Shown piece by piece: positions 1 to 64,000 of a DNA stretch of 64,000 bases. The notes beneath the pieces are model-generated. The model was not told the DNA's origin. It was given only the letters and a program-made list of their open reading frames with translations, and made no database searches. The translations under genes and the position numbers were made by a program. The stretch spans positions 31,372,001-31,436,000 of the forward strand of contig NC_043004.1 in NCBI RefSeq assembly GCF_006345805.1. The letters are read 5' to 3'. Within the stretch, counting starts at the first letter, position 1; each line of letters begins with the position of its first letter. The DNA is from Octopus sinensis (lineage: Eukaryota).

Positions 1-1025
1 TTTGGTTAATGTTGGATTAAACTTATAATTTGGAGAAATGGTTTTACTGTTATGTCTGTAGATAGTAGCACAATGAAGTGTATGTGAAAGAGAAAGAAGA
101 ATGAGAGAGAACGCTATTCTGCAATTTTAAAAATTAATGCTAACTCACAATGAATTAAAATTAATTTTCTGCTATTGAAATCTTCAGTAGTAAAAAATTC
201 TTGAAAATCACATTTTGATAAAAAAAAAAAATATACTAAAATTAGAATTTTCACCCATTTTCTAGACAGTGTAGACTTTAATAATTGCTTTCTTTTAGTA
301 AAATGACATACTCCCAACAAATTAAGCAGCTTTCTTCGTTAGATATAAATTGTAATTTAACAAATGGTTAGTCGTTGTTGCATAAGCTTTGATAAAAATG
401 ATCAAACCATATGGTCAAAAATGATCCAACCATAACAAGCCATATTTCTGGACATATATTATCTGAGATTACCTTATTTGTTTTTTTTTTCTTCTTTTTC
501 TTTCAATAGATTGCGATTTGAGGAAGATTTGAATTTTAGTCTTTTTTTTTTTTTTTTTTCCCATTGCAAGTCAAGTCACCATATAGAAGTCCCTAATCCA
601 ATACATCAGTTAATTATAAGATCTAATTTAAAACAGTTTGTGTGTGTGTTGAATGAGAATATATAAAGATATATTTGCAATAAAAACTGAAATTGTGGAA
701 AGCCATGGATGCTAGCTAAAAACGCAATAATGTCTGCTAGTAACTGAATTCAACTGAAGTTATCATCTGAAATATTATCTGAAAAGTTGCAACTTTAAAA
801 TACTAACATATTTTGTATTGCATATTTTTCTTCTCTGCATTATACCACTAAGAATAATTAATACTTTTTAATTTCAGCAAAATATTTATTCACATTTTAA
901 TTAACCTTTTAAATTTATTTATTTCAAGGGACACACTTTAATTTTAACAAAATTATTACAATTTAACTCTCCACTCTGTTCTTGGCATGTTCTGTATGTA
1001 TAAATAATATACATTCTTTTTTTAG

Positions 1026-1055
1026 GCCTTGCTGTCACCATCGGAGAGAAGTGGG
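1026..1055 (+). CDS. Candidate 30-nt internal exon of an unidentified upstream gene (phase 0: ALLSPSERSG; phase 1: (G)LAVTIGEKW(G))
   Basis: Pyrimidine-rich acceptor ACATTCTTTTTTTAG ending at 1025; GC-richer 30-nt block; GTATAT donor at 1056. No homology recognised. Confidence 0.3.
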
Positions 1056-1208
1056 GTATATATAAATATGTTTATATAATCTTTGACATATTTAAATTGC
1101 CTTTTCTTTTTTTGCATGGGTTTAAAGTTGTGTTTTAACACGCTGCGAGTCAGTGTTTCAGGTTTCCATTAGTTGGAAACTATCCCTGTCTTGCACAGTT
1201 TATATAAG

Positions 1209-1209
<1 letters not shown>

Positions 1210-1264
<55 letters not shown>

Positions 1265-1319
1265 GTATATATATATATTGTATATATATATATGTATATA
1301 TATATATGTATATATATAG

Positions 1320-1354
<35 letters not shown>

Positions 1355-1355
1355 G

Positions 1356-1452
<97 letters not shown>

Positions 1453-1505
1453 GTATATATATATATGTATATATATATATGTATATATATATATATGTAT
1501 ATATG

Positions 1506-1578
<73 letters not shown>

Positions 1579-1761
1579 GTATATATATATATTATATATA
1601 TATATGTATATATATATATATGTATATATATATATGTATATATATATATATGTATATATATATATGTATATATATATATGTATATATATATATGTATATA
1701 TATATATGTATATATATATATGTATATATATATGTATATATATATATGTAATATATATATG

Positions 1762-1793
<32 letters not shown>

Positions 1794-1798
1794 TATAT
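1210..1798. repeat. ~590 bp (TA)n microsatellite with periodic G interruptions
   Basis: Directly visible; source of the spurious YI-repeat ORFs. Confidence 0.98.
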
Positions 1799-2448
1799 AG
1801 TGTTGCTTGTAACTTTTTCCTCTTTTTATAGCATTCTGCTATTTCTTAAAATGGCATATTTTTTTCTTAAAATTTCTATTCAAAATTAGTTGTAATTTTC
1901 ACAAATAATTATGTAAATGAAATAAGTAATCTTTTAATTTTTAGTTGAGCAAATACTTTGCTAAACTGCATGCTAAAACATAAGGGTTTTAACTGTGTTG
2001 TATTCTTCATCACTTTGTCTTTCTATTAGATGGAAGGCAGTGGTTTTTCTCTTTTTTTCAATGCAACCTGAATTTTTAGTTTCTATATTAGTTCTATATT
2101 GTAAAGATAAACAAAAAATTATTTTGGCACTTTTAGCCTCTGTCTTTTTTATTTCGAAGTATGAAATATGTACAAGGCTCCAGTGGTAATGATTCCGAAT
2201 GCTGTCAGATGGGTAGAGAGTAGGGAAGAGAATTAAACCTGGAAAAGGGAGATGGGTATAGGATTGTTGTAAGCTTATCGAAACTGTCACATGAGTGGAT
2301 ATTGTCTTTTAATGATGGAATTGGTTTTGAGAGTATCAAGTCCAGCCAATCACTAATTTGTGTTCAGTGCTTTTATTTCCCATAACCAGCTCAGTGACTG
2401 GTTATGGGAAATAACCAATAATTATGACACACACATATATATATATAT
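1799..2448. repeat. Copy 1 of a near-identical ~650 bp tandemly duplicated segment
   Basis: Matches 2714-3362; identical ORFs 1973-2290 and 2887-3204 (offset 914). The only difference I found is a 1-nt T indel. Confidence 0.95.
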
Positions 2449-2488
2449 GTATATATATATATGTATATATATATATGTATATATATAG

Positions 2489-2523
<35 letters not shown>

Positions 2524-2524
2524 G

Positions 2525-2621
<97 letters not shown>

Positions 2622-2674
2622 GTATATATATATATGTATATATATATATGTATATATATATATATGTATATATG

Positions 2675-2713
<39 letters not shown>
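2436..2713. repeat. (TA)n array with G interruptions, shorter version of 1210-1798
   Basis: Same interruption pattern, including the TATAGTATA marker. Confidence 0.95.
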
Positions 2714-2714
<1 letters not shown>

Positions 2715-3362
2715 GTGTTGCTTGTAACTTTTTCCTCTTTTTATAGCATTCTGCTATTCTTAAAATGGCATATTTTTTTCTTAAAATTTCTATTCAAAAT
2801 TAGTTGTAATTTTCACAAATAATTATGTAAATGAAATAAGTAATCTTTTAATTTTTAGTTGAGCAAATACTTTGCTAAACTGCATGCTAAAACATAAGGG
2901 TTTTAACTGTGTTGTATTCTTCATCACTTTGTCTTTCTATTAGATGGAAGGCAGTGGTTTTTCTCTTTTTTTCAATGCAACCTGAATTTTTAGTTTCTAT
3001 ATTAGTTCTATATTGTAAAGATAAACAAAAAATTATTTTGGCACTTTTAGCCTCTGTCTTTTTTATTTCGAAGTATGAAATATGTACAAGGCTCCAGTGG
3101 TAATGATTCCGAATGCTGTCAGATGGGTAGAGAGTAGGGAAGAGAATTAAACCTGGAAAAGGGAGATGGGTATAGGATTGTTGTAAGCTTATCGAAACTG
3201 TCACATGAGTGGATATTGTCTTTTAATGATGGAATTGGTTTTGAGAGTATCAAGTCCAGCCAATCACTAATTTGTGTTCAGTGCTTTTATTTCCCATAAC
3301 CAGCTCAGTGACTGGTTATGGGAAATAACCAATAATTATGACACACACATATATATATATAT
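2714..3362. repeat. Copy 2 of the tandemly duplicated segment
   Basis: Matches 1799-2448. Confidence 0.95.
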
Positions 3363-3402
3363 GTGTGTGTGTATGTATGTATATATATATATATATATAT
3401 AT

Positions 3403-3710
3403 AGTAGGAGCACTCTGTTGGTTGTGACGACGAGGGTCCCAGCTAATATGATCAACGGAACAGCTTGCTCGTGAAATTAACGTGCAACTGGATGAGCACT
3501 ATGTACCCTTAACACGTAGTTCTCGGGGAGATTCAGCATGACACAGAGTGTGACAAGGCTGACTCTTTGAAATACAGGTTCGACCCATTTTTGCCAGCTG
3601 AGTGGACTGGAGCAGCGCGAAATAAAGTGTCTTGCTCAAGGACACAACATTGAACTCACAACCTTACAATCATGAGCCGAATGCCCCTAACCACTAAGCC
3701 ACGCACCTTC
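3403..3710 (-). mobile_element. tRNA-derived SINE sharing a ~180 bp 3' domain with the SINE at 8752-9137
   Basis: Minus strand begins with a tRNA-like head (GGCTTAGTGGTTAGGGG...GTGAGTTCAA). Segment 3403-3580 is highly similar to 8752-8935. Confidence 0.8.
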
Positions 3711-4404
3711 ATATATATAAATATATATAAATATATATATATATCTATATAGTTTACCATTAAGGTAGGATCAACAAAAAAAGTACTCAATCCAGTGAGA
3801 AATAAATGTCATTTAATGTGCACAGTATTAAAATGTGCTACTAATAGTTTCTTGCCATGGAGACACAAGGCATGTTATACAAATCTGCTTATTTATATTG
3901 TGTGTGTGTGTATAGTGAATAGATAGTGATGAAGTATCTAGGCAGGTACTGTTCAAGCACTCAGTTATAATCCAAGTTATGGCTAACCACATCAAGTGGT
4001 AATGAACACCTAGGATTACTTGCGGTAAACAATCGCAATGTATTTCATCTGATGGGTAAATCCTGAGCTCACTTTGCTGGATTATAAATAGTTTACCAAG
4101 TGTGTATTCAAGACAATTACAATGAATATGGAGATTAATACATCTGCATATTTTTTTTTCTACAGTCAGTTATACAGCATATTTGATCTAAATGTGTCCA
4201 ATGTATGTTTCTGCAGTTAATCCCTAGTTTAAAACCCAGTCACAAAAATGAAAAAAAAAATACTATAATAGATCTAAAACAAAGTGTAGTAAATGAATAT
4301 GGAAAAAAAATGCATCTAAATAAAAAATTTGCAGTAGTATATCAGTAACAATAAGGTTAGTCAGAAGGACTGAAGGAATTGTTCCTTAGTTTATTTATAT
4401 ACAG

Positions 4405-4440
4405 GTGCAGAAAGTCTTCAAATTTTTCCAAGGAAATTAA
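4405..4440 (+). CDS. Candidate terminal coding exon of an unidentified upstream gene (phase 0: VQKVFKFFQGN*)
   Basis: Acceptor TTATTTATATACAG ending at 4404; stop TAA 4438-4440; AATAAA at 4445-4450. Protein not recognised. Confidence 0.3.
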   Translation: MQKVFKFFQGN

Positions 4441-5204
4441 ATTAAATAAAACATTTACATCATCACATTTAAGAATTTGTCATCTTGCTCTTCAGAATGT
4501 TTGTGCTTTTACAGTAGAGGCACAAGCATTCTCAAACACGAGATGACAAATTCTTAAATGTGGTGGTGTAAATATTTTGTTATTTTATTTCATTTCATTT
4601 TCTTAGAAAAATTGAAGACTGTGTATAAATAAATGAAGGAATAATTACTTATTTCTTCTAACCATACAATGAATGTTTATAGTTAACCTGTGGACTTTGA
4701 AATTATTTTCTATCATTAAATAAACAATTGTAACATGTTACTGCTTCAGTCAGATCTGAATTTTAAAGAATTATTATTTCTGCTTTCACACAGTAACTAT
4801 TTATCATCAGACTATTTGGAACCTACTATTACTTCTAACATGCTCTGACATGATTATAATTTCAATTAAACTGTGCTACTATATCCATTTTAATCCTCCA
4901 GAAGTGTTAGATCCTGTGTCTTTAATGATTCACTGTTTACACGCACACATTTAGCATATTGCGTTTCTGTATTTGAACTCAGTTTAAGTCAATGCTAATA
5001 TGATTAATCAGTATCTTTCTACTTGTGAAAGCCACCCTACATATATCTCTCTACTTGGACACCTGTATCTACTATTTCCCCTTGTGGTACTGTTTTCTGT
5101 TTGTTGCTTTGGTGGATCTTAACTTCTAAATCTACATACTTCAGGTTTACATTTCTACTCATTTCTCTTTTGTAGTTCTTTATGTGTCTCTGTTCCATTA
5201 TCAG

Positions 5205-5480
5205 TGAAGTTGTGTAGCCTAATGGTTGGATGTTCAGCTCGTTATGATAAGGTGGCTTCACTTCCTTGACTAGGTGATATGTGTCTTTGAGCAAGGCCTT
5301 TCATTTCACATTTCTTCACTCTACACTGTTGTAAATGAGTACCTTCCAGCTACTGGGACAAACCTCTTTTCCTTCTACTGTTACATCTTGGATGTTCCAT
5401 TGGATCATAGATCAAGGGCCAAAAGGGTGTCTGTTTCAGCTCACAACTGCATAAACATATTTAGCAAAAGCACAACAGAT
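5205..5480 (+). mobile_element. Degenerate tRNA-derived SINE
   Basis: A-box-like TAGCCTAATGGTTGG, followed by GTGTCTTTGAGCAAGG and GTAAATGAGTACC motifs typical of SINE cores. Confidence 0.55.
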
Positions 5481-8400
5481 GTCAGTTTTTGAGTCTCTTA
5501 TAACCTCAGTCCAGTAATTGTAGCCAATTCTACTATTCTTGTCACAAAATATATATTATGCATTGTGTTTCTTAAAAGGGTTGGATATGATTGTTTTCCA
5601 TGCTAGCATGGGTTGGGTGGATCATCAGTGTCTGCATCAACTCTTCATAGTTATTGTCTTCCTAGATGGATTGAAGGACCACATTTCACTTGAACATTAA
5701 ATATGGTATGGTTTCTATAGCTGGATGCCCTTCCTGTAACCAACTACTCTACAAAAGTGTACTGGGTACATTTTATCATGACCTCAACAACACAAGACTA
5801 AGGTTGATCTCCACTCTAACTTTCTCCAACCTATTTACAATGTGATGAGTGCATCTTATCATGGCACTCCTTGCACCCTACATTGTCTCTGTCTATACAA
5901 GGCAATGTACTAATAGGGTGGACAGAAAAATAACTAAGATGAAAAGAAGAAAGAAGTGAGAATGTGGAGGGCAAGACAGGGTGATTGGAATGACAGCTGG
6001 AAGAAGAGAGGAAGGAATAACAGAAGAGATAGTATTATTAAAAAATTTGAAAGTTGTATATGATATTTCAGAAATAGTATATAAAAGTGTCAAGATACAT
6101 TTAGTGGGTGTGTGTCTCTGTTTGTACATCATTCTCTTCACAGTGGGATTTCAGTTTCAGCTAATGATTTTGGTCAACATTTGGTATTACAGATCGAAGA
6201 GAACTATTGATTTATAGGTCATCTATGTCTTTTGCTTCAGATGTTCAGAACAACTTTGTTAAACTTTAATTTCGACTTCAACAATGCATTTAAATGTAAA
6301 TAATTACGACCAAATATTAATGAGGTTAAGAAATGTGTAAGCTTATCTCTTTGAAAGTTTATCTTCCACTCTAATTGAGCAGATTATATTTACTACATAG
6401 CAAGATAGTAGCTTGGTTTGTAAGAACTTAAATTCTAGGGCAGATCAAAATAGAATAATCTTAATTGCTTGTTAGCTTTCCTTTGGGAAAATATTAGAGC
6501 TTTTGGTAAAGGATTGAATGTTGCAAATACCCAATTTTATCTGTTTTGTTATATTGCTGATTCCCACCTACTCAAGGAATAGCAAAAATACTAAACAAAA
6601 TTCTTAAGACCTCAGTGTTCCAAATTAAAATTTGTCTCTAAATATATTTATATGAAGGACATCTCCTCTAGCTGGTTAACGCTACACAGCTAAAACAGTG
6701 TTATGTGTATGTGTTTTATGGAGTCGAAAACTGAGTTGCCAATTTTGACGTATGAGGTATCAAAAGAATCAGTAATCTTTTGGCTACCAAACGAAGTATG
6801 TTTTTTGCACAACTCTTTTTTACCTTGTAAACAAGGTCAGGTTACACAATTTTGAGGTAATTTTCAGGCAATATTTGGATTTACTTCTAAAGTACGTCGC
6901 CAATTTTAAAGTTTCCAGTGTCAAAAAATGCAGCAATGTACAAGGAGTGTTACGACTGCATTTGTGATGCACAAAACCCTATCTGTCAATGGAAAATGAC
7001 CAAAATACCATACTTTTTTGGAACAATTATTGGCACATTTTCTGTCAATAATGGCCTTGCTGCCACAACTAAACTGCCATTGTAAATGTCTTCAGTATTC
7101 TATGATTAAACAATGTCTTTGAAATATTGTGATTGCTTTTGGGATTACTACTGAAAACAATTTGTCCATGTAGATTTTCTTGGTAGCAAATGACTCAGGA
7201 ATGCCAAACAAGCATACTCATGTTTAAATTCAATAAAATTTCCCCAAGGATTAAATGAAGCAATGACTAAAACCTTTCAAGCTTTTTTGCCTTTAACATT
7301 TTTTCTCTTTATTCAACCCAATTTATGCAAAGTTGTTTATCGTTATTAGTATATATTCATTCTATAAGCTGCAAAGTTCGTAAGGATTTTGCTACAATCT
7401 CCCTTTTTTCACATTGGCTGAATGAACATTTACTGTAACACGGGTGATGCAATGGAAAACAAATATCTGACCTGATAACCTCAGTGAAGACAACAACAAC
7501 ACTGGACATTTGTGTGAGGGCAAATTAAGGTTACATACACACATGAGTTTGCCTACAGTGCATATCCCTTCATTGGTTGGGATGCACATCGTGTTCACTG
7601 ATTGGTACTATTTCAAATCAGTTTTTCCTTATCAGAGACACATGTACTGCAATACCAGTTGGTCATGGTGTTATTGTTATCAACGACCCAGGCAATACTG
7701 GAGTGCATTGTGTATTGTGTGTATGTTTTGCTTGAACTGGAAAATTGAGTATCTTACTATAATGAACAATAAGTCCATCTGTCTGTCTGTTCCCTCTTCA
7801 CAGTCAAATGGCTGGACCAATGGTCACAATGTTTTTCGGGATTGTGAAGGAGGTAATCAGGAAGGTCTTTAGTGAAAAAAAATGTGAATAAGTATGATTA
7901 TTTAGTGGATATTGAGTTTTGTATTAATAAATCACTTTTGATTTTTGTTGTTAAAATTCTGGCAAGGATTAACTCTGGATCCCCCCCTCCCCTGTATAGT
8001 TTGTGAATTTAGAGTGCTTAGATTTGCAATAGTTTCCCTTTATTTCCCATTGTAGATGGCTGATTTGCCATCTTACTATAATGGGTATTGTGTTATGTCT
8101 GTCTATAGTCACTTTGTCTGTTCCTTCTTCACAGCCAGATAGCTGGACCAAGGGTTACAATATTTTTCGGGGTTACAAAGACAGTCATCAGGAAGGTTTT
8201 TAGCATTAAAAAAATCAGAAAGTAGGATTATTTCATGGATATCGATTTTTGAATTGATAAACCACCTTTGCATTTTCATTAAAGATTCACTGACTACGAG
8301 TGACTCTGGATTTTCATCGTTATAGTTCGTGGCTCCATTGTAGATAAGAAGGGAATCACGAAGACAGTTAATAGTGAAAATAAAATGGAAAAGTGTGCAT

Positions 8401-8751
8401 CAATATATAGTGTATGTGTGGTTATTTAGTGGTTATTGAAGTGTGTCAGTCTGGAGCAGGATTCAAAATGGCTAATCAAAGCAGCTGTTGTTTACATCTC
8501 AGTTTTGTCAATCAAAATTACCCATGGTACCAGAACATCCAAACATTATTTGCATAGAACAGTGAGAGGTAAGTCTTAGTTTGATTTTTTTTTGCAACCC
8601 TAAAGAATCTGCTCACGCATGCAGAAAATATCATCTACAAAGAAGTTTTGTAATCATACTGATTTTATCAAAAGGAATCATCATCATCATCATCATCATG
8701 ATTCGTAATTTAAATAAGAAAATTTGTGAACTTTGAATGTATAAGAGAATA

Positions 8752-9137
8752 GTAGGAGCACTCCGTCAGTTACGACGATGAGGGTCCCAGCTGATACGAT
8801 CAACGGAACAGCTTGCTCGTGGAATTAACGTACAAGTGGCTGAGCATTCCACAGACACGTGTACCCTTAATGTAGTTCTCGAGGAGATTCAGCATGACAC
8901 AGAGTGTGACAAGGCTGGCTCTTTGAAATACAGGTACAACAGAAACAGGAAGTAAGAGTGAGAGAAAGTTGTGGTGAAAGAGTACAGCAGGGAACACCAC
9001 CATCCCCTGCCGGAGCCTCGTGGAGCTTTTAGGTGTTTTCGCTCAATAAACACTCACAATGCCCGGTCTGGGAATCGAAACCGCGATCCTACGACCGCGA
9101 GTCCGCTGCCCTAACCACTGGGCCATTGCGCCTCCAC
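8752..9137 (-). mobile_element. Young full-length tRNA-derived SINE with intact A/B boxes and an 11-bp TSD
   Basis: Minus strand reads GTGGAGGCGCAATGGCCCAGTGGTTAGG...GGTTTCGATTCCC; CpGs retained; ATAAGAGAATA at both 8741-8751 and 9138-9148. Confidence 0.9.
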
Positions 9138-9513
9138 ATAAGAGAATAAACAAGTGTTAAATAGTGTAAACCACTAAGATAAAAGTATATTTAAATAACA
9201 TTGTTTTGCTTAATAGTTTTTATGTAGTGGTCGAAGGAAGCTCTGGATTTCGTTAGGAGTGGTCCACGTAACCATTCATGATACAGAGGCTGGGAGCCTA
9301 TTTCAGTTTGGGAGTGAATCATCATCACATGTCACTTAGCTGCAATAGAACATTGTATCACCAACAATAATGGGATCTCTTAAGACATCACCCAGTAATC
9401 TTTCAAGTCCATTTACACATTTGTCAATACATACTGCTATTATGACTTGCCTCCATTGTAGATTGGTAAATTTGCTAGTATATATATATAATACAATGTG
9501 GCTATAGATCATA

Positions 9514-9545
9514 ACACCCTGACAGCGCCAGGGTGTATTGCTAGT
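9514..9545 (+). mobile_element. Helitron-like 3' terminus
   Basis: 8-bp hairpin ACACCCTG-acagcgc-CAGGGTGT, 4-nt spacer, CTAG (9541-9544), then T. Confidence 0.55.
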
Positions 9546-9936
9546 GCTATATAATTTCAACTTGTAACAACCAGAGGCTTGCCCATTTTCTTTGCAACAC
9601 GTCTGCGTCAGCTCAATTCTTCTCCCGACTCAAAGCACGTCGGATGTTCACATGCGCTGCGCTCATGTTTAGGCATAATTTCCCCCTGTTGGTCACGTAA
9701 TTAACAGAGAAAATTATCTGAGTTGGACACCTTGTGTTTACAGTCAGCGTTCAAAGACCAATATACCAAAAAAACCATGTGGTGAATGATTTTGTAGGCA
9801 GTTAAATCACCTTATATAGCAAAATAATAGACTGGCCAAGTTTGTTTGTTATGGTAGAACGCACATGTCACTTTTGACTGTTTTGGATTGTATACAACAA
9901 TGACAAACTACCTGATAACACAGTATAATATCTGCT

Positions 9937-10150
9937 GGGTGTAGGCTTTTGCAAAGACATTTTTTTAAGTTATATGATTTTAAGAATCAGTGTGAAATTT
10001 TTAAAATGTAATTTTTATATCAAAGGAAAGTGTGATGGATCTGCTTATTATTTAACAATCATTGGAATTGAAAAAATGTGTTGTTCCCTGTTAAATTATA
10101 CAAAATATATGAATTTTCAAAGAGGGTGTAGACTTTTGCAAGCCACTGTA
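9937..10150 (-). mobile_element. Solo Tc1-like terminal repeat with inner direct repeat (IR/DR type)
   Basis: Minus strand begins TA-CAGTGGCTTGCAAAAGTCTACACCC at 10150; a similar GGGTGTAGGCTTTTGCAA lies at 9937-9954. No partner TIR seen. Confidence 0.55.
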
Positions 10151-12712
10151 GCTGCACCAGAAAAAATACACTTAAAAAAAGATAACTTTTTCTCCTTATC
10201 ATCATCATCATCTGTTTAACATCCACTTTTCCATTCTTGCATGGGTCAATGGAATTCATTGAGGCAGATTTTCTGTAGTTAGGTGTCATTCCTGTCACCA
10301 ATCCTCACTTGTTTCCATTCAAAGTAATATTACCCCATGGACAGGTATGCGTTTATGAAAGATTGAACACAAACACCACCACTTATATGACTAACATTTA
10401 TTTGCAACTCTCACACTATGTCAAGATGAGATACATATACTCATACATATACAAGAGGTTTCTTCCAGTTTCCACTTACCAAACCCACTTATAAGGCTTT
10501 GATCAGCTCAGGTTTATAGTATAAGATGCTTGCCTAGGTTTTTAGTATAAGATACCATGCAATAAGACTGAACCTAAAATCATGTGGTTAGGAAGCAAAT
10601 TTCTTAACCATTCAGCCATCCCTGCACCTATCAGGCTGTTTATCAATTATATTCTCTTAGCTACAATGGATTGTTCCAGCTGGTATGAGCAACCTATGGA
10701 TTATTCCAACTGATAAAGTAGATAATTACCAAGAGTGAGGATGATGAACAAAACAAGGAAGGACAATTCCTGGTAAAGAGTGAATTAAAAACAAACATAT
10801 TTCTGCACTTTTTGAAGAAGGTAAGCTCTTGAGGAAGAAACTGTCCATGGCTTTTTCAGACCATGCAAAGGCAACAATAGACATCTTATATTGTACAACC
10901 ATTTATGGATAACAGTCAATAATAGACATAATGGACAAAGAGAACTGATAAAATTATAGGTTTGTGAAAGTAGATCAATCATGTAGTATCAATGCAATTT
11001 TAAATGTTCTTAGTTAAACTATTTGCTGTGTTAACATTGTAAATCTGATTCACATAGGCTTATCAGAGGAAAACAATGAATGAAGAAATTATATTTTTGT
11101 AACATACTTAATAGAGGTTAATACCATTTACTTTTGGAGATCTGTTTCACAAGAGGTACTGCTTTTCACCTTGTCAGGTCTATCTCCTTGACCATGGGTG
11201 ATGCTAATCTTAATCATGTGAAGACTAATATATACAGAAAGAACATTAGCAAGACAAGGAGGGTAATTCCAGATGGTTGCAGTTCTGTGAAGAAAGACTG
11301 ATTTAAGTATTTATTGTGAGGGTTGGTGGGGGGGGGCAAGAGCGAGACAATTGAATAACATAGGATTGGTATATCAAGGATGTGCAGTGAGGACTAGAAG
11401 CTGTTAGCGATAGGAGAGGAAAAGAGAGGAAACTGTGTATCTGTAGGAACCTGTAGTCAAATTGTATTGGTAATTGAATCATTGTTAGTCAGTTAAATAA
11501 TCTTCTTTGTGGATGTTATCAAAACGTGTGTATTTGTGTGTGGAGTGGCTGAATAGTCCAGTCAGATATAGGCCCAATAAAATATGGCTTTGTTATGGAT
11601 GTGATGTGGAATAGCTGTACCCTCCCAGATATAGGGCTAGTATTCCAATATGGGATTTGCTTCAGCCTTAGGCCAGCAACTGATTAGGACTGAAGTATTT
11701 CCTGGACCTAAAGAGGCTTTTTATAATTTCTATTTTTTTAATTTTTTATGTGACATAGTTTTATAATCATGTTATATATGCAGAGTCATGATTATCAGAC
11801 ACTGTGTGGGATTTAGTTGCATTCAGGACTGTTTCCTTGTGTGTGTAATGATAAGAGACTGGCTTGTTATATCTTTGTTGAAGGATGTTATCAGGTGTCA
11901 TTGCTCTGGAAAACTGTGTATGTGGTGAGATGTTAAAGTGTGCATGACACATGTTTACAAAATATTAGTTGTTAGAGAGGACAGCAAGGGGGTAATTAAT
12001 GCACAGGAGAAAATATTTGGGGCATAAGTAAAATTTAGGTAGTGTACCCTCATGGTTCGGATATCAAGGTTCAATTCCTGGACCTTGCCTGATTCAACTG
12101 TTGTCTGAGTCCCTATTGCCATTAAAGCAAGACTTTGAGGGAATTGGTCAAACAATATTTCTTGGATTGTATCTCAAGTGAATCCAAAGGTCAACAGTGA
12201 TCTAACAGCACTTATCAAAATTCCTAGTTCAACTATCTTTCTTGGATAACCACATCCAGATGTCACTGTTTCATATTTAAAAATCAATACATAATGATAA
12301 TTCCATTTTCTTAAAATTTTTTTTAAAAAAAGCCTTTTCATCTTATTTTTGGTGTTTAGTCTATAGTTTTATTAGCTCTATCAGAGTGCATGAATCTCTG
12401 CAACAGTTCATAGTTCTCTTATTCTGCATGTTTGTGTATATTCTTGCATTCTGTAAATATTTCATTGTTCAGTTAGTGGGGACTATGCTAAAACACTCCA
12501 CAGATATAACCATTTTATTTTCTAGCCACACATTCTTTGTGTGTATTAACTGAATGACAAGGGAGCCTCTTGTCATTCAATAAATTCATATTGCACTCTT
12601 TACTTGCCTAAATAAAGCTTTATTCTGAAACACATGTACATTGAGTTTTAACAACAGGTTATTAGTATTGCCATGCCTAAGCAAAGTCATAAGGTGTGTG
12701 TGTGTGTGTGTG

Positions 12713-12755
<43 letters not shown>

Positions 12756-12759
12756 TATA

Positions 12760-12962
12760 TATATATGTTGTCAGTTGCCATGATAGATCGTTAGCCACTA
12801 CACACATTTTTTTCTCTCCTTGTTTTTTCTGTGTCCCTTTCTGTAGAAGAGCGTAGGCTTGAAACGTAAAAGACTTTTTCTATTTCTGAGCGTTATACGA
12901 ATACATCTGTTTTTTTTGTACACCACCTGTCTTTGTCTTTTGTTTTTTTCGTAAACTCTCCC
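12760..12962 (+). mobile_element. Penelope-like terminal repeat fragment carrying a minimal hammerhead motif
   Basis: GAAGAGCGTAGGCTTGAAACGTAAAAG signature with T-rich tail, embedded in TA arrays; inverted homolog at 15605-15830. Confidence 0.65.
12837..12872 (+). ncRNA. Minimal type I hammerhead-like motif, A6U core variant
   Basis: CTTT CTGTAGA A GAGC-GTAG-GCTT GAAAC GT A AAAG: stem I CTTT/AAAG, stem II 4 bp, GUA triplet. Confidence 0.55.
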
Positions 12963-12995
<33 letters not shown>

Positions 12996-13015
12996 TATCA
13001 CCAAGCTAATATGGC

Positions 13016-13340
13016 AGTCCAGAAATATAGGACGAATGCTGCCGTTGATTAGCTCCAAGAGACCATCGCCTCTAGCTAGTTATGTGACACATGAACCTGT
13101 GTGCATTATAACCTTCAAACAGACGGTCAGTAGTGATGCCTGCTGGGTTTGGCTGCTCTGCATTGATAAAGGGCAAATACCCTGAAACCAGTCTGCAGAA
13201 ACCTAACCAGCAAGGGAAAGCAGCTGACCTCCCCTGTTTGAAGGTTATAATGGACACAAGTTCATGTGTCACATAACTATCTAGAGGTGATGGCCTCTTG
13301 GAGCTAATCAACGGCAGCATTCTTTCTATATTTCTGGACT
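13016..13340. repeat. Fold-back/MITE-like element with ~115 bp inverted arms
   Basis: 13016-13130 is the reverse complement of 13224-13340 at roughly 90% identity; the spacer also self-pairs partly. Confidence 0.85.
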
Positions 13341-13434
13341 ATTTGCACTTTAAGTGCAACTTACTATATAAATTTGTAACTAATACAACACAGAGTAACT
13401 AAAGCTGAAGGAAACATGGGCTGCAGAAGCTCAT

Positions 13435-13615
13435 TATTCTTTTCTATTCTAGGCACAAGGCTTGAAATTTTAGAGGCGGGGGCCAGCCAATTAGATCAAC
13501 CCCAGTATGCAACTGGTACTTAATTTATTGATCCCCAAAAGGATGAAAGTAAAGTCGACCTCAGCGGAATTTGAACTCAGAATGTAAAGACACACAAAAT
13601 ACTGCTAAAACTGTA
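13435..13615 (-). mobile_element. SINE family B fragment
   Basis: CCCC(A)AAAGGATGAAAG...AAAGTCGACCTCAGCGGAATTTGAACTCAGAA, matching 48535-48770 and, reversed, 60775-61000 and 63225-63430. Confidence 0.7.
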
Positions 13616-13659
13616 TAAGCCGTAGCTAAAATCAAAGTCACAGAATGTAGTCATAATTG

Positions 13660-14951
13660 TGTGAAAATTAATGATTTTAACTTATGTCTCATTTAAGTAA
13701 CCAAACAAGCAAAATATACAGTGTTTTCTAAAAATCCATAATAACGTTTCAAACAAATATATTTTAATATTGGGTAGGACCACCTTTGGCAGTAATTACA
13801 GCTTGAATTTTACGAGGTATGGACTTGTACAAAGTTTGAATTGTTTCCAAAGGAATTTTTGTCCATTCTTCAGCTAAAACAGTCTCCAGCTCTTGTACTG
13901 ATAATGGTGGAGGATATCAACTCCTTACTTGTTTTTCTAAAATGCACCATAAATGTTCAATAATATTGAGATCTGGGACACTGTGGTGGCCAGATAAGAT
14001 GTTCAACTTCACTAGAATGTTCCTTATGCCATTCAGTAACAACTTTAGCTGTGTGAATTGGTGCATTATCATCCTGAAAGATTGCATTTCCCTCCGGAAA
14101 CAGTTCTGCAACCATAAGGTGAATTTGATCAGATAAAATGCTTAAATAGTTGTGGCTATTAATTCTGCCATGAATGGAAACCATTGGGCCAGCAGATTTC
14201 CAATATATAGCCCCCTCCCCCAGATCCTCCTCCATGTTTAACAGTTGGAAGAAAGCAGTCTGGGTCAAATGCTTCTTTTGGCTGTCTCCACATGTATACT
14301 CGGCTGGTGATTGGAAATAAGGTAAAAGATGACTCGTCCAAGAAAATAACATTCTTCCACTGTTCTAGGGACCAATTCTATAGGTTTTTACTCGGCTCTA
14401 AACACTTCACAATGATTGTTTTTGAAAGTAGTGGTTTTCTGATTGCTTTGTGCAGCTCCTGGCGAACAGTTTTTGCAGAAACTGGGTTCTCGAGGTGGTC
14501 GTTAAGCTCTGCAGTAATTTTGGGAGCTGTACTTTTGTAATCCTTTCTAACAATTCATGTAAGAGTCCGATGATCCCTATCTGAAAGCTTTGGTTTTCTT
14601 TCGGAGTTTTGTTTCGACGAGGAGGTTTTTCCCTCTTTCTCAAAGGCTGTCATTACTTTTGAGACCGTACTTCTTGATACACCAAACATTTCGGCTGTTT
14701 TCGTTATGCTAGTGCCTGCCATATGAGTGCCAACACTTTGACCTCTTTGAAAGTCCAATAGATCTGTCATTTTAATTAATTTTAATTACCTTTTTCTGAT
14801 GATATCTCAAAAGAAACAGCAATTTTAGCAAAACATATTAAGCAACACTAATAATAAATCAAAAAACATAAAAATAAACAAGCTTTTAATGGTTTTATAG
14901 ATATTTCAAAATTATGATGCTAGGTGTTTTCATTATTTTGTCCAATCCCTG
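13660..14951 (-). mobile_element. Decayed Tc1-family transposon with a frameshifted DD34E-type transposase (13764-14770)
   Basis: Minus frames give MTDLLDFQRGQ...VSRSTVSKV (HTH), DESSF, TVKHGGGS, FQDDNAPIH, PDLNIIEHLW and AKGGPTQY*. Terminus TA-CAGGGATTGGAC at 14953-14941; the other TIR was not found. Confidence 0.92.
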
Positions 14952-15026
<75 letters not shown>

Positions 15027-15604
15027 GAGTAGGGAAGAGAAAGGCTGAATAAAACATCAAGAAATATACCCATAGTAATCATGACTTCGCTTAATAATGG
15101 ATCATTAAATTCCACCTCATTATAACATTGCAGTAAATCCAGTGGAAGAAGTTTGTATGCACATAATCAACTAAAATGATCCTTAAGAGCAATGCATATT
15201 TAAGCTAAAATACAGAAAAGGCATAAATTTCACAGGTACATTGTAATTTGATTACTTTCAACAACTGTTTCATTAAGAATAAACATAATTAATTTAAAGC
15301 AATACTCATCCCAAACCCTCCAGAAATTCTATCAGCTATGTTAACCATAAACCATGACTCCTACAAAAATATATAAAATATAAGACTCTGTGGATTGAAG
15401 AATAGATTAAAATATTATAGAAAAGAAAGTTCACTAATGTTAATTACTATTTCAATAGCTTACCATAGCAATTTAGATATTTAGGACTGGAATGGTGTTT
15501 GCTACCAGTTCTTATCCATTTGATGTTACAATTTTAAATTAATATGCCATTTTTCTTTACTGCTTGACCTAGTTAATCTTTGTGTGTGTGTGTATATATA
15601 TATA

Positions 15605-15830
15605 TAACGGGAAGGTTTACGAAAGTAAACAAAAGACGAAGGCAGGTTTACGAAAATAAACAAAAGACGAAGGCAGGTGGAGTACAAACAAACAATTGTA
15701 TTAGTATGGCACTCAGGAATAGAAATAAAACAAGTCTTTTACGTTTCGAGCCTACGCTCTTCAACAGAAAAATACACAGAAAAGAAACAAGGAGAGAAAA
15801 AAAATGCGTGCAGGAGCTAACGATTCACCA
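15605..15830 (-). mobile_element. Penelope-like terminal repeat fragment, same family as 12760-12962
   Basis: Reverse-complement similarity to 12760-12962, including the hammerhead motif. Confidence 0.65.
15736..15771 (-). ncRNA. Minimal type I hammerhead-like motif, A6U variant with intact stems
   Basis: Minus strand: TTTT CTGTTGA A GAGC-GTAG-GCTC GAAAC GT A AAAG. Confidence 0.6.
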
Positions 15831-16700
15831 TGGCATTCTGATTTCAGCCAGATGTCAGAGATCAGATGTTAGACGCTAGAAGGATAGTAGGGGAGATAAC
15901 AGGGTCAAGTGACCTCGCCCCAACATAAGGGTGTGTGTGTGTATAAGAAAGTATGTATACGCACACATGCTCACTCTAATACATTGTTGAGTCAACATCA
16001 AATTAACCAATTTGGGTCAGATGGCTCATAGTTTAACCTTTGCAATGTCTCTTTCATGCATGTGTGTGTGATGAATGAGCAAAAACAAGTAAAAACATGG
16101 GAGGTACAAGGTTTAACAAAGGTACTATTAGCCCAATACTTGAAAGGAAAGCATCAACATTTTGGACGATAGTCCTTCATCAGAAAAGAAAAGAGCAAAT
16201 GTAGTGGAAAGAAGAATAAGTTTTCAAAAATCCAAACAGTTGAAAGTTAGGCATAGTGGAAGGGAGAGAGAGAGAGAGAAGGAAAGGGGGAGGGCAAGAA
16301 GAGAAAGGAAAGAAGGATGAGGTAAGTGACCACAGAAGATTGGGTGCAATATACAATGCAGTGAAAAAGTGAACAAGTCTATGTAATCGTTGAAAATAAT
16401 GACAAATGAGCAAAAACATGTATATATGTGCATGTTGCACATACATACCATTACATTGTTGTATTCACATTGAATTAACCAAATACACTCAGACTGTTCT
16501 TTTGCATTGCTTCTTTTTGTATTTTGAAAAAGAGAAACAAAAAGTTAACAAGGAACTGTCTCTGTGGTTACTCAACTTGGTAGATATTGTAAATAACCTT
16601 ACTCAAATTAAAACAAACTGTCTTTTAAAAAAAAAGGACATGGATATACAAGTAAAAAAAAATGGTTCATCTGGATCTTTCCTTGTAAATTGAACGTTTT

Positions 16701-16766
<66 letters not shown>

Positions 16767-19564
16767 TTGTCATCATCTTTTAATGTCCTTTATTCATGCT
16801 GGCATGGGTTGAATATTTTGACCAGAGAGCTGCACTAGCTTCCATTCTGATTTGGCTTGGTTTCTATGGCTGAATGCCCTTCCTTATGCTAATTGCTTAA
16901 CAGTGTGTGTTGAGGTGTGTGTGTGTGTAAGCTTCTGGAATCCATAGCATAAAAGGATTTTTCATCATGAATACACTGAGTTGGTTGACATGATATTACG
17001 TTAGACTAAATGTTTGTCTTTCAAATTCCAATTCTAAATGGATTTGACTTTGTCTCTCTTCCTTTTAAAATCAATAAGATGAGTGTCAGTTGTATACACT
17101 AGTATTGATCAGTTGACTGTATATCTTTTTCCCATAAAATGTTTTTCTCTCAGTGTATCTGGGTAACAGAAGTCATAGTGAATCTGAGATTCACCTTCAA
17201 AAAAGAAGTATCTACCAGAAATGAAACTACTTCCTTAAAATTCAACTATGAACTAAAGTTTCTATGTTTTTGTTTAGTCTTTCAGCTAAAAACAAATTTC
17301 TAGAAGTGTTTATCTGCAGTGTTCATTGTATAATAGATGAGGGTAACTGCTTTTTGGTTTTCTCTTTAATCTATTTAAGTTAGCCTTTGATGATTCTGTG
17401 TGTGTAGATTTAGAGAAGATTTTTTACAAACAGCTCTTAAATATTAAATATTCACAATCTTAACCATCTGTGTATATATAATCCACTAGTTGTGATCTGA
17501 AACAACACTAGCCAATGATATATAATATGTACTGTGGGTAAATTGGTGCAGGGTTCCATATTGGATAAATTATGTAGAGTGTTTGAGTTTCTTATAGCTG
17601 TGTGAGGCTGTAGATGTTACATCTACCCTAACATGAAGACGCCAACTTAAATTTTATCAATAGATTCCTATATTTCTAGATGAAAGAACTTATAGTCATT
17701 AACAAAGTTAAATACAGATATCATTAAATAAGTTGATTAAAGTAAAGACTATCAAGTCACTTTGACCTCTGGTGTCCTTGTGGAACATCTACAAGGCTTG
17801 TGTAGTATGCTGCAGTAATAGTTTGTTTTTGCCCTCCTCAAGAGTTCAATCTGCTCCTACCATAGTAAACTGTACTTGGTCCATCCTGTGTACTTCTGTA
17901 TAACTTCCATCTACCAAATTCCACTCATAAGGCATTGGTCAATCAAAGTTTACAGACAAAGATATTTGCTTGTGGTGTTGCACAATGGGATTGAACCTAG
18001 AACTGTATGACTGCAAAGCAAACTTCTTACCCACGTAGCCAGACCTGTTGTCTGATTAATAGTAGTTAGAGAGTGGTTTACTACTGGCCTTGCACATAGA
18101 CTTTTGACTTGTTCAATTATATAATGATTTTTGTCATAGTTTATGTTGTATTTTGTTTTTGGTTTGTTTAATGGAATATGATTTATTTCTCTCTATAATT
18201 ATCACCATTGAAAACAATAGCGTTTATTGAACTCTGATATTACCATATTTCTGTTGAAGTATACTGTTTTTCTCTTCAATTTTGAAAATAATGAGGATTT
18301 CATTGGAATAACTTTGAGGTTTGGAACAAATTAACATAGAATTTTGATGGAAAGTTTTAATTTAATATGATACAAATCCCTTTAAAACAGGGATTTGTAT
18401 CATAGAACTAGAGGCAGTCTGTGGCTGGGTGCTATTAAAAGGGTTAATTATATTTTATTTATATTTGAAATAAACGACAAAATTTTTTGTGTTGAATTTA
18501 ATTTGTCAAAATAAATTAGTTTCTAAATATATCTTGTCTTAAATTATATATTTGTTTACATGTAATTATCAACTTACATGATCATTTGTGTTAATGCTTC
18601 CATGTCAGTTTTATTTCTTTTTCTAGGATTTGATGTCTCCTTCATCTTTAAAATCTATGGTATATCTAACATTTTTTCTTGCTGTTCCACTTGCCTATAA
18701 AAAAAAAAAAAATTAGTTTGCCTGAATGTCACAGTTGTTACTCCATCACATGTAGTCCCTGTATGAAACACTGCTCTTTCTGCACCAGTCTTTTACAGTA
18801 GCATACTCAAGCCTTGTCGCTAATGTACACCTTACTGCTAATTAATACGCAGTAAGAATATTCACACACTGCTCAGTCTTATTGATGAATACTCTGTGAC
18901 TACAGACAACATTCTAGTAATGGTTATGAATAACTCCTCTTTTAATTGATTATTTTTCTTTTCTTTTTATATATTTGTTTTTGTTGTTGTGTGTTCGCAC
19001 ACAGTTTATCAATGATGTTTTGGCACCATTGCAACACACAAAAAGACACCATAGCAACATTAAATATAATCTCTAGAATCTATGAAGACGAGATGTAGTA
19101 GTCTGTTGGAATAAGACTTAGTTGATTATAAAACATAAATCAAGATTGGTTAATGTGCAGTGGGAAGAAATTTTCTCTGATGATGAGATCTGTCTGAAGT
19201 ATTTGCTACTTATTCGCACAGCACACTTAATGTACATCTATTTTTGATGGTTAAACATATCTAAGATGAATGCTGAGCACCATAATTTTATTTATTTTGA
19301 GTTCTTATATAATATTTAAATATGATTTAATGAACAGTGTGTGTGTGTGTGAGGGTTTACAATAGTGAGAGGAAGAAGGGTAGCTCTTGTGACCCTTATT
19401 GCAAATCTTCCAAGACTTGTTGGTTGGCGGAAAGGAACAGTAAACTACAACTTCAAATTAAAGACACACTCTGAATACTTGAAATAGAGTGAACGATATT
19501 AAAGGCTCTTATGGACAAAGCAGCTGTGCTTAACAAAGTAATTGATTAAGTCTACCACTTCAAA

Positions 19565-19812
19565 TTGACCCTGTTAAAGAAACACAAGGCCCAAGTGGTG
19601 GAATTAGAACCTAATAAACCCTTTAAAATACTCAAGGACCAGCTATTGATAGTATTAGACACCAGTAAACACTGCTAAAGACACCTGAGGATCTGATGTT
19701 GGTATTACACCCTAGTAAACTCTTTAAAATATTTGATGACCAGATGTTAGTGTTTTACTCTTGTAGATCCTATTAAAGAGACCAAATGTCTAAGTGGTGG
19801 TATTAAACCAGA
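19565..19812. repeat. Diverged ~49-bp minisatellite, ~5 units
   Basis: TAAAG/TAAAA anchors at 19575, 19624, 19676, 19725 and 19774, each followed by a GTGGT/GTATTA-like motif. Confidence 0.6.
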
Positions 19813-22800
19813 TGACAAATTAAATCTGATGATTATATGATTAAATCCACTGTAGTTTCATTTAGATACCAGTATAAAAGCATGGTACAGATTTAATTAT
19901 ATAATAACCTGCATAAACATCAGAAACTCTAAATACTTTATAGTAAATGTGTAGAAAGCACTTGTTTGTTACACATAATTAGCTACACATATCTAGCTGA
20001 ATATCTATGTCACACATACAATTTCAGCAAAGGTTTTAAATATTAGTTAAAAGAAAATTTATTGATTCTTTAAGATAGTCGGATTGTTTCTGAGTAAAAG
20101 ACCTGTAACTGGCGAATGGGAGAAAAAGAAATTTGCTTGTAGTGTATATAATAGAGAAGGTTGATTATGTAAAACTTAACCATGGATAACCTTCGAATGT
20201 TTTAAAGACTTCTTTGTGTGTATAACAGATGTATATTTAGCTATTTGTGAATGACCAATAAGTTTTAGAAGAGTGTAGAATGGGGAGAGAGGTAAAAAAA
20301 TAATAATTTCTGTTATTGGTTGTCTCTGAAGAATCAGATGGGAAAATGATTCCCTACCATGAATATTCAGCGTAGAAGTCTTGAATGACTTAACTGCCAA
20401 GTTTATCTTCTATGAAGACTACAATTCATCCAAACTCCATTCAGTCTTACTATGTTACTGTAGACAGCAAGAAAACCTCAACAAATTGCTCCAGAATGTT
20501 ATATTTATCTTAGTCACATCATTGTAATCACAAAAATATATCAACATAACTAACACAATTATCATTATATATATTAAAGGTTTAAATAACGATACAGGTA
20601 GTAATTGTTTTTGCTGGTTAGTGATGTGATAAGGGGAGATTACGAAAGCTGATGAAGAGAGATTTAGGAATAACAAATGAGTTTAGATTTAGAGAAAAGA
20701 TTGAGAATAAGTCAGGGTATGAACAGGGTAGATGTTGAACCTACCAGATGAAATTAATTCAATGTTGTATTTACTGTTCACTACTTTTGAAAAAACATTT
20801 CTTTTCATTTTTGTTATATATATATATATTTGTTTGTTCATTTTACATACTTTTTCCCCATGCTTGCATGGGTTGGACAAATATGTATGTGTGTGTGTAT
20901 GTATGTATGCATGCAATACATGCATGCATGCATTGTAGGTAGATTTCTGTGTAAATATATTTCTTTCATTCTGTTTCTGTTTCGTTTTTCACTTCACTCA
21001 CAATAATTAATCTTTCTGCATATGTATTTTCTTCTTTCATTTTCATATTTTCACTCACTTATTTTCTTTGCAACTGTAAAAACATTTTTCTTTTTATTCA
21101 CTTGATTTATTTCAGATTTATTGAATATATTGATTGAATGCCTATATTTATATGGCTAAGAAAGGTGAGATAGAGAGAGTTGTAATCTGGAAATTGTATT
21201 TTGATGCTGCAGGTCAGAGCCTGTCTAGCCGAATAGCACCACATGATTCATAAATGGAGTTATGTCACTCTACATTTAAGTAAAATTGTATTTGAAGCTG
21301 TTGTCTTGGTTTGTTCTGAAGAATTTCAGATTTGAATGTGTTGGGATGTATGAGTTTGATGCATCTGAAATTAATATTCACCAAATCTAGAGATAATGTT
21401 TCTCTATTGTGATTATAATTTTATCAGGTGTTTAAAGTATAATGGTCCTAGTCTTTTTTTTTAATTTAAATTGATTACTACATCATTATTACAAGCAATT
21501 AATTGTAAAGGGTATGCACTAGAGAAGAGAAATTTTTGACCTAGTATTAAGGTGGTTCATTCAGATCTGAGAATATTGGCTCTTACAGGTGAGATGATGT
21601 AGGATTGAGACCAAGTAGAGATTTACTGAAATACAAACTATTCAAATTTGCATTAAAATTGAAAGTAGAGAGTGATGATGTTGATGATGAGGACAACAAT
21701 TCAACCAAATCCATATTGAATTCTTGGAGCCAGTATTTTACTGCTGTATATATCCCATTATTAACTAATGATTGGTAATAGAACATTGGTATGTAAACAG
21801 ACTTAAATAAATTACCTCTCAACCTAATAACCAAAGAACAGTATGGTAGTTGGGACACAGGATGTCTGTATATATCATATCATTTTAATGTCTGCTTTTC
21901 TGGATTGGCTGGAATTTGTTGAGGCAAATTTTCTACAGCTGGATGCCCTACCTGTTGTCAACCATCACCTGCCTCCAATAAGATATTTCCCCATGGACAG
22001 GCATGTTTTCATGGAAGATTGGAATGAAGGACATCTTATGTGATAGAGATGCTTGTTAACAACTATCATACAATGTCAAGCAACAAAGGAAACACACACA
22101 CACACATCTGACAGGCTTCTTTCAGTTTCCATCTACTGAGTCTACTCACAAAGCTTTGGTCAGCAGTATGTCAGGTTCTCTTATGTCATGAGATAACTTA
22201 GCCATTCAATGGGAAATCAATGACTAAATAACACTAGACTAAATAAAATAAATACTAGGATTAGTGTTAAGAAATAGAATCCCTTGATGGTAGTGCTCCA
22301 ACCTGATCACTGTCCAGTGACTGAAAGAAGGCTAAAAGAGTCCATGCAAGGACCTTATAATGGTGGGGTTTTCTTCTAATTCTGTTCCAGTAAACATCTA
22401 GTACCTGTTAGCTATCTGTATATCTTACTTGATTTTACATGAAGCATGTACAATTATTGTCTAGAGATGCAATACTACAAATATTTGAACTCATGGTCTT
22501 GATCTGTGAATTAATGATCCAATCAATACTTTAACTACGTGACTGATCTATGTGTATTTGTGTGCTGACACAAAACAATGTCTTAGGAGAGGTTTTTGCT
22601 CCAATATGGATATAGTTTGTCATTAACTCACTATTTTAACACCATTACACACACCTTGTCCAAAACTATGAAAAAGATAGACTTTTTAAAATATTTTTCA
22701 ACAGTCTAATTGTGGTTAATTATATATCTAACTAGCAAAAAAAAAAAAACCTTCACATGAAGGAATCTAATTTTCATGAATTCAAAGGATAAATATAAGT

Positions 22801-22859
22801 TTCTGAGTTTTTGAATTGTTGCTGATTGGAAATTGAAAGATGGTAAGCTATTATGGCTG

Positions 22860-23205
22860 GCAGAGAAGCTTAGAATCTTCTTTTACTTGTTTCAGTCATG
22901 CTAGGGTATTGCCTTGACAGGTTTGGTTGAACAAATCACCTCCAGTACTTATTTTTGAAGTTTGCTATTTATTCTGTTGGTTTTCTCTTGTCAAACCTTT
23001 AAGTTATAGGGAGGTAAAACCAGTACCAGTTGTCAAACAGTGGTGGAGGTAAGCAAAAACACATAGATGTGTATATATAATGGGCTTACACACAGCTTCC
23101 ATCTACCAAATTCACTCACAATACATTTGTAGAGGACTATAGTAGAATACACTTGCCCAAGGTACTAAGCACGCTTCTTAACCATACTGCCACACCCACA
23201 CCTAC
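22860..23205 (-). mobile_element. SINE family A, degenerate copy
   Basis: Reverse complement of the 27350-27740 family (TTTTACTTGTTTCAGTC...TTCCATCTACCAAATTCACTCACA). Confidence 0.7.
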
Positions 23206-23220
23206 AAAAAGTTAAGTAAC

Positions 23221-25345
23221 CATCATCATCATCATTTAACGTCCATTGTCCATACTGGCATGGGTTAGACAGTTTGACGAGGTCTGGCAAACTGGAAGGC
23301 TGCACCAGACTCCAGTCTGTTTTGGCATGATGTCTATGGCTGGATGCCCGTCATAATGCCAACCACTTTGAGAGTGTAATGGGTGCTTTTACGTGCCATG
23401 GGCATGGGTACCATTTGTGTGACACCGGTATCTGCCATGACTGTGGTTTTACTTGGCTTGATGGAGTTTCTTCTCAAGCATGGCATAACGCCAAATGATC
23501 TTGGTCCTTCCCTCTGTGAGGTCCAACGCTCGAAAGGTGGTTTTACCTATTTCCATGACACCACTATCTGCTACAACTGCGATTTTATTTGGCTTGATGG
23601 GTCTTCTTCTCAAGCACAACATAATGCCAAAGATCATTGCCTTTGTGTGGCCCAACATCCAAAAGGATCTCAACCACTTTTCCTCCATGAGTCTCAATGC
23701 TCGAAAGGAGCTTTTTACATGCCACCTGTACAAGTGCCGGTTATGCGACACCAGCATCAACCACAACTGTGATTTCACTTGGCTTGACAGGTCTTCTCAA
23801 GCACAGTATATCACCAAAGGTCTTGGTCACCAGTCATTGCCTCTGTTCGGAGATCATGCTTCACCACCTCATCCCTTGTTTTCCTGAGCGTACCTCTACC
23901 ACAGCTTCCTTCCACAGTTAGGGATCAGCACTTCTTTACACAGCTGTCCTCATCCATACACATCACATGACCATATCAGTGCAGCCATCTCTCTTGCACA
24001 CCACATCTGATGCCGTTTATGCCTTTTTTCTGAAGATGCTTACACTCTGTCAAACATGCACACTGACATTGCACATCCAGCGAAGCATATTGGCTTCAGT
24101 TTTTTCAAACCTATGCATGTCCTTGGCTGTCACAGTCCATGTTTCACGGCCATGTAGCATAGGTGTTTGCATACAGGCATCATACAATCTGCCCTTCACT
24201 CTGAGAGTGAGGCCCTTTGTTGCCAGCAGAGGCAGGAGCTCTCTAAACTTCGCCCAGCTTAATCTTATTCTGACAGCTTTTTTCTTTGTTAACCTTCCTC
24301 TGATATTGATGCACCTTTTCTGTGTCCAAAGCTTACATCAGGTGCATCTTACAGAGTTACTACCTACATGTTTTCTATAGATTGAGCAGGGACATCTACC
24401 TGAAAGGATTTATGATTTGTCTGCCTTCCTACTTACTAAGACTTTGGTTTTTGCTAGGTTAACTCTAAGGCCCTTCGATTCTAGACCTTGCTTCAATACC
24501 GGGAACTTCTCTAGTTCTGGTAGTGATTCAGCTATAAGAACAAGGTCATCAGGAGCTCCCTGAGGCAGCTTGTCTTAAATTCCCCTCTGTCATTGTCTGG
24601 AGGACTATGATGAACAAGAGAGGGCTTAGGGCCAATCCTTAGTGAACCTCTACTTGTACCCTGAATCCTTCACTGTACTCATTGCCAATTCTCACCTTAC
24701 TGGTAGTATCTTTGTACATGGCTTGTACAGCTCTTACAAGCCACTCAGCCATCCCTAGTTTCAGCATTGACCACCAGAAAAGGGATCAGGGACCTTGTCA
24801 AAAGCTTTCTCCAAGTCAACAAAAGTTAAGTACAGAGGTTTATCTTTGGCTATGTATTTCTCTTGCAGCTGCCTTAACCAGAAATATAGCATCAGTGGTG
24901 CTTTTCCCTGGCACAAAACCAAACTGCATGTCATCTAGACTAACTTTCCCCCTAATTAGTTGGGCTATGACCCTCTCCATGACTTTCTTCACTTGGTCCA
25001 ACAATTTGATACCTCTGTAATCATTCCCATCTAATGTGTCACCTTTACCTTTGTAGCAGTTAACTATGGTGCTGCTACACCAGTCATCAGGTATGACTCC
25101 TTTGTGAATCACCTGATTTACAATGCAGGTGACTGAACCGTCACCTACACCAGCAGATATTTTAACCATCTCAGTGGTGATTCCTGAAGGGCCAGAGGCT
25201 TTCCATGTCTTCATATCCTTAATTGCTTTATCTACCAAGATACTGTCAATTCGGGTAGCTGGTCCCTCAATTGGGCCAACATTTGGCAGGCTCTCCTCCT
25301 CCCATTAATTCTCTACATTCAGCAGTATTTTGTAATGGCATTTCC
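23221..25345 (-). mobile_element. 5'-truncated, decayed RTE-clade LINE (RT, C-terminus and 3' UTR with (ATG)n tail)
   Basis: Minus ORF 24840-25238: KASGPSGITTEMVK...YKGKGD..NDYRGIKLL..MERV..QFGFVPGKSTTDAIF. A C-terminal MLRWMCNV-like segment lies near 24000-24100, and the tail TTAAATGATGATGATG ends at 23221. Confidence 0.9.
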
Positions 25346-25659
25346 AAGTCTCTTTCTTTGCAATAATCATCATTTAATCTCCTTCCATGCCAAGCTCTAG
25401 CAACTGCTTTGGCATGGTTTCTAGGACTTGGCATGGTTTTCTAATGCCAATCACTTTACATAGTATACTAGATGGTTTTTGGTAAGCGTCCAGGCTGCAG
25501 CTTCATACAAACGGACTGACTCTACTGTTGCATGGAAAAAATTCCCCTTAAGATTGTCTAACAGAGTTGATTTCCAGACAAAACCACTTTTTTTTTTAGG
25601 GCTGACTATGCTTTGGCTGTCCAAGTTTTTATATCCTTTTCAGTTGAGGTTAATACAGA

Positions 25660-26320
25660 ACCAAGATATATGAAATCATCAACTTGATTGATGGATCCTT
25701 ATTGATTGTGAACAATGAATTTGGTTTTACTAGAATTAAGTAATCCAACATCATGTGTAGTTAATTCTAGGCTATGGAGTAATTGAGTGGCGTTTGCTAT
25801 TGTGTCAAAGGCCAAGGCTAACTCGTCAGCATAGTCTACATCCATTATTTTTTGAGCTGGTTGACTGATCAATCCTCTCTTCACAAGTGTCAAGTGATAT
25901 TCTGAGACATAATCCAGAGTAATCACAGAGATTTGGTGGCATTATAAGAGCATCATAATTGATGTTGGAATCCAAGCTAAATGGAACTTACACCTGAATA
26001 TTGAGAGCAGGCTTAAATATATCTTGGAGAACTTGTCCCAAGCTGTATGGTGATCTCCTGTCTGTTTCCACCATTATAAGGAAAATGCACTTGCTTTTTG
26101 TGGGATGTTGCTAGTGAGCTAAACAAGAGCTGGCAAGTGACCTACTGCTGTGGATGCCAAAGCATGACCATACTAGAACAGGTTGTCCAAACATATGTAG
26201 ATCAACTCCCCAGAGACATTGGATGCCTCCCTGAAGATTTCCCTCAAGTAATATCGGACAGAGATAAATGGCGTGCGTGAGTTAAAAATGTTTGAGCAGA
26301 CTCAACCAGATGGTAGTGAC
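25660..26320. mobile_element. RTE/RTE-X-like LINE fragment with inverted 5' part
   Basis: Minus 25699-25926 encodes DVDYADELAL...LNSSKTKFI (RT core). Plus ~25990-26280 encodes LRAGLNISW...LLLWMPKH...TYVDQL...DRDKWR (C-terminus). Confidence 0.75.
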
Positions 26321-27349
26321 TGGATGGTTTTAACATGGCACCAGCAGCAGTGAGGTGACCATGTAACTTGCAAGACAAGATCCTTCAACTGAGCTGAGGA
26401 GTAGTATTGAGGGAGGTAGCTGTGTGCTAGGTGTTAGTGTATGAATAGAGTAACAGAAATAAGTACCTTGCAGCAGAGAAGGTAGATACATGGCTCTGTC
26501 AGAGAGAAGAGAGATAAGATGGTGAAGATGTAATGGGGCATACACTGTAAGTTACAAAGAAGTGTTTATAGTGAAGCAGACAAGGGATTGGATAGGGTAA
26601 GTGGGTGGGTGGGTGAGGTTGTGAAAGAAGAATGGGAGATGCAGGGGAGAGGAATGTAGTGAATGGGTACAAGGGATGTTAGGAGGATATGTTGTGGGGA
26701 AAAGACCTGGCATGGACATATTGTGTTCAGGTAGGTTCACAAAGGAGTATGGAAGATAGAGGGGAGGTGGAGGTATTGGGAAGATGGGATGTTGGGGAGA
26801 AGTTTGTCAGGAGCAGATTGTATGCAGGGGCCATGGTCATAAAAAGCATAACATTTTGGCCTTAATTTTACTTAGGTAGACATTAAGTAAATGATAATGT
26901 AAATATTTAATATATATTCATCCTTATTTAATGTCTGTATGCCATCCTAGTGTGGTTTGTATGGTTCAACAGGATCTAATGAGCCAGAAGACAGTGTTGA
27001 GCTCCAGCGTCAGCTTTGGCGTAGTCTGTATGGCTGAATGCCCTTCTCAATGCCAACCAATTTACACAATGTACTGGGTGCTATTTTTCATGGCACTGGC
27101 ACTAGTGACCTCATCGAGTAACTTTTAAGACACAACCCTGCAACTGAGTTGGAATGTAGTAGTGAAGGGACTAGTATTGTACTAGGTATTGAGAGCTGAA
27201 GTATAATATGGAGAAAAGAACAGATGTTTCACTATGGAGGAGATACGTGACCATCCCTGCTGGAAAGGGAGAAAGGATGGTGGAAATGAGGTGTTCAGGT
27301 ATAACCTCAAAGTACATGAAGGTGGGTATAAGAGAAAATAAAGATAGCA

Positions 27350-27740
27350 CAGGAGTGGCTGTGTGATAGGTAGCTTGCTTACTAACCTCATGGTTCCGGG
27401 TTCAGTCCCACTGCGTGACACCTTGGGCAAGTGTCTTCTACTATCGCCTCAGACCGACCAAAGCTTTGTGAGTGGATTTGGTAGACGGAAACTGAAAGAA
27501 GCCCATCGTATATATGTATATGTACATTTTTATGTTTGTGTGTCTGTGTTTTTCCCCCGCCCAATATCACTTGACAACTGATGCTGGTGTGTTTACGTCT
27601 CCGTAACTTAGCAGTTCGGCAAAAGAGTCTGATAGAATAAGTACTAAGCTTACAAAGAGGAAGTCCTGGGGTCGATTTGCTCGACTAAAGGCAGTGCTCC
27701 AGCATGGCCGCAGTCAAATGACTGAAACAAGTAAAAGAAA
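27350..27740 (+). mobile_element. Full-length SINE family A
   Basis: tRNA-like head (GGAGTGGCTGTGTG...GGTTCCGGGTTCAGTCCC), CCTTGGGCAAGTGTC core, 3' GCAGTGCTCCAGCATGGCCGCAGTCAAATGACTGAAACAAGTAAAAGA; close copy at 39493-39853. Confidence 0.88.
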
Positions 27741-28166
27741 TAGGATTAAGGATGAGTGGATAGATCTGTAAATATTTAACTCTTTGTCATTCAGATTACT
27801 TTGTCAAATGTATTACTAATGTATTCACATTTTATAAAATTAACCCTGTATTACCTCATAGCTTTGAGAATTCAAATATGTGATTGTTTATTTTTAAAAT
27901 GACATTACAGGGTAAGTGTGAGAGGTTGGATCTGGCCAGTTTGAACATCAAACAGGCAGGATATTTGGGCCAGATATGGTTGGTTTAAATACTAAACGGT
28001 TAATATATGATGATGGAAATATTTTCATGCATAACCTGGAAGCATTTAGTGTTCTCGTGTTTGCTACCAGCACAGAACTGGTGCTGCTTTGTTTTCTCTT
28101 TTAATTTCAAATGTTCAGTTCACATAAAATAATTGCTATAATCAGAAATTTGATTTATTCCTCTAG

Positions 28167-28253
28167 ATATCTGATGCCTCAACACTCAGTTGGTCGACAA
28201 GGATTAAAGGTTTTGCAATATGCTTTCTTTTGGGTATTGGATTTTCTGTACTT
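28167..28253 (+). CDS. SFT2D2: SFT2 exon (87 nt): ISDASTLSWSTRIKGFAICFLLGIGFSVL
   Basis: CCTCTAG acceptor, GTGAGT donor; LSWSTRIKGF family motif. Confidence 0.96.
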
Positions 28254-28569
28254 GTGAGTATTGTTATTATTATTATCATCATCATCATCATTTTTATTAT
28301 GGTAAACCAGCAGAAGTGATAACATGTCAGAAAAAAATGTTTAGTGATATTTCTTCAAGTTATATACATTCTCAGTTCAAACACAGCTGAGGTCAACTTT
28401 ATCTTTCAACCTTTTATGACCAATAAAATACAATACCAGTCAAGTACTATGGTTGTTGGTATTAACAACCCTGCTCTTAAAATTGTTGACCATGTTCCAA
28501 AGTTAGAAAAACTTACTGTTTCATTACAAAAATACATAATTTATTTAAAAAACCTTTGTGTTATTTAGT

Positions 28570-29450
28570 TACAGCAGGAAGGTCAGTGCATACGAGAGGT
28601 AGTCACCATGACCTTCTTTTTGAAGAGCTCGGGTTTAGGGAAGGTTTGCAGTGCTTCATTTTGGTTCAACAATTGTGAAGAACGTTTTTTATTATTGTAA
28701 AGAATCCACTTTTCATCACAAGTTTACAATACTGTCAAGAAATGGATCGGTCTAGTTATGGAGAAGAAGCGATAAACAAATTTCATATCTGCACATTTTT
28801 TGATTTTCATTCAAATTGTGTGATACTGATTTCTCGAGCTTTTTTGATTTTCCGATCACATGCAAATGGTTGCAGGCAGTTTTCTGGTTAACTTGAAGTT
28901 CTTTTGCCAGTTCTCGAGTGGTTTTACATAGATCTTTCTCAATTACAGTTTTTAATTGACCATTATCGATGACAGATGGGCATCCACTATGCTCACAAAC
29001 ATCAAGGCTCAGGTCTCCACTACAAAACTGTTTCAGACATTTTCAAGCTGACCACTCACTGGTCATTTCCTCATCAAACATTTCGTTGATATCTCGAGCA
29101 GTTGCAGCTGCTTTACATCCTTTTGTGAAGTTGAATAGCAAAATTACTCGAATATCGCGCTTTGACAGTTCCATTTCAGATTATTGTAGCAATAGTGAAA
29201 ATAATATCAATGTTCATTTATTGATGCATTTGGGCAAGTTTATATCTGTATTATCAGACAATTACAAAAAAATTCTAAAACTCTGCAAAAATCCGGTACA
29301 AATTCTTCATGGTTCAAAACATTGCTTACTTTTTACTCATCGTGATAGAATTCAATATTTGTTTATTCTGGAAGTATTTATCACACAATTGTGAGCATTT
29401 CTTACTGCTGACAGTAACCAACTAAAGTTGTTCAAGTGCAATAATATTTG
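28570..29450 (-). mobile_element. Decayed mariner element, N-terminal part of the transposase (ATG at 29174)
   Basis: Minus: MELSKRDIRVILLFNFTKGCKAAATARDINEMF...SGDLSLD..EHSGCPSVIDNGQLKTVIEKDLCKTTRELAKELQV, with stops. Confidence 0.85.
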
Positions 29451-31792
29451 AACTGTTGGCCCACGTGCAATCTCATAACTATCTGTTTCTCTGGTTAAAC
29501 AACAGGTTTATATATATATATATAAACCAGTGAGTAAATCTCTACATAGTCTTTCAATTTGCTCTAAATCACTTCCAAATTTCATTCAACAAACTCATAG
29601 CAATCTTCATAAAACAAGGAGGCTGCCAATCTGCACTATCCAGGTTGTTGTCACCGGACTGTTTTTAAACATTCTGCCAGCTACTGTTCTGTCATAGGAG
29701 GTATTCAAGCAGAACCAACTGAAGCTATTCAACCACAACAACAACAACAACAACAAACGTCATAAATATTTATGATACTCTGCCAATCTACTGATTGAGT
29801 TGGATAATATATCTTTTGAATTTTTAATGCTTTAGGTGTATAAAAATACCATGAAGAGGGAAAAAATTCCTAATTATAAAACAGTGTGTGAGTGAATTCT
29901 TGTGTGTAAATAAACCTTTAAAATATTAAGATAATTTTGGCATGTATCTCATGTTTGACCACTAAAAACTGTATCAGGCATTTTAAAAACTAGTCTGAAT
30001 GTAAAACATAGTTAACACAATGTATAATTTGGTTATCACCACATATCTTCAAACTATACACAAGTTATGAGAAAGTGCATTATTTGTTTTTTTACATGCT
30101 CATGTGCATGACTTATAACATTGTTGAATACCAGTGATTTTCTTCTGCTGGCACTACCATATCTCATTCTCAAAAATCCTCCACAAAATTCTTGGCAAAG
30201 AATTTTCCTTATAAAACTGAACCTTTCTGGGACTTCCTTGTTTGCTTTTGTTTTCTTTGCAAACATCAATTCACTGAAAGTCAAGTTAAATATCAGCTTC
30301 AATGACCCCACCATTCTGAGAAGACCTACAAGGGCCATGGGTAACGCCTCGAATGGTTCTCTCTTTCTCTCCCTATCCCTTTCACACACAATCAGGAATT
30401 GATTCATAGTCCTAAACTGAACGAATCTGTGAAAAGTTAACTTTGGTAGATCATTTTTATCATTACAAATCTTTAGTATATATATATATGAGGTTTTTGA
30501 CTGCGTCATCACAAACTATAACTATTTCATCTTTTATTTTAGACCACATCAGACATGTTTGTTAACTGTTAAACAATACATTTCAGTTTTCCTTATGAAA
30601 ATTAAATTCTGTGCTTCATGTATTATTTGTTTTTTTAACATTATACTTTTTTTATTATTAAATCTTTTGTGGGTACTTTTGTTATTATTTAATCTAAGAA
30701 GGTAAGGCAGTATCCATAGCTTTTGCCAGAGCAACAAGTCCACAGTTAATGTATGTTTAAAGCTCTAAAATGTACAAAGTTAAGAAAACATAAACTGGGA
30801 GGGAATTCCAAGGGTTATAGTGCTGGTAAAGAGGTGATTAGGGGCCATGGGGTGGTGAGTTATAATGGCTGAATGAATTAGGGGTCAGCCACACTGCTAA
30901 TGACGTGTAAGTAGACTAAGAAAAGCTCTAAACATTCTCTGCTCCCATTGGCTGGCAACAGGGCAGATACTGAATTAGGAATTGATGGGAGTTTTGGGTT
31001 TTGTATAATATGGAGACCAGTTATTCTAGTACAAAAATAGAATGAAGTATTATTTTGGTCTACTTGTGGGCATCCTGCTGATTTTCTACATTAAACTTAT
31101 GGAAACTTTGTTGAACATGTCATAGATATTTTGTGTAAGGACCAATATTGAGTCATAAATGACTCCTGGTAAACCATCTCATTCAAGGATCCGTATTGAG
31201 TCAAAGATGAAATCCTGATAAACAACTAGATCGGTGTTTCTTAGCCATTTTTGTGCCATACTCCACTTTGATTGTGTGTACTCCACCATGAATGGACAAA
31301 GTATGTAGTTTAAGTATTTGAAAGAAGTTTTAATGAAAACTTTATTGCTATTCCATTCACTTGTTACTTACGTTCCATTCTGAAGTAATCTACACATCCT
31401 CTTAAATATTACCATATCTCACTTTGAGAAACACTGCACTAGGGAAAGGATATAGATTTTCATGGTGAAAATGCCCTGAAGTAGGTTACTAAAGCCTGTG
31501 TATTGGCCTATAAACAAACTTCAACTCAGCATCAAACCAATGAAACTCGACTTAAAATAATAAGCTGAACATACTCATGGTACCTGTTTATCACATGGGA
31601 ATGGGCCAGCAAGAGTTAAGTGTTTGTGATATGACCCACAAATCCTTCAACTGGTAAGTGTGACATACTATTTATTCAACCCTGTACTGCCCCATATATT
31701 ATTATAATAGTAAGAAATGTTTAAGGAAGAGAATGTTTGATATTTTTTATAGTTGAATGTTTTTCTTTTTTGTTTTTGTTTTTTTCATCTAG

Positions 31793-31878
31793 GGCTCAGC
31801 TTTATTGTTTATAGCCAAGAAAGGACTGGTTTTATTTGCTGTCTTCTATACATTGGGAAACATTCTTTCCCTATCAAG
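31793..31878 (+). CDS. SFT2D2: SFT2 exon (86 nt): GSALLFIAKKGLVLFAVFYTLGNILSLS(S)
   Basis: Long polypyrimidine tract plus CTAG acceptor; GTTTGC donor; FAVFYTLGN motif. Confidence 0.95.
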
Positions 31879-32144
31879 GTTTGCTGGATAAATTTACAAT
31901 TCTCATCTTATCAATGTCCAAAACACATGAATTAAATTTATCGTTTAAATTGAAGTATTTATCATTCATTTGTCATGAAATTATATTGGAACAGTATGAT
32001 AATATTCTCTGTGAGTTGAAATGGTTCCAAAGACATGTTTCTAAGTTGGGCCATTTCACTTCATATGTCATAATGACAGTACTCAGAGGAAAGCCAGTGT
32101 TTTGCTGTTTTCATTAGTTACTCAGTAACCCACTAAAATGGACA

Positions 32145-32430
32145 CAGGTATGGTTGAGTAGTTAAGAAGTTTGCTTTGCAATCTTAAGGTCCCAGGTTCA
32201 GTGTCACTGCATGGATCTTGGACAAGTGTCTTTTGCTAAAACCTTGAGTTAAATTAGAAAATGGAAACTGTAGATGGATTGTATCTAATTCAAAGGCTCA
32301 GCTTTGTCCTACATTGTGTCATACTGATCTCACCTGAGAATTATGTTGTGTATACATATCTGTGGAATGCTCAATCACTTAAATGTCAATTCAACAAATA
32401 AGTAGTCCAGTTGATCAGACAACTGGATAC
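32145..32430 (+). mobile_element. Old SINE: family-A-like head joined to the 3' domain shared with 3403 and 8752
   Basis: tRNA-like head, then TCAAAGGCTCAGCTTTGTC...CTGAGAATTATGTT...TCTGTGGAATGCTCAATCACTT. Confidence 0.6.
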
Positions 32431-33039
32431 TCTTTTTTAAAACTAACAGAATATCCATCAAAATTCATGAAGCATAAAACAGTTTCAATTTAAAATTTTA
32501 TACATAATGATACAGAAGGTAAGTATATCTATATATGGAACTAAAGCTCTAAGCAAGTTCTTGGATCAGTCTAAAATAAGAGGAATTTTTTTTTTAATTC
32601 AAGTATTGCGTTTATCATGCAGTTTGGATACTATCTTTATTGAAAGTTCACAATTCTCTTCCTTTTTCTCTATCTCTCTCTCTCATGGGTATAGGATTCC
32701 TATAATCCTAGACTATAACTCTGCAATCAGTTTATGGGTAGGGTTAGCATCAACACTACTTACAATAGTGAATTGTCATTACTTGATATTTATAGTTTTG
32801 AAAATTGGTCCAATAGCAGTCGGTGTACCTTGGACGTTAAACTTACTGGACAGAATCTACGGTTGAGCTAGTATACTTGGATATTTAGACCATCATCTTT
32901 CTCTAACACACTTTCACTTTCGTCTAAGCACCTTGATGACAATATATCTGGGCATAAAAATGTTTATCTTACACTTTCAGCCCTGTCTGTAACAGCTCTC
33001 TCTAGTTGCAGTGTCAAAGGATGGTCATAGTTTATCACA

Positions 33040-33600
33040 TTAACCCAAACTACTGTAAAAACTGTATCACCCACCAAGCAGAAACCTTCATCATGCCAAG
33101 TTCATTGCACAGAATATTCTCAGCTCTGTCACAAGATATGCTAATAGCATTGGCTATTTGATTTATTGTCAATCGCCTGTCATCCAGCAGCACGTGATGA
33201 ACACAAACAATGTTTTCCTCAGTTGCAGGACATTCAGACCTTGCATCATCTTCAAGACTCTCCATTACCCTCTTAAATTCAGCTGCTCACTTTTTGTGGT
33301 TGATAATGCTGGAGTGTCATCCCCTAATGTAGGAACCATGTCAGCCTGACTGTCTTGGGGTATAAACTCCAATGACATTCTGCAGTATTTGATAACACCA
33401 CAATGCCAAATTTTGTCAATTTTCAAGAGAAGTCACTTAAGTTACTTTTGAAGTGTTCTCTGAACAGTCAGATGTCAGTTTACCTGGAAAAAACAATGCA
33501 GTTATTAATAAGAAGAGTTGAAATTATTGCATGCAAGATTTCACAACTCCAGCCTCACTCCTACATAGTCAGCCTATGAACTTTTTAACCCACCCTTGTA
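33040..33600 (-). mobile_element. Truncated mariner element (irritans-like) with one TIR
   Basis: Minus ORF: SLEDDARS..EENIVCVHHVLLDDRRLTINQIANAISIS...ELGMMKVSAWWV. Terminus TACAAGGGTGGGTTAAAAAGTTCATAGGC at 33600. Confidence 0.85.
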
Positions 33601-34187
33601 GAATAAATACATTTGCCCAAAGTGTTATACATTGGAAGTGAAACTGAAATCATATGCTTGGGAAACAAACTTTTTAACCACACAGCTATGTCTATGCAAA
33701 AAAAAAAAAATTCATATGCTGATATATTTATTTACACATTCTCTCTCTCATCTCTCTTTCACAATGGAAAACTAAAATTTAAATTGTGTGTAAATGTAGG
33801 GTTAATTATTAATATTAGCAGGAAATATTACAGTTACTGTCACACTTTATTCATTTGTTCACCAAATCAAAATGTTGACACTGGACTGCTGGAGGTCATT
33901 TGGACAACATCTGATGACTGATGAGAAAAGAAAAATATTTAGTGGAGAATGGAACAGGACATTTCTAGAACAATGTGTTGAATGTTTTTATCATGTCGTT
34001 TAGAATAGAAAATACCTCCCCATTCATTGTCTGTCTCTCCTACACACACAACAACAATAAACCTCTAAAGAATGCTGGATATAATTAAACTTCTTGCATT
34101 TATAACAACATTCATATCATAGAGATTTACATTGTGAAAAATTCTATGTGTTCTCTCTCTCTCTCTCTGTATATTTGTGTGTATGTA

Positions 34188-35436
34188 TAGGATCATCAAA
34201 AAAGGTTTCTGTGATTTTAGTTGTCAATTGCACTAGCTATAAGCAAGCGATCTGTATGACATCAACGTGGGACTGTATAACAGTTGTAGGAGTTTTGATA
34301 TTTGCCATTGCATTGTCCTTGAAATCACTATTTCACAAGCAAGCCTCTGGCCAATCACTGCATGGCAATCATGGTGACTGTACAGCAGAAAGCACAGTGT
34401 GTATTGTGGCAAGCTGAGTTTAAGTCAGTTGTTTTAGTGCAACGTCGTTTTCGGCATACATATGGACAAGATCTACCTACAGACAAAACCATTGTTTGAT
34501 GGTTTAACCAATTTAAAGAAACTGAAAATGTAAACATTAAGAAATCTCCAGGCCAGCCACACACGTGGAGCATTTGAGATTGTCATGTTTGCGTAGTCCT
34601 TAAGAAGTCCATCGCTCGATGCAGTTTGGAACTTGATATGCCTAAAATAATAATTCAAATTGTGCTACATAAGCGCCTAAGACTGCATGCTTACAAAATT
34701 CAAATGAGGCATAAAATTAAGGAGACAGATAAGCCTAAACACATTGAATTTGCTGTAACAGTGCTCAGAGAAATTAATGATGGTGATAGTTATCTTAACA
34801 GAATTTTATTTAGGCATTTTCCAGTATATCCTTGATTCATCAAAGGTTGATGTATGGTGGGGAGTCCTGCATGACTGTGTTGTCAGCCCTTTCATGTTTA
34901 CAGAAAACATGATTACGGGTGCTAGTTACTTGGACATGCTAGAAATATTCCCTCAAGTTGCAGACATTGAAAGAGAAAAGGGAATAAGTGTAATTTTCCA
35001 TCAAGACAGAGCACCAGCTCACTACAGCCATAATGTAGGACAAGCTCTTAATAACAGATTCCCTGGCCGTTGTTGGATTGAAAGGAATGGTCCTGTTTGT
35101 GGCCACCCTGATCTAACTCCTATGGACTCTTTCTTTTGAGGTTATCTGAAGAACATTGTCTAGGCAGAAAAAATCCGGGATCTGCGACATTTAAGAGAGA
35201 GCATCCACACAGCGATAGCGACCGTGAATCCTGAAATAAATCAGCGCACCTGGTGGGAGGTCAACTATTGCTCAGATGTTTGCCATGCATCAAAGGGAGC
35301 TCATATCAAAACCTACTAAGTGACGGAAGAAAAATTCAAGATTTTCTGTGTTTTGGTATATAAATAAATAGTATGCCTTTAATACAGACTTAGTTATTTC
35401 ATTTTGAAATCATGGAAACCTTTCTCGATGACCCTG
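34188..35436 (+). mobile_element. Near full-length decayed Tc1/mariner element (DUF4817-type N-terminus) with both TIRs and TA TSDs
   Basis: Left TA|TAGGATCATCAAAAAAGGTTTCTGTGATTT; right AAATCATGGAAACCTTTCTCGATGACCCTG|TA. Frames give MVTVQQKAQCVLW..EFKSVVLVQRRF, HAYKIQ, FHQDRAPAHY, PDLTPMDSFF*GYLK and KGAHIKTY*. Confidence 0.92.
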
Positions 35437-35695
35437 TATAGTGCATATATGTGTGTATATGATATAATATATACATATTTATATATTATGTGGTAATGCT
35501 TCAACAAGTGGAAAAGCACTTGACCAGCTAAGACAGTAAAGATAATCTTATTTTTGAAAAAAAAACCACAAATATTATTTCAAACAGGAAACCCTGGGTA
35601 GCTGTATTTATAATTTATTTTGCATTTATCAAGCTGAAAACAAGACTGCTTTTTAAGTTTTTTTAAGAGATACAGTTTTTCAAGAGAACACATTG

Positions 35696-35765
35696 AACAT
35701 TTTCTGGACCTGTTAATATAGGGTTTGGATATGGAGACCCTACATTAACAGGTCCAGAAAATGTT
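35696..35765. other. 70-nt near-perfect hairpin (pre-miRNA-like geometry)
   Basis: Perfect 22-bp AACATTTTCTGGACCTGTTAAT/ATTAACAGGTCCAGAAAATGTT, one mismatch, 8 more bp, 8-nt loop. Confidence 0.8.
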
Positions 35766-36402
35766 AACGAATACATAAATTTGAGGAATGAGGTTTTTTT
35801 CTGTATTACCGCATTTCAAGAAATACATCTTGTCGTAATTTAAAAGTAGACCACCGGACACTTGGTAAGCCAGGTTTACCTCTGCTTCACATCTAATTAT
35901 TGTAACATTGGTTATCTCCCTTGTGTTTTTCTTCTTTACAAGCATCTCTTGTTTATGTTATCTGCTCAAAAGACAACTGACAAACGGTCTTATATTCAGT
36001 TTGATAAATGGCGGAATAAATTATTATTTCAGCCAGAAAAACCCTGGGTGGCTGTATTTACCAGATTTGTAGTTTTTTTATTATAAGATTATTTATATAT
36101 ACTACTAATATAGGATGAAGTTTTTTTCTCTGCAGAAAAGAATTCCATCAAGAAATGTGGCAGCATATTTAAAATACCTTTACAGTTAAAATTATAAACA
36201 ACTTATAAGTAAGGGCTAGAGAAAATTATTTCAAAGCCAATATGCTGATTTTCCACATATAATCTACTCGCCAAGGAAAAAATTGAACTGAAGTCGGGCA
36301 AGCCGACTGTTAGAATATTTAAAATTCGTTATCTCTATATTGAATCAATTTCGGAAAGTTGTATATATATATATACACACACACATATATACACACATAT
36401 AT

Positions 36403-36960
36403 AAGAGAAATTACAGAAGGAACACATCTAGGCAACCCATACAAATTCCAAAGCATAATTTAAAGCACGCCAAGAAATAAATATACATATAAATTTATGT
36501 AAATAAATTAATAAAATTCCATGATAATTGATAGAGTAATCTATCAAATTAATCATGTAGATTGATAGATTAACCTATCAAATTATTATCATATAGGATT
36601 TCATCATGAAGGAAACCATCCTGTTGAGGAGGACATTATGTTTTTGTATATAGAACATCTAAAATGCCATTTATACATTTAATGTACCCCTGAAATGGCT
36701 GTAGATGATATCCTTTAACCACAAAGTTGTATATTTATTTACCTCTGAATTTTTCTTCGATTTTTATCTCTATATTTGTCCCTTCTCCATTCGGTATGTG
36801 AACCCAATGTACATGGTGCATAGTTTTCACTTATAACTTTTACATGTAATTTTATTCATTTATTTATATAAATTCATATGTATATTTCTTTGTGTGCTTT
36901 AAATTATGCTTTGGAATTTGTATTGGCTGCCTAGATGTGTTCCTTCTATATATTTCTCTT
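36403..36960. repeat. Inverted repeat (~120 bp arms, 36403-36523 and 36843-36960), probably PLE-derived
   Basis: Arms are reverse complements at roughly 85-90% identity; adjacent to a PLE terminal repeat at 37060-37262. Confidence 0.8.
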
Positions 36961-37059
36961 ACCCTTCGATTTAGCTCACAATGAGCACTTCTTAATACAG
37001 TCCATATATTGTGAAGTATATTTAAAAACCTACTTTATAAGAAAATTTAATTTCAATGT

Positions 37060-37262
37060 GACCTCATGTGTACCGTTGGCAATTTCTTTTCCTCTGTCTT
37101 CCCTTCTCTGGATCTTTCCTTCTATGTTTCCGACAAAGAGCTCTGCTCGAAACGTTAAACCCTCCTTGTTTCCTTCTTTCCTGAGCGTCCAATAATACTA
37201 TATTTGTTCCACGTCCTCGCGTTGTTGTGTTTTTTTGTGCTTTCTTGTTTGGATTAACTTTA
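37060..37262 (+). mobile_element. Penelope-like terminal repeat with a decayed hammerhead; same family as 41855-42045
   Basis: High similarity to 41855-42045, including GTTTCCGAC(A/G)AAGAGCTC(T/C)GCT(C/T)GAAACGTTAAAC. Confidence 0.75.
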
Positions 37263-37352
37263 TGTGTATATATATATATATAGGATAATGTTGTCTCAAT
37301 TTTTCTCTGCTTTAGAATATTTCTTTAATAATAATTTTTTGTTTATTTCCAG

Positions 37353-37434
37353 TACTTGTTTTTTGATGGGACCAATGAATCAACTGAAGAAGATGTTTGC
37401 TAAAACTCGTATAATTGCAACAATTGTAGTATTA
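37353..37434 (+). CDS. SFT2D2: SFT2 exon (82 nt): TCFLMGPMNQLKKMFAKTRIIATIVVL
   Basis: TTTCCAG acceptor, GTAAGT donor; FLMGP.QLK.MF..TR.IAT family motif. Confidence 0.97.
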
Positions 37435-37552
37435 GTAAGTATTAACAAAGCTTTTTTTTTTTTTTTTTGCCGAAGCGTTTACAACATCATCAACAACCAC
37501 AACATTTGTTTTTACTTCCAGTGAATAAAGTGGAACAAATAAATAGCTATCA

Positions 37553-37885
37553 TCATCATCGTTTAACATCCGTTTTCCATGCTAGCATGGGTTGGACAGT
37601 TCAACTGGGGTCTGGGAAGCCAGAAGGCTGCACCAGGCCCAGTCTGATCTGGCAGTGTTTCTACGGCTGGATGCCCTTCCTAACGCCAACTACTCCGTGA
37701 GTGTAGTGGGTGCTTTTTACGTGCCACCGGCACAGGTGCCAGACGAGGCTGGCAAATGGCCACAATCGGATGGTGCTTTTTGCGTGCCACCGGCACACGG
37801 GCCAGACAAGGCTGGCAACGGCCACAATCGGATGGTGCATTTTACGTGCCACCAGCACAGAGGCCAGACGGGGCGGCGCTGGCAT
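37553..37885 (-). mobile_element. RTE 3'-tail-derived short element with an internal ~62-bp tandem repeat
   Basis: CATCATCATCGTTTAACATCCGTTTTCCATGCTAGCATGGG tail; GTGCCACC anchors at 37721, 37784 and 37846. Confidence 0.8.
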
Positions 37886-38732
37886 ATAATGAATTGTCAT
37901 CATCAACATCATTTTACATCCGGCTTCTATGCTGACATGGGTTGGGTGGATTGAGAGGAGCTGGCAAATGAGAGGACTGTGCCAAGCTCTACTGTCTGTT
38001 TTGGCAAGGTTTTTACAGTAGGATGCCCTTCCTAACATTGACCATAGATAGTTTAACAGGAGCTGGCAAGTTAGAAGACTGTACCAAGCTCTACTGTCTA
38101 CTTTAGCATGATTTCTATAACTGGATACCGTTCCCTATATATGTGTGTGTGTGTATAATATATAGATATATATACATACATACATACATATATATATATT
38201 TGTATAATAGATGACATTATACACTTCTAATATAACTTATGTTTTCGTAGAACAAAGTATACAAGAGCCGTGTATGTGCTATTGTCATTTCCCCTGTCAA
38301 CAAATAGCCTGCTAGTTTTGCACCATTAAAGACAGACAATAAGAAGGACAGGTAAGGGTTAGTGACAGGAAGGGCATTCAACTGCAAAACAATGCCTCAC
38401 TACATTCATCTAACCTGTTGACGCCATGGAAAAAATGGGTGTAAAAACAAATGAAAAGAAAAGGAAAATATAATTGTTCTATGTTCCTCTTTCTCTGTGA
38501 TTTACTCCAATATTTTAATGGAAACATATAGTTTTCATTAAAACTTTACAATTCCCATATGTGTGTGTGTGACTCACTTTAGAAGCTTAGGATTAGACGT
38601 TTGGTCCCATTGTGTGGACACAGTCAGCTGGTATCTTCTACAATAGCTGCAGGTTGACCAATACCTTGTGTGTGAAGTTATTTAATGGAAACTGATGAAG
38701 CTTGTCACGTGTGTCTGTGTGAGTGAGTTCAT

Positions 38733-39095
38733 CATCATCATTGTTTAACGTCCGCTTTCCATGCTAGCATGGGTTGGACGTATGACTGAGGGCTGGCGAA
38801 CCAGATAGCTGCACCAGGCTTCAATCTTGATCTGGCAGAGTTTCTACAGCTGGATGCCCTTCCTAATGCCAACCACTCTGAGCGTGTAGTGGGTGCTTTT
38901 ACGTGCTATCGGCACGGAGCCAGTCAGGCAGCACTGGCAATGACCTCGCTCAAATCTTTTACACATGCCACCAGCGCGGGTGCCAGTAAGGCGATGCTGG
39001 TAACGATCACGCTCGAATGGTGTTTTTTACGTGCCACCGGCACGGAGGCCAGATAGCCACTCTGGCAACGATCACGCTCGGATGGTGCTCTTAAA
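38733..39095 (-). mobile_element. RTE 3'-tail-derived short element with internal ~63-bp repeats
   Basis: Same tail as 37553 and 23221; repeated ACGTGC(C/T)A.CGGCAC units. Confidence 0.8.
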
Positions 39096-39492
39096 ACCCT
39101 ACTAGCACGGGGCTCGAGTGAATTTGTATTTCCCTTCATCTTGACATGCTTGCACACTGATGTAAACGAAAACCTCATTGATGATACAAATGCTGTTGCT
39201 TGTTTGCATTCCTCTGCACAACCAAGTCCAGGTCATTCGTTTTTCATAGAATGTGGGATTTTATGTTGCAAGGAAACAGGTGAGAGTTGGCATCAGGAAC
39301 AGCATCCAGTTGCAAAAAAATTCTGCCTTGATGTAGTCTCACCTCCCCCCATGTAAGCATGGAAAAGTAGACATTATAACAGGGGTGATGGTGATGATAA
39401 TTTGCTAACCCCTTTCTAAAGCAGAAATATCTATAAGATCAGTCACCAGTTCCAGTGACTGTAACATTAAGTACACGAACGATAAATAGTAA

Positions 39493-39853
39493 GTGCAGGA
39501 GTGGCTGTATGGTAAGTAACTTGCTTACGAACCACATGGTTTCAGGTTCAGTTCCACTGTGTGGTATCTTGGACAAGTCTGTTCTGCTAAAGCCTTAGGC
39601 CGACCAAAGCCTTGTGAATGGATTTGGTAGATGGAAACTGAAAGAAGCCCATCATGTGTGTGTGTGTGTTTGTCCCCCCACCATTGCTTGACAACCGATG
39701 CTGGTGTGTTTACATCCCCATAACTTAGCGGTTTGGCAAAAGAGACCAATAGAATAAATAGTAGGCTTTCAAAGAATAAGTCCTGGAGTCAATTTGTTCG
39801 ACTAAAGGCAGTGCTCCAGCATGGCCACAGTCAGATGACTGAAACAAATAAAA
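39493..39853 (+). mobile_element. Full-length SINE family A
   Basis: Colinear with 27350-27740. Confidence 0.88.
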
Positions 39854-40084
39854 GAACGAACACCTTTGCAGAAAGATCAGTCATCAGTTCCAATGACTAA
39901 CATTATGTACATGACATATAATATTTTACTACCACCTGAATAAGGTCCTATGCTCTTGTAAGTTATTTTCCCTGTGGGGAAAAACTGAATGTATCACTGA
40001 CAGTCAATAACTTTATTAGCATCTGCAGTACCTACTTAGAAAGTGCTTCTATGTAGTCATTTGACTTGCTAGAATTAGCAACTA

Positions 40085-41100
40085 AATTTCCTTTAAATCA
40101 CTAGGAGTATAGAGTTGTAGATTTTAGGGATGAGAGTGTAATTCCCCTATAGTTCTGAGATGAGTGAAAATTGCCTTTTGAAAGTTGAATGATTGAAGTC
40201 TGCCAGAAGGCTGTTGGTTTGTTTCCTTTAACAGTCTCATGACAGAAATCTAACTGATGTTTGTGGAAGAGTGGGCTCTTCCAAATAATGGCTGGAATGT
40301 TATCTGGATTTTGTGTCATGTCTTGTTTCTTTACTTTTTTTAGGCATTTTTTAGTCTCTTCTATTGTAAATGGGTGAATCTGGATTGGCAGACTATCTGC
40401 TACTTTGTGGTTGAAGAAAAGATTGTCTTCAGTTTTGTGTTGCATAACTTGGTATTACCAGCTGTAAAGTACTGAAACAAGGCATTTAGCATCTAGATTC
40501 AAGGCAGTGGTTTCGCCTACACTATAAGTCACTGGGAAAGCAATCCTTAATAGAATTGCCCCTCATATTGATCCCAACCTCAGTTGGAATCAAAACAGCT
40601 TCTACAAAGACAGATGATTACTGCCACAAATCTTTGCCCTTAAAGAAAAGCTCAGAATCTACCAGTAAGAGGCATTGATTATATTTGTGGATTTAATGTC
40701 AACTAAAGGTCCAAGTTACATATCCTATTTGAACTTAATATCCAATATGAGATTACTATCATGTATGAAAACCCATCAAACCTTGTGCAAAGCACAGACA
40801 GACCAAATAAAGAGTTTCCAACAACAATAGTCTTCTGTGAGACACCTTAACTCCTTTTTATTTCATGATTGTGGTGGATTACTTCATTAGGTGGAGTCTT
40901 GACACTATCCATGACAAAGCCCTTACTATGAATCATAAGCAAAGCCTGTATCTCTCTGACCGTGGCTATGCTAATGATCTTGCTCTCTCACAGCTCATCA
41001 ACTGAGTCATACACAACACTTGTGAACATCTCTTGAGAATGCTGCAACCAAAGTTGGTCTGTTCCTCAATGCAAAAAAAAAGTCTGAATACATTACCATC
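40085..41100. mobile_element. RTE/RTE-X-like LINE RT fragment with inverted 5' part
   Basis: Minus 40101-40445 ends QNYRGITLSS. Plus from ~40537 continues KAILNRIAPHIDPNLSWNQNSF, IIFVD, DTLTPFYFMIVVDY, YANDLAL and KVGLFLNAKKSEY. Confidence 0.82.
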
Positions 41101-41222
41101 AACATATTAGTTTTGTCCTACCTGTGTAGCTAGAGTTGGTAATATATTGGGGGGGTTACTTCAAATCAATATACTTCTCCCTTGTTTTTCATTGTTAAAA
41201 CAAAAGCACTTTTCTTTTTCAG

Positions 41223-41258
41223 CTAATGTTTATACTGACTCTGGTAGCAGCATTTGCT
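41223..41258 (+). CDS. SFT2D2: SFT2 exon (36 nt): LMFILTLVAAFA
   Basis: TTTTCTTTTTCAG acceptor, GTAAGT donor; fills the missing transmembrane segment in frame. Confidence 0.93.
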
Positions 41259-41538
41259 GTAAGTAACAGATTTTTAAAATTGTTTTGTCTTCTTTTTACA
41301 ATGACTTGTGTTGATAGATTTTCTTACATAATCAGCTAGAAATCTAAACATACTGTCTAGGCCTAATATGTATGTGTATCTGTAAGTGCATGTCTATGGA
41401 TAAATGAATTATCTTGTTACGGATTATTCAAATTATAACCGATACCTGGGTAGCAAAAATCACAACAGAAAAATCACGGTTGAGGTTACGACCATGGGGT
41501 ATCGCAACCGTGCCTTAGTGCGGATAATTGAAGTTTTA

Positions 41539-41810
41539 TATATTTAGTGAGGGAAGAAATGGAGCTGAACAAAGATTTTACAAAATTCCTTTTTATTATT
41601 TTCTACATGGGCTCCTAGGGAGCGTTTGTTCGAAAAGCTTGCTGCGCATTTGTTTGGAGATTTAAGTTCCTGGATTTTCCTGAAGAGAAGGCTGCAAAAT
41701 GGTCTCCTTATTCAATCCGAAGTAGGGAATTTGCAGCCTTTGAAACATGTGTAGAAAATAATAAAAAGGAATTTTGTAAAATCTTCATTCAGCTCCATTT
41801 CTTCCCTCAC

Positions 41811-41818
<8 letters not shown>
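41539..41818. repeat. 69-bp inverted repeat (41539-41607 and 41750-41818) around a 142-bp spacer containing a hammerhead
   Basis: Arms are reverse complements with two mismatches. Confidence 0.9.
41674..41759 (+). ncRNA. Type I hammerhead ribozyme candidate with a canonical core
   Basis: Stem I ATTTTC/GAAAAT; core CTGAAGA (41680-41686); 12-bp stem II GAAGGCTGCAAA/TTTGCAGCCTTT; GAAA (41742); stem III AC-ATGT-GT; GUA cleavage predicted after 41753. Confidence 0.75.
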
Positions 41819-41854
<36 letters not shown>

Positions 41855-41855
<1 letters not shown>

Positions 41856-42045
41856 CCGCGTGTGTACCGTTGGCGATTTTTTTTCCTCTGTCTTCCCTTC
41901 TCTGGATCTTTCCATCTATGTTTCCGACGAAGAGCTCCGCTTGAAACGTTAAACCCTCCTTCCTTCCTGAGTGTTCAATAATACTATATTTGTTCCACGT
42001 CCTCACGTTGTTGTGTTTTTTTGTGCTTTCTTGTTTGGATTAACT
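41855..42045 (+). mobile_element. Penelope-like terminal repeat
   Basis: Homolog of 37060-37262, flanked by TA arrays. Confidence 0.75.
41920..41954 (+). ncRNA. Minimal type I hammerhead-like motif (U4C core, extra A after A9)
   Basis: GTTT CCGACGA A GAGC-TCC-GCTT GAAAC GT T AAAC: stem I GTTT/AAAC, palindromic ACGT stem III. Confidence 0.55.
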
Positions 42046-42354
42046 ATATATATATATATATATGTATACACACACACACACACACAATTGGCTTCCTACA
42101 GTTTCTTTTTACTACTCACACAGCATTGGTCAGCCAGGGGCTACAATAGAAGATGCCTGCCTACATTGCTATGTAGTGGGACTGAACCCAAAACCATATG
42201 GTGGCATAGCAAACTTCTTTATACATACATGCATCCACCTATATGTGTGTGTGTGTATATAAATGGATTTGCTACTTGTTTCTTCGGGATTGGTCAAATG
42301 ATCTGATGAAACTGCAATAAGGGTTGAAAATCGAGCAGTTTTTTCAGTCTGCAG

Positions 42355-43138
42355 AGAAACAGGTAAAATTTGACAGTTTGCATAAAAGGAAAATAAAATA
42401 AAATATCCCATGCAAAAGTAAAAGTATTTTAAAAAATCAAAAAATATTAACTAGATTATGGCTGGGAGATAACAGTTTACTCCAAGTAGCCACCCTCAGC
42501 TCTCACCATAGCCTCAAGACTACTCCAGAACCTGGTACATGTGTGCTTCACTGTGTTCTGGGAAGATCTTCAAACACCTCCTTGATCTTGGCCACCAGCT
42601 CAACCACACCCTACCCATAGTAATCCATGGATTTACAATTGGGATAATTAAGAGGCCAGAAATTCTCCAATAACCACTTCTGACTCTTTTGTCAGTATGG
42701 CTAGGAGCCAAATCCTGCTGGCACACATATGGCCTTCTAACAGCAACGCTCAACAACCAGGGTTTGACCACAGTCTGCAGCAGCTTCACGTAGCCATATG
42801 AATTGACCCGAAGGTCTTGTCCAAAGATGTAGAGATGCAGTCAACACTTGCTGTGTCCCTTCCTGCTGGCCACAGCTTCATAGTCTCTGTTGCAGCTTTA
42901 CAGTGTTCACAGAGCATTGAGCAACAGTCATGATGTTGGCATTTTGTTACCCAGCACAAATCATCATGACACAGGTAACTCTTTTCCAGTATTAAGATAG
43001 CTTCCAGTCTTCCATGTCAGCTACTGTTTTCTCAACTACAACTTTAATCTTTATGCTCTCAAACACTTCGACTGTTCACCAGTACAACAAGTATTGGTGA
43101 ACATAAAATATTATCAAATTTAGCCTGAACACCCTGTA
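42355..43138 (-). mobile_element. Internally deleted Tc1/mariner (maT/DD37D-like) element
   Basis: Minus: YVKLLQTVVKPW...RPYVCQQDLAPSHT. Terminus TACAGGGTGTTCAGGCTAAATTT at ~43139; second copy at 52440-52800. Confidence 0.75.
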
Positions 43139-45573
43139 GTTTTACATCCATATATATGTATATATACTTACAATATGTGTGTGTATGCATATTTATGTAT
43201 GTAATAGTTGTAAAGAAGTTTGCTATATAACGACATGATTTTTGGTTCATTCCTGCTGTGTGTCAGTGGGAGCAGGTATCTTCTATTATAGCTTCAAGTT
43301 GACAAATACCTTGTGAGTAAAATTGGTTGATGGAAACTGAAAGAAGCTCATCATATATGTATGTGTGTGCCTTTGTCTAGACATTACATAATAGTTGTAA
43401 ATGAGCATCATCATACAACCAAGGTGGTTCGTTTCCAGTCTTCCATGCTATGGGAAAAACAGTACCTCGCTTGGAAATGGATGAGGGTTGTAGAAAATCT
43501 GCCTCAACAAATTCCATCTGACCCATGCTTACATAGATCAGAAATGAGCATTAAATGATGATGTATGTGCATCTGTAGTATGTTTCTATAATAAACATAT
43601 TCAGTGTTAACATATAACTGTTAGCACCCAAATATCAATGAAACATGTATACAAGTGCAAACAAAATTAATTACTATACTGTAGAAGAGATGAGATCAAA
43701 AAATCTAGTCTTTATAATCCAAACACAGTCCTTGTGAAGCAAGCAAGAGTTCACAAATGAAAGAAAAAGCTTAACCTGTACTTTGTACAATGACTTCTAA
43801 CACATTACCGTATAATATTACACATACCGTAAGTCAATCAGTATCTTTATCTCTTGTAACTGTAAAATTATACCTGATAACCTGTTTTTTCTTGTAAAAT
43901 AACTGATGTCATTAGTGTCTACACTGCAGCTGCTGACACATTTAATGTACTTTTGTGTAGGTAACTGACAGTTTTTTTTGTATTTTAAATGAATTTCTTA
44001 AATTTTAAAAGCCAAGACTGTGCTGGTTCTTGGTATTTCTAAACAGCATCAATCCATTGATCATTAGGACAGTTGTTAAATGATTATTGAAACATCATAA
44101 ACTTCCAATGCTAAGTACCAGGTTCCAACATCTTTGTAACCTTTGGAACATACTACCCACTCAACACTCTTACTGTCAGGTATAAAATTTGGGGCCTGCA
44201 ACAATTGATGTTATCTCAATAAAAAATAGGTTCAAATAGATTGTAGAGATGACAGAGCAGAGGTAGGTGCATATGTGTGTGTATATGTATTGTATATATA
44301 TACATATATATATATGGTTGCTAATATGTTATAATGTCATATGTCCAAATTAGGCCAAAGGCGTTTTTTTTGTTTTTGTTTTTTTCAGTATTTATTTTTG
44401 CTTGCAATAGTCTGTTCTTTTGGTCAAACTATCGTATCTCCAGCTGCTTCAGATACCAAGATATCAAAAATTGTCAAAGTGTAGTACAACAACAGTTTTG
44501 CTATGGGATGGTGGAATCATGATGTTAGAAGTCCATACAGAATAATAACACACTTACACTTAGTGACATTGTAAAGAGATTGAAAATGCAAAGAGCAGGA
44601 CATGTGTGAGTTCAGGGAAGTACCAGCTGAAGCATTTCAAAGGAGATAGAGACTCTTAAAATAGAGGACAATTAGAAGTTTCTTTGAGACACCTTCATTG
44701 TTGTATTAAGAGAATGCACGGGTCTAACCAAGAGAGATACCTCCATTGAGGGTTCTGCCATTCACATTGACAATTGTTGTGTTTCAAGTGCAATTTAGGA
44801 TATGAAGACAAGGAAGGTACCTTGTCTTCCATTGGGAATCACCAGGGATGCTTAAAATGTTTGGAAGGCTCTCAAGAACATCCACTTCTATTGGTAATTA
44901 GGTCACCTATTTAGTTGACCTAAATTATCAGTAGAGATGAGTGTTCTAAAAGCATATTAACCAGAATAAGAATATAGTGGAGAAAGTTCAGGAAGCTATT
45001 ACTTCTTTGCCTGGAAAGGGTTTCTCCCACAGAATGAAAAGCATTTTGTATGATGCTTGTGTATGAAGGGCAATGCTGCATGGTAGTAAGATGTGGGCCT
45101 TGGTCAAATGCAGCAGAGTATTTGTGAAGACTTCAAGTCAGTGAAGTAAGCATGTTTTACTGGATGTCTATGTTAGTGTGTATGAAGTGTGGGGTATGAA
45201 TGGGCTGACAGAAAAATTAGATGTAAGAGGAATCAGATGTAATGTGCAGGAGAGGTTACTGCACAGTTGGGGGTATGTGATGTGTAGGGGGGATGTTTCT
45301 GAATAAAAAATTGCTGAGTGGTCAGAGGGGAATCTATAGAATCTGTATATTTTTCACATGTTTTCGGTCATTCGACTGCAGACATGCTGGAGCACTGCCT
45401 TAGACCTCATTAGTTGAACAAATTGACCCCAGTACCTTTTCTAAGCATGATACCTCTTCTGTTGGTCTCTTTTGTCAGTCTGTTAAGTTACAGAGACATA
45501 AATCAATACAAGTGGTGAAGTGGTGGTGGAGGATAAACACAAACTCCACACTGAAAATTTTTTTTTTTTAAAT

Positions 45574-46115
45574 GCTTTGTCAGACCGTACTGTTCGTGCG
45601 AATGATATAATTAGAATTAAGGTTACCTGTTAAGATACATTATGACGCTATATATAATATTTTAAGATGAATCCAAAATATGAAGTGTGACTAGATTAAA
45701 ATCCTATAGGCTAATTATTTTGAGGGAAGAATCTAAAAGTTGAAAGATATTTATGTCTAAAAGTAATTATGACCTCCAATATCTTATTAAGTAAGCTTTT
45801 TTTTTTTTTGTTGGCACGGAGTATGTGGATTGCCTCCTTCATGCATAAATTGCAATTTTTAGTGTGTGTATTATATGGTGTGGTTTCCATTATGATAGAC
45901 CAATCTAGACAGAATTCTTTATCACGCATTTTTAATTTATCGATGTGGGTAGCTAGTGTGGTTTAAATTTTTGTTTCATGATTGATAAATGAATTTGTGT
46001 GTGCTCTATATCTAATCTTAATCTAATCACCCTTCATATTTGGGATTCATTTTAGAGTAATTATTATATATAGTGTCATAATGTATCTTAACATGTAACT
46101 TCAAATCTAATTATA
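45574..46115 (-). mobile_element. Penelope-like element 3' fragment: GIY-YIG C-terminus between ~97-bp inverted arms
   Basis: Minus ORF 45711-45929: LDWSII..TTPYNTHTKNCNLCMKEAIHIL...LLNK..EVI...RHK. Arms 45606-45702 and 46015-46115; a CTGACAAAGC core remnant at 45583-45574. Confidence 0.82.
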
Positions 46116-48378
46116 CCATCCACATGAACAGGATGGTCCAACAAAGCATTCATTTTTTTTTTAAATTCTGAAATCTTTCATGTCTTTTAAAATTTTAACA
46201 ACTCTTTGAATCTTTTAACTCTGATGAGAGAAATATAGATAATTGCTGTAGTTGGAGTTAGCTCGCCTATACCAACCTATATCTTCCCAAAACAGCTGTC
46301 AGACTTCAGGATTCCTCTTAAATCATTTTATACTAACTTTCTCATTTCCCCCACCTTATTGATTCTAATAAAGACATTCAACCTTGCAAGTATATCTATA
46401 TATTTATGTTTATTAATTTTTATATATTTATGAATTTTTACCATATCTTATATATGTGAATGTATCTATGTATATTGTGGAGAATTCCAACAATTTGAAA
46501 TGGATTGAATGAATATTGAAATTTGTTTCTCTCTTTCTTAATTTTATAAATATGTAGATATACACACACATATATATATATATATACACACACATATATA
46601 CATAGTGCAGGAGAAGACCCAGCCTCCTATACATCATGGTAAAAAAATACGCTAATACAGAGTGATGAGAGCTGGGATACATAAGCCCTTAGCACATTTT
46701 GTCTTACCTAGTCTCATTATGCTGCCCCTCTTGTTTATTTGATACCCTCTCTTCTATACCATTCATGTTAGAGTGGGAAACTTTAAATCTGTCCATATTC
46801 AGTACTTCCCACCACCACTACCATCAGTATCTGTTTCCTTTCCCCCTCCAAACTGTAAACTGACACTACTGTCTCTCTTTAAGTACACCTTCAAATTATC
46901 CCATCTCTCCTTCCTCTTCTATGCAGTCACTCCAATCTCTGTTTCCTTCCTCATATTCTTTCTTCTTTCAGTCTCTCTCATCTTAGTTCATCTTATGCAG
47001 TTGTCCTCTCTTCTGTTGGTCATTTGAGATTTAAATCGACCTCATTACTTCTAGTACTTGGTAAAATATTTCCAGTGCTCTCTGTAAAGGGGTGATGTTA
47101 AGAAGAGTATACAGTAATAGGAATCGTATCAAAACAGTACATGAACGAGATGTGATCACCAAACTGTTTATGAAGGAAGTACAGATAGTGATGACTCATC
47201 CAACACAGGTCAATGATGATACTTGGTGTGTTTTTGTACCAGTATGGCTGTGGCTAAAAAGCTTGCCTCACAACCACGTGGTTTCAGGTTCAGTGCTACT
47301 GCATGGTACCTTGGGTGTTCTCTGGTGTAGCCTTGAGCTACCCAATGGCTTGTGAGTAGGTCTTTTTGATGAGAGAAACTGCAGGAAGCTTGTGATATAT
47401 GTCTATGTATGTGGACATGAAAATGTGAGGGGAATGTTCATATTCTATAATACAGTTTGAACACAATGATGATGTTGACATTACAACCAATTGCTCTCTG
47501 GAATGATTATTCTGGACTTGAAAAGTAGGTAAATGTTAGCAACATCTAGAGCTTTCATTCATAAAATGATGCTTGGAAAAAAAAGGACAGGCAAATGTAT
47601 GCACATATGCATGTATTTATATTTGTGTGTGTTTTATTGTAACTGAAAGGTTCAGTACCTCCCAATGACCAAAGTAGCAAGAAAGGCAAAAAATAAGGAG
47701 ACTTACCTTGAGACAAAATCAGAACAGAGTTTATAGCTTTGCTTCACAAGGATTAACAGAACTCTTGTCCTCTAAGTTGCTCACTGGCGTGTCTTTTTCT
47801 CATGTGATAAAACTTTTATACAATTTAGTTTCTACCAAATAAGTAAGATATATTTTCATCAAAGTTGTTTGTTTAGTTCTGTGGCTTTTACAAATATTTC
47901 AAGAATGTATTCCTCCCAGTGTTTCCATTAGAGAGTTCTTAAATTCATATTGGAAATAGCACTAAGTAAAAAATATCTTTACAGATCTACAGAAGCAGGA
48001 GATTATTCAACATGCCAGAAGTAGCAATAAACTCTCTCTCAAATCACATCTTATTTTGTTGAAAAGCTATGAACAATGCAGTCCTAGCCTTAGATACATA
48101 AAAGATGTGATGTCCCACCTTCCATGCCTTTGGCTTGCTCTATCTATGCTAAACAACTGAAGAACAGAAAATATAATGAACTCAAATATAGAAACACTAT
48201 TTCTGTTTATGTTTTACATTTTGTGACATTTTGGTCAATATTATCAAAGATTGTATTAAAAAAAAAGTAATAAAATTTGAATAGTTTCCAATTTTAAAAG
48301 AGTCATTAACTATGATAGAACATATATTCCTTGTACAAAAAAATTCCAAATATTTATTATCCACAATTGTCTTTGTAG

Positions 48379-48498
<120 letters not shown>

Positions 48499-48534
48499 TA
48501 AAATTTGTATTTATATGAAAGTATAAAAAAAAAA

Positions 48535-48770
48535 TGGCTTCATGTTTTGGCACAAGGCCAACAATTTCAAGGAAGGAACAAAGTCGATTAAATTGACCCC
48601 AATGCTCAACTGATACTTAATTTATCAAGCCCGAAAGGATGAAAGGCGAATTCAACCTTAGTGGAATTTGAACATTATTTTCAAATTCCACTAAGGTTGA
48701 ATTCGCCAGACAAAATGCCGCTAAGCATTTTGTTCAGTGTGCTATCAGTTCTGCCTGCTGGTCACCCTAA
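48535..48770 (-). mobile_element. SINE family B copy containing a perfect 28-bp inverted duplication (48645-48707)
   Basis: GGCGAATTCAACCTTAGTGGAATTTGAA-cattatt-TTCAAATTCCACTAAGGTTGAATTCGCC. Confidence 0.85.
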
Positions 48771-49665
48771 GTTCAAGAATAATAATAGAACCTCTCCTGA
48801 TGGGGTGACTCTATACTGAGAGTAGTCAAATTGTAAAACTCCTGTTGATCGGGGCTTTCTGTTTCACCCAATGTCTTATTCAGTTAGATTGGTTGAATAA
48901 GCCATCAAAACATGAATTTTCCACTAAATTGATGAGTCTCATTAAAAGACTACCACATAAGCATACATAGTATAAAAAACTAGCAATGGTCTATGATTAG
49001 CATGGTTCAAGTGTTCCTGATGATTTAGATAAACATTGCTTTAAATTAATTTAATTAGGTATCTTAATTATGAGATTAATGATTATTCTTACTGAACTAG
49101 CTATTGAAAGTAATTAAATTATGAACAATCTGAAATTTAAGCTTTCCTGTATTTTATTGTAAATCTACATCACTCTTACGGATCATTTTAACTTTATATA
49201 TACATGCAATCCTTTTTCATTTGGATTTTAACCTATTGAGCTCTTAATTACTATGGATATATTTTTTTTATGTTTTATATATCATCTCTTGTGTATAATG
49301 TCTTTTATATATGTGTGTGTGTATATATATAATGTCTTATATATACATACATACACACATAATGTCTTGTTACTATATTAGATGTATTAGTTCGTTGTTT
49401 TCTGTTTCATCCCTAATTTCTTCTCCTTTTTTTTAATGCCCATCACTTCAGTGAAATTCTCAATCACTATCACAACCAGTAGTAGTACTATATCAGTTAA
49501 AGTTCTTCACCTTTAAAGGTGCCAAAGCTAGTTGGAGCCTGGTCTCCAAAGCTGATGTTTATTTGTACTTTTCTGTTAATTTTTGTTTCATGTTCCAATC
49601 TGATTTTCACCACACACTTTCTCGCTTATATATGTCTTAATGTGCATACATTCTTTATCATACAG

Positions 49666-49705
49666 AGATGCTGTGAAAAAATGCTTTGCATCATGTATTG
49701 AATGA
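49666..49705 (+). CDS. SFT2D2: SFT2 last coding exon (40 nt): DAVKKCFASCIE*
   Basis: TTCTTTATCATACAG acceptor; ARDAVKKCF C-terminal motif; TGA at 49703-49705. Confidence 0.96.
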
Positions 49706-50041
49706 AGTGTCCAGGCAACCGTCAGCTTTCTCACTAATACCTTCACATCATGGAACAAGTCTCTATAAATGTATCATTTGCTGAACTGTATAACTGACAT
49801 TTGATATAAAGGCATGACTGTCATATGATGTCAATATAGTTTCCATATTTTTTTAAATGCTATGTTATATTTGAAACTTCTCAATCAAATTATTCCAAAT
49901 AGATCAATGAATATATTTATTTGTACATCCTAGTTACAAACATTTGAAAACTATCAACTCTAAAATGAAAAGCAATTATTATTATTAAAAATAAACATTA
50001 AACTGAATATTTTCTATATCTTGGGTTTTTTTTTAATTTTG

Positions 50042-50076
50042 AATAAAATAAGATTGTAGATATTCAAAGTAATAAA
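50042..50076 (+). promoter_or_regulatory. Candidate SFT2 polyadenylation signals (AATAAA at 50042 and 50071)
   Basis: Hexamers ~340-370 nt after the stop codon, followed by T/GT-rich sequence. Confidence 0.45.
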
Positions 50077-52439
50077 ACTTGGAGTATTTTTTAAAAACTT
50101 TTGTTTGTTTTTTTTAATGTTGTGTGCATTTTATTACATCCTGACTTATGTCCTCAAGGTGGTTATGTAAAAGAGAGAAAAAAATGCCATCTCAGCCATT
50201 TTACTTTGCAACTTTGTTTGGGTAGCTATTATTTAGAACCAGTCGTCTATAGAGGGAGATTTATTCTCATTCTGTTGAGATATATTTCCTGCCTATGAGG
50301 TCATTTATTTCACTTGAACCAGAGTATGCTATTATTTATTTGACTGACACAATGATTGAACTTATTAACTGAAATGAGAATAATAGGCAGAGTCAGAGAT
50401 TGCTTGAGGGTAGGTCACATTTTATTTTATTTTTTAATTTTACACGGAGGGGGTAGATCTCCTTAGTGAAGGAGGAGCTATTTAAAGAGTTTATTGAAAA
50501 TAGGAGCACACTGCACAAGGATGACTGTTACAACAGACATTTTGCCAGGCTACAGTGGCTGGAGAAGTTTGTAGACTTGGTGATTCTCCATGTAGATAAG
50601 GTGTCGGTTGTAGTAATTGTATATCCTTGATGTATAGAGCAATGCTATAGTATTGTACCTTGTTGGGCAAGGTCTGTACTACTAGTATTCCAGTCATGAC
50701 CACCTCTTTTTTTATGTGTATCTCTAAGTTATATACCCAGGCCTATTCCCCATTTTTTTAGGAGGGGGTAGCCACAAGACACACACTAGGCATTCCATTC
50801 ATTTTCCAGCTCTAAGAGGCAAGCCCTGTTCTATGCTTGGATCAAGGGATAGAACGCAACTCCCCAATATCAGCAGCAAAGCCTGACAGCATATGCTGGT
50901 TCCGTACCCCCTTTGAGCAACATCAAATTCACTCATCCATCCACAAACACTCTCCAAGCTTTCCTCTCATTTATAAATTCTCATGCCTCTCTCACTCCAA
51001 CACCTAACCACCACCAAAGCTTTCCTCACACCATCCATCCACACAAACTGAAGTTTGCTTCTGCTGCCTTCATCATCCTCCTTACCATCTGCTCCTCATC
51101 CATCATCCTGGGTATGACTATAAACTACATCCGATAGTGAGGCCCTAGTTTCAGGGTTTCAGAAGTGTGGAACCACCTCTTAACCACTATTGTTCCCAGG
51201 TCTATTCAGGCCTGGAATGGTTGCACTTGTAAGGGTCCCAGCTATGGGTTAACTAGCAAACTCCCTTGCGACTAAGGAGGGGAGCAGTAGAATGCAGTTG
51301 CCGTATTCCCTGCCTGGTGTAAGAGGCGACTAAAAGGGGCAGGAACGAAGGGACTGGGAATCCACTCCTAGTAATGTCATATTCCTAAAAACTCAAGGAA
51401 AAAGTATTTGTAAGTTCATTAATGAAATCTTTTACGACAGTATAGTGTGATTTGAAGAAGATTTGGGTGCTATATCTATTAAGTTTAGCAATGTTATTGT
51501 TTACATCAGCTTTTACTTGCATGAATTACTGGAGGGTTTTTTGGGTTTCTTTTATACAGCTCAGTCATATGAAGGGCAACAATTCATAACTTTACTTAAG
51601 GTCTCCAAGACTGCTGAGTTATCCTCATATGATCCGAATGTTAACGGAGTGAACTCTCATTTCGAGGATCAGGTTGTGCTGGTACTGAGCAGAGAAACAT
51701 TAAGTCTACCATTCTATAACAGACCCATTGACATGTTTTCAGTTTCCATTTACCACCAAATTTCACTCAAATGACACTTACCCAAGGTACCATGCAGCAG
51801 GACCAAACCCAAAGGAAGCAGAAAAAACAAATTATTTGCTCTCTTCCGATGGTCATTTCATAAGTTGCAACTAGTAGTTCCCAAGTATTATAAAACACCT
51901 GGTGAATTTACTACAAAGTATAGTCATATCTATGAAAATAGTGACCTAAATTTCTGTAAGACTTAGTTGTCTTTCACCCTGACTGTATTTTCTTGTTCAT
52001 TTTTCATATTTACATCAATTTTTTTTCATGCTAGCATGGGTTAGATGTACATATGATTGAAATATTGTTTTAGCCAGATGTTTTTCTTATCACTAACCCA
52101 TATTTGTTTTTCAAGAAGGGACATCGTATTCCACATGTCTGAAGGTACAAAGCTAGCAGATAATTTGCTGACAGGGAAAATTACATCACTACTTATATAA
52201 GCAGAAGTAAATTGTAAGTAATCTTTGCACTAGTTTCAGGATTTATCCCAACTTGGTTACATCTAATGCAATGTAAACCAATTTCTACAACTGAAAGAAA
52301 TCATGAAGTTGACCTGAAATAAAACAAAATCTCATGAGATATGATTATAGTAAGAATGTAAAGAAAATAAGTAGATCAGGTTATCTATTAGTGATTACCA
52401 TGAGACAGAAGTAGAGGCAATTAGAAGCTGTACATGTAA

Positions 52440-52800
52440 ATTAGGCAAATAAACAGCTAAATTTGAAAGTTTGCATAAATGGAAAAGAAAATACAATATC
52501 CCATCCAAAAATAGAAGTATATTTTTTTTTTTAATCACAAAATATCAACTAGATTGTGGCTGAGAGATAACAATTTAAACAAAGTAGCCACCCTCAGCTT
52601 CCACAACATCCTCAAGACAGCTCCAGAACCTGGCACATGCATTCTTCACTGTATCCCTGGGAAGATCTTCAAACACTTCCTCAGTCTTAGCCACCAGCTC
52701 AGCCTAGGTGTATTGCAGACAGAAGAGTTAATGTCTCTCTCTCATCTGCACCCCACATATAGTAATCCATGGGATTACAATCAGGGGAATTTGGAAGCCA
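52440..52800 (-). mobile_element. Fragment of the same maT-like family as 42355-43138
   Basis: Shared AAGTAGCCACCCTCAGCT...CTCCAGAACCTGG...GGGAAGATCTTCAAACAC. Confidence 0.75.
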
Positions 52801-52900
52801 GATAAGCAAAGAAAAAAATATTTTTATGACATGTAACTATATACATGCACAACCAAACAAAAAAAAAACAACTCCACTAAAACATAGTCAAGAAATAATA

Positions 52901-52906
52901 TTTATT
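52901..52906 (-). promoter_or_regulatory. Candidate EIF2S3 polyadenylation signal
   Basis: AATAAA on the minus strand ~185 nt after the stop codon. Confidence 0.5.
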
Positions 52907-53089
52907 AAACTGCTTCTGTGGTTGCATATTAGCAAAGTCAGGCAATAAACCATGAAAATTTTGCACTTATTGCAAGTTATAGATGTTAAATGTTGTTCTC
53001 TCAGAAAAATCTCGTTGCCAGTCCTAAGTAAGGGGAGGCATCAATTACATTTACATAGTTAAGAGTCTACCGATGTGGTAATTGTAAGC

Positions 53090-53153
53090 TCACTCATCAG
53101 GACCAACAGGCTTTACTGTCAAACCACGACGAATTTGTCCCCAGCCAATTAAT
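53090..53153 (-). CDS. EIF2S3: eIF2-gamma last coding exon: (R)LIGWGQIRRGLTVKPVGPDE*
   Basis: TTTGTAG acceptor at 53154-53155; TGA at 53092-53090. Confidence 0.97.
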
Positions 53154-53274
53154 CTACAAAAGAAAAGATTCACCAGTTTAATTTAAGAAATATCAATTAA
53201 TTAATTTTGAAGAATCATCAATCTCATAAAATAAAAAATGACATCATGAAGATTCTAATAAATTTTAGTTTTAC

Positions 53275-53447
53275 CTCCAGTGCTTTTCAACTCTCCGACT
53301 CAGAGCAATTTTCTCACCAATCTCTGTACAAACAGGTGAAGTCAGAACAATTTTAGCCAAATCAGCTTTTACAGCCAAAACTCTCCCACCAGTTGATAAA
53401 GAACCTATGTTTACCATTAAAGTTTCGTTCTTAGCCAATTTTTGGAC
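53275..53447 (-). CDS. EIF2S3: eIF2-gamma exon (173 nt): [21 protein letters not shown]...RRVEKHW(R)
   Basis: Canonical splice sites; near-identical to known eIF2-gamma domain III. Confidence 0.98.
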
Positions 53448-55014
53448 CTGAAAAATAAGAAACACGAATGAAAACCAAAGAACATCAACTAAAAAGCTTT
53501 GGGAGAATATTGTTCCACATATTTCTAACGATTTCTCCATCAACCAACACTTAAACCTAAAGTATTAAATTGCTTCATATTCTAGCAATAATACCAAATG
53601 ATATTTTGCTTACCTTTTAGTTTAAAACAAGTGATCCAAACATGAACTTTCACTCAATCAAGAAGTTAAATACAAATTATTATAGACAAGCTTTAATTTT
53701 ACTCTTGTAAAAAAAAAATCTATAATCTTTTTGTTGCTTAACTTTTATCTTTTGTGTGTTTTTGTTATTGAACTGTGACCCATGCTGGCACACCACCTTC
53801 AGGGGTTTAGTCAAACAAATTGACCCCAACATATTGTTTACAACTGGTTCTTAGTCTATGGATTGTTTTTGCCAAATTGCTAAGTTACAGGAATGTAAAC
53901 AAACCAACACCACTTGTCAAGCAGTGGAGAGGACCAAACACACATAATATATATAGGAGGCCATATAGGCATGTCCCTTATATCCACACTCACCCACCCA
54001 CAACACCCAGCCTGCACATAATCTGTCCTAACAAACCTAGATCCCATCTACCCCAACTCTCTTCCTTCTCTCCCAATCTCCCCTGTTGAATCTCTTCCCC
54101 CACAGCATATTCTAACAACCCATCTCTGCTTCAGTCCACTTGCTACATTCTCTCCACTGCCCACTCTCCTTTCGCAATCTTACAAACTTATCTACTCACT
54201 CACCTTCTCTAATACTTGCTCTCACACATGCACCTCCCTGTAACTTGAGTGTACCCACCCCATTGCACCATCACCCCTCTCTCTGCTACTGAGATAGCCA
54301 TGTATCTCCTTTACTGCAAGACGCCTATTTCTGTCCCTCAGACTCTAACCTCTCACCCAGCACAAAACCACTTCTCGCGATACTACTCAGTCGAGATCCC
54401 CTCAAACCATCCAACCCATGCCAACATGGAAAACAAATGTTAAATGAAGATAATGATGGTGGTCATACATAGATACACATACAAATACTACAGGATATCA
54501 CACAGGTTCCATCTACCAAATTTATTCACAAAGCATTGGTCAGTCCAGGGCTATAGTAGAAGATACCTGCCCAAGATGCCATGTAGTGGACTCCAAACCA
54601 CATTGAGCAAAGTGAGCTTCTTAGCACAAACTATACTGGTCACTTTTATTTTGTTATTAAGCTTGAATAAATGAGGACAAAAAGCAGAAGGCATCACTAA
54701 TGAGTGACTAATTTTTCACTAATACAGCAAATCCTACTTGAATAACACATTTCAGTTAGAACAGCAAGCAGATCAAGAGCTCTTGCTTATTATCACATTT
54801 TCTCTCTTTTATTAATTTCTAAAATGCACAAAATTAAATAGTTTTGAAACTGAAGTTAATCATTTTTTATTAAAGAAATGCCTAGTTAAATAACATTCAA
54901 TTTCATGAAAAAATAAGCCAACATTGACCTACAATAGAGAAATGTTCGTTATAATGCTAAAACATTAAACAAAATTTCCATCACTAGTTTCCTTGGAGAA
55001 GAATTTTACTGCAA

Positions 55015-55648
55015 CAATGGAAACCCTTAACTTGGTCCTAATCGTTATTAAAACAATGGAAACCCTTAACTTGGTCCTAATCGTTATTAAATAGTTATTA
55101 AATCAATGGAAACCCTTAACTTGGTCCTAATCGTTATTAAATAGTTATTAAATCAATGGAAACCTTTAACTTGGTCCTAATCGTTATTAAATAGTTATTA
55201 AATCAATGGAAACTCTTAACTTGGTCCTAATCGTTATTAAAACAATGGAAACCCTTAACTTGGTCCTAATCGTTATTAAAACAATGGAAACCCTTAACTT
55301 GGTCCTAATCGTTATTAAATAGTTATTAAATCAATGGAAACCCTTAACTTGGTCCTAATCGTTATTAAATAGTTATTAAATCAATGGAAACCTTTAACTT
55401 GGTCCTAATCGTTATTAAATAGTTATTAAATCAATGGAAACTCTTAACTTGGTCCTAATCGTTATTAAAACAATGGAAACCCTTAACTTGGTCCTAATCG
55501 TTATTAAAACAATGGAAACCCTTAACTTGGTCCTAATCGTTATTAAATAGTTATTAAATCAATGGAAACCCTTAACTTGGTCCTAATCGTTATTAAATAG
55601 TTATTAAATCAATGGAAACCCTTAACTTGGTCCTAATAGTTATTAAAT
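55015..55648. repeat. Intronic minisatellite of 39/50-bp monomers with a 228-bp higher-order repeat
   Basis: Core CAATGGAAACCCTTAACTTGGTCCTAATCGTTATTAA; order S-L-L-L'-S' restarting at 55015, 55243 and 55471. Confidence 0.97.
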
Positions 55649-55706
55649 ACATATTAAGCTGGTCACACTTTATTTGCAATTCTAACACAAGGTGTAAATG
55701 ACAAAC

Positions 55707-55876
55707 CTTTGCTCCTTTCTTATCGCCTTCAGTTTTCACACCCAATAATCGGCGGAGCAAAAAGTAAGATATTTCCAATTCTGTATAAATTTCTGGTAAC
55801 ACACCAACACCTCCTAATACTTGCCCCACCATTCTATCAGCACGGCATAATGTTGGGTCAATTTTTGTTCCAACAC
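55707..55876 (-). CDS. EIF2S3: eIF2-gamma exon (170 nt): (G)[21 protein letters not shown]...EGDKKGAK
   Basis: Canonical splice sites; conserved sequence. Confidence 0.98.
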
Positions 55877-56490
55877 CTACAAGGTAAAATAAAAAAAAAA
55901 AAATCAGTATACATAAAATTAAGAATGCATTTAGTTAAATTAGAGATTACAAATTAATAAGCATTTTAAAAAAATTTACTTTCTGAAGTAACAACTTTAT
56001 ACTAAAAATATATTCAGACACAAAAACTGGTTTAACCATATTAATCTATGTTCCGAATCCCAGTTTAATAATGACCTATTTTATGAAATTCTTAATTACT
56101 TCCAAAATAAATTGAAACAAATAGTAATATTGTAACAAAAGGGTTAAAGTGAAATTTATAAATGGAAGCTAAAAACCTCAATGGAATACACAGAAACAGC
56201 TCTAGATTTAGAACATTATAAAACATTTTAGCTTGAAGAAATAGAAAACCTTTTTGTGATTTTATTTCTACACACGTAGATCCAATAAATGTCCAAACAA
56301 ATGATATGAAGTGAATTTAGTCAAATAAACTGGAGGTATTTTTATTTTTTACGATATTAGGCTGGTACTAAGAAGACATCAACTATGATTTTATATAAAC
56401 ACTTCAGCATTTACCAGTTTTATGGTGGATACAAAAAGAGTTAAAACCTTAGAGAAATGTTTCTAAAAATTTCACAAAAATCAACTATAC

Positions 56491-56635
56491 CTATTAAACC
56501 ACCAGGAACTGCATATTGTAAATCATTTTGCTCAGCAAATAGTGACAGAATTCTGGATAAAATAGGTTTACATGACAGTTGGCCATCCTTTTCTTTGCTT
56601 ACTATTCCAGGCCGTACTTCAATTTCTTGTCCAAC
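56491..56635 (-). CDS. EIF2S3: eIF2-gamma exon (145 nt): [12 protein letters not shown]...[11 protein letters not shown](G)
   Basis: Canonical splice sites; conserved sequence. Confidence 0.98.
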
Positions 56636-57079
56636 CTGAAATATAATAAATATCAAATTAATGCAAAGAGTGACATTTCTTTTGTCTAACATCTTCTGAA
56701 ACTATGTCAACTCATTCATTCATGTCTGTTTTTCTCACACTTGCAAGGATTAGAATTAGATGAATGTATTGAAGCATTGTTTTGCTGGATGCCCTTCCTG
56801 TCACTAACCTTTACCCGTTTACCAACTAAAAGGATCTTTTATTGCACAAGTCTTCAAACATGCAAAGTCAGTGGATGATGTGTTGAATGGGAAAATGACA
56901 ATATTTACCACTTGTAGTTTGAAATTTTCATTCAAGAACAAGAAATTAATAAAATCTGCAAATGCTTGGGCTGTTACATGTTCTGGTGAGGAATATGTGG
57001 TAGTGCTACTTTAGAACAAAGTTCTGATACTGTGTTGTCTGTTTTCTCATTGTAGATGTTTTGTAGAAAGGGAGAAAGA

Positions 57080-57480
57080 TAAATTCGACTTTACCATATG
57101 TTTGATGTTGGCTGCAGATCTTGTATGATGGGTTAAGTATTTGTTATTCAGGGATATATATCAACTCATTTCTTCTGCATAAGCTAATGTATTTCCAGAC
57201 TGTTTTTACCCAATGTTATAGGTATTTGATGATTACTTTCTTAACAGTCGATGGATGGTGAAATACAATCCAGGGGTGGCAGAGTCCAGCAGTTGTAGTT
57301 TATTGATCCACTGATATTCCGATTGGCTCCAGTCCTTTCCTTTTCACTAATATATCCAAGACAGACAGTTGGCTGTTGCTCTTTTTCTTTTCACGCAAAA
57401 GAAGATTAATGTAGGAGTTGGGTCCATGTGCTCTACAACAACTTGGAGATGCTCTTAAGTGTTGCAAGGCTACAACAGTG
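57080..57480 (-). mobile_element. Decayed Penelope-like RT/thumb fragment
   Basis: Minus translation QLSVLDILVKRK...TTTAGL..W..FHHPSTVKKVII...KICS resembles the PLE LPFLD-VYRKPT-SFHP-K.ICS region. Confidence 0.6.
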
Positions 57481-58634
57481 TCACCTTCAAAACTGCAGGT
57501 TTCAGTGTTGTATTTTCTAGAGTTAAATTTTCAAAACAGTTCATGCAGATACTTGCCATGAGATGGTGATAATGGAGCACCCACAGCCATCCCATCCACT
57601 TGCAGGCAAATTTCATTTTAAATTTGAAGTTAGTAGTTGTTAGGCACACTGGTGACATTGATATTATCAACTGGTATTTTTGCAGCCTACTAAGAACTGC
57701 AGTTCTTATGTATAAATAGCAAATTAATAAATTGAAGGCTTACTGGGCATCAAAATTGTATGTATATGAGAGGGCCAAGAAAATGTCTATGTCTGGTTCT
57801 ACGACATAGACACCTAAAACAAAAAATAGCTAAAGGGTGGTACAATCTAATAGGTTCTACTCACTTGTGAGTAGACATGCATTGTTAGGTATATGTACAT
57901 GTAAGCACACACACATATATGTATGTATACATATATATATACACACATGCATGTACATGTGTGTGTGTATATATATATATCTGCATATTATTAAATCTAC
58001 ATCGTTGGTCTCTTTGATAGCCTCTTGTCCCTTGGACATCTCCATCATTTACCCATTTCATCACATATACCTCTGATGTCTATTGTCCATGTCTTTATCC
58101 CTTATGCCCTATTGCTCATCTCTCACTCACTCCCTTCCAACGCCCCATTAAGTGTGGGATCAAGAGATGCCTTTAATCTAGAAGACATGACAAATTCCCT
58201 AGTGCTACTGCTATGAGGAAATACAGCAAATACACCCTATAAAAGGGGGGGGGTGATAGGAAGAGCATCCTGCTATGGAAATCAATCTAATGACGAAAAA
58301 CTCAAGACTTGATCCTCTAACTCACCAAGAAGTGCAGTAATATCCATACAATACATGCCAGCATAGAAATGGATGTAAAACAATGTTGATATGTGTATGC
58401 AGGTGTGTGTATTATTTTAACAGGTGAAAGCACTTGATAGGTGCCGTGCATGAAACTCTTGGCCCTTGAGTTACTTTATAACTTTTACCAGTTACAATAA
58501 AGAAATATGTATATTCGTGCATTGAGTTTTATTTATCTTGTGTTTGAACCAAACCCATACATGTATGTTTATAAGTGTGTGTGTGTGTGTGTAAGCAAAC
58601 ATGCATGCATAAATAGATATCAATTCAAAATTAC

Positions 58635-58729
58635 CTTCAAAACTCCTTTTAAAATACTACCACCAGCAACACCCCCTTTCACTTCATTCACTTCACAGCC
58701 TGGTTTATTGACATCAAAGGATCGAATAA
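58635..58729 (-). CDS. EIF2S3: eIF2-gamma exon (95 nt): (V)[31 protein letters not shown]
   Basis: Canonical splice sites; conserved [10 protein letters not shown] motif. Confidence 0.98.
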
Positions 58730-58899
58730 CTGGAAATAAAAGAAATACATTGTTCATAAATTTGAGGTATCAGATGAGATTTCAAAAAAACATCAAACTA
58801 ATTCAATTTCTTACAGAACTTCACAACACAATTTATGAAAACATACAGAACAGGATTGTAATCAAACAAGCACAATTAATATGTTGAATAGTAACTTAC

Positions 58900-59034
58900 C
58901 TATTAACCTTGGTTCTGATTTAAAGTCTCTCAAAGGGACAGGTATTTTTTTATCAATATATTCGCATACAACATCAATATTATATTTCAACTGAGCAGAT
59001 ACAGGTATGATAGGGGCACCCTCGGCTATCGTGC
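58900..59034 (-). CDS. EIF2S3: eIF2-gamma exon (135 nt): (G)[44 protein letters not shown]
   Basis: Canonical splice sites; SAQ (G5) motif. Confidence 0.98.
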
Positions 59035-60067
59035 CTGTAAAGGTAAAGAAAGAAGTATGATATTTACTTTGTAATAAAGGGACAAATTATAACTGACATT
59101 TGAATTAACCTGTTTGAACAAAGAATACTTTGAAGGGAAATGAAATGAATTAAAGAAGAAATTCTGAAATAACACTATTTTACGAAATATCTTTCCTTGC
59201 ATTATCATATCAATAGATGACCTATTTCAGAAACACAATGTGTTGGTCACAAAATTTCTCTGAAAGAATTCAAAAGTATTCCTATTGCCTTTTTTGGGTG
59301 CTTTTTACAAAATACTATCTGGTTGTCTGTTGCCAAGAATAAGAGAAAAGCAATTACCCCAAAAGGATGAAAGCAAAGTTTATGCTAACAGGGTTTGATC
59401 TTGTTTCTGCCAATTTACATCATTATATGTAATGTACAGATCAGGTATTTTGTTTCACTGTATTGCCTATCTTTCAATTTTGTAATCCACAGATCAGGTA
59501 TTTTGTTTGGCTGTCCTGACTATCTTTCAATATATAAAAAGGAATTTATTTGACCCTTTTGATTCCAACTGACTTGAAACCACTCCACTGGTTCTAAGGT
59601 ACAAATTCCCTGCTTTAAAATTATCTAAATTTTAAAAATTCCATCAAAATTTCATGTTAATTTATGTTCCAAATACCAACTTAATAATTAAATTCAATAT
59701 TTTCATAATTAACTGAAGCAAAGATAGCGTATTTCATTAGAAATATAGTAATAAAAAGGGTTAATAATGTTGCATTATTTTCTTAGACAAAAATTTTCAA
59801 CAGAATTTTCCAAACCAAACAATGAAAGGTGGTGGTGGTGAGAAAATCAAGAGTTTTGGATATAATACCTTTACATCTCTTTATATTCTGAATTCAAATC
59901 CTGCCCATGACAAGTTTGCCTTTTGTCTTTCTCTTGTTTTAGGAGTTTTTGTTGACTGTATTATTATATCAACAAAATCTCTTTAAAACAAGCTACACAG
60001 TCTAATGGCTGACACCAGTAAAAAGAATAAAAGAATGCAATAAAATAACAGTCCAAGAGCCACTTAC

Positions 60068-60226
60068 CTTTTACAAAAGCTAAAATCTGCTCGTATTGCT
60101 CCTTGGCTTGGGATTCTTTTACCAAATCTATTTTGTTTTGCAGAATAATAATGTGTTGCAATTTCATAATTTCTATAGCAGCTAAATGTTCTGATGTTTG
60201 TGGCTGTGGACACGGTTCATTACCCG
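60068..60226 (-). CDS. EIF2S3: eIF2-gamma exon (159 nt): (A)[14 protein letters not shown]...[10 protein letters not shown]...ILAFVK
   Basis: Canonical splice sites; NKID (G4) motif. Confidence 0.98.
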
Positions 60227-60774
60227 CTGGAGACAAATGTAAATATAAAATATATAGTACAACAAATAAACTGAGAGAAACATACTGAAAACGCTTGTTT
60301 GAAATTACTAATAAAATACATTAACCCTTTTGATACCAACCAAACTGAGAATGGCTTATGAGACAAGCTTCTTGTTTTAAAGTGATCTACATTAAAACTT
60401 TCCATCAAACTTTAATATAAATTTAAGTTTGAAACATAAGGTGATGCTTATTTGTTCACAATGTTTTATATTAATCAGCCATTATGTCAGTTCCATGGTT
60501 TTGATGATGTAATGGTTTCATTTTAGAATGATATTGTAGGGTAGGTGTGATCAGTGTGAACAAAAAACAGAATATTTAGGCCTGATATGGCCAGTTTAAA
60601 TGCTGGGTTGGATTGCCTATGTTCAGTCCACTGCAGGACAAAGGCTTCAGCATGTTCTCTCCATTAGAGAATGGCTTGAGATCAAATTGGTTCGATGAGC
60701 CTACTCTGCCACAATGGCTCAACATGAATTGGCAGAGGGATGCAGTTTTTTTCTATTGCTAATATTAGTGGTCT

Positions 60775-61000
60775 CAAGAAGGCAGCAAGCTGGCAGAATC
60801 ATTAGCACGCTGGGCTAAATGCTTAGCAGCATTTCATCTTTCTTTACACGCTGAATTCAAATTCTACCAAGGCTGACTTTGCCTTTCATCCTTTTGGGAG
60901 TCAATAAAAGAAGTACGAATTGAACACTGGGGTCAATGTAATCAACTTACCCACTCACCCGAAATAGCTGGCCTTGAGTCAAAATTTGAAAACCAATATT
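60775..61000 (+). mobile_element. SINE family B
   Basis: GCTGGCAGAATCATTAGCACGCTGGG...GAATTCAAATTCTACC...TTTGCCTTTCATCCTT; similar copy at 63225-63430. Confidence 0.8.
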
Positions 61001-61607
61001 AATGGTCTCAGGACTGGATTAGCTGGTCTCATACAACCTAAGGCCTGACTCATTCATCTCATACTGCAATTGTCCAGCTGGACCTTGCACTAACCAATTC
61101 TGAAATTTTATCTCCAGTCTCATGTTTTTTCCAGTGCTAATTGACATAGAAAACTGACTATTTAAACCTCACATATCTCAGAGAGCCTGTAAAAGATATG
61201 AGGACCAGCCCCTTCCTCCAGACCAAAGCAGCTTAAAAAAATATTCAAGAAGGCTTGAAGTTCAAAAGATTAACCCTTCAACATGTGAACTGACCATATC
61301 CGGCCTAAATATCCTACTTGTTTTGTTTGAACCATTTGGATCTGGACCCTCATACTTATCCAAATATGTCATTCTAAAAATAAACAATCATATCATCGAA
61401 ATCCCTAAGTAATGAGATAATGCATGATTAATTCAAAACAGTGTGAATAGATAAGCATAATATTTGACAGAATAATCTGAATACTAAAGGATTAAATATA
61501 TCATCAACCTCACTTATTTGATGCTGGTAGAATGCAATAGAAATATTAGATGTACAAGAACACTAAATTGACAACGATGTGTTAATGAAAAAGAAAAATA
61601 TACTTAC

Positions 61608-61702
61608 CAATAAGTAAGAGAGCAGCATCCATGACAGCAGCTCCATTCAACATGGTGGCCATAAGAATGTCATGGCCAGGACAATCAACAAATGAAACAT
61701 GC
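61608..61702 (-). CDS. EIF2S3: eIF2-gamma exon (95 nt): (R)[31 protein letters not shown]
   Basis: Canonical splice sites; DCPGH (G3) motif. Confidence 0.99.
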
Positions 61703-63224
61703 CTAAGGAGAACAAATAAATTAACTATTAGCTCTGATAAAAACAAATAACATCAAATTTATCATTTTAAATAAACATATTTATTCCATTCAAACTTTTT
61801 TTAGATGACACAGGCAAAATAGCAGAGTGAATAGGGTTTGGGATTTTCAAGTTATGGACTGTAAGTTCATATTCCACTGTAGTTACTTCATTGTAACACT
61901 TATCAGCATTTTAACATGCATTTTTCTATGCTTGCATGGCTCAGATGAAATTATCTGAAGTTAATTAAACATGGCTAGACACCCTTCTTGCCACCAACCC
62001 TTACCTACTTCCAAGGTAATATTTTCCAAGGACCTGACGTTTTTCACAGAGTACTGGGCTGGGGCTAGTTCAGTCCTATTGTACCCAAGGTGCTGCACAA
62101 TATGACTGAACCCAAAACCATGTGGTTGTGAAGTGAACTTATTAAGCACACACCTATGCCCTATACCTATAATTACAATTAATTTTACTTACCTCACTCC
62201 ACCTAGAGGTCTAGCAATGTTACTATATGTGATATTTCAACATGTCTATCCATCTTCAATGGTCACTATTCCTAGAAGGGTCATAGGGTATTCAGGTACC
62301 CACTTCATAGAGTCCTATCAGAAGCAACCATCATTAGGTTGTCCAGCTGGATTCACAAGCTTGAACAGCTGAGACTATAGACATTTTTCAACCATCTCGT
62401 TCTTGGTGTACCCCAAGGTCACCTGTTGATTGACTGAACTTGAAGAACCCATATTGTGATTCTTTCTTATTATAATTTAATCACATGTCCATAGTATTAA
62501 AGCTGTAATCTCACAATGCAGAAGAGTAGTGGCTTGACCTATAAAGCCTCCCTGAACTCTGGACTACACACCTTGTTGAGTAATCCTGAAACCTTTCAGA
62601 GGAACTCGATTTTATCCACAATCATACTCTTTTGGCCATTACCCAACATTCCTGACCATAGATTGCTCCTAAAAAGATGGAATGATCATGGCTGAAGTGC
62701 TTGCATACAAAATTTGAAGGATATTTCACTGATATTTCTAACAAATAGAGCAACCACATGGAAGCTCTCTCAAGGCTTTTGAATGGACGTGTTTAACAAG
62801 CTGGTGCCTATCTTCTTAGATGAAGATAAGCACAAAAACTCAATCTTTCATCTACTTAATAGATGGAAGATAATCTAAGCTACTTTCAGCCAATGAAGAC
62901 TTTCTCTTTTAACAAATGTAATGTCCCTATAGGCCTCAGCCATCTGCTAGTTAAAGCCTTGAGAGAGCTTCAATGTGATTGCTCTACTTGTTAGAAATAG
63001 CAGCCAAATATCCTTCAAATCACACCTGACTGTCTATTAAAGGAAAGAAATTTATAAGATAATGTAGTCCAATATGCTCCTGAATAGATGGTATGGCCGT
63101 GGCTGGAGTGCTTGCAATGTGATTAAACAGCATTCCGCTTGTTAACGAAAGTGAAATAGGGGAAAGATTTTGAAACATTACTATAATCTGAATTATTGTT
63201 ATTATAATTAATATAATAGCAGCA

Positions 63225-63430
63225 GGCTGGAAGAATCGTTAGCATGTTGTATGAAATGCTTAGCAGTATTCCTTTCAGTTCTTTATGTTCTGAGTTCAAA
63301 TCCTACCAAAGTCAACTTTGCTTTTCATCCTTCAAAGAGTGGAGGGATAAAATAAGTACTGGGGTTGATGTAATCAACTAATCCATTCCTTCTAAAAACT
63401 GCTGGCTTTGTGCCAAAACTTGAAACCAAA
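63225..63430 (+). mobile_element. SINE family B
   Basis: Colinear with 60775-61000. Confidence 0.78.
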
Positions 63431-63719
63431 CAGACTAAAGACCATCTATCCTACACAATGATAAGCTGAGCAAACCGTTATGGCCTGAGATATCTTTTAA
63501 CAGCTGATTAACATTAATAACTCTATTAAGGAAAGGAGAACAGGGATTGTAATATTAATAGGCTAAGTAAATTAGATCTGACCTTTTTTTTTCTTTAATT
63601 AAACAAATAAATACCCATTCCTATCACAAACTATTTTCAAACTCTAGTAAACAAGTAAGTGAACTTTTAAACAAGGATTTACACAATTCATTAAGCTTTA
63701 AGATCTAAAAGTTACAAAC

Positions 63720-63841
63720 CGTAACAACTGGAATTTCCCTGTACAGCCAAGACGGTCGCATGGAAAAATATCCTCCTTTGCGCTACCACAAGACCGATAA
63801 TTGCCAGGACGTTGACAAGATTCCGAGTCACATTTATATAT
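63720..63841 (-). CDS. EIF2S3: eIF2-gamma exon (122 nt): IYKCDSESCQRPGNYRSCGSAKEDIFPCDRLGCTGKFQLL(R)
   Basis: TTTCAG acceptor at 63842-63843; GTTTGT donor; zinc-knuckle region; phase matches the next exon. Confidence 0.96.
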
Positions 63842-64000
63842 CTGAAATTTACAGATGTGGATAAAATAAATGGTTCTTTTGAAATGATATATTTTTATAA
63901 ATTAAAAAAATTTATCAAATCAACAGGACAATATAAATGTTTAATAATGAAGAATGATTATTCTTTTACTGGTTTCAGCCAGAAGCTGGGGCCATGCTAG

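What the first reader, a model, noticed from the sequence alone, without database searches (positions are those of the whole stretch)
41674..41759. Canonical type I hammerhead ribozyme candidate, sense in an SFT2 intron
All conserved core nucleotides are present (C3 U4 G5 A6 N7 G8 A9; G12 A13 A14; A15.1-U16.1; GUA site). Stem I is 6 bp, stem II is a 12-bp helix extended by TCCTTA/TAGGGA, and stem III is 2 bp with an ACATGT palindrome suited to dimer cleavage. Only G10.1-U11.1 deviates, probably by CpG decay. It is invisible in the ORF track and lies ~415 nt downstream of a 36-nt exon, so activity would cut the host pre-mRNA. With five related motifs from at least three families in this window, it points to a ribozyme-bearing Penelope/retrozyme-like system in this genome.
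Basis: partly seen in the sequence, partly recalled or inferred. Interest (0 to 1): 0.85.

Follow-up and report, generated by a model that had tools for sequence, protein, structure and literature searches.

The report
Hammerhead-like motif in octopus intron repeat
The hammerhead-ribozyme-like pattern is really there, but it scores below the family threshold, sits inside a very young inverted-repeat insertion in an Octopus sinensis SFT2B intron whose long hairpin buries the supposed cut site, and has no relatives to test it, so it is probably not a working ribozyme of the host gene.

Summary
The motif at 41674-41759 (+) is as described: full hammerhead core, 6-bp stem I, 12-bp stem II starting with G·U, 2-bp stem III, GUA site. 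Rfam's type I hammerhead model aligns to exactly these coordinates, but only in a 104-nt search, at 20.3 bits against a gathering score of 34. Whole-window scans report no hammerhead family. By chance such a motif is rare per window (about 1e-3 to 1e-4) but expected several to tens of times in a 2.7-Gb genome.

The window is Octopus sinensis, and the site is in an SFT2B intron, 416 nt after a 36-nt exon. The motif lies inside a 284-nt element (41537-41820) with 71-nt inverted arms that were 71/71 identical at insertion, next to (TA)n. The 3' ten bases, including the cut site, are in the right arm. In context stem I has a pairing probability of about 1e-10.

The element is identical across the motif in O. 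vulgaris and absent from O. bimaculoides and Argonauta. No paralog turned up in about 253 kb. The "five related motifs" were not found.

Verdict: a young mobile-element insertion carrying a sub-threshold hammerhead-like motif. Coincidence is about 0.5, a transposon-borne relic about 0.35, and host function is unlikely.

The parts
41537..41820 (+). 284-nt inverted-repeat element (insertion) that contains the motif
   Evidence: Arms found by the repeat finder. The whole element folds at -142.9 kcal/mol, z = -15.6. It is present at the orthologous site in O. vulgaris (L001 63012-63295, 1 substitution). It is absent from O. bimaculoides L002 and Argonauta L004.
41537..41607 (+). Left inverted-repeat arm (71 nt). 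Outer 7-8 nt are TA-rich; the terminal motif is TTAGTGAGGG
   Evidence: 97% complementary to 41750-41820. The only mismatches are at 41570-41571 (CA). O. vulgaris has CG there, so the arms were 71/71 at insertion.
41608..41749 (+). Unique 142-nt internal segment, holding the 5' three-quarters of the hammerhead-like motif
   Evidence: No similar sequence in about 253 kb of octopod DNA.
41750..41820 (+). Right inverted-repeat arm (71 nt). Its first 10 nt are G16.2, U16.1, A17 and the stem I 3' strand, together with U41750 of loop III
   Evidence: Pairing probabilities of 41750-41759 with 41598-41607 are 0.95-1.00.
41674..41759 (+). Type I hammerhead-like motif (sub-threshold)
   Evidence: Rfam RF00163, model positions 1-45/45, 20.3 bits against a gathering score of 34, E = 0.0062 in a 104-nt search. 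Only descriptor hit in the window.
41680..41686 (+). C3 U4 G5 A6 A7 G8 A9 core box (CTGAAGA)
41687..41741 (+). Helix II: 12-bp stem (41687-41698 / 41730-41741, closing pair G·U) with a 31-nt tip. The tip contains the 6-bp TCCTTA/TAGGGA sub-helix
   Evidence: Pair probabilities are 0.46-1.0 even in the full-element context.
41742..41753 (+). G12 A13 A14, then the self-complementary 8-mer ACAUGUGU (helix III / dimer interface), then A17. Predicted cut site is 41753/41754
41813..41851 (.). (TA)n microsatellite abutting the right end of the element. The left end abuts TATATAT
   Evidence: No unambiguous target-site duplication can be read.
41223..41258 (+). 36-nt SFT2B exon (LMFILTLVAAFA) upstream of the element
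   Evidence: The concatenated exons are 99% identical to O. sinensis SFT2B XP_029640207.1.

Best explanation
The motif belongs to a very young 284-nt inverted-repeat mobile-element insertion, either MITE/foldback-like or a head-to-head pair of truncated retroelement ends. The element landed in a (TA)n tract of an SFT2B intron in the common ancestor of Octopus sinensis and O. vulgaris.

Transcribed as part of the pre-mRNA, its two 71-nt arms zip into a near-perfect duplex. That duplex buries G16.2, U16.1, A17 and the whole 3' strand of stem I. The 12-bp 'stem II' hairpin sits on the branched tip.

The hammerhead-like arrangement is a sub-threshold resemblance, most likely fortuitous. It comes from an internal hairpin flanked by CUGAAGA and GAAA plus an AU-rich 6-mer complementary to the start of the right arm. 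It does not act as a self-cleaving ribozyme on the host transcript.

The element is removed with the intron. Its realistic molecular consequence is a long intronic dsRNA, which in octopus is the usual substrate for ADAR hyper-editing.

Shown here: the anatomy, age, lineage restriction, predicted folds and sub-threshold score. Inferred: lack of cleavage, the fate of the dsRNA, and mobile-element status, since no other copy could be retrieved.
For: - Inverted arms of 71 nt at 41537-41607 and 41750-41820.
- Element fold of -142.9 kcal/mol, z = -15.6.
- In context, stem I pair probabilities are 3e-11 to 1e-10 and arm pairs at 41750-41759 are 0.95-1.00. Forcing the hammerhead fold costs +16.8 kcal/mol.
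- In nascent transcripts stem I never exceeds 2e-4. The arm helix dominates once the 3' end passes about 41766.
- Rfam Hammerhead_1 scores 20.3 bits against a gathering score of 34, and only when 104 nt are searched. There is no hammerhead hit.
- Chance expectation is about 6 (decoys) to about 38 (rescaled Infernal E-value) such motifs per 2.7-Gb genome.
- Several features typical of natural hammerheads are missing (criteria from PMC4209133 and PMC7229834):
  - there is no G10.1-C11.1 pair;
  - helix II is 55 nt, against the usual 4-8 bp, and there is no loop1-loop2 geometry;
  - there is no tandem partner.
- The insertion is young and lineage-specific.
  - The motif is identical in O. vulgaris.
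  - 28% of 284-nt windows in this region have one difference or none, so there is no excess conservation.
  - The element is absent from O. bimaculoides and Argonauta.
  - The arms were 71/71 identical at insertion.
- No other hammerhead-like motif above chance occurs in about 253 kb of octopod sequence.
- Long near-perfect dsRNAs from palindromic or inverted repeats are the main hyper-editing substrates, and octopus ranks highest (PMC5625713).
Against: - At its own quality the motif is rare per window (about 1e-4 to 1e-3).
- The full Hammerhead_1 model aligns end to end. That includes the family-specific self-complementary helix III 8-mer.
- The isolated 86-mer is predicted to form a double-hammerhead dimer, -54.2 against 2 x -23.5 kcal/mol.
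- U11.1 sits where a CpG would have been, in a region with CpG observed/expected of 0.27.
- The geometry also fits a PLE-type insertion:
  - inverted arms sharing one terminus;
  - a (TA)n target;
  - the motif 61-67 nt from that terminus (PMC8557442, PMC11167929).
- PLEs are present in octopus (PMC13282606; remnant at 45714-46022).
- Mobile-element status itself rests on structure and lineage restriction. No second copy and no clean empty site were found.
- The thermodynamic predictions ignore kinetics, proteins and editing.
Confidence: 0.5

Rival explanations
1. This is a genuine transposon-borne type I hammerhead: a recent, 5'-truncated copy of a PLE 3' end or of a PLE-dependent retrozyme-like non-autonomous element. 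The direct copy would be 41608-41820, joined head-to-head to a shorter 71-nt inverted copy at 41537-41607, and inserted in (TA)n. The hammerhead would be the element's own dimer-type ribozyme, with a short self-complementary helix III, made to work in tandem or multimeric element transcripts. In this solitary intronic copy it would be silent or nearly so.
For: - Full-length alignment to RF00163, including the <<<<>>>> helix III.
- Per-window chance of about 1e-3 to 1e-4.
- Dimer predicted to be favoured by about 7 kcal/mol.
- Palindromic 15.2-16.2 and loop 3 is one of the non-descriptor hallmarks of PLE hammerheads, and a long helix II and short helix I are typical of them (PMC4209133).
- PLEs often carry an inverted 5'-truncated copy and prefer microsatellites such as (TA)n (PMC8557442).
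- In an Anolis PLE the cut site lies roughly 85-92 nt from the insertion's 3' end (PMC11167929). Here it lies 59-67 nt away.
- Recently active Penelope families are reported in O. vulgaris (PMC13282606).
- A PLE-like GIY-YIG remnant lies in the same intron.
- CpG decay could explain U11.1.
Against: - No RT or endonuclease coding sequence adjoins the element. The nearest PLE-like remnant is 4 kb away on the other strand and shares no DNA similarity with it.
- No second copy and no other hammerhead turned up in about 253 kb.
- The one complete PLE-like element recovered (Argonauta L004, 832-nt direct repeats) has no hammerhead by my descriptor.
- G10.1-C11.1 is absent. Helix II, at 12 bp plus a 31-nt tip, is longer than the reported 6-8 bp.
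- The insertion is so young that only CpG changes have occurred. Its other oddities therefore cannot be blamed on decay.
- The inverted arm ends 4 nt upstream of the cut site, not at it.
- Motifs that cannot be grouped into a family are the ones the original PLE hammerhead study discarded.
Confidence: 0.35
2. This is a host-exapted intronic ribozyme. On this reading the hammerhead cleaves SFT2B pre-mRNA, as monomer or dimer, and so regulates splicing or abundance. It would be comparable to the conserved intronic hammerheads of amniotes (Rfam HH9/HH10).
For: Sense orientation in an intron of a conserved gene, 416 nt after a 36-nt exon. Core intact.
Against: - Not conserved: absent from O. bimaculoides and Argonauta.
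- No excess conservation between O. sinensis and O. vulgaris.
- The cut site is sequestered in a 71-bp duplex.
- A 2-bp helix III needs a partner that a single-copy intron lacks.
- Score below the gathering threshold.
- No tertiary-contact loops.
Confidence: 0.04
3. The relevant feature is the hairpin, not the hammerhead. On this reading the 284-nt inverted repeat is a hairpin-RNA locus, meaning a source of endogenous small RNAs or a dedicated ADAR or Dicer substrate with a regulatory role. The hammerhead resemblance would be irrelevant.
For: Near-perfect 71-bp duplex, z = -15.6. Octopus has exceptionally abundant hyper-edited dsRNA (PMC5625713).
Against: - No evidence of selection.
- Very young and lineage-specific.
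- Only chance-level matches to miRNA families, driven by the hairpin and (TA)n.
- Such hairpins are common by-products of repeats.
Confidence: 0.06

Closest known systems
Type I hammerhead ribozymes of metazoan repeats (Rfam RF00163: newt satellite 2, Schistosoma Sm-alpha, non-LTR retrozymes)
   Same: Open helix I, full catalytic core, GUA site, and a 2-bp helix III inside a self-complementary 8-mer that could form a double hammerhead. AT-rich element of about 300 nt. Rfam's model aligns over its full length.
   Different: - 20.3 bits against a gathering score of 34.
- G·U instead of G10.1-C11.1.
- Helix II is 12 bp plus a 31-nt tip instead of about 4 bp with a small loop, and there are no loop1-loop2 contacts.
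- A single copy, not tandem.
- The 3' strand lies in an inverted repeat that out-competes stem I.
Minimal hammerheads in the pseudo-LTRs of Penelope-like elements (Cervera and de la Pena 2014, PMC4209133)
   Same: Longer-than-usual helix II and a palindromic 15.2-16.2/loop 3. Low or no expected monomer activity. Often found as solitary motifs from truncated copies. Host elements make inverted truncated copies and favour microsatellite targets (PMC8557442).
   Different: - No adjoining RT/GIY-YIG ORF or pseudo-LTR.
- No family, and therefore no covariation.
- G10.1-C11.1 is not kept.
[quoted passage not shown]
- Helix II is still longer than the reported 6-8 bp.
MITEs and foldback elements (non-autonomous DNA transposons with terminal inverted repeats)
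   Same: Size of 284 nt, AT-rich, with 71-nt terminal inverted repeats that were identical at insertion. TA-rich insertion site, a very stable hairpin, and lineage-specific presence. The terminus TAGTG fits the hAT-type YARNG pattern; that pattern is recalled from memory and is only a lead.
   Different: - No unambiguous target-site duplication.
- No second copy in about 253 kb.
- No matching autonomous element identified.
Conserved intronic hammerheads of amniotes (Rfam HH9/HH10)
   Same: Sense-strand hammerhead-type motif inside an intron of a protein-coding gene.
   Different: Those are conserved at orthologous sites over long evolutionary distances, with stable helices. This one is confined to two sister species, scores below threshold and is structurally sequestered.

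Membership tests
Hammerhead ribozyme, type I (Rfam RF00163) | Conserved core: C3 U4 G5 A6 N7 G8 A9, G12 A13 A14, A15.1-U16.1, H17 | tested here: met
   CTGAAGA 41680-41686, GAA 41742-41744, A41745-U41752, A17 at 41753.
Hammerhead ribozyme, type I (Rfam RF00163) | Three helices around the core, with helix I open-ended | tested here: met
   helix I 6 bp, helix II 12 bp, helix III 2 bp (or a 4-pair self-complementary 8-mer).
Hammerhead ribozyme, type I (Rfam RF00163) | Score at or above the curated gathering score (34 bits) | tested here: not met
   20.3 bits, seen only in a 104-nt search. No hit.
Hammerhead ribozyme, type I (Rfam RF00163) | G10.1-C11.1 closing pair of helix II | tested here: not met
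   G41687·U41741. A CpG-to-TpG change could explain it (CpG observed/expected 0.27), but no copy with C is known. O. vulgaris also has T.
Hammerhead ribozyme, type I (Rfam RF00163) | Loop 1 / loop 2 tertiary contacts needed for activity at physiological Mg2+ | tested here: not met
   From the sequence: helix I is a plain 6-bp AU-rich stem with no internal loop. The helix II tip lies 12 bp from the core. This is a geometric argument, not a 3D model.
Hammerhead ribozyme, type I (Rfam RF00163) | Hammerhead fold attainable in the native transcript | tested here: not met
   Stem I probability is about 1e-10. The hammerhead fold lies +16.8 kcal/mol above the minimum free energy. No co-transcriptional window exists at equilibrium. 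This is a thermodynamic prediction only.
Hammerhead ribozyme, type I (Rfam RF00163) | Covariation in the helices among homologs | tested here: inconclusive
   The only homolog is the O. vulgaris ortholog, which is identical over the motif. No paralogs in about 253 kb.
Hammerhead ribozyme, type I (Rfam RF00163) | Site-specific self-cleavage | not testable with these tools
   Needs in vitro transcription or RNA end mapping.
PLE pseudo-LTR minimal hammerhead | Lies in the direct repeats flanking an RT plus GIY-YIG ORF, or in a recognisable truncated copy of one | tested here: not met
   No such ORF is adjacent. The nearest PLE-like endonuclease remnant is at 45714-46022 on the minus strand, and it shares no DNA similarity with the element.
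PLE pseudo-LTR minimal hammerhead | Belongs to a genomic consensus family rich in compensatory changes | not testable with these tools
   Whole octopus assemblies could not be searched. No copy in the loci held.
PLE pseudo-LTR minimal hammerhead | Palindromic 15.2-16.2 and loop 3 | tested here: met
   ACAUGUGU is self-complementary with two G·U pairs.
PLE pseudo-LTR minimal hammerhead | [quoted passage not shown] | tested here: inconclusive
   G41687 can be read as that nucleotide only if U41741 is also left unpaired and 10.1-11.1 becomes A-U (the bulge = 1 register).
Metazoan non-LTR retrozyme | Head-to-tail tandem repeats of 150-450 bp, each with a type I hammerhead | tested here: not met
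   Single copy. No tandem array at the site. The repeats here are inverted, not direct.
MITE / TIR foldback element | Terminal inverted repeats | tested here: met
   71-nt arms, 97% complementary now and 71/71 when the CpG changes are reversed by comparison with O. vulgaris.
MITE / TIR foldback element | Target-site duplication and an empty site in a relative | tested here: inconclusive
   The flanks are TATATAT and (TA)n, so no boundary can be fixed. In O. bimaculoides the whole interval 41399-43219 is unalignable, so there is no clean empty site.
MITE / TIR foldback element | Multiple dispersed copies | tested here: inconclusive
   None in about 253 kb of non-redundant octopod DNA. Genome-wide search was not possible.
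Conserved intronic hammerheads (HH9/HH10 type) | Conservation at the orthologous intron across distant species | tested here: not met
   Absent from O. bimaculoides and Argonauta hians. No Rfam hit to those families.

The most novel reading that the evidence does not exclude
The element is a recent copy of an undescribed hammerhead-bearing non-autonomous retroelement of octopuses, either PLE-dependent or retrozyme-like. That would make it the first hammerhead ribozyme family reported in cephalopods.

It would have an unusually long helix II and a dimer-type helix III. The copy in SFT2B could cleave the pre-mRNA at a low rate, for instance when ADAR editing or helicases open the arm duplex.
Probability: 0.3. 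Interest if true: 0.45.

Novelty: new member of a known kind. Interest (0 to 1): 0.25.

Why it matters
If the motif is transposon-borne, it would extend hammerhead-carrying retroelements to cephalopods. I found no such report: the one paper holding both topics concerns Penelope-like elements that lack canonical hammerheads. It would also give a young, datable insertion for asking how such ribozymes behave inside host introns.

If it is fortuitous, which is about as likely, it is a useful caution. In a 2.7-Gb AT-rich genome, several to tens of full-core hammerhead look-alikes are expected. Hairpin-rich repeats supply the long helices that make them look convincing. Either way there is no evidence that SFT2B is regulated by a ribozyme.

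Tried and rejected
1. Rfam at gathering threshold on the window gave nothing. Rfam at E<=10 on 601 nt and on all 64 kb gave no hammerhead. Only a 104-nt search let the weak hit through the filters.

2. Exact search for the arm terminus in JGI metagenome contigs and IMG/VR found 0 matches.

3. Copies of the element were sought by blastn and nhmmer in the window and in L001-L006. Only the O. sinensis and O. vulgaris orthologs were found. A terminus search allowing 4 mismatches also found nothing else.

4. I tried to obtain octopus PLEs so as to see their hammerheads.
   - A PLE-like 790-aa ORF from Argonauta L004 returned only Argonauta and unnamed metagenome proteins, none from Octopus. It has no Pfam match.
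   - Its 832-nt direct repeats hold only a core-like CTGACGA...GAAA with no helices.

5. I tried to sample more octopus genome through a Tc1/mariner fragment. That led to ENA contigs of another organism, which share only that transposon with the octopus loci.

6. Exact look-ups of two ORFs overlapping the element found nothing on record.

7. I looked for a decayed hammerhead downstream of the PLE-like endonuclease remnant at 45714-46022 and found none.

8. Ideas considered and rejected:
   - A retrozyme: there is no tandem array.
   - A template cleaved at the hammerhead giving rise to the inverted arm: the arm runs 4 nt past the cut site.
   - A double hammerhead formed with the core at 42303: it has no complementary helix III.
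   - Special conservation between O. sinensis and O. vulgaris: 28% of equal-sized windows are as conserved.

9. In one search a multi-record file made the O. sinensis match look like O. bimaculoides. This was corrected.

Full report
**What is in the sequence**

- Stem I is ATTTTC (41674-41679) paired with GAAAAT (41754-41759).
- The core box is CTGAAGA (41680-41686).
- Helix II is 12 bp (41687-41698 / 41730-41741). Its closing pair is G·U. Its 31-nt tip contains TCCTTA/TAGGGA.
- GAA lies at 41742-41744. A15.1-U16.1 and C15.2-G16.2 enclose AUGU, and A17 is at 41753.
The registered 8-mer ACAUGUGU is the self-complementary segment, with two G·U pairs.

**Family models**

- Rfam found nothing at gathering threshold. 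It reported no hammerhead family at E<=10 in 601 nt or in the whole window.
- When only 41665-41768 was searched, so that the filters are lax, Hammerhead_1 (RF00163) aligned to exactly 41674-41759. It covered model positions 1-45 of 45 at 20.3 bits, against a gathering score of 34, with E = 0.0062 for that search.
- The alignment includes a 51-nt insertion in helix II.
- The motif is therefore a full-length but sub-threshold type I hammerhead look-alike.

**Chance**

- My descriptor finds this one hit on both strands of the window.
- For the lenient descriptor, dinucleotide shuffles expect 0.065 per window. Permuted-core decoys on the real sequence expect 0.05.
- At the candidate's own helix lengths, 3,779 decoys on 253 kb of octopod DNA give 0.002 per Mb, about 6 per 2.7-Gb genome.
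- Rescaling the Infernal E-value gives about 9e-4 per window and about 38 per genome for this family (derived). Both figures are rough.
- The motif is unusual for a window and unremarkable for a genome.

**Where it is**

- The window is 100% identical to Octopus sinensis CM016866.1 (L003).
- An SFT2B gene runs on the + strand. Its 36-nt exon is at 41223-41258, 416 nt upstream of the motif.

- The motif lies inside a 284-nt element (41537-41820) with 71-nt inverted arms at 41537-41607 and 41750-41820. The element abuts a (TA)n tract.
- Part of loop III (U41750), then G16.2, U16.1, A17 and the whole 3' strand of stem I are the first ten bases of the right arm.
- The element folds at -142.9 kcal/mol, z = -15.6.
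- In that context the stem I pairs have probabilities of about 1e-10, while the competing arm pairs have 0.95-1.00. Forcing the hammerhead fold costs 16.8 kcal/mol.
- In nascent transcripts stem I never exceeds 2e-4. The arm helix wins once about seven more bases have emerged.
- The isolated 86-mer can fold with stems I and II. As a pair it prefers a double hammerhead, -54.2 against 2 x -23.5 kcal/mol.
- However, there is no second copy in the window and no tandem array at the site.

**Comparative evidence**

- *O. vulgaris* carries the element at the orthologous site with one substitution, at 41571 in the left arm. The motif is identical.
- Local divergence is 1.3%, and 28% of 284-nt windows have one difference or none. 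There is no excess conservation and nothing to show covariation.
- In *O. bimaculoides* the alignment breaks at 41398 and resumes at 43220. The element is nowhere in that 92-kb locus.
- *Argonauta hians* lacks it too.
- The two arm mismatches are a CpG site. O. vulgaris still has CG at 41570-41571, so the arms were 71/71 identical at insertion, and only CpG transitions have occurred since.
- The youth of the insertion means its other atypical features were already present in the source copy.

**Which kind of element?**

The structure fits a MITE or foldback element. It fits equally a head-to-head pair of 5'-truncated Penelope-like element (PLE) ends.
- PLEs often carry an inverted truncated copy and favour microsatellites (PMC8557442).
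- Their hammerheads have long helices II and palindromic helix III regions, and often occur as solitary motifs (PMC4209133).
- In one studied PLE the cut site lies under 100 nt from the insertion end (PMC11167929).
- Penelope families are reported as recently active in O. vulgaris (PMC13282606).
- I found a PLE-like GIY-YIG remnant at 45714-46022 on the minus strand of this window.

Against the PLE reading:
- No RT or endonuclease sequence adjoins the element.
- No paralog or further hammerhead appears in about 253 kb, or in two further contigs.
- The one complete PLE-like element recovered, in Argonauta, shows no hammerhead.
- G10.1-C11.1 is missing.
- The defining test, a family with covariation, could not be run because whole octopus genomes are out of reach of these tools.

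**The wider claim**

I could not find the 'five related motifs from at least three families'. The only other core-plus-stem-II match, at 42303-42329, lacks stems I and III and gets no hammerhead hit. No other ribozyme family appears.

**Verdict**

The label 'canonical' and the inference of host pre-mRNA cleavage are not supported.
- Most likely (0.5) this is a young inverted-repeat insertion whose hammerhead resemblance is fortuitous. Its main property in RNA is a long duplex, the typical ADAR hyper-editing substrate in octopus (PMC5625713; inference).
- A relic of a genuine transposon-borne dimer-type hammerhead remains a serious rival (0.35).
- A host-exapted ribozyme is unlikely (0.04).
- One genome-wide BLAST of the 284-nt element would settle most of this.

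Noticed in passing
window 45714-46022 (-): Remnant of the C-terminal GIY-YIG endonuclease part of a PLE-like RT-EN ORF. By tblastn it scores E = 1.7e-13 to P0135 and contains one in-frame stop. It lies in the same SFT2B intron, on the opposite strand to the motif, and is shared with O. vulgaris. No hammerhead relic lies downstream of it.
   Followed up: partly
L004 43575-48968 (Argonauta hians, SFT2B intron): [quoted passage not shown] It is flanked by 832-nt direct repeats that are 99.6% identical. It has no Pfam-A match and no hammerhead by my descriptor. Its relatives are mostly unnamed ENA and Logan contigs of about 2.5 kb.
   Followed up: partly
window 42303-42329 (+): Second CUGAUGA - 4-bp stem - GAAA core, about 550 nt downstream of the motif on the same strand. 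It has no stem I or III and no Rfam hammerhead hit.
   Followed up: yes
window 41399-43219: A 1.8-kb interval, holding the element and several repeats, that is present in O. sinensis and O. vulgaris. At the same place O. bimaculoides has 5.2 kb of unrelated sequence starting with (TG)n and containing an assembly gap. The nature of the rearrangement is unresolved.
   Followed up: partly
window 41850-42068 and 37056-37282: Two copies (89% identical) of a roughly 220-nt repeat within SFT2B introns. Next to it, 42054-42221 matches several diverged SINE-like copies in the octopus loci.
   Followed up: no
window 13747-14960 (-) and 34777-35139 (+): Decayed Tc1/mariner transposase remnants (weak DDE_3 match). 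The first has copies 77-81% identical at the DNA level on long contigs of ENA sample ERZ21867824. Those contigs share nothing else with the octopus loci.
   Followed up: partly
window 24840-25238 (-) and 40101-40445 (-): Fragments that look like non-LTR retrotransposon reverse transcriptase. The first has a weak RVT_1 match. The second has no significant Pfam match and lies about 0.8 kb upstream of the 36-nt exon.
   Followed up: partly
window about 53090-64000 (-): An eIF2-gamma (EIF2S3-like) gene lies tail to tail with SFT2B. The same arrangement is seen in O. vulgaris, O. bimaculoides and Argonauta.
   Followed up: no
window 1210-3406: Long (TA)n arrays at 1210-1799 and 2435-2714, plus a roughly 0.97-kb direct duplication (1520-2490 against 2436-3406, 96.5%) with duplicated 105-aa ORFs.
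   Followed up: no
window 55013-55657: Minisatellite with a unit of about 39-50 nt and a 228-nt higher-order period (99% matches), in an eIF2-gamma intron. It contains no ribozyme-like core.
   Followed up: partly
whole window: Strong CpG depletion (observed/expected 0.27, against 1.01 for GpC) at 34.7% G+C.
   Followed up: yes
L004 33462-33534 and 33752-33824 (+): Two tRNA-model hits (37.4 and 34.0 bits) 290 nt apart in the Argonauta SFT2B locus. They could be tRNA genes or tRNA-derived SINE heads.
   Followed up: no
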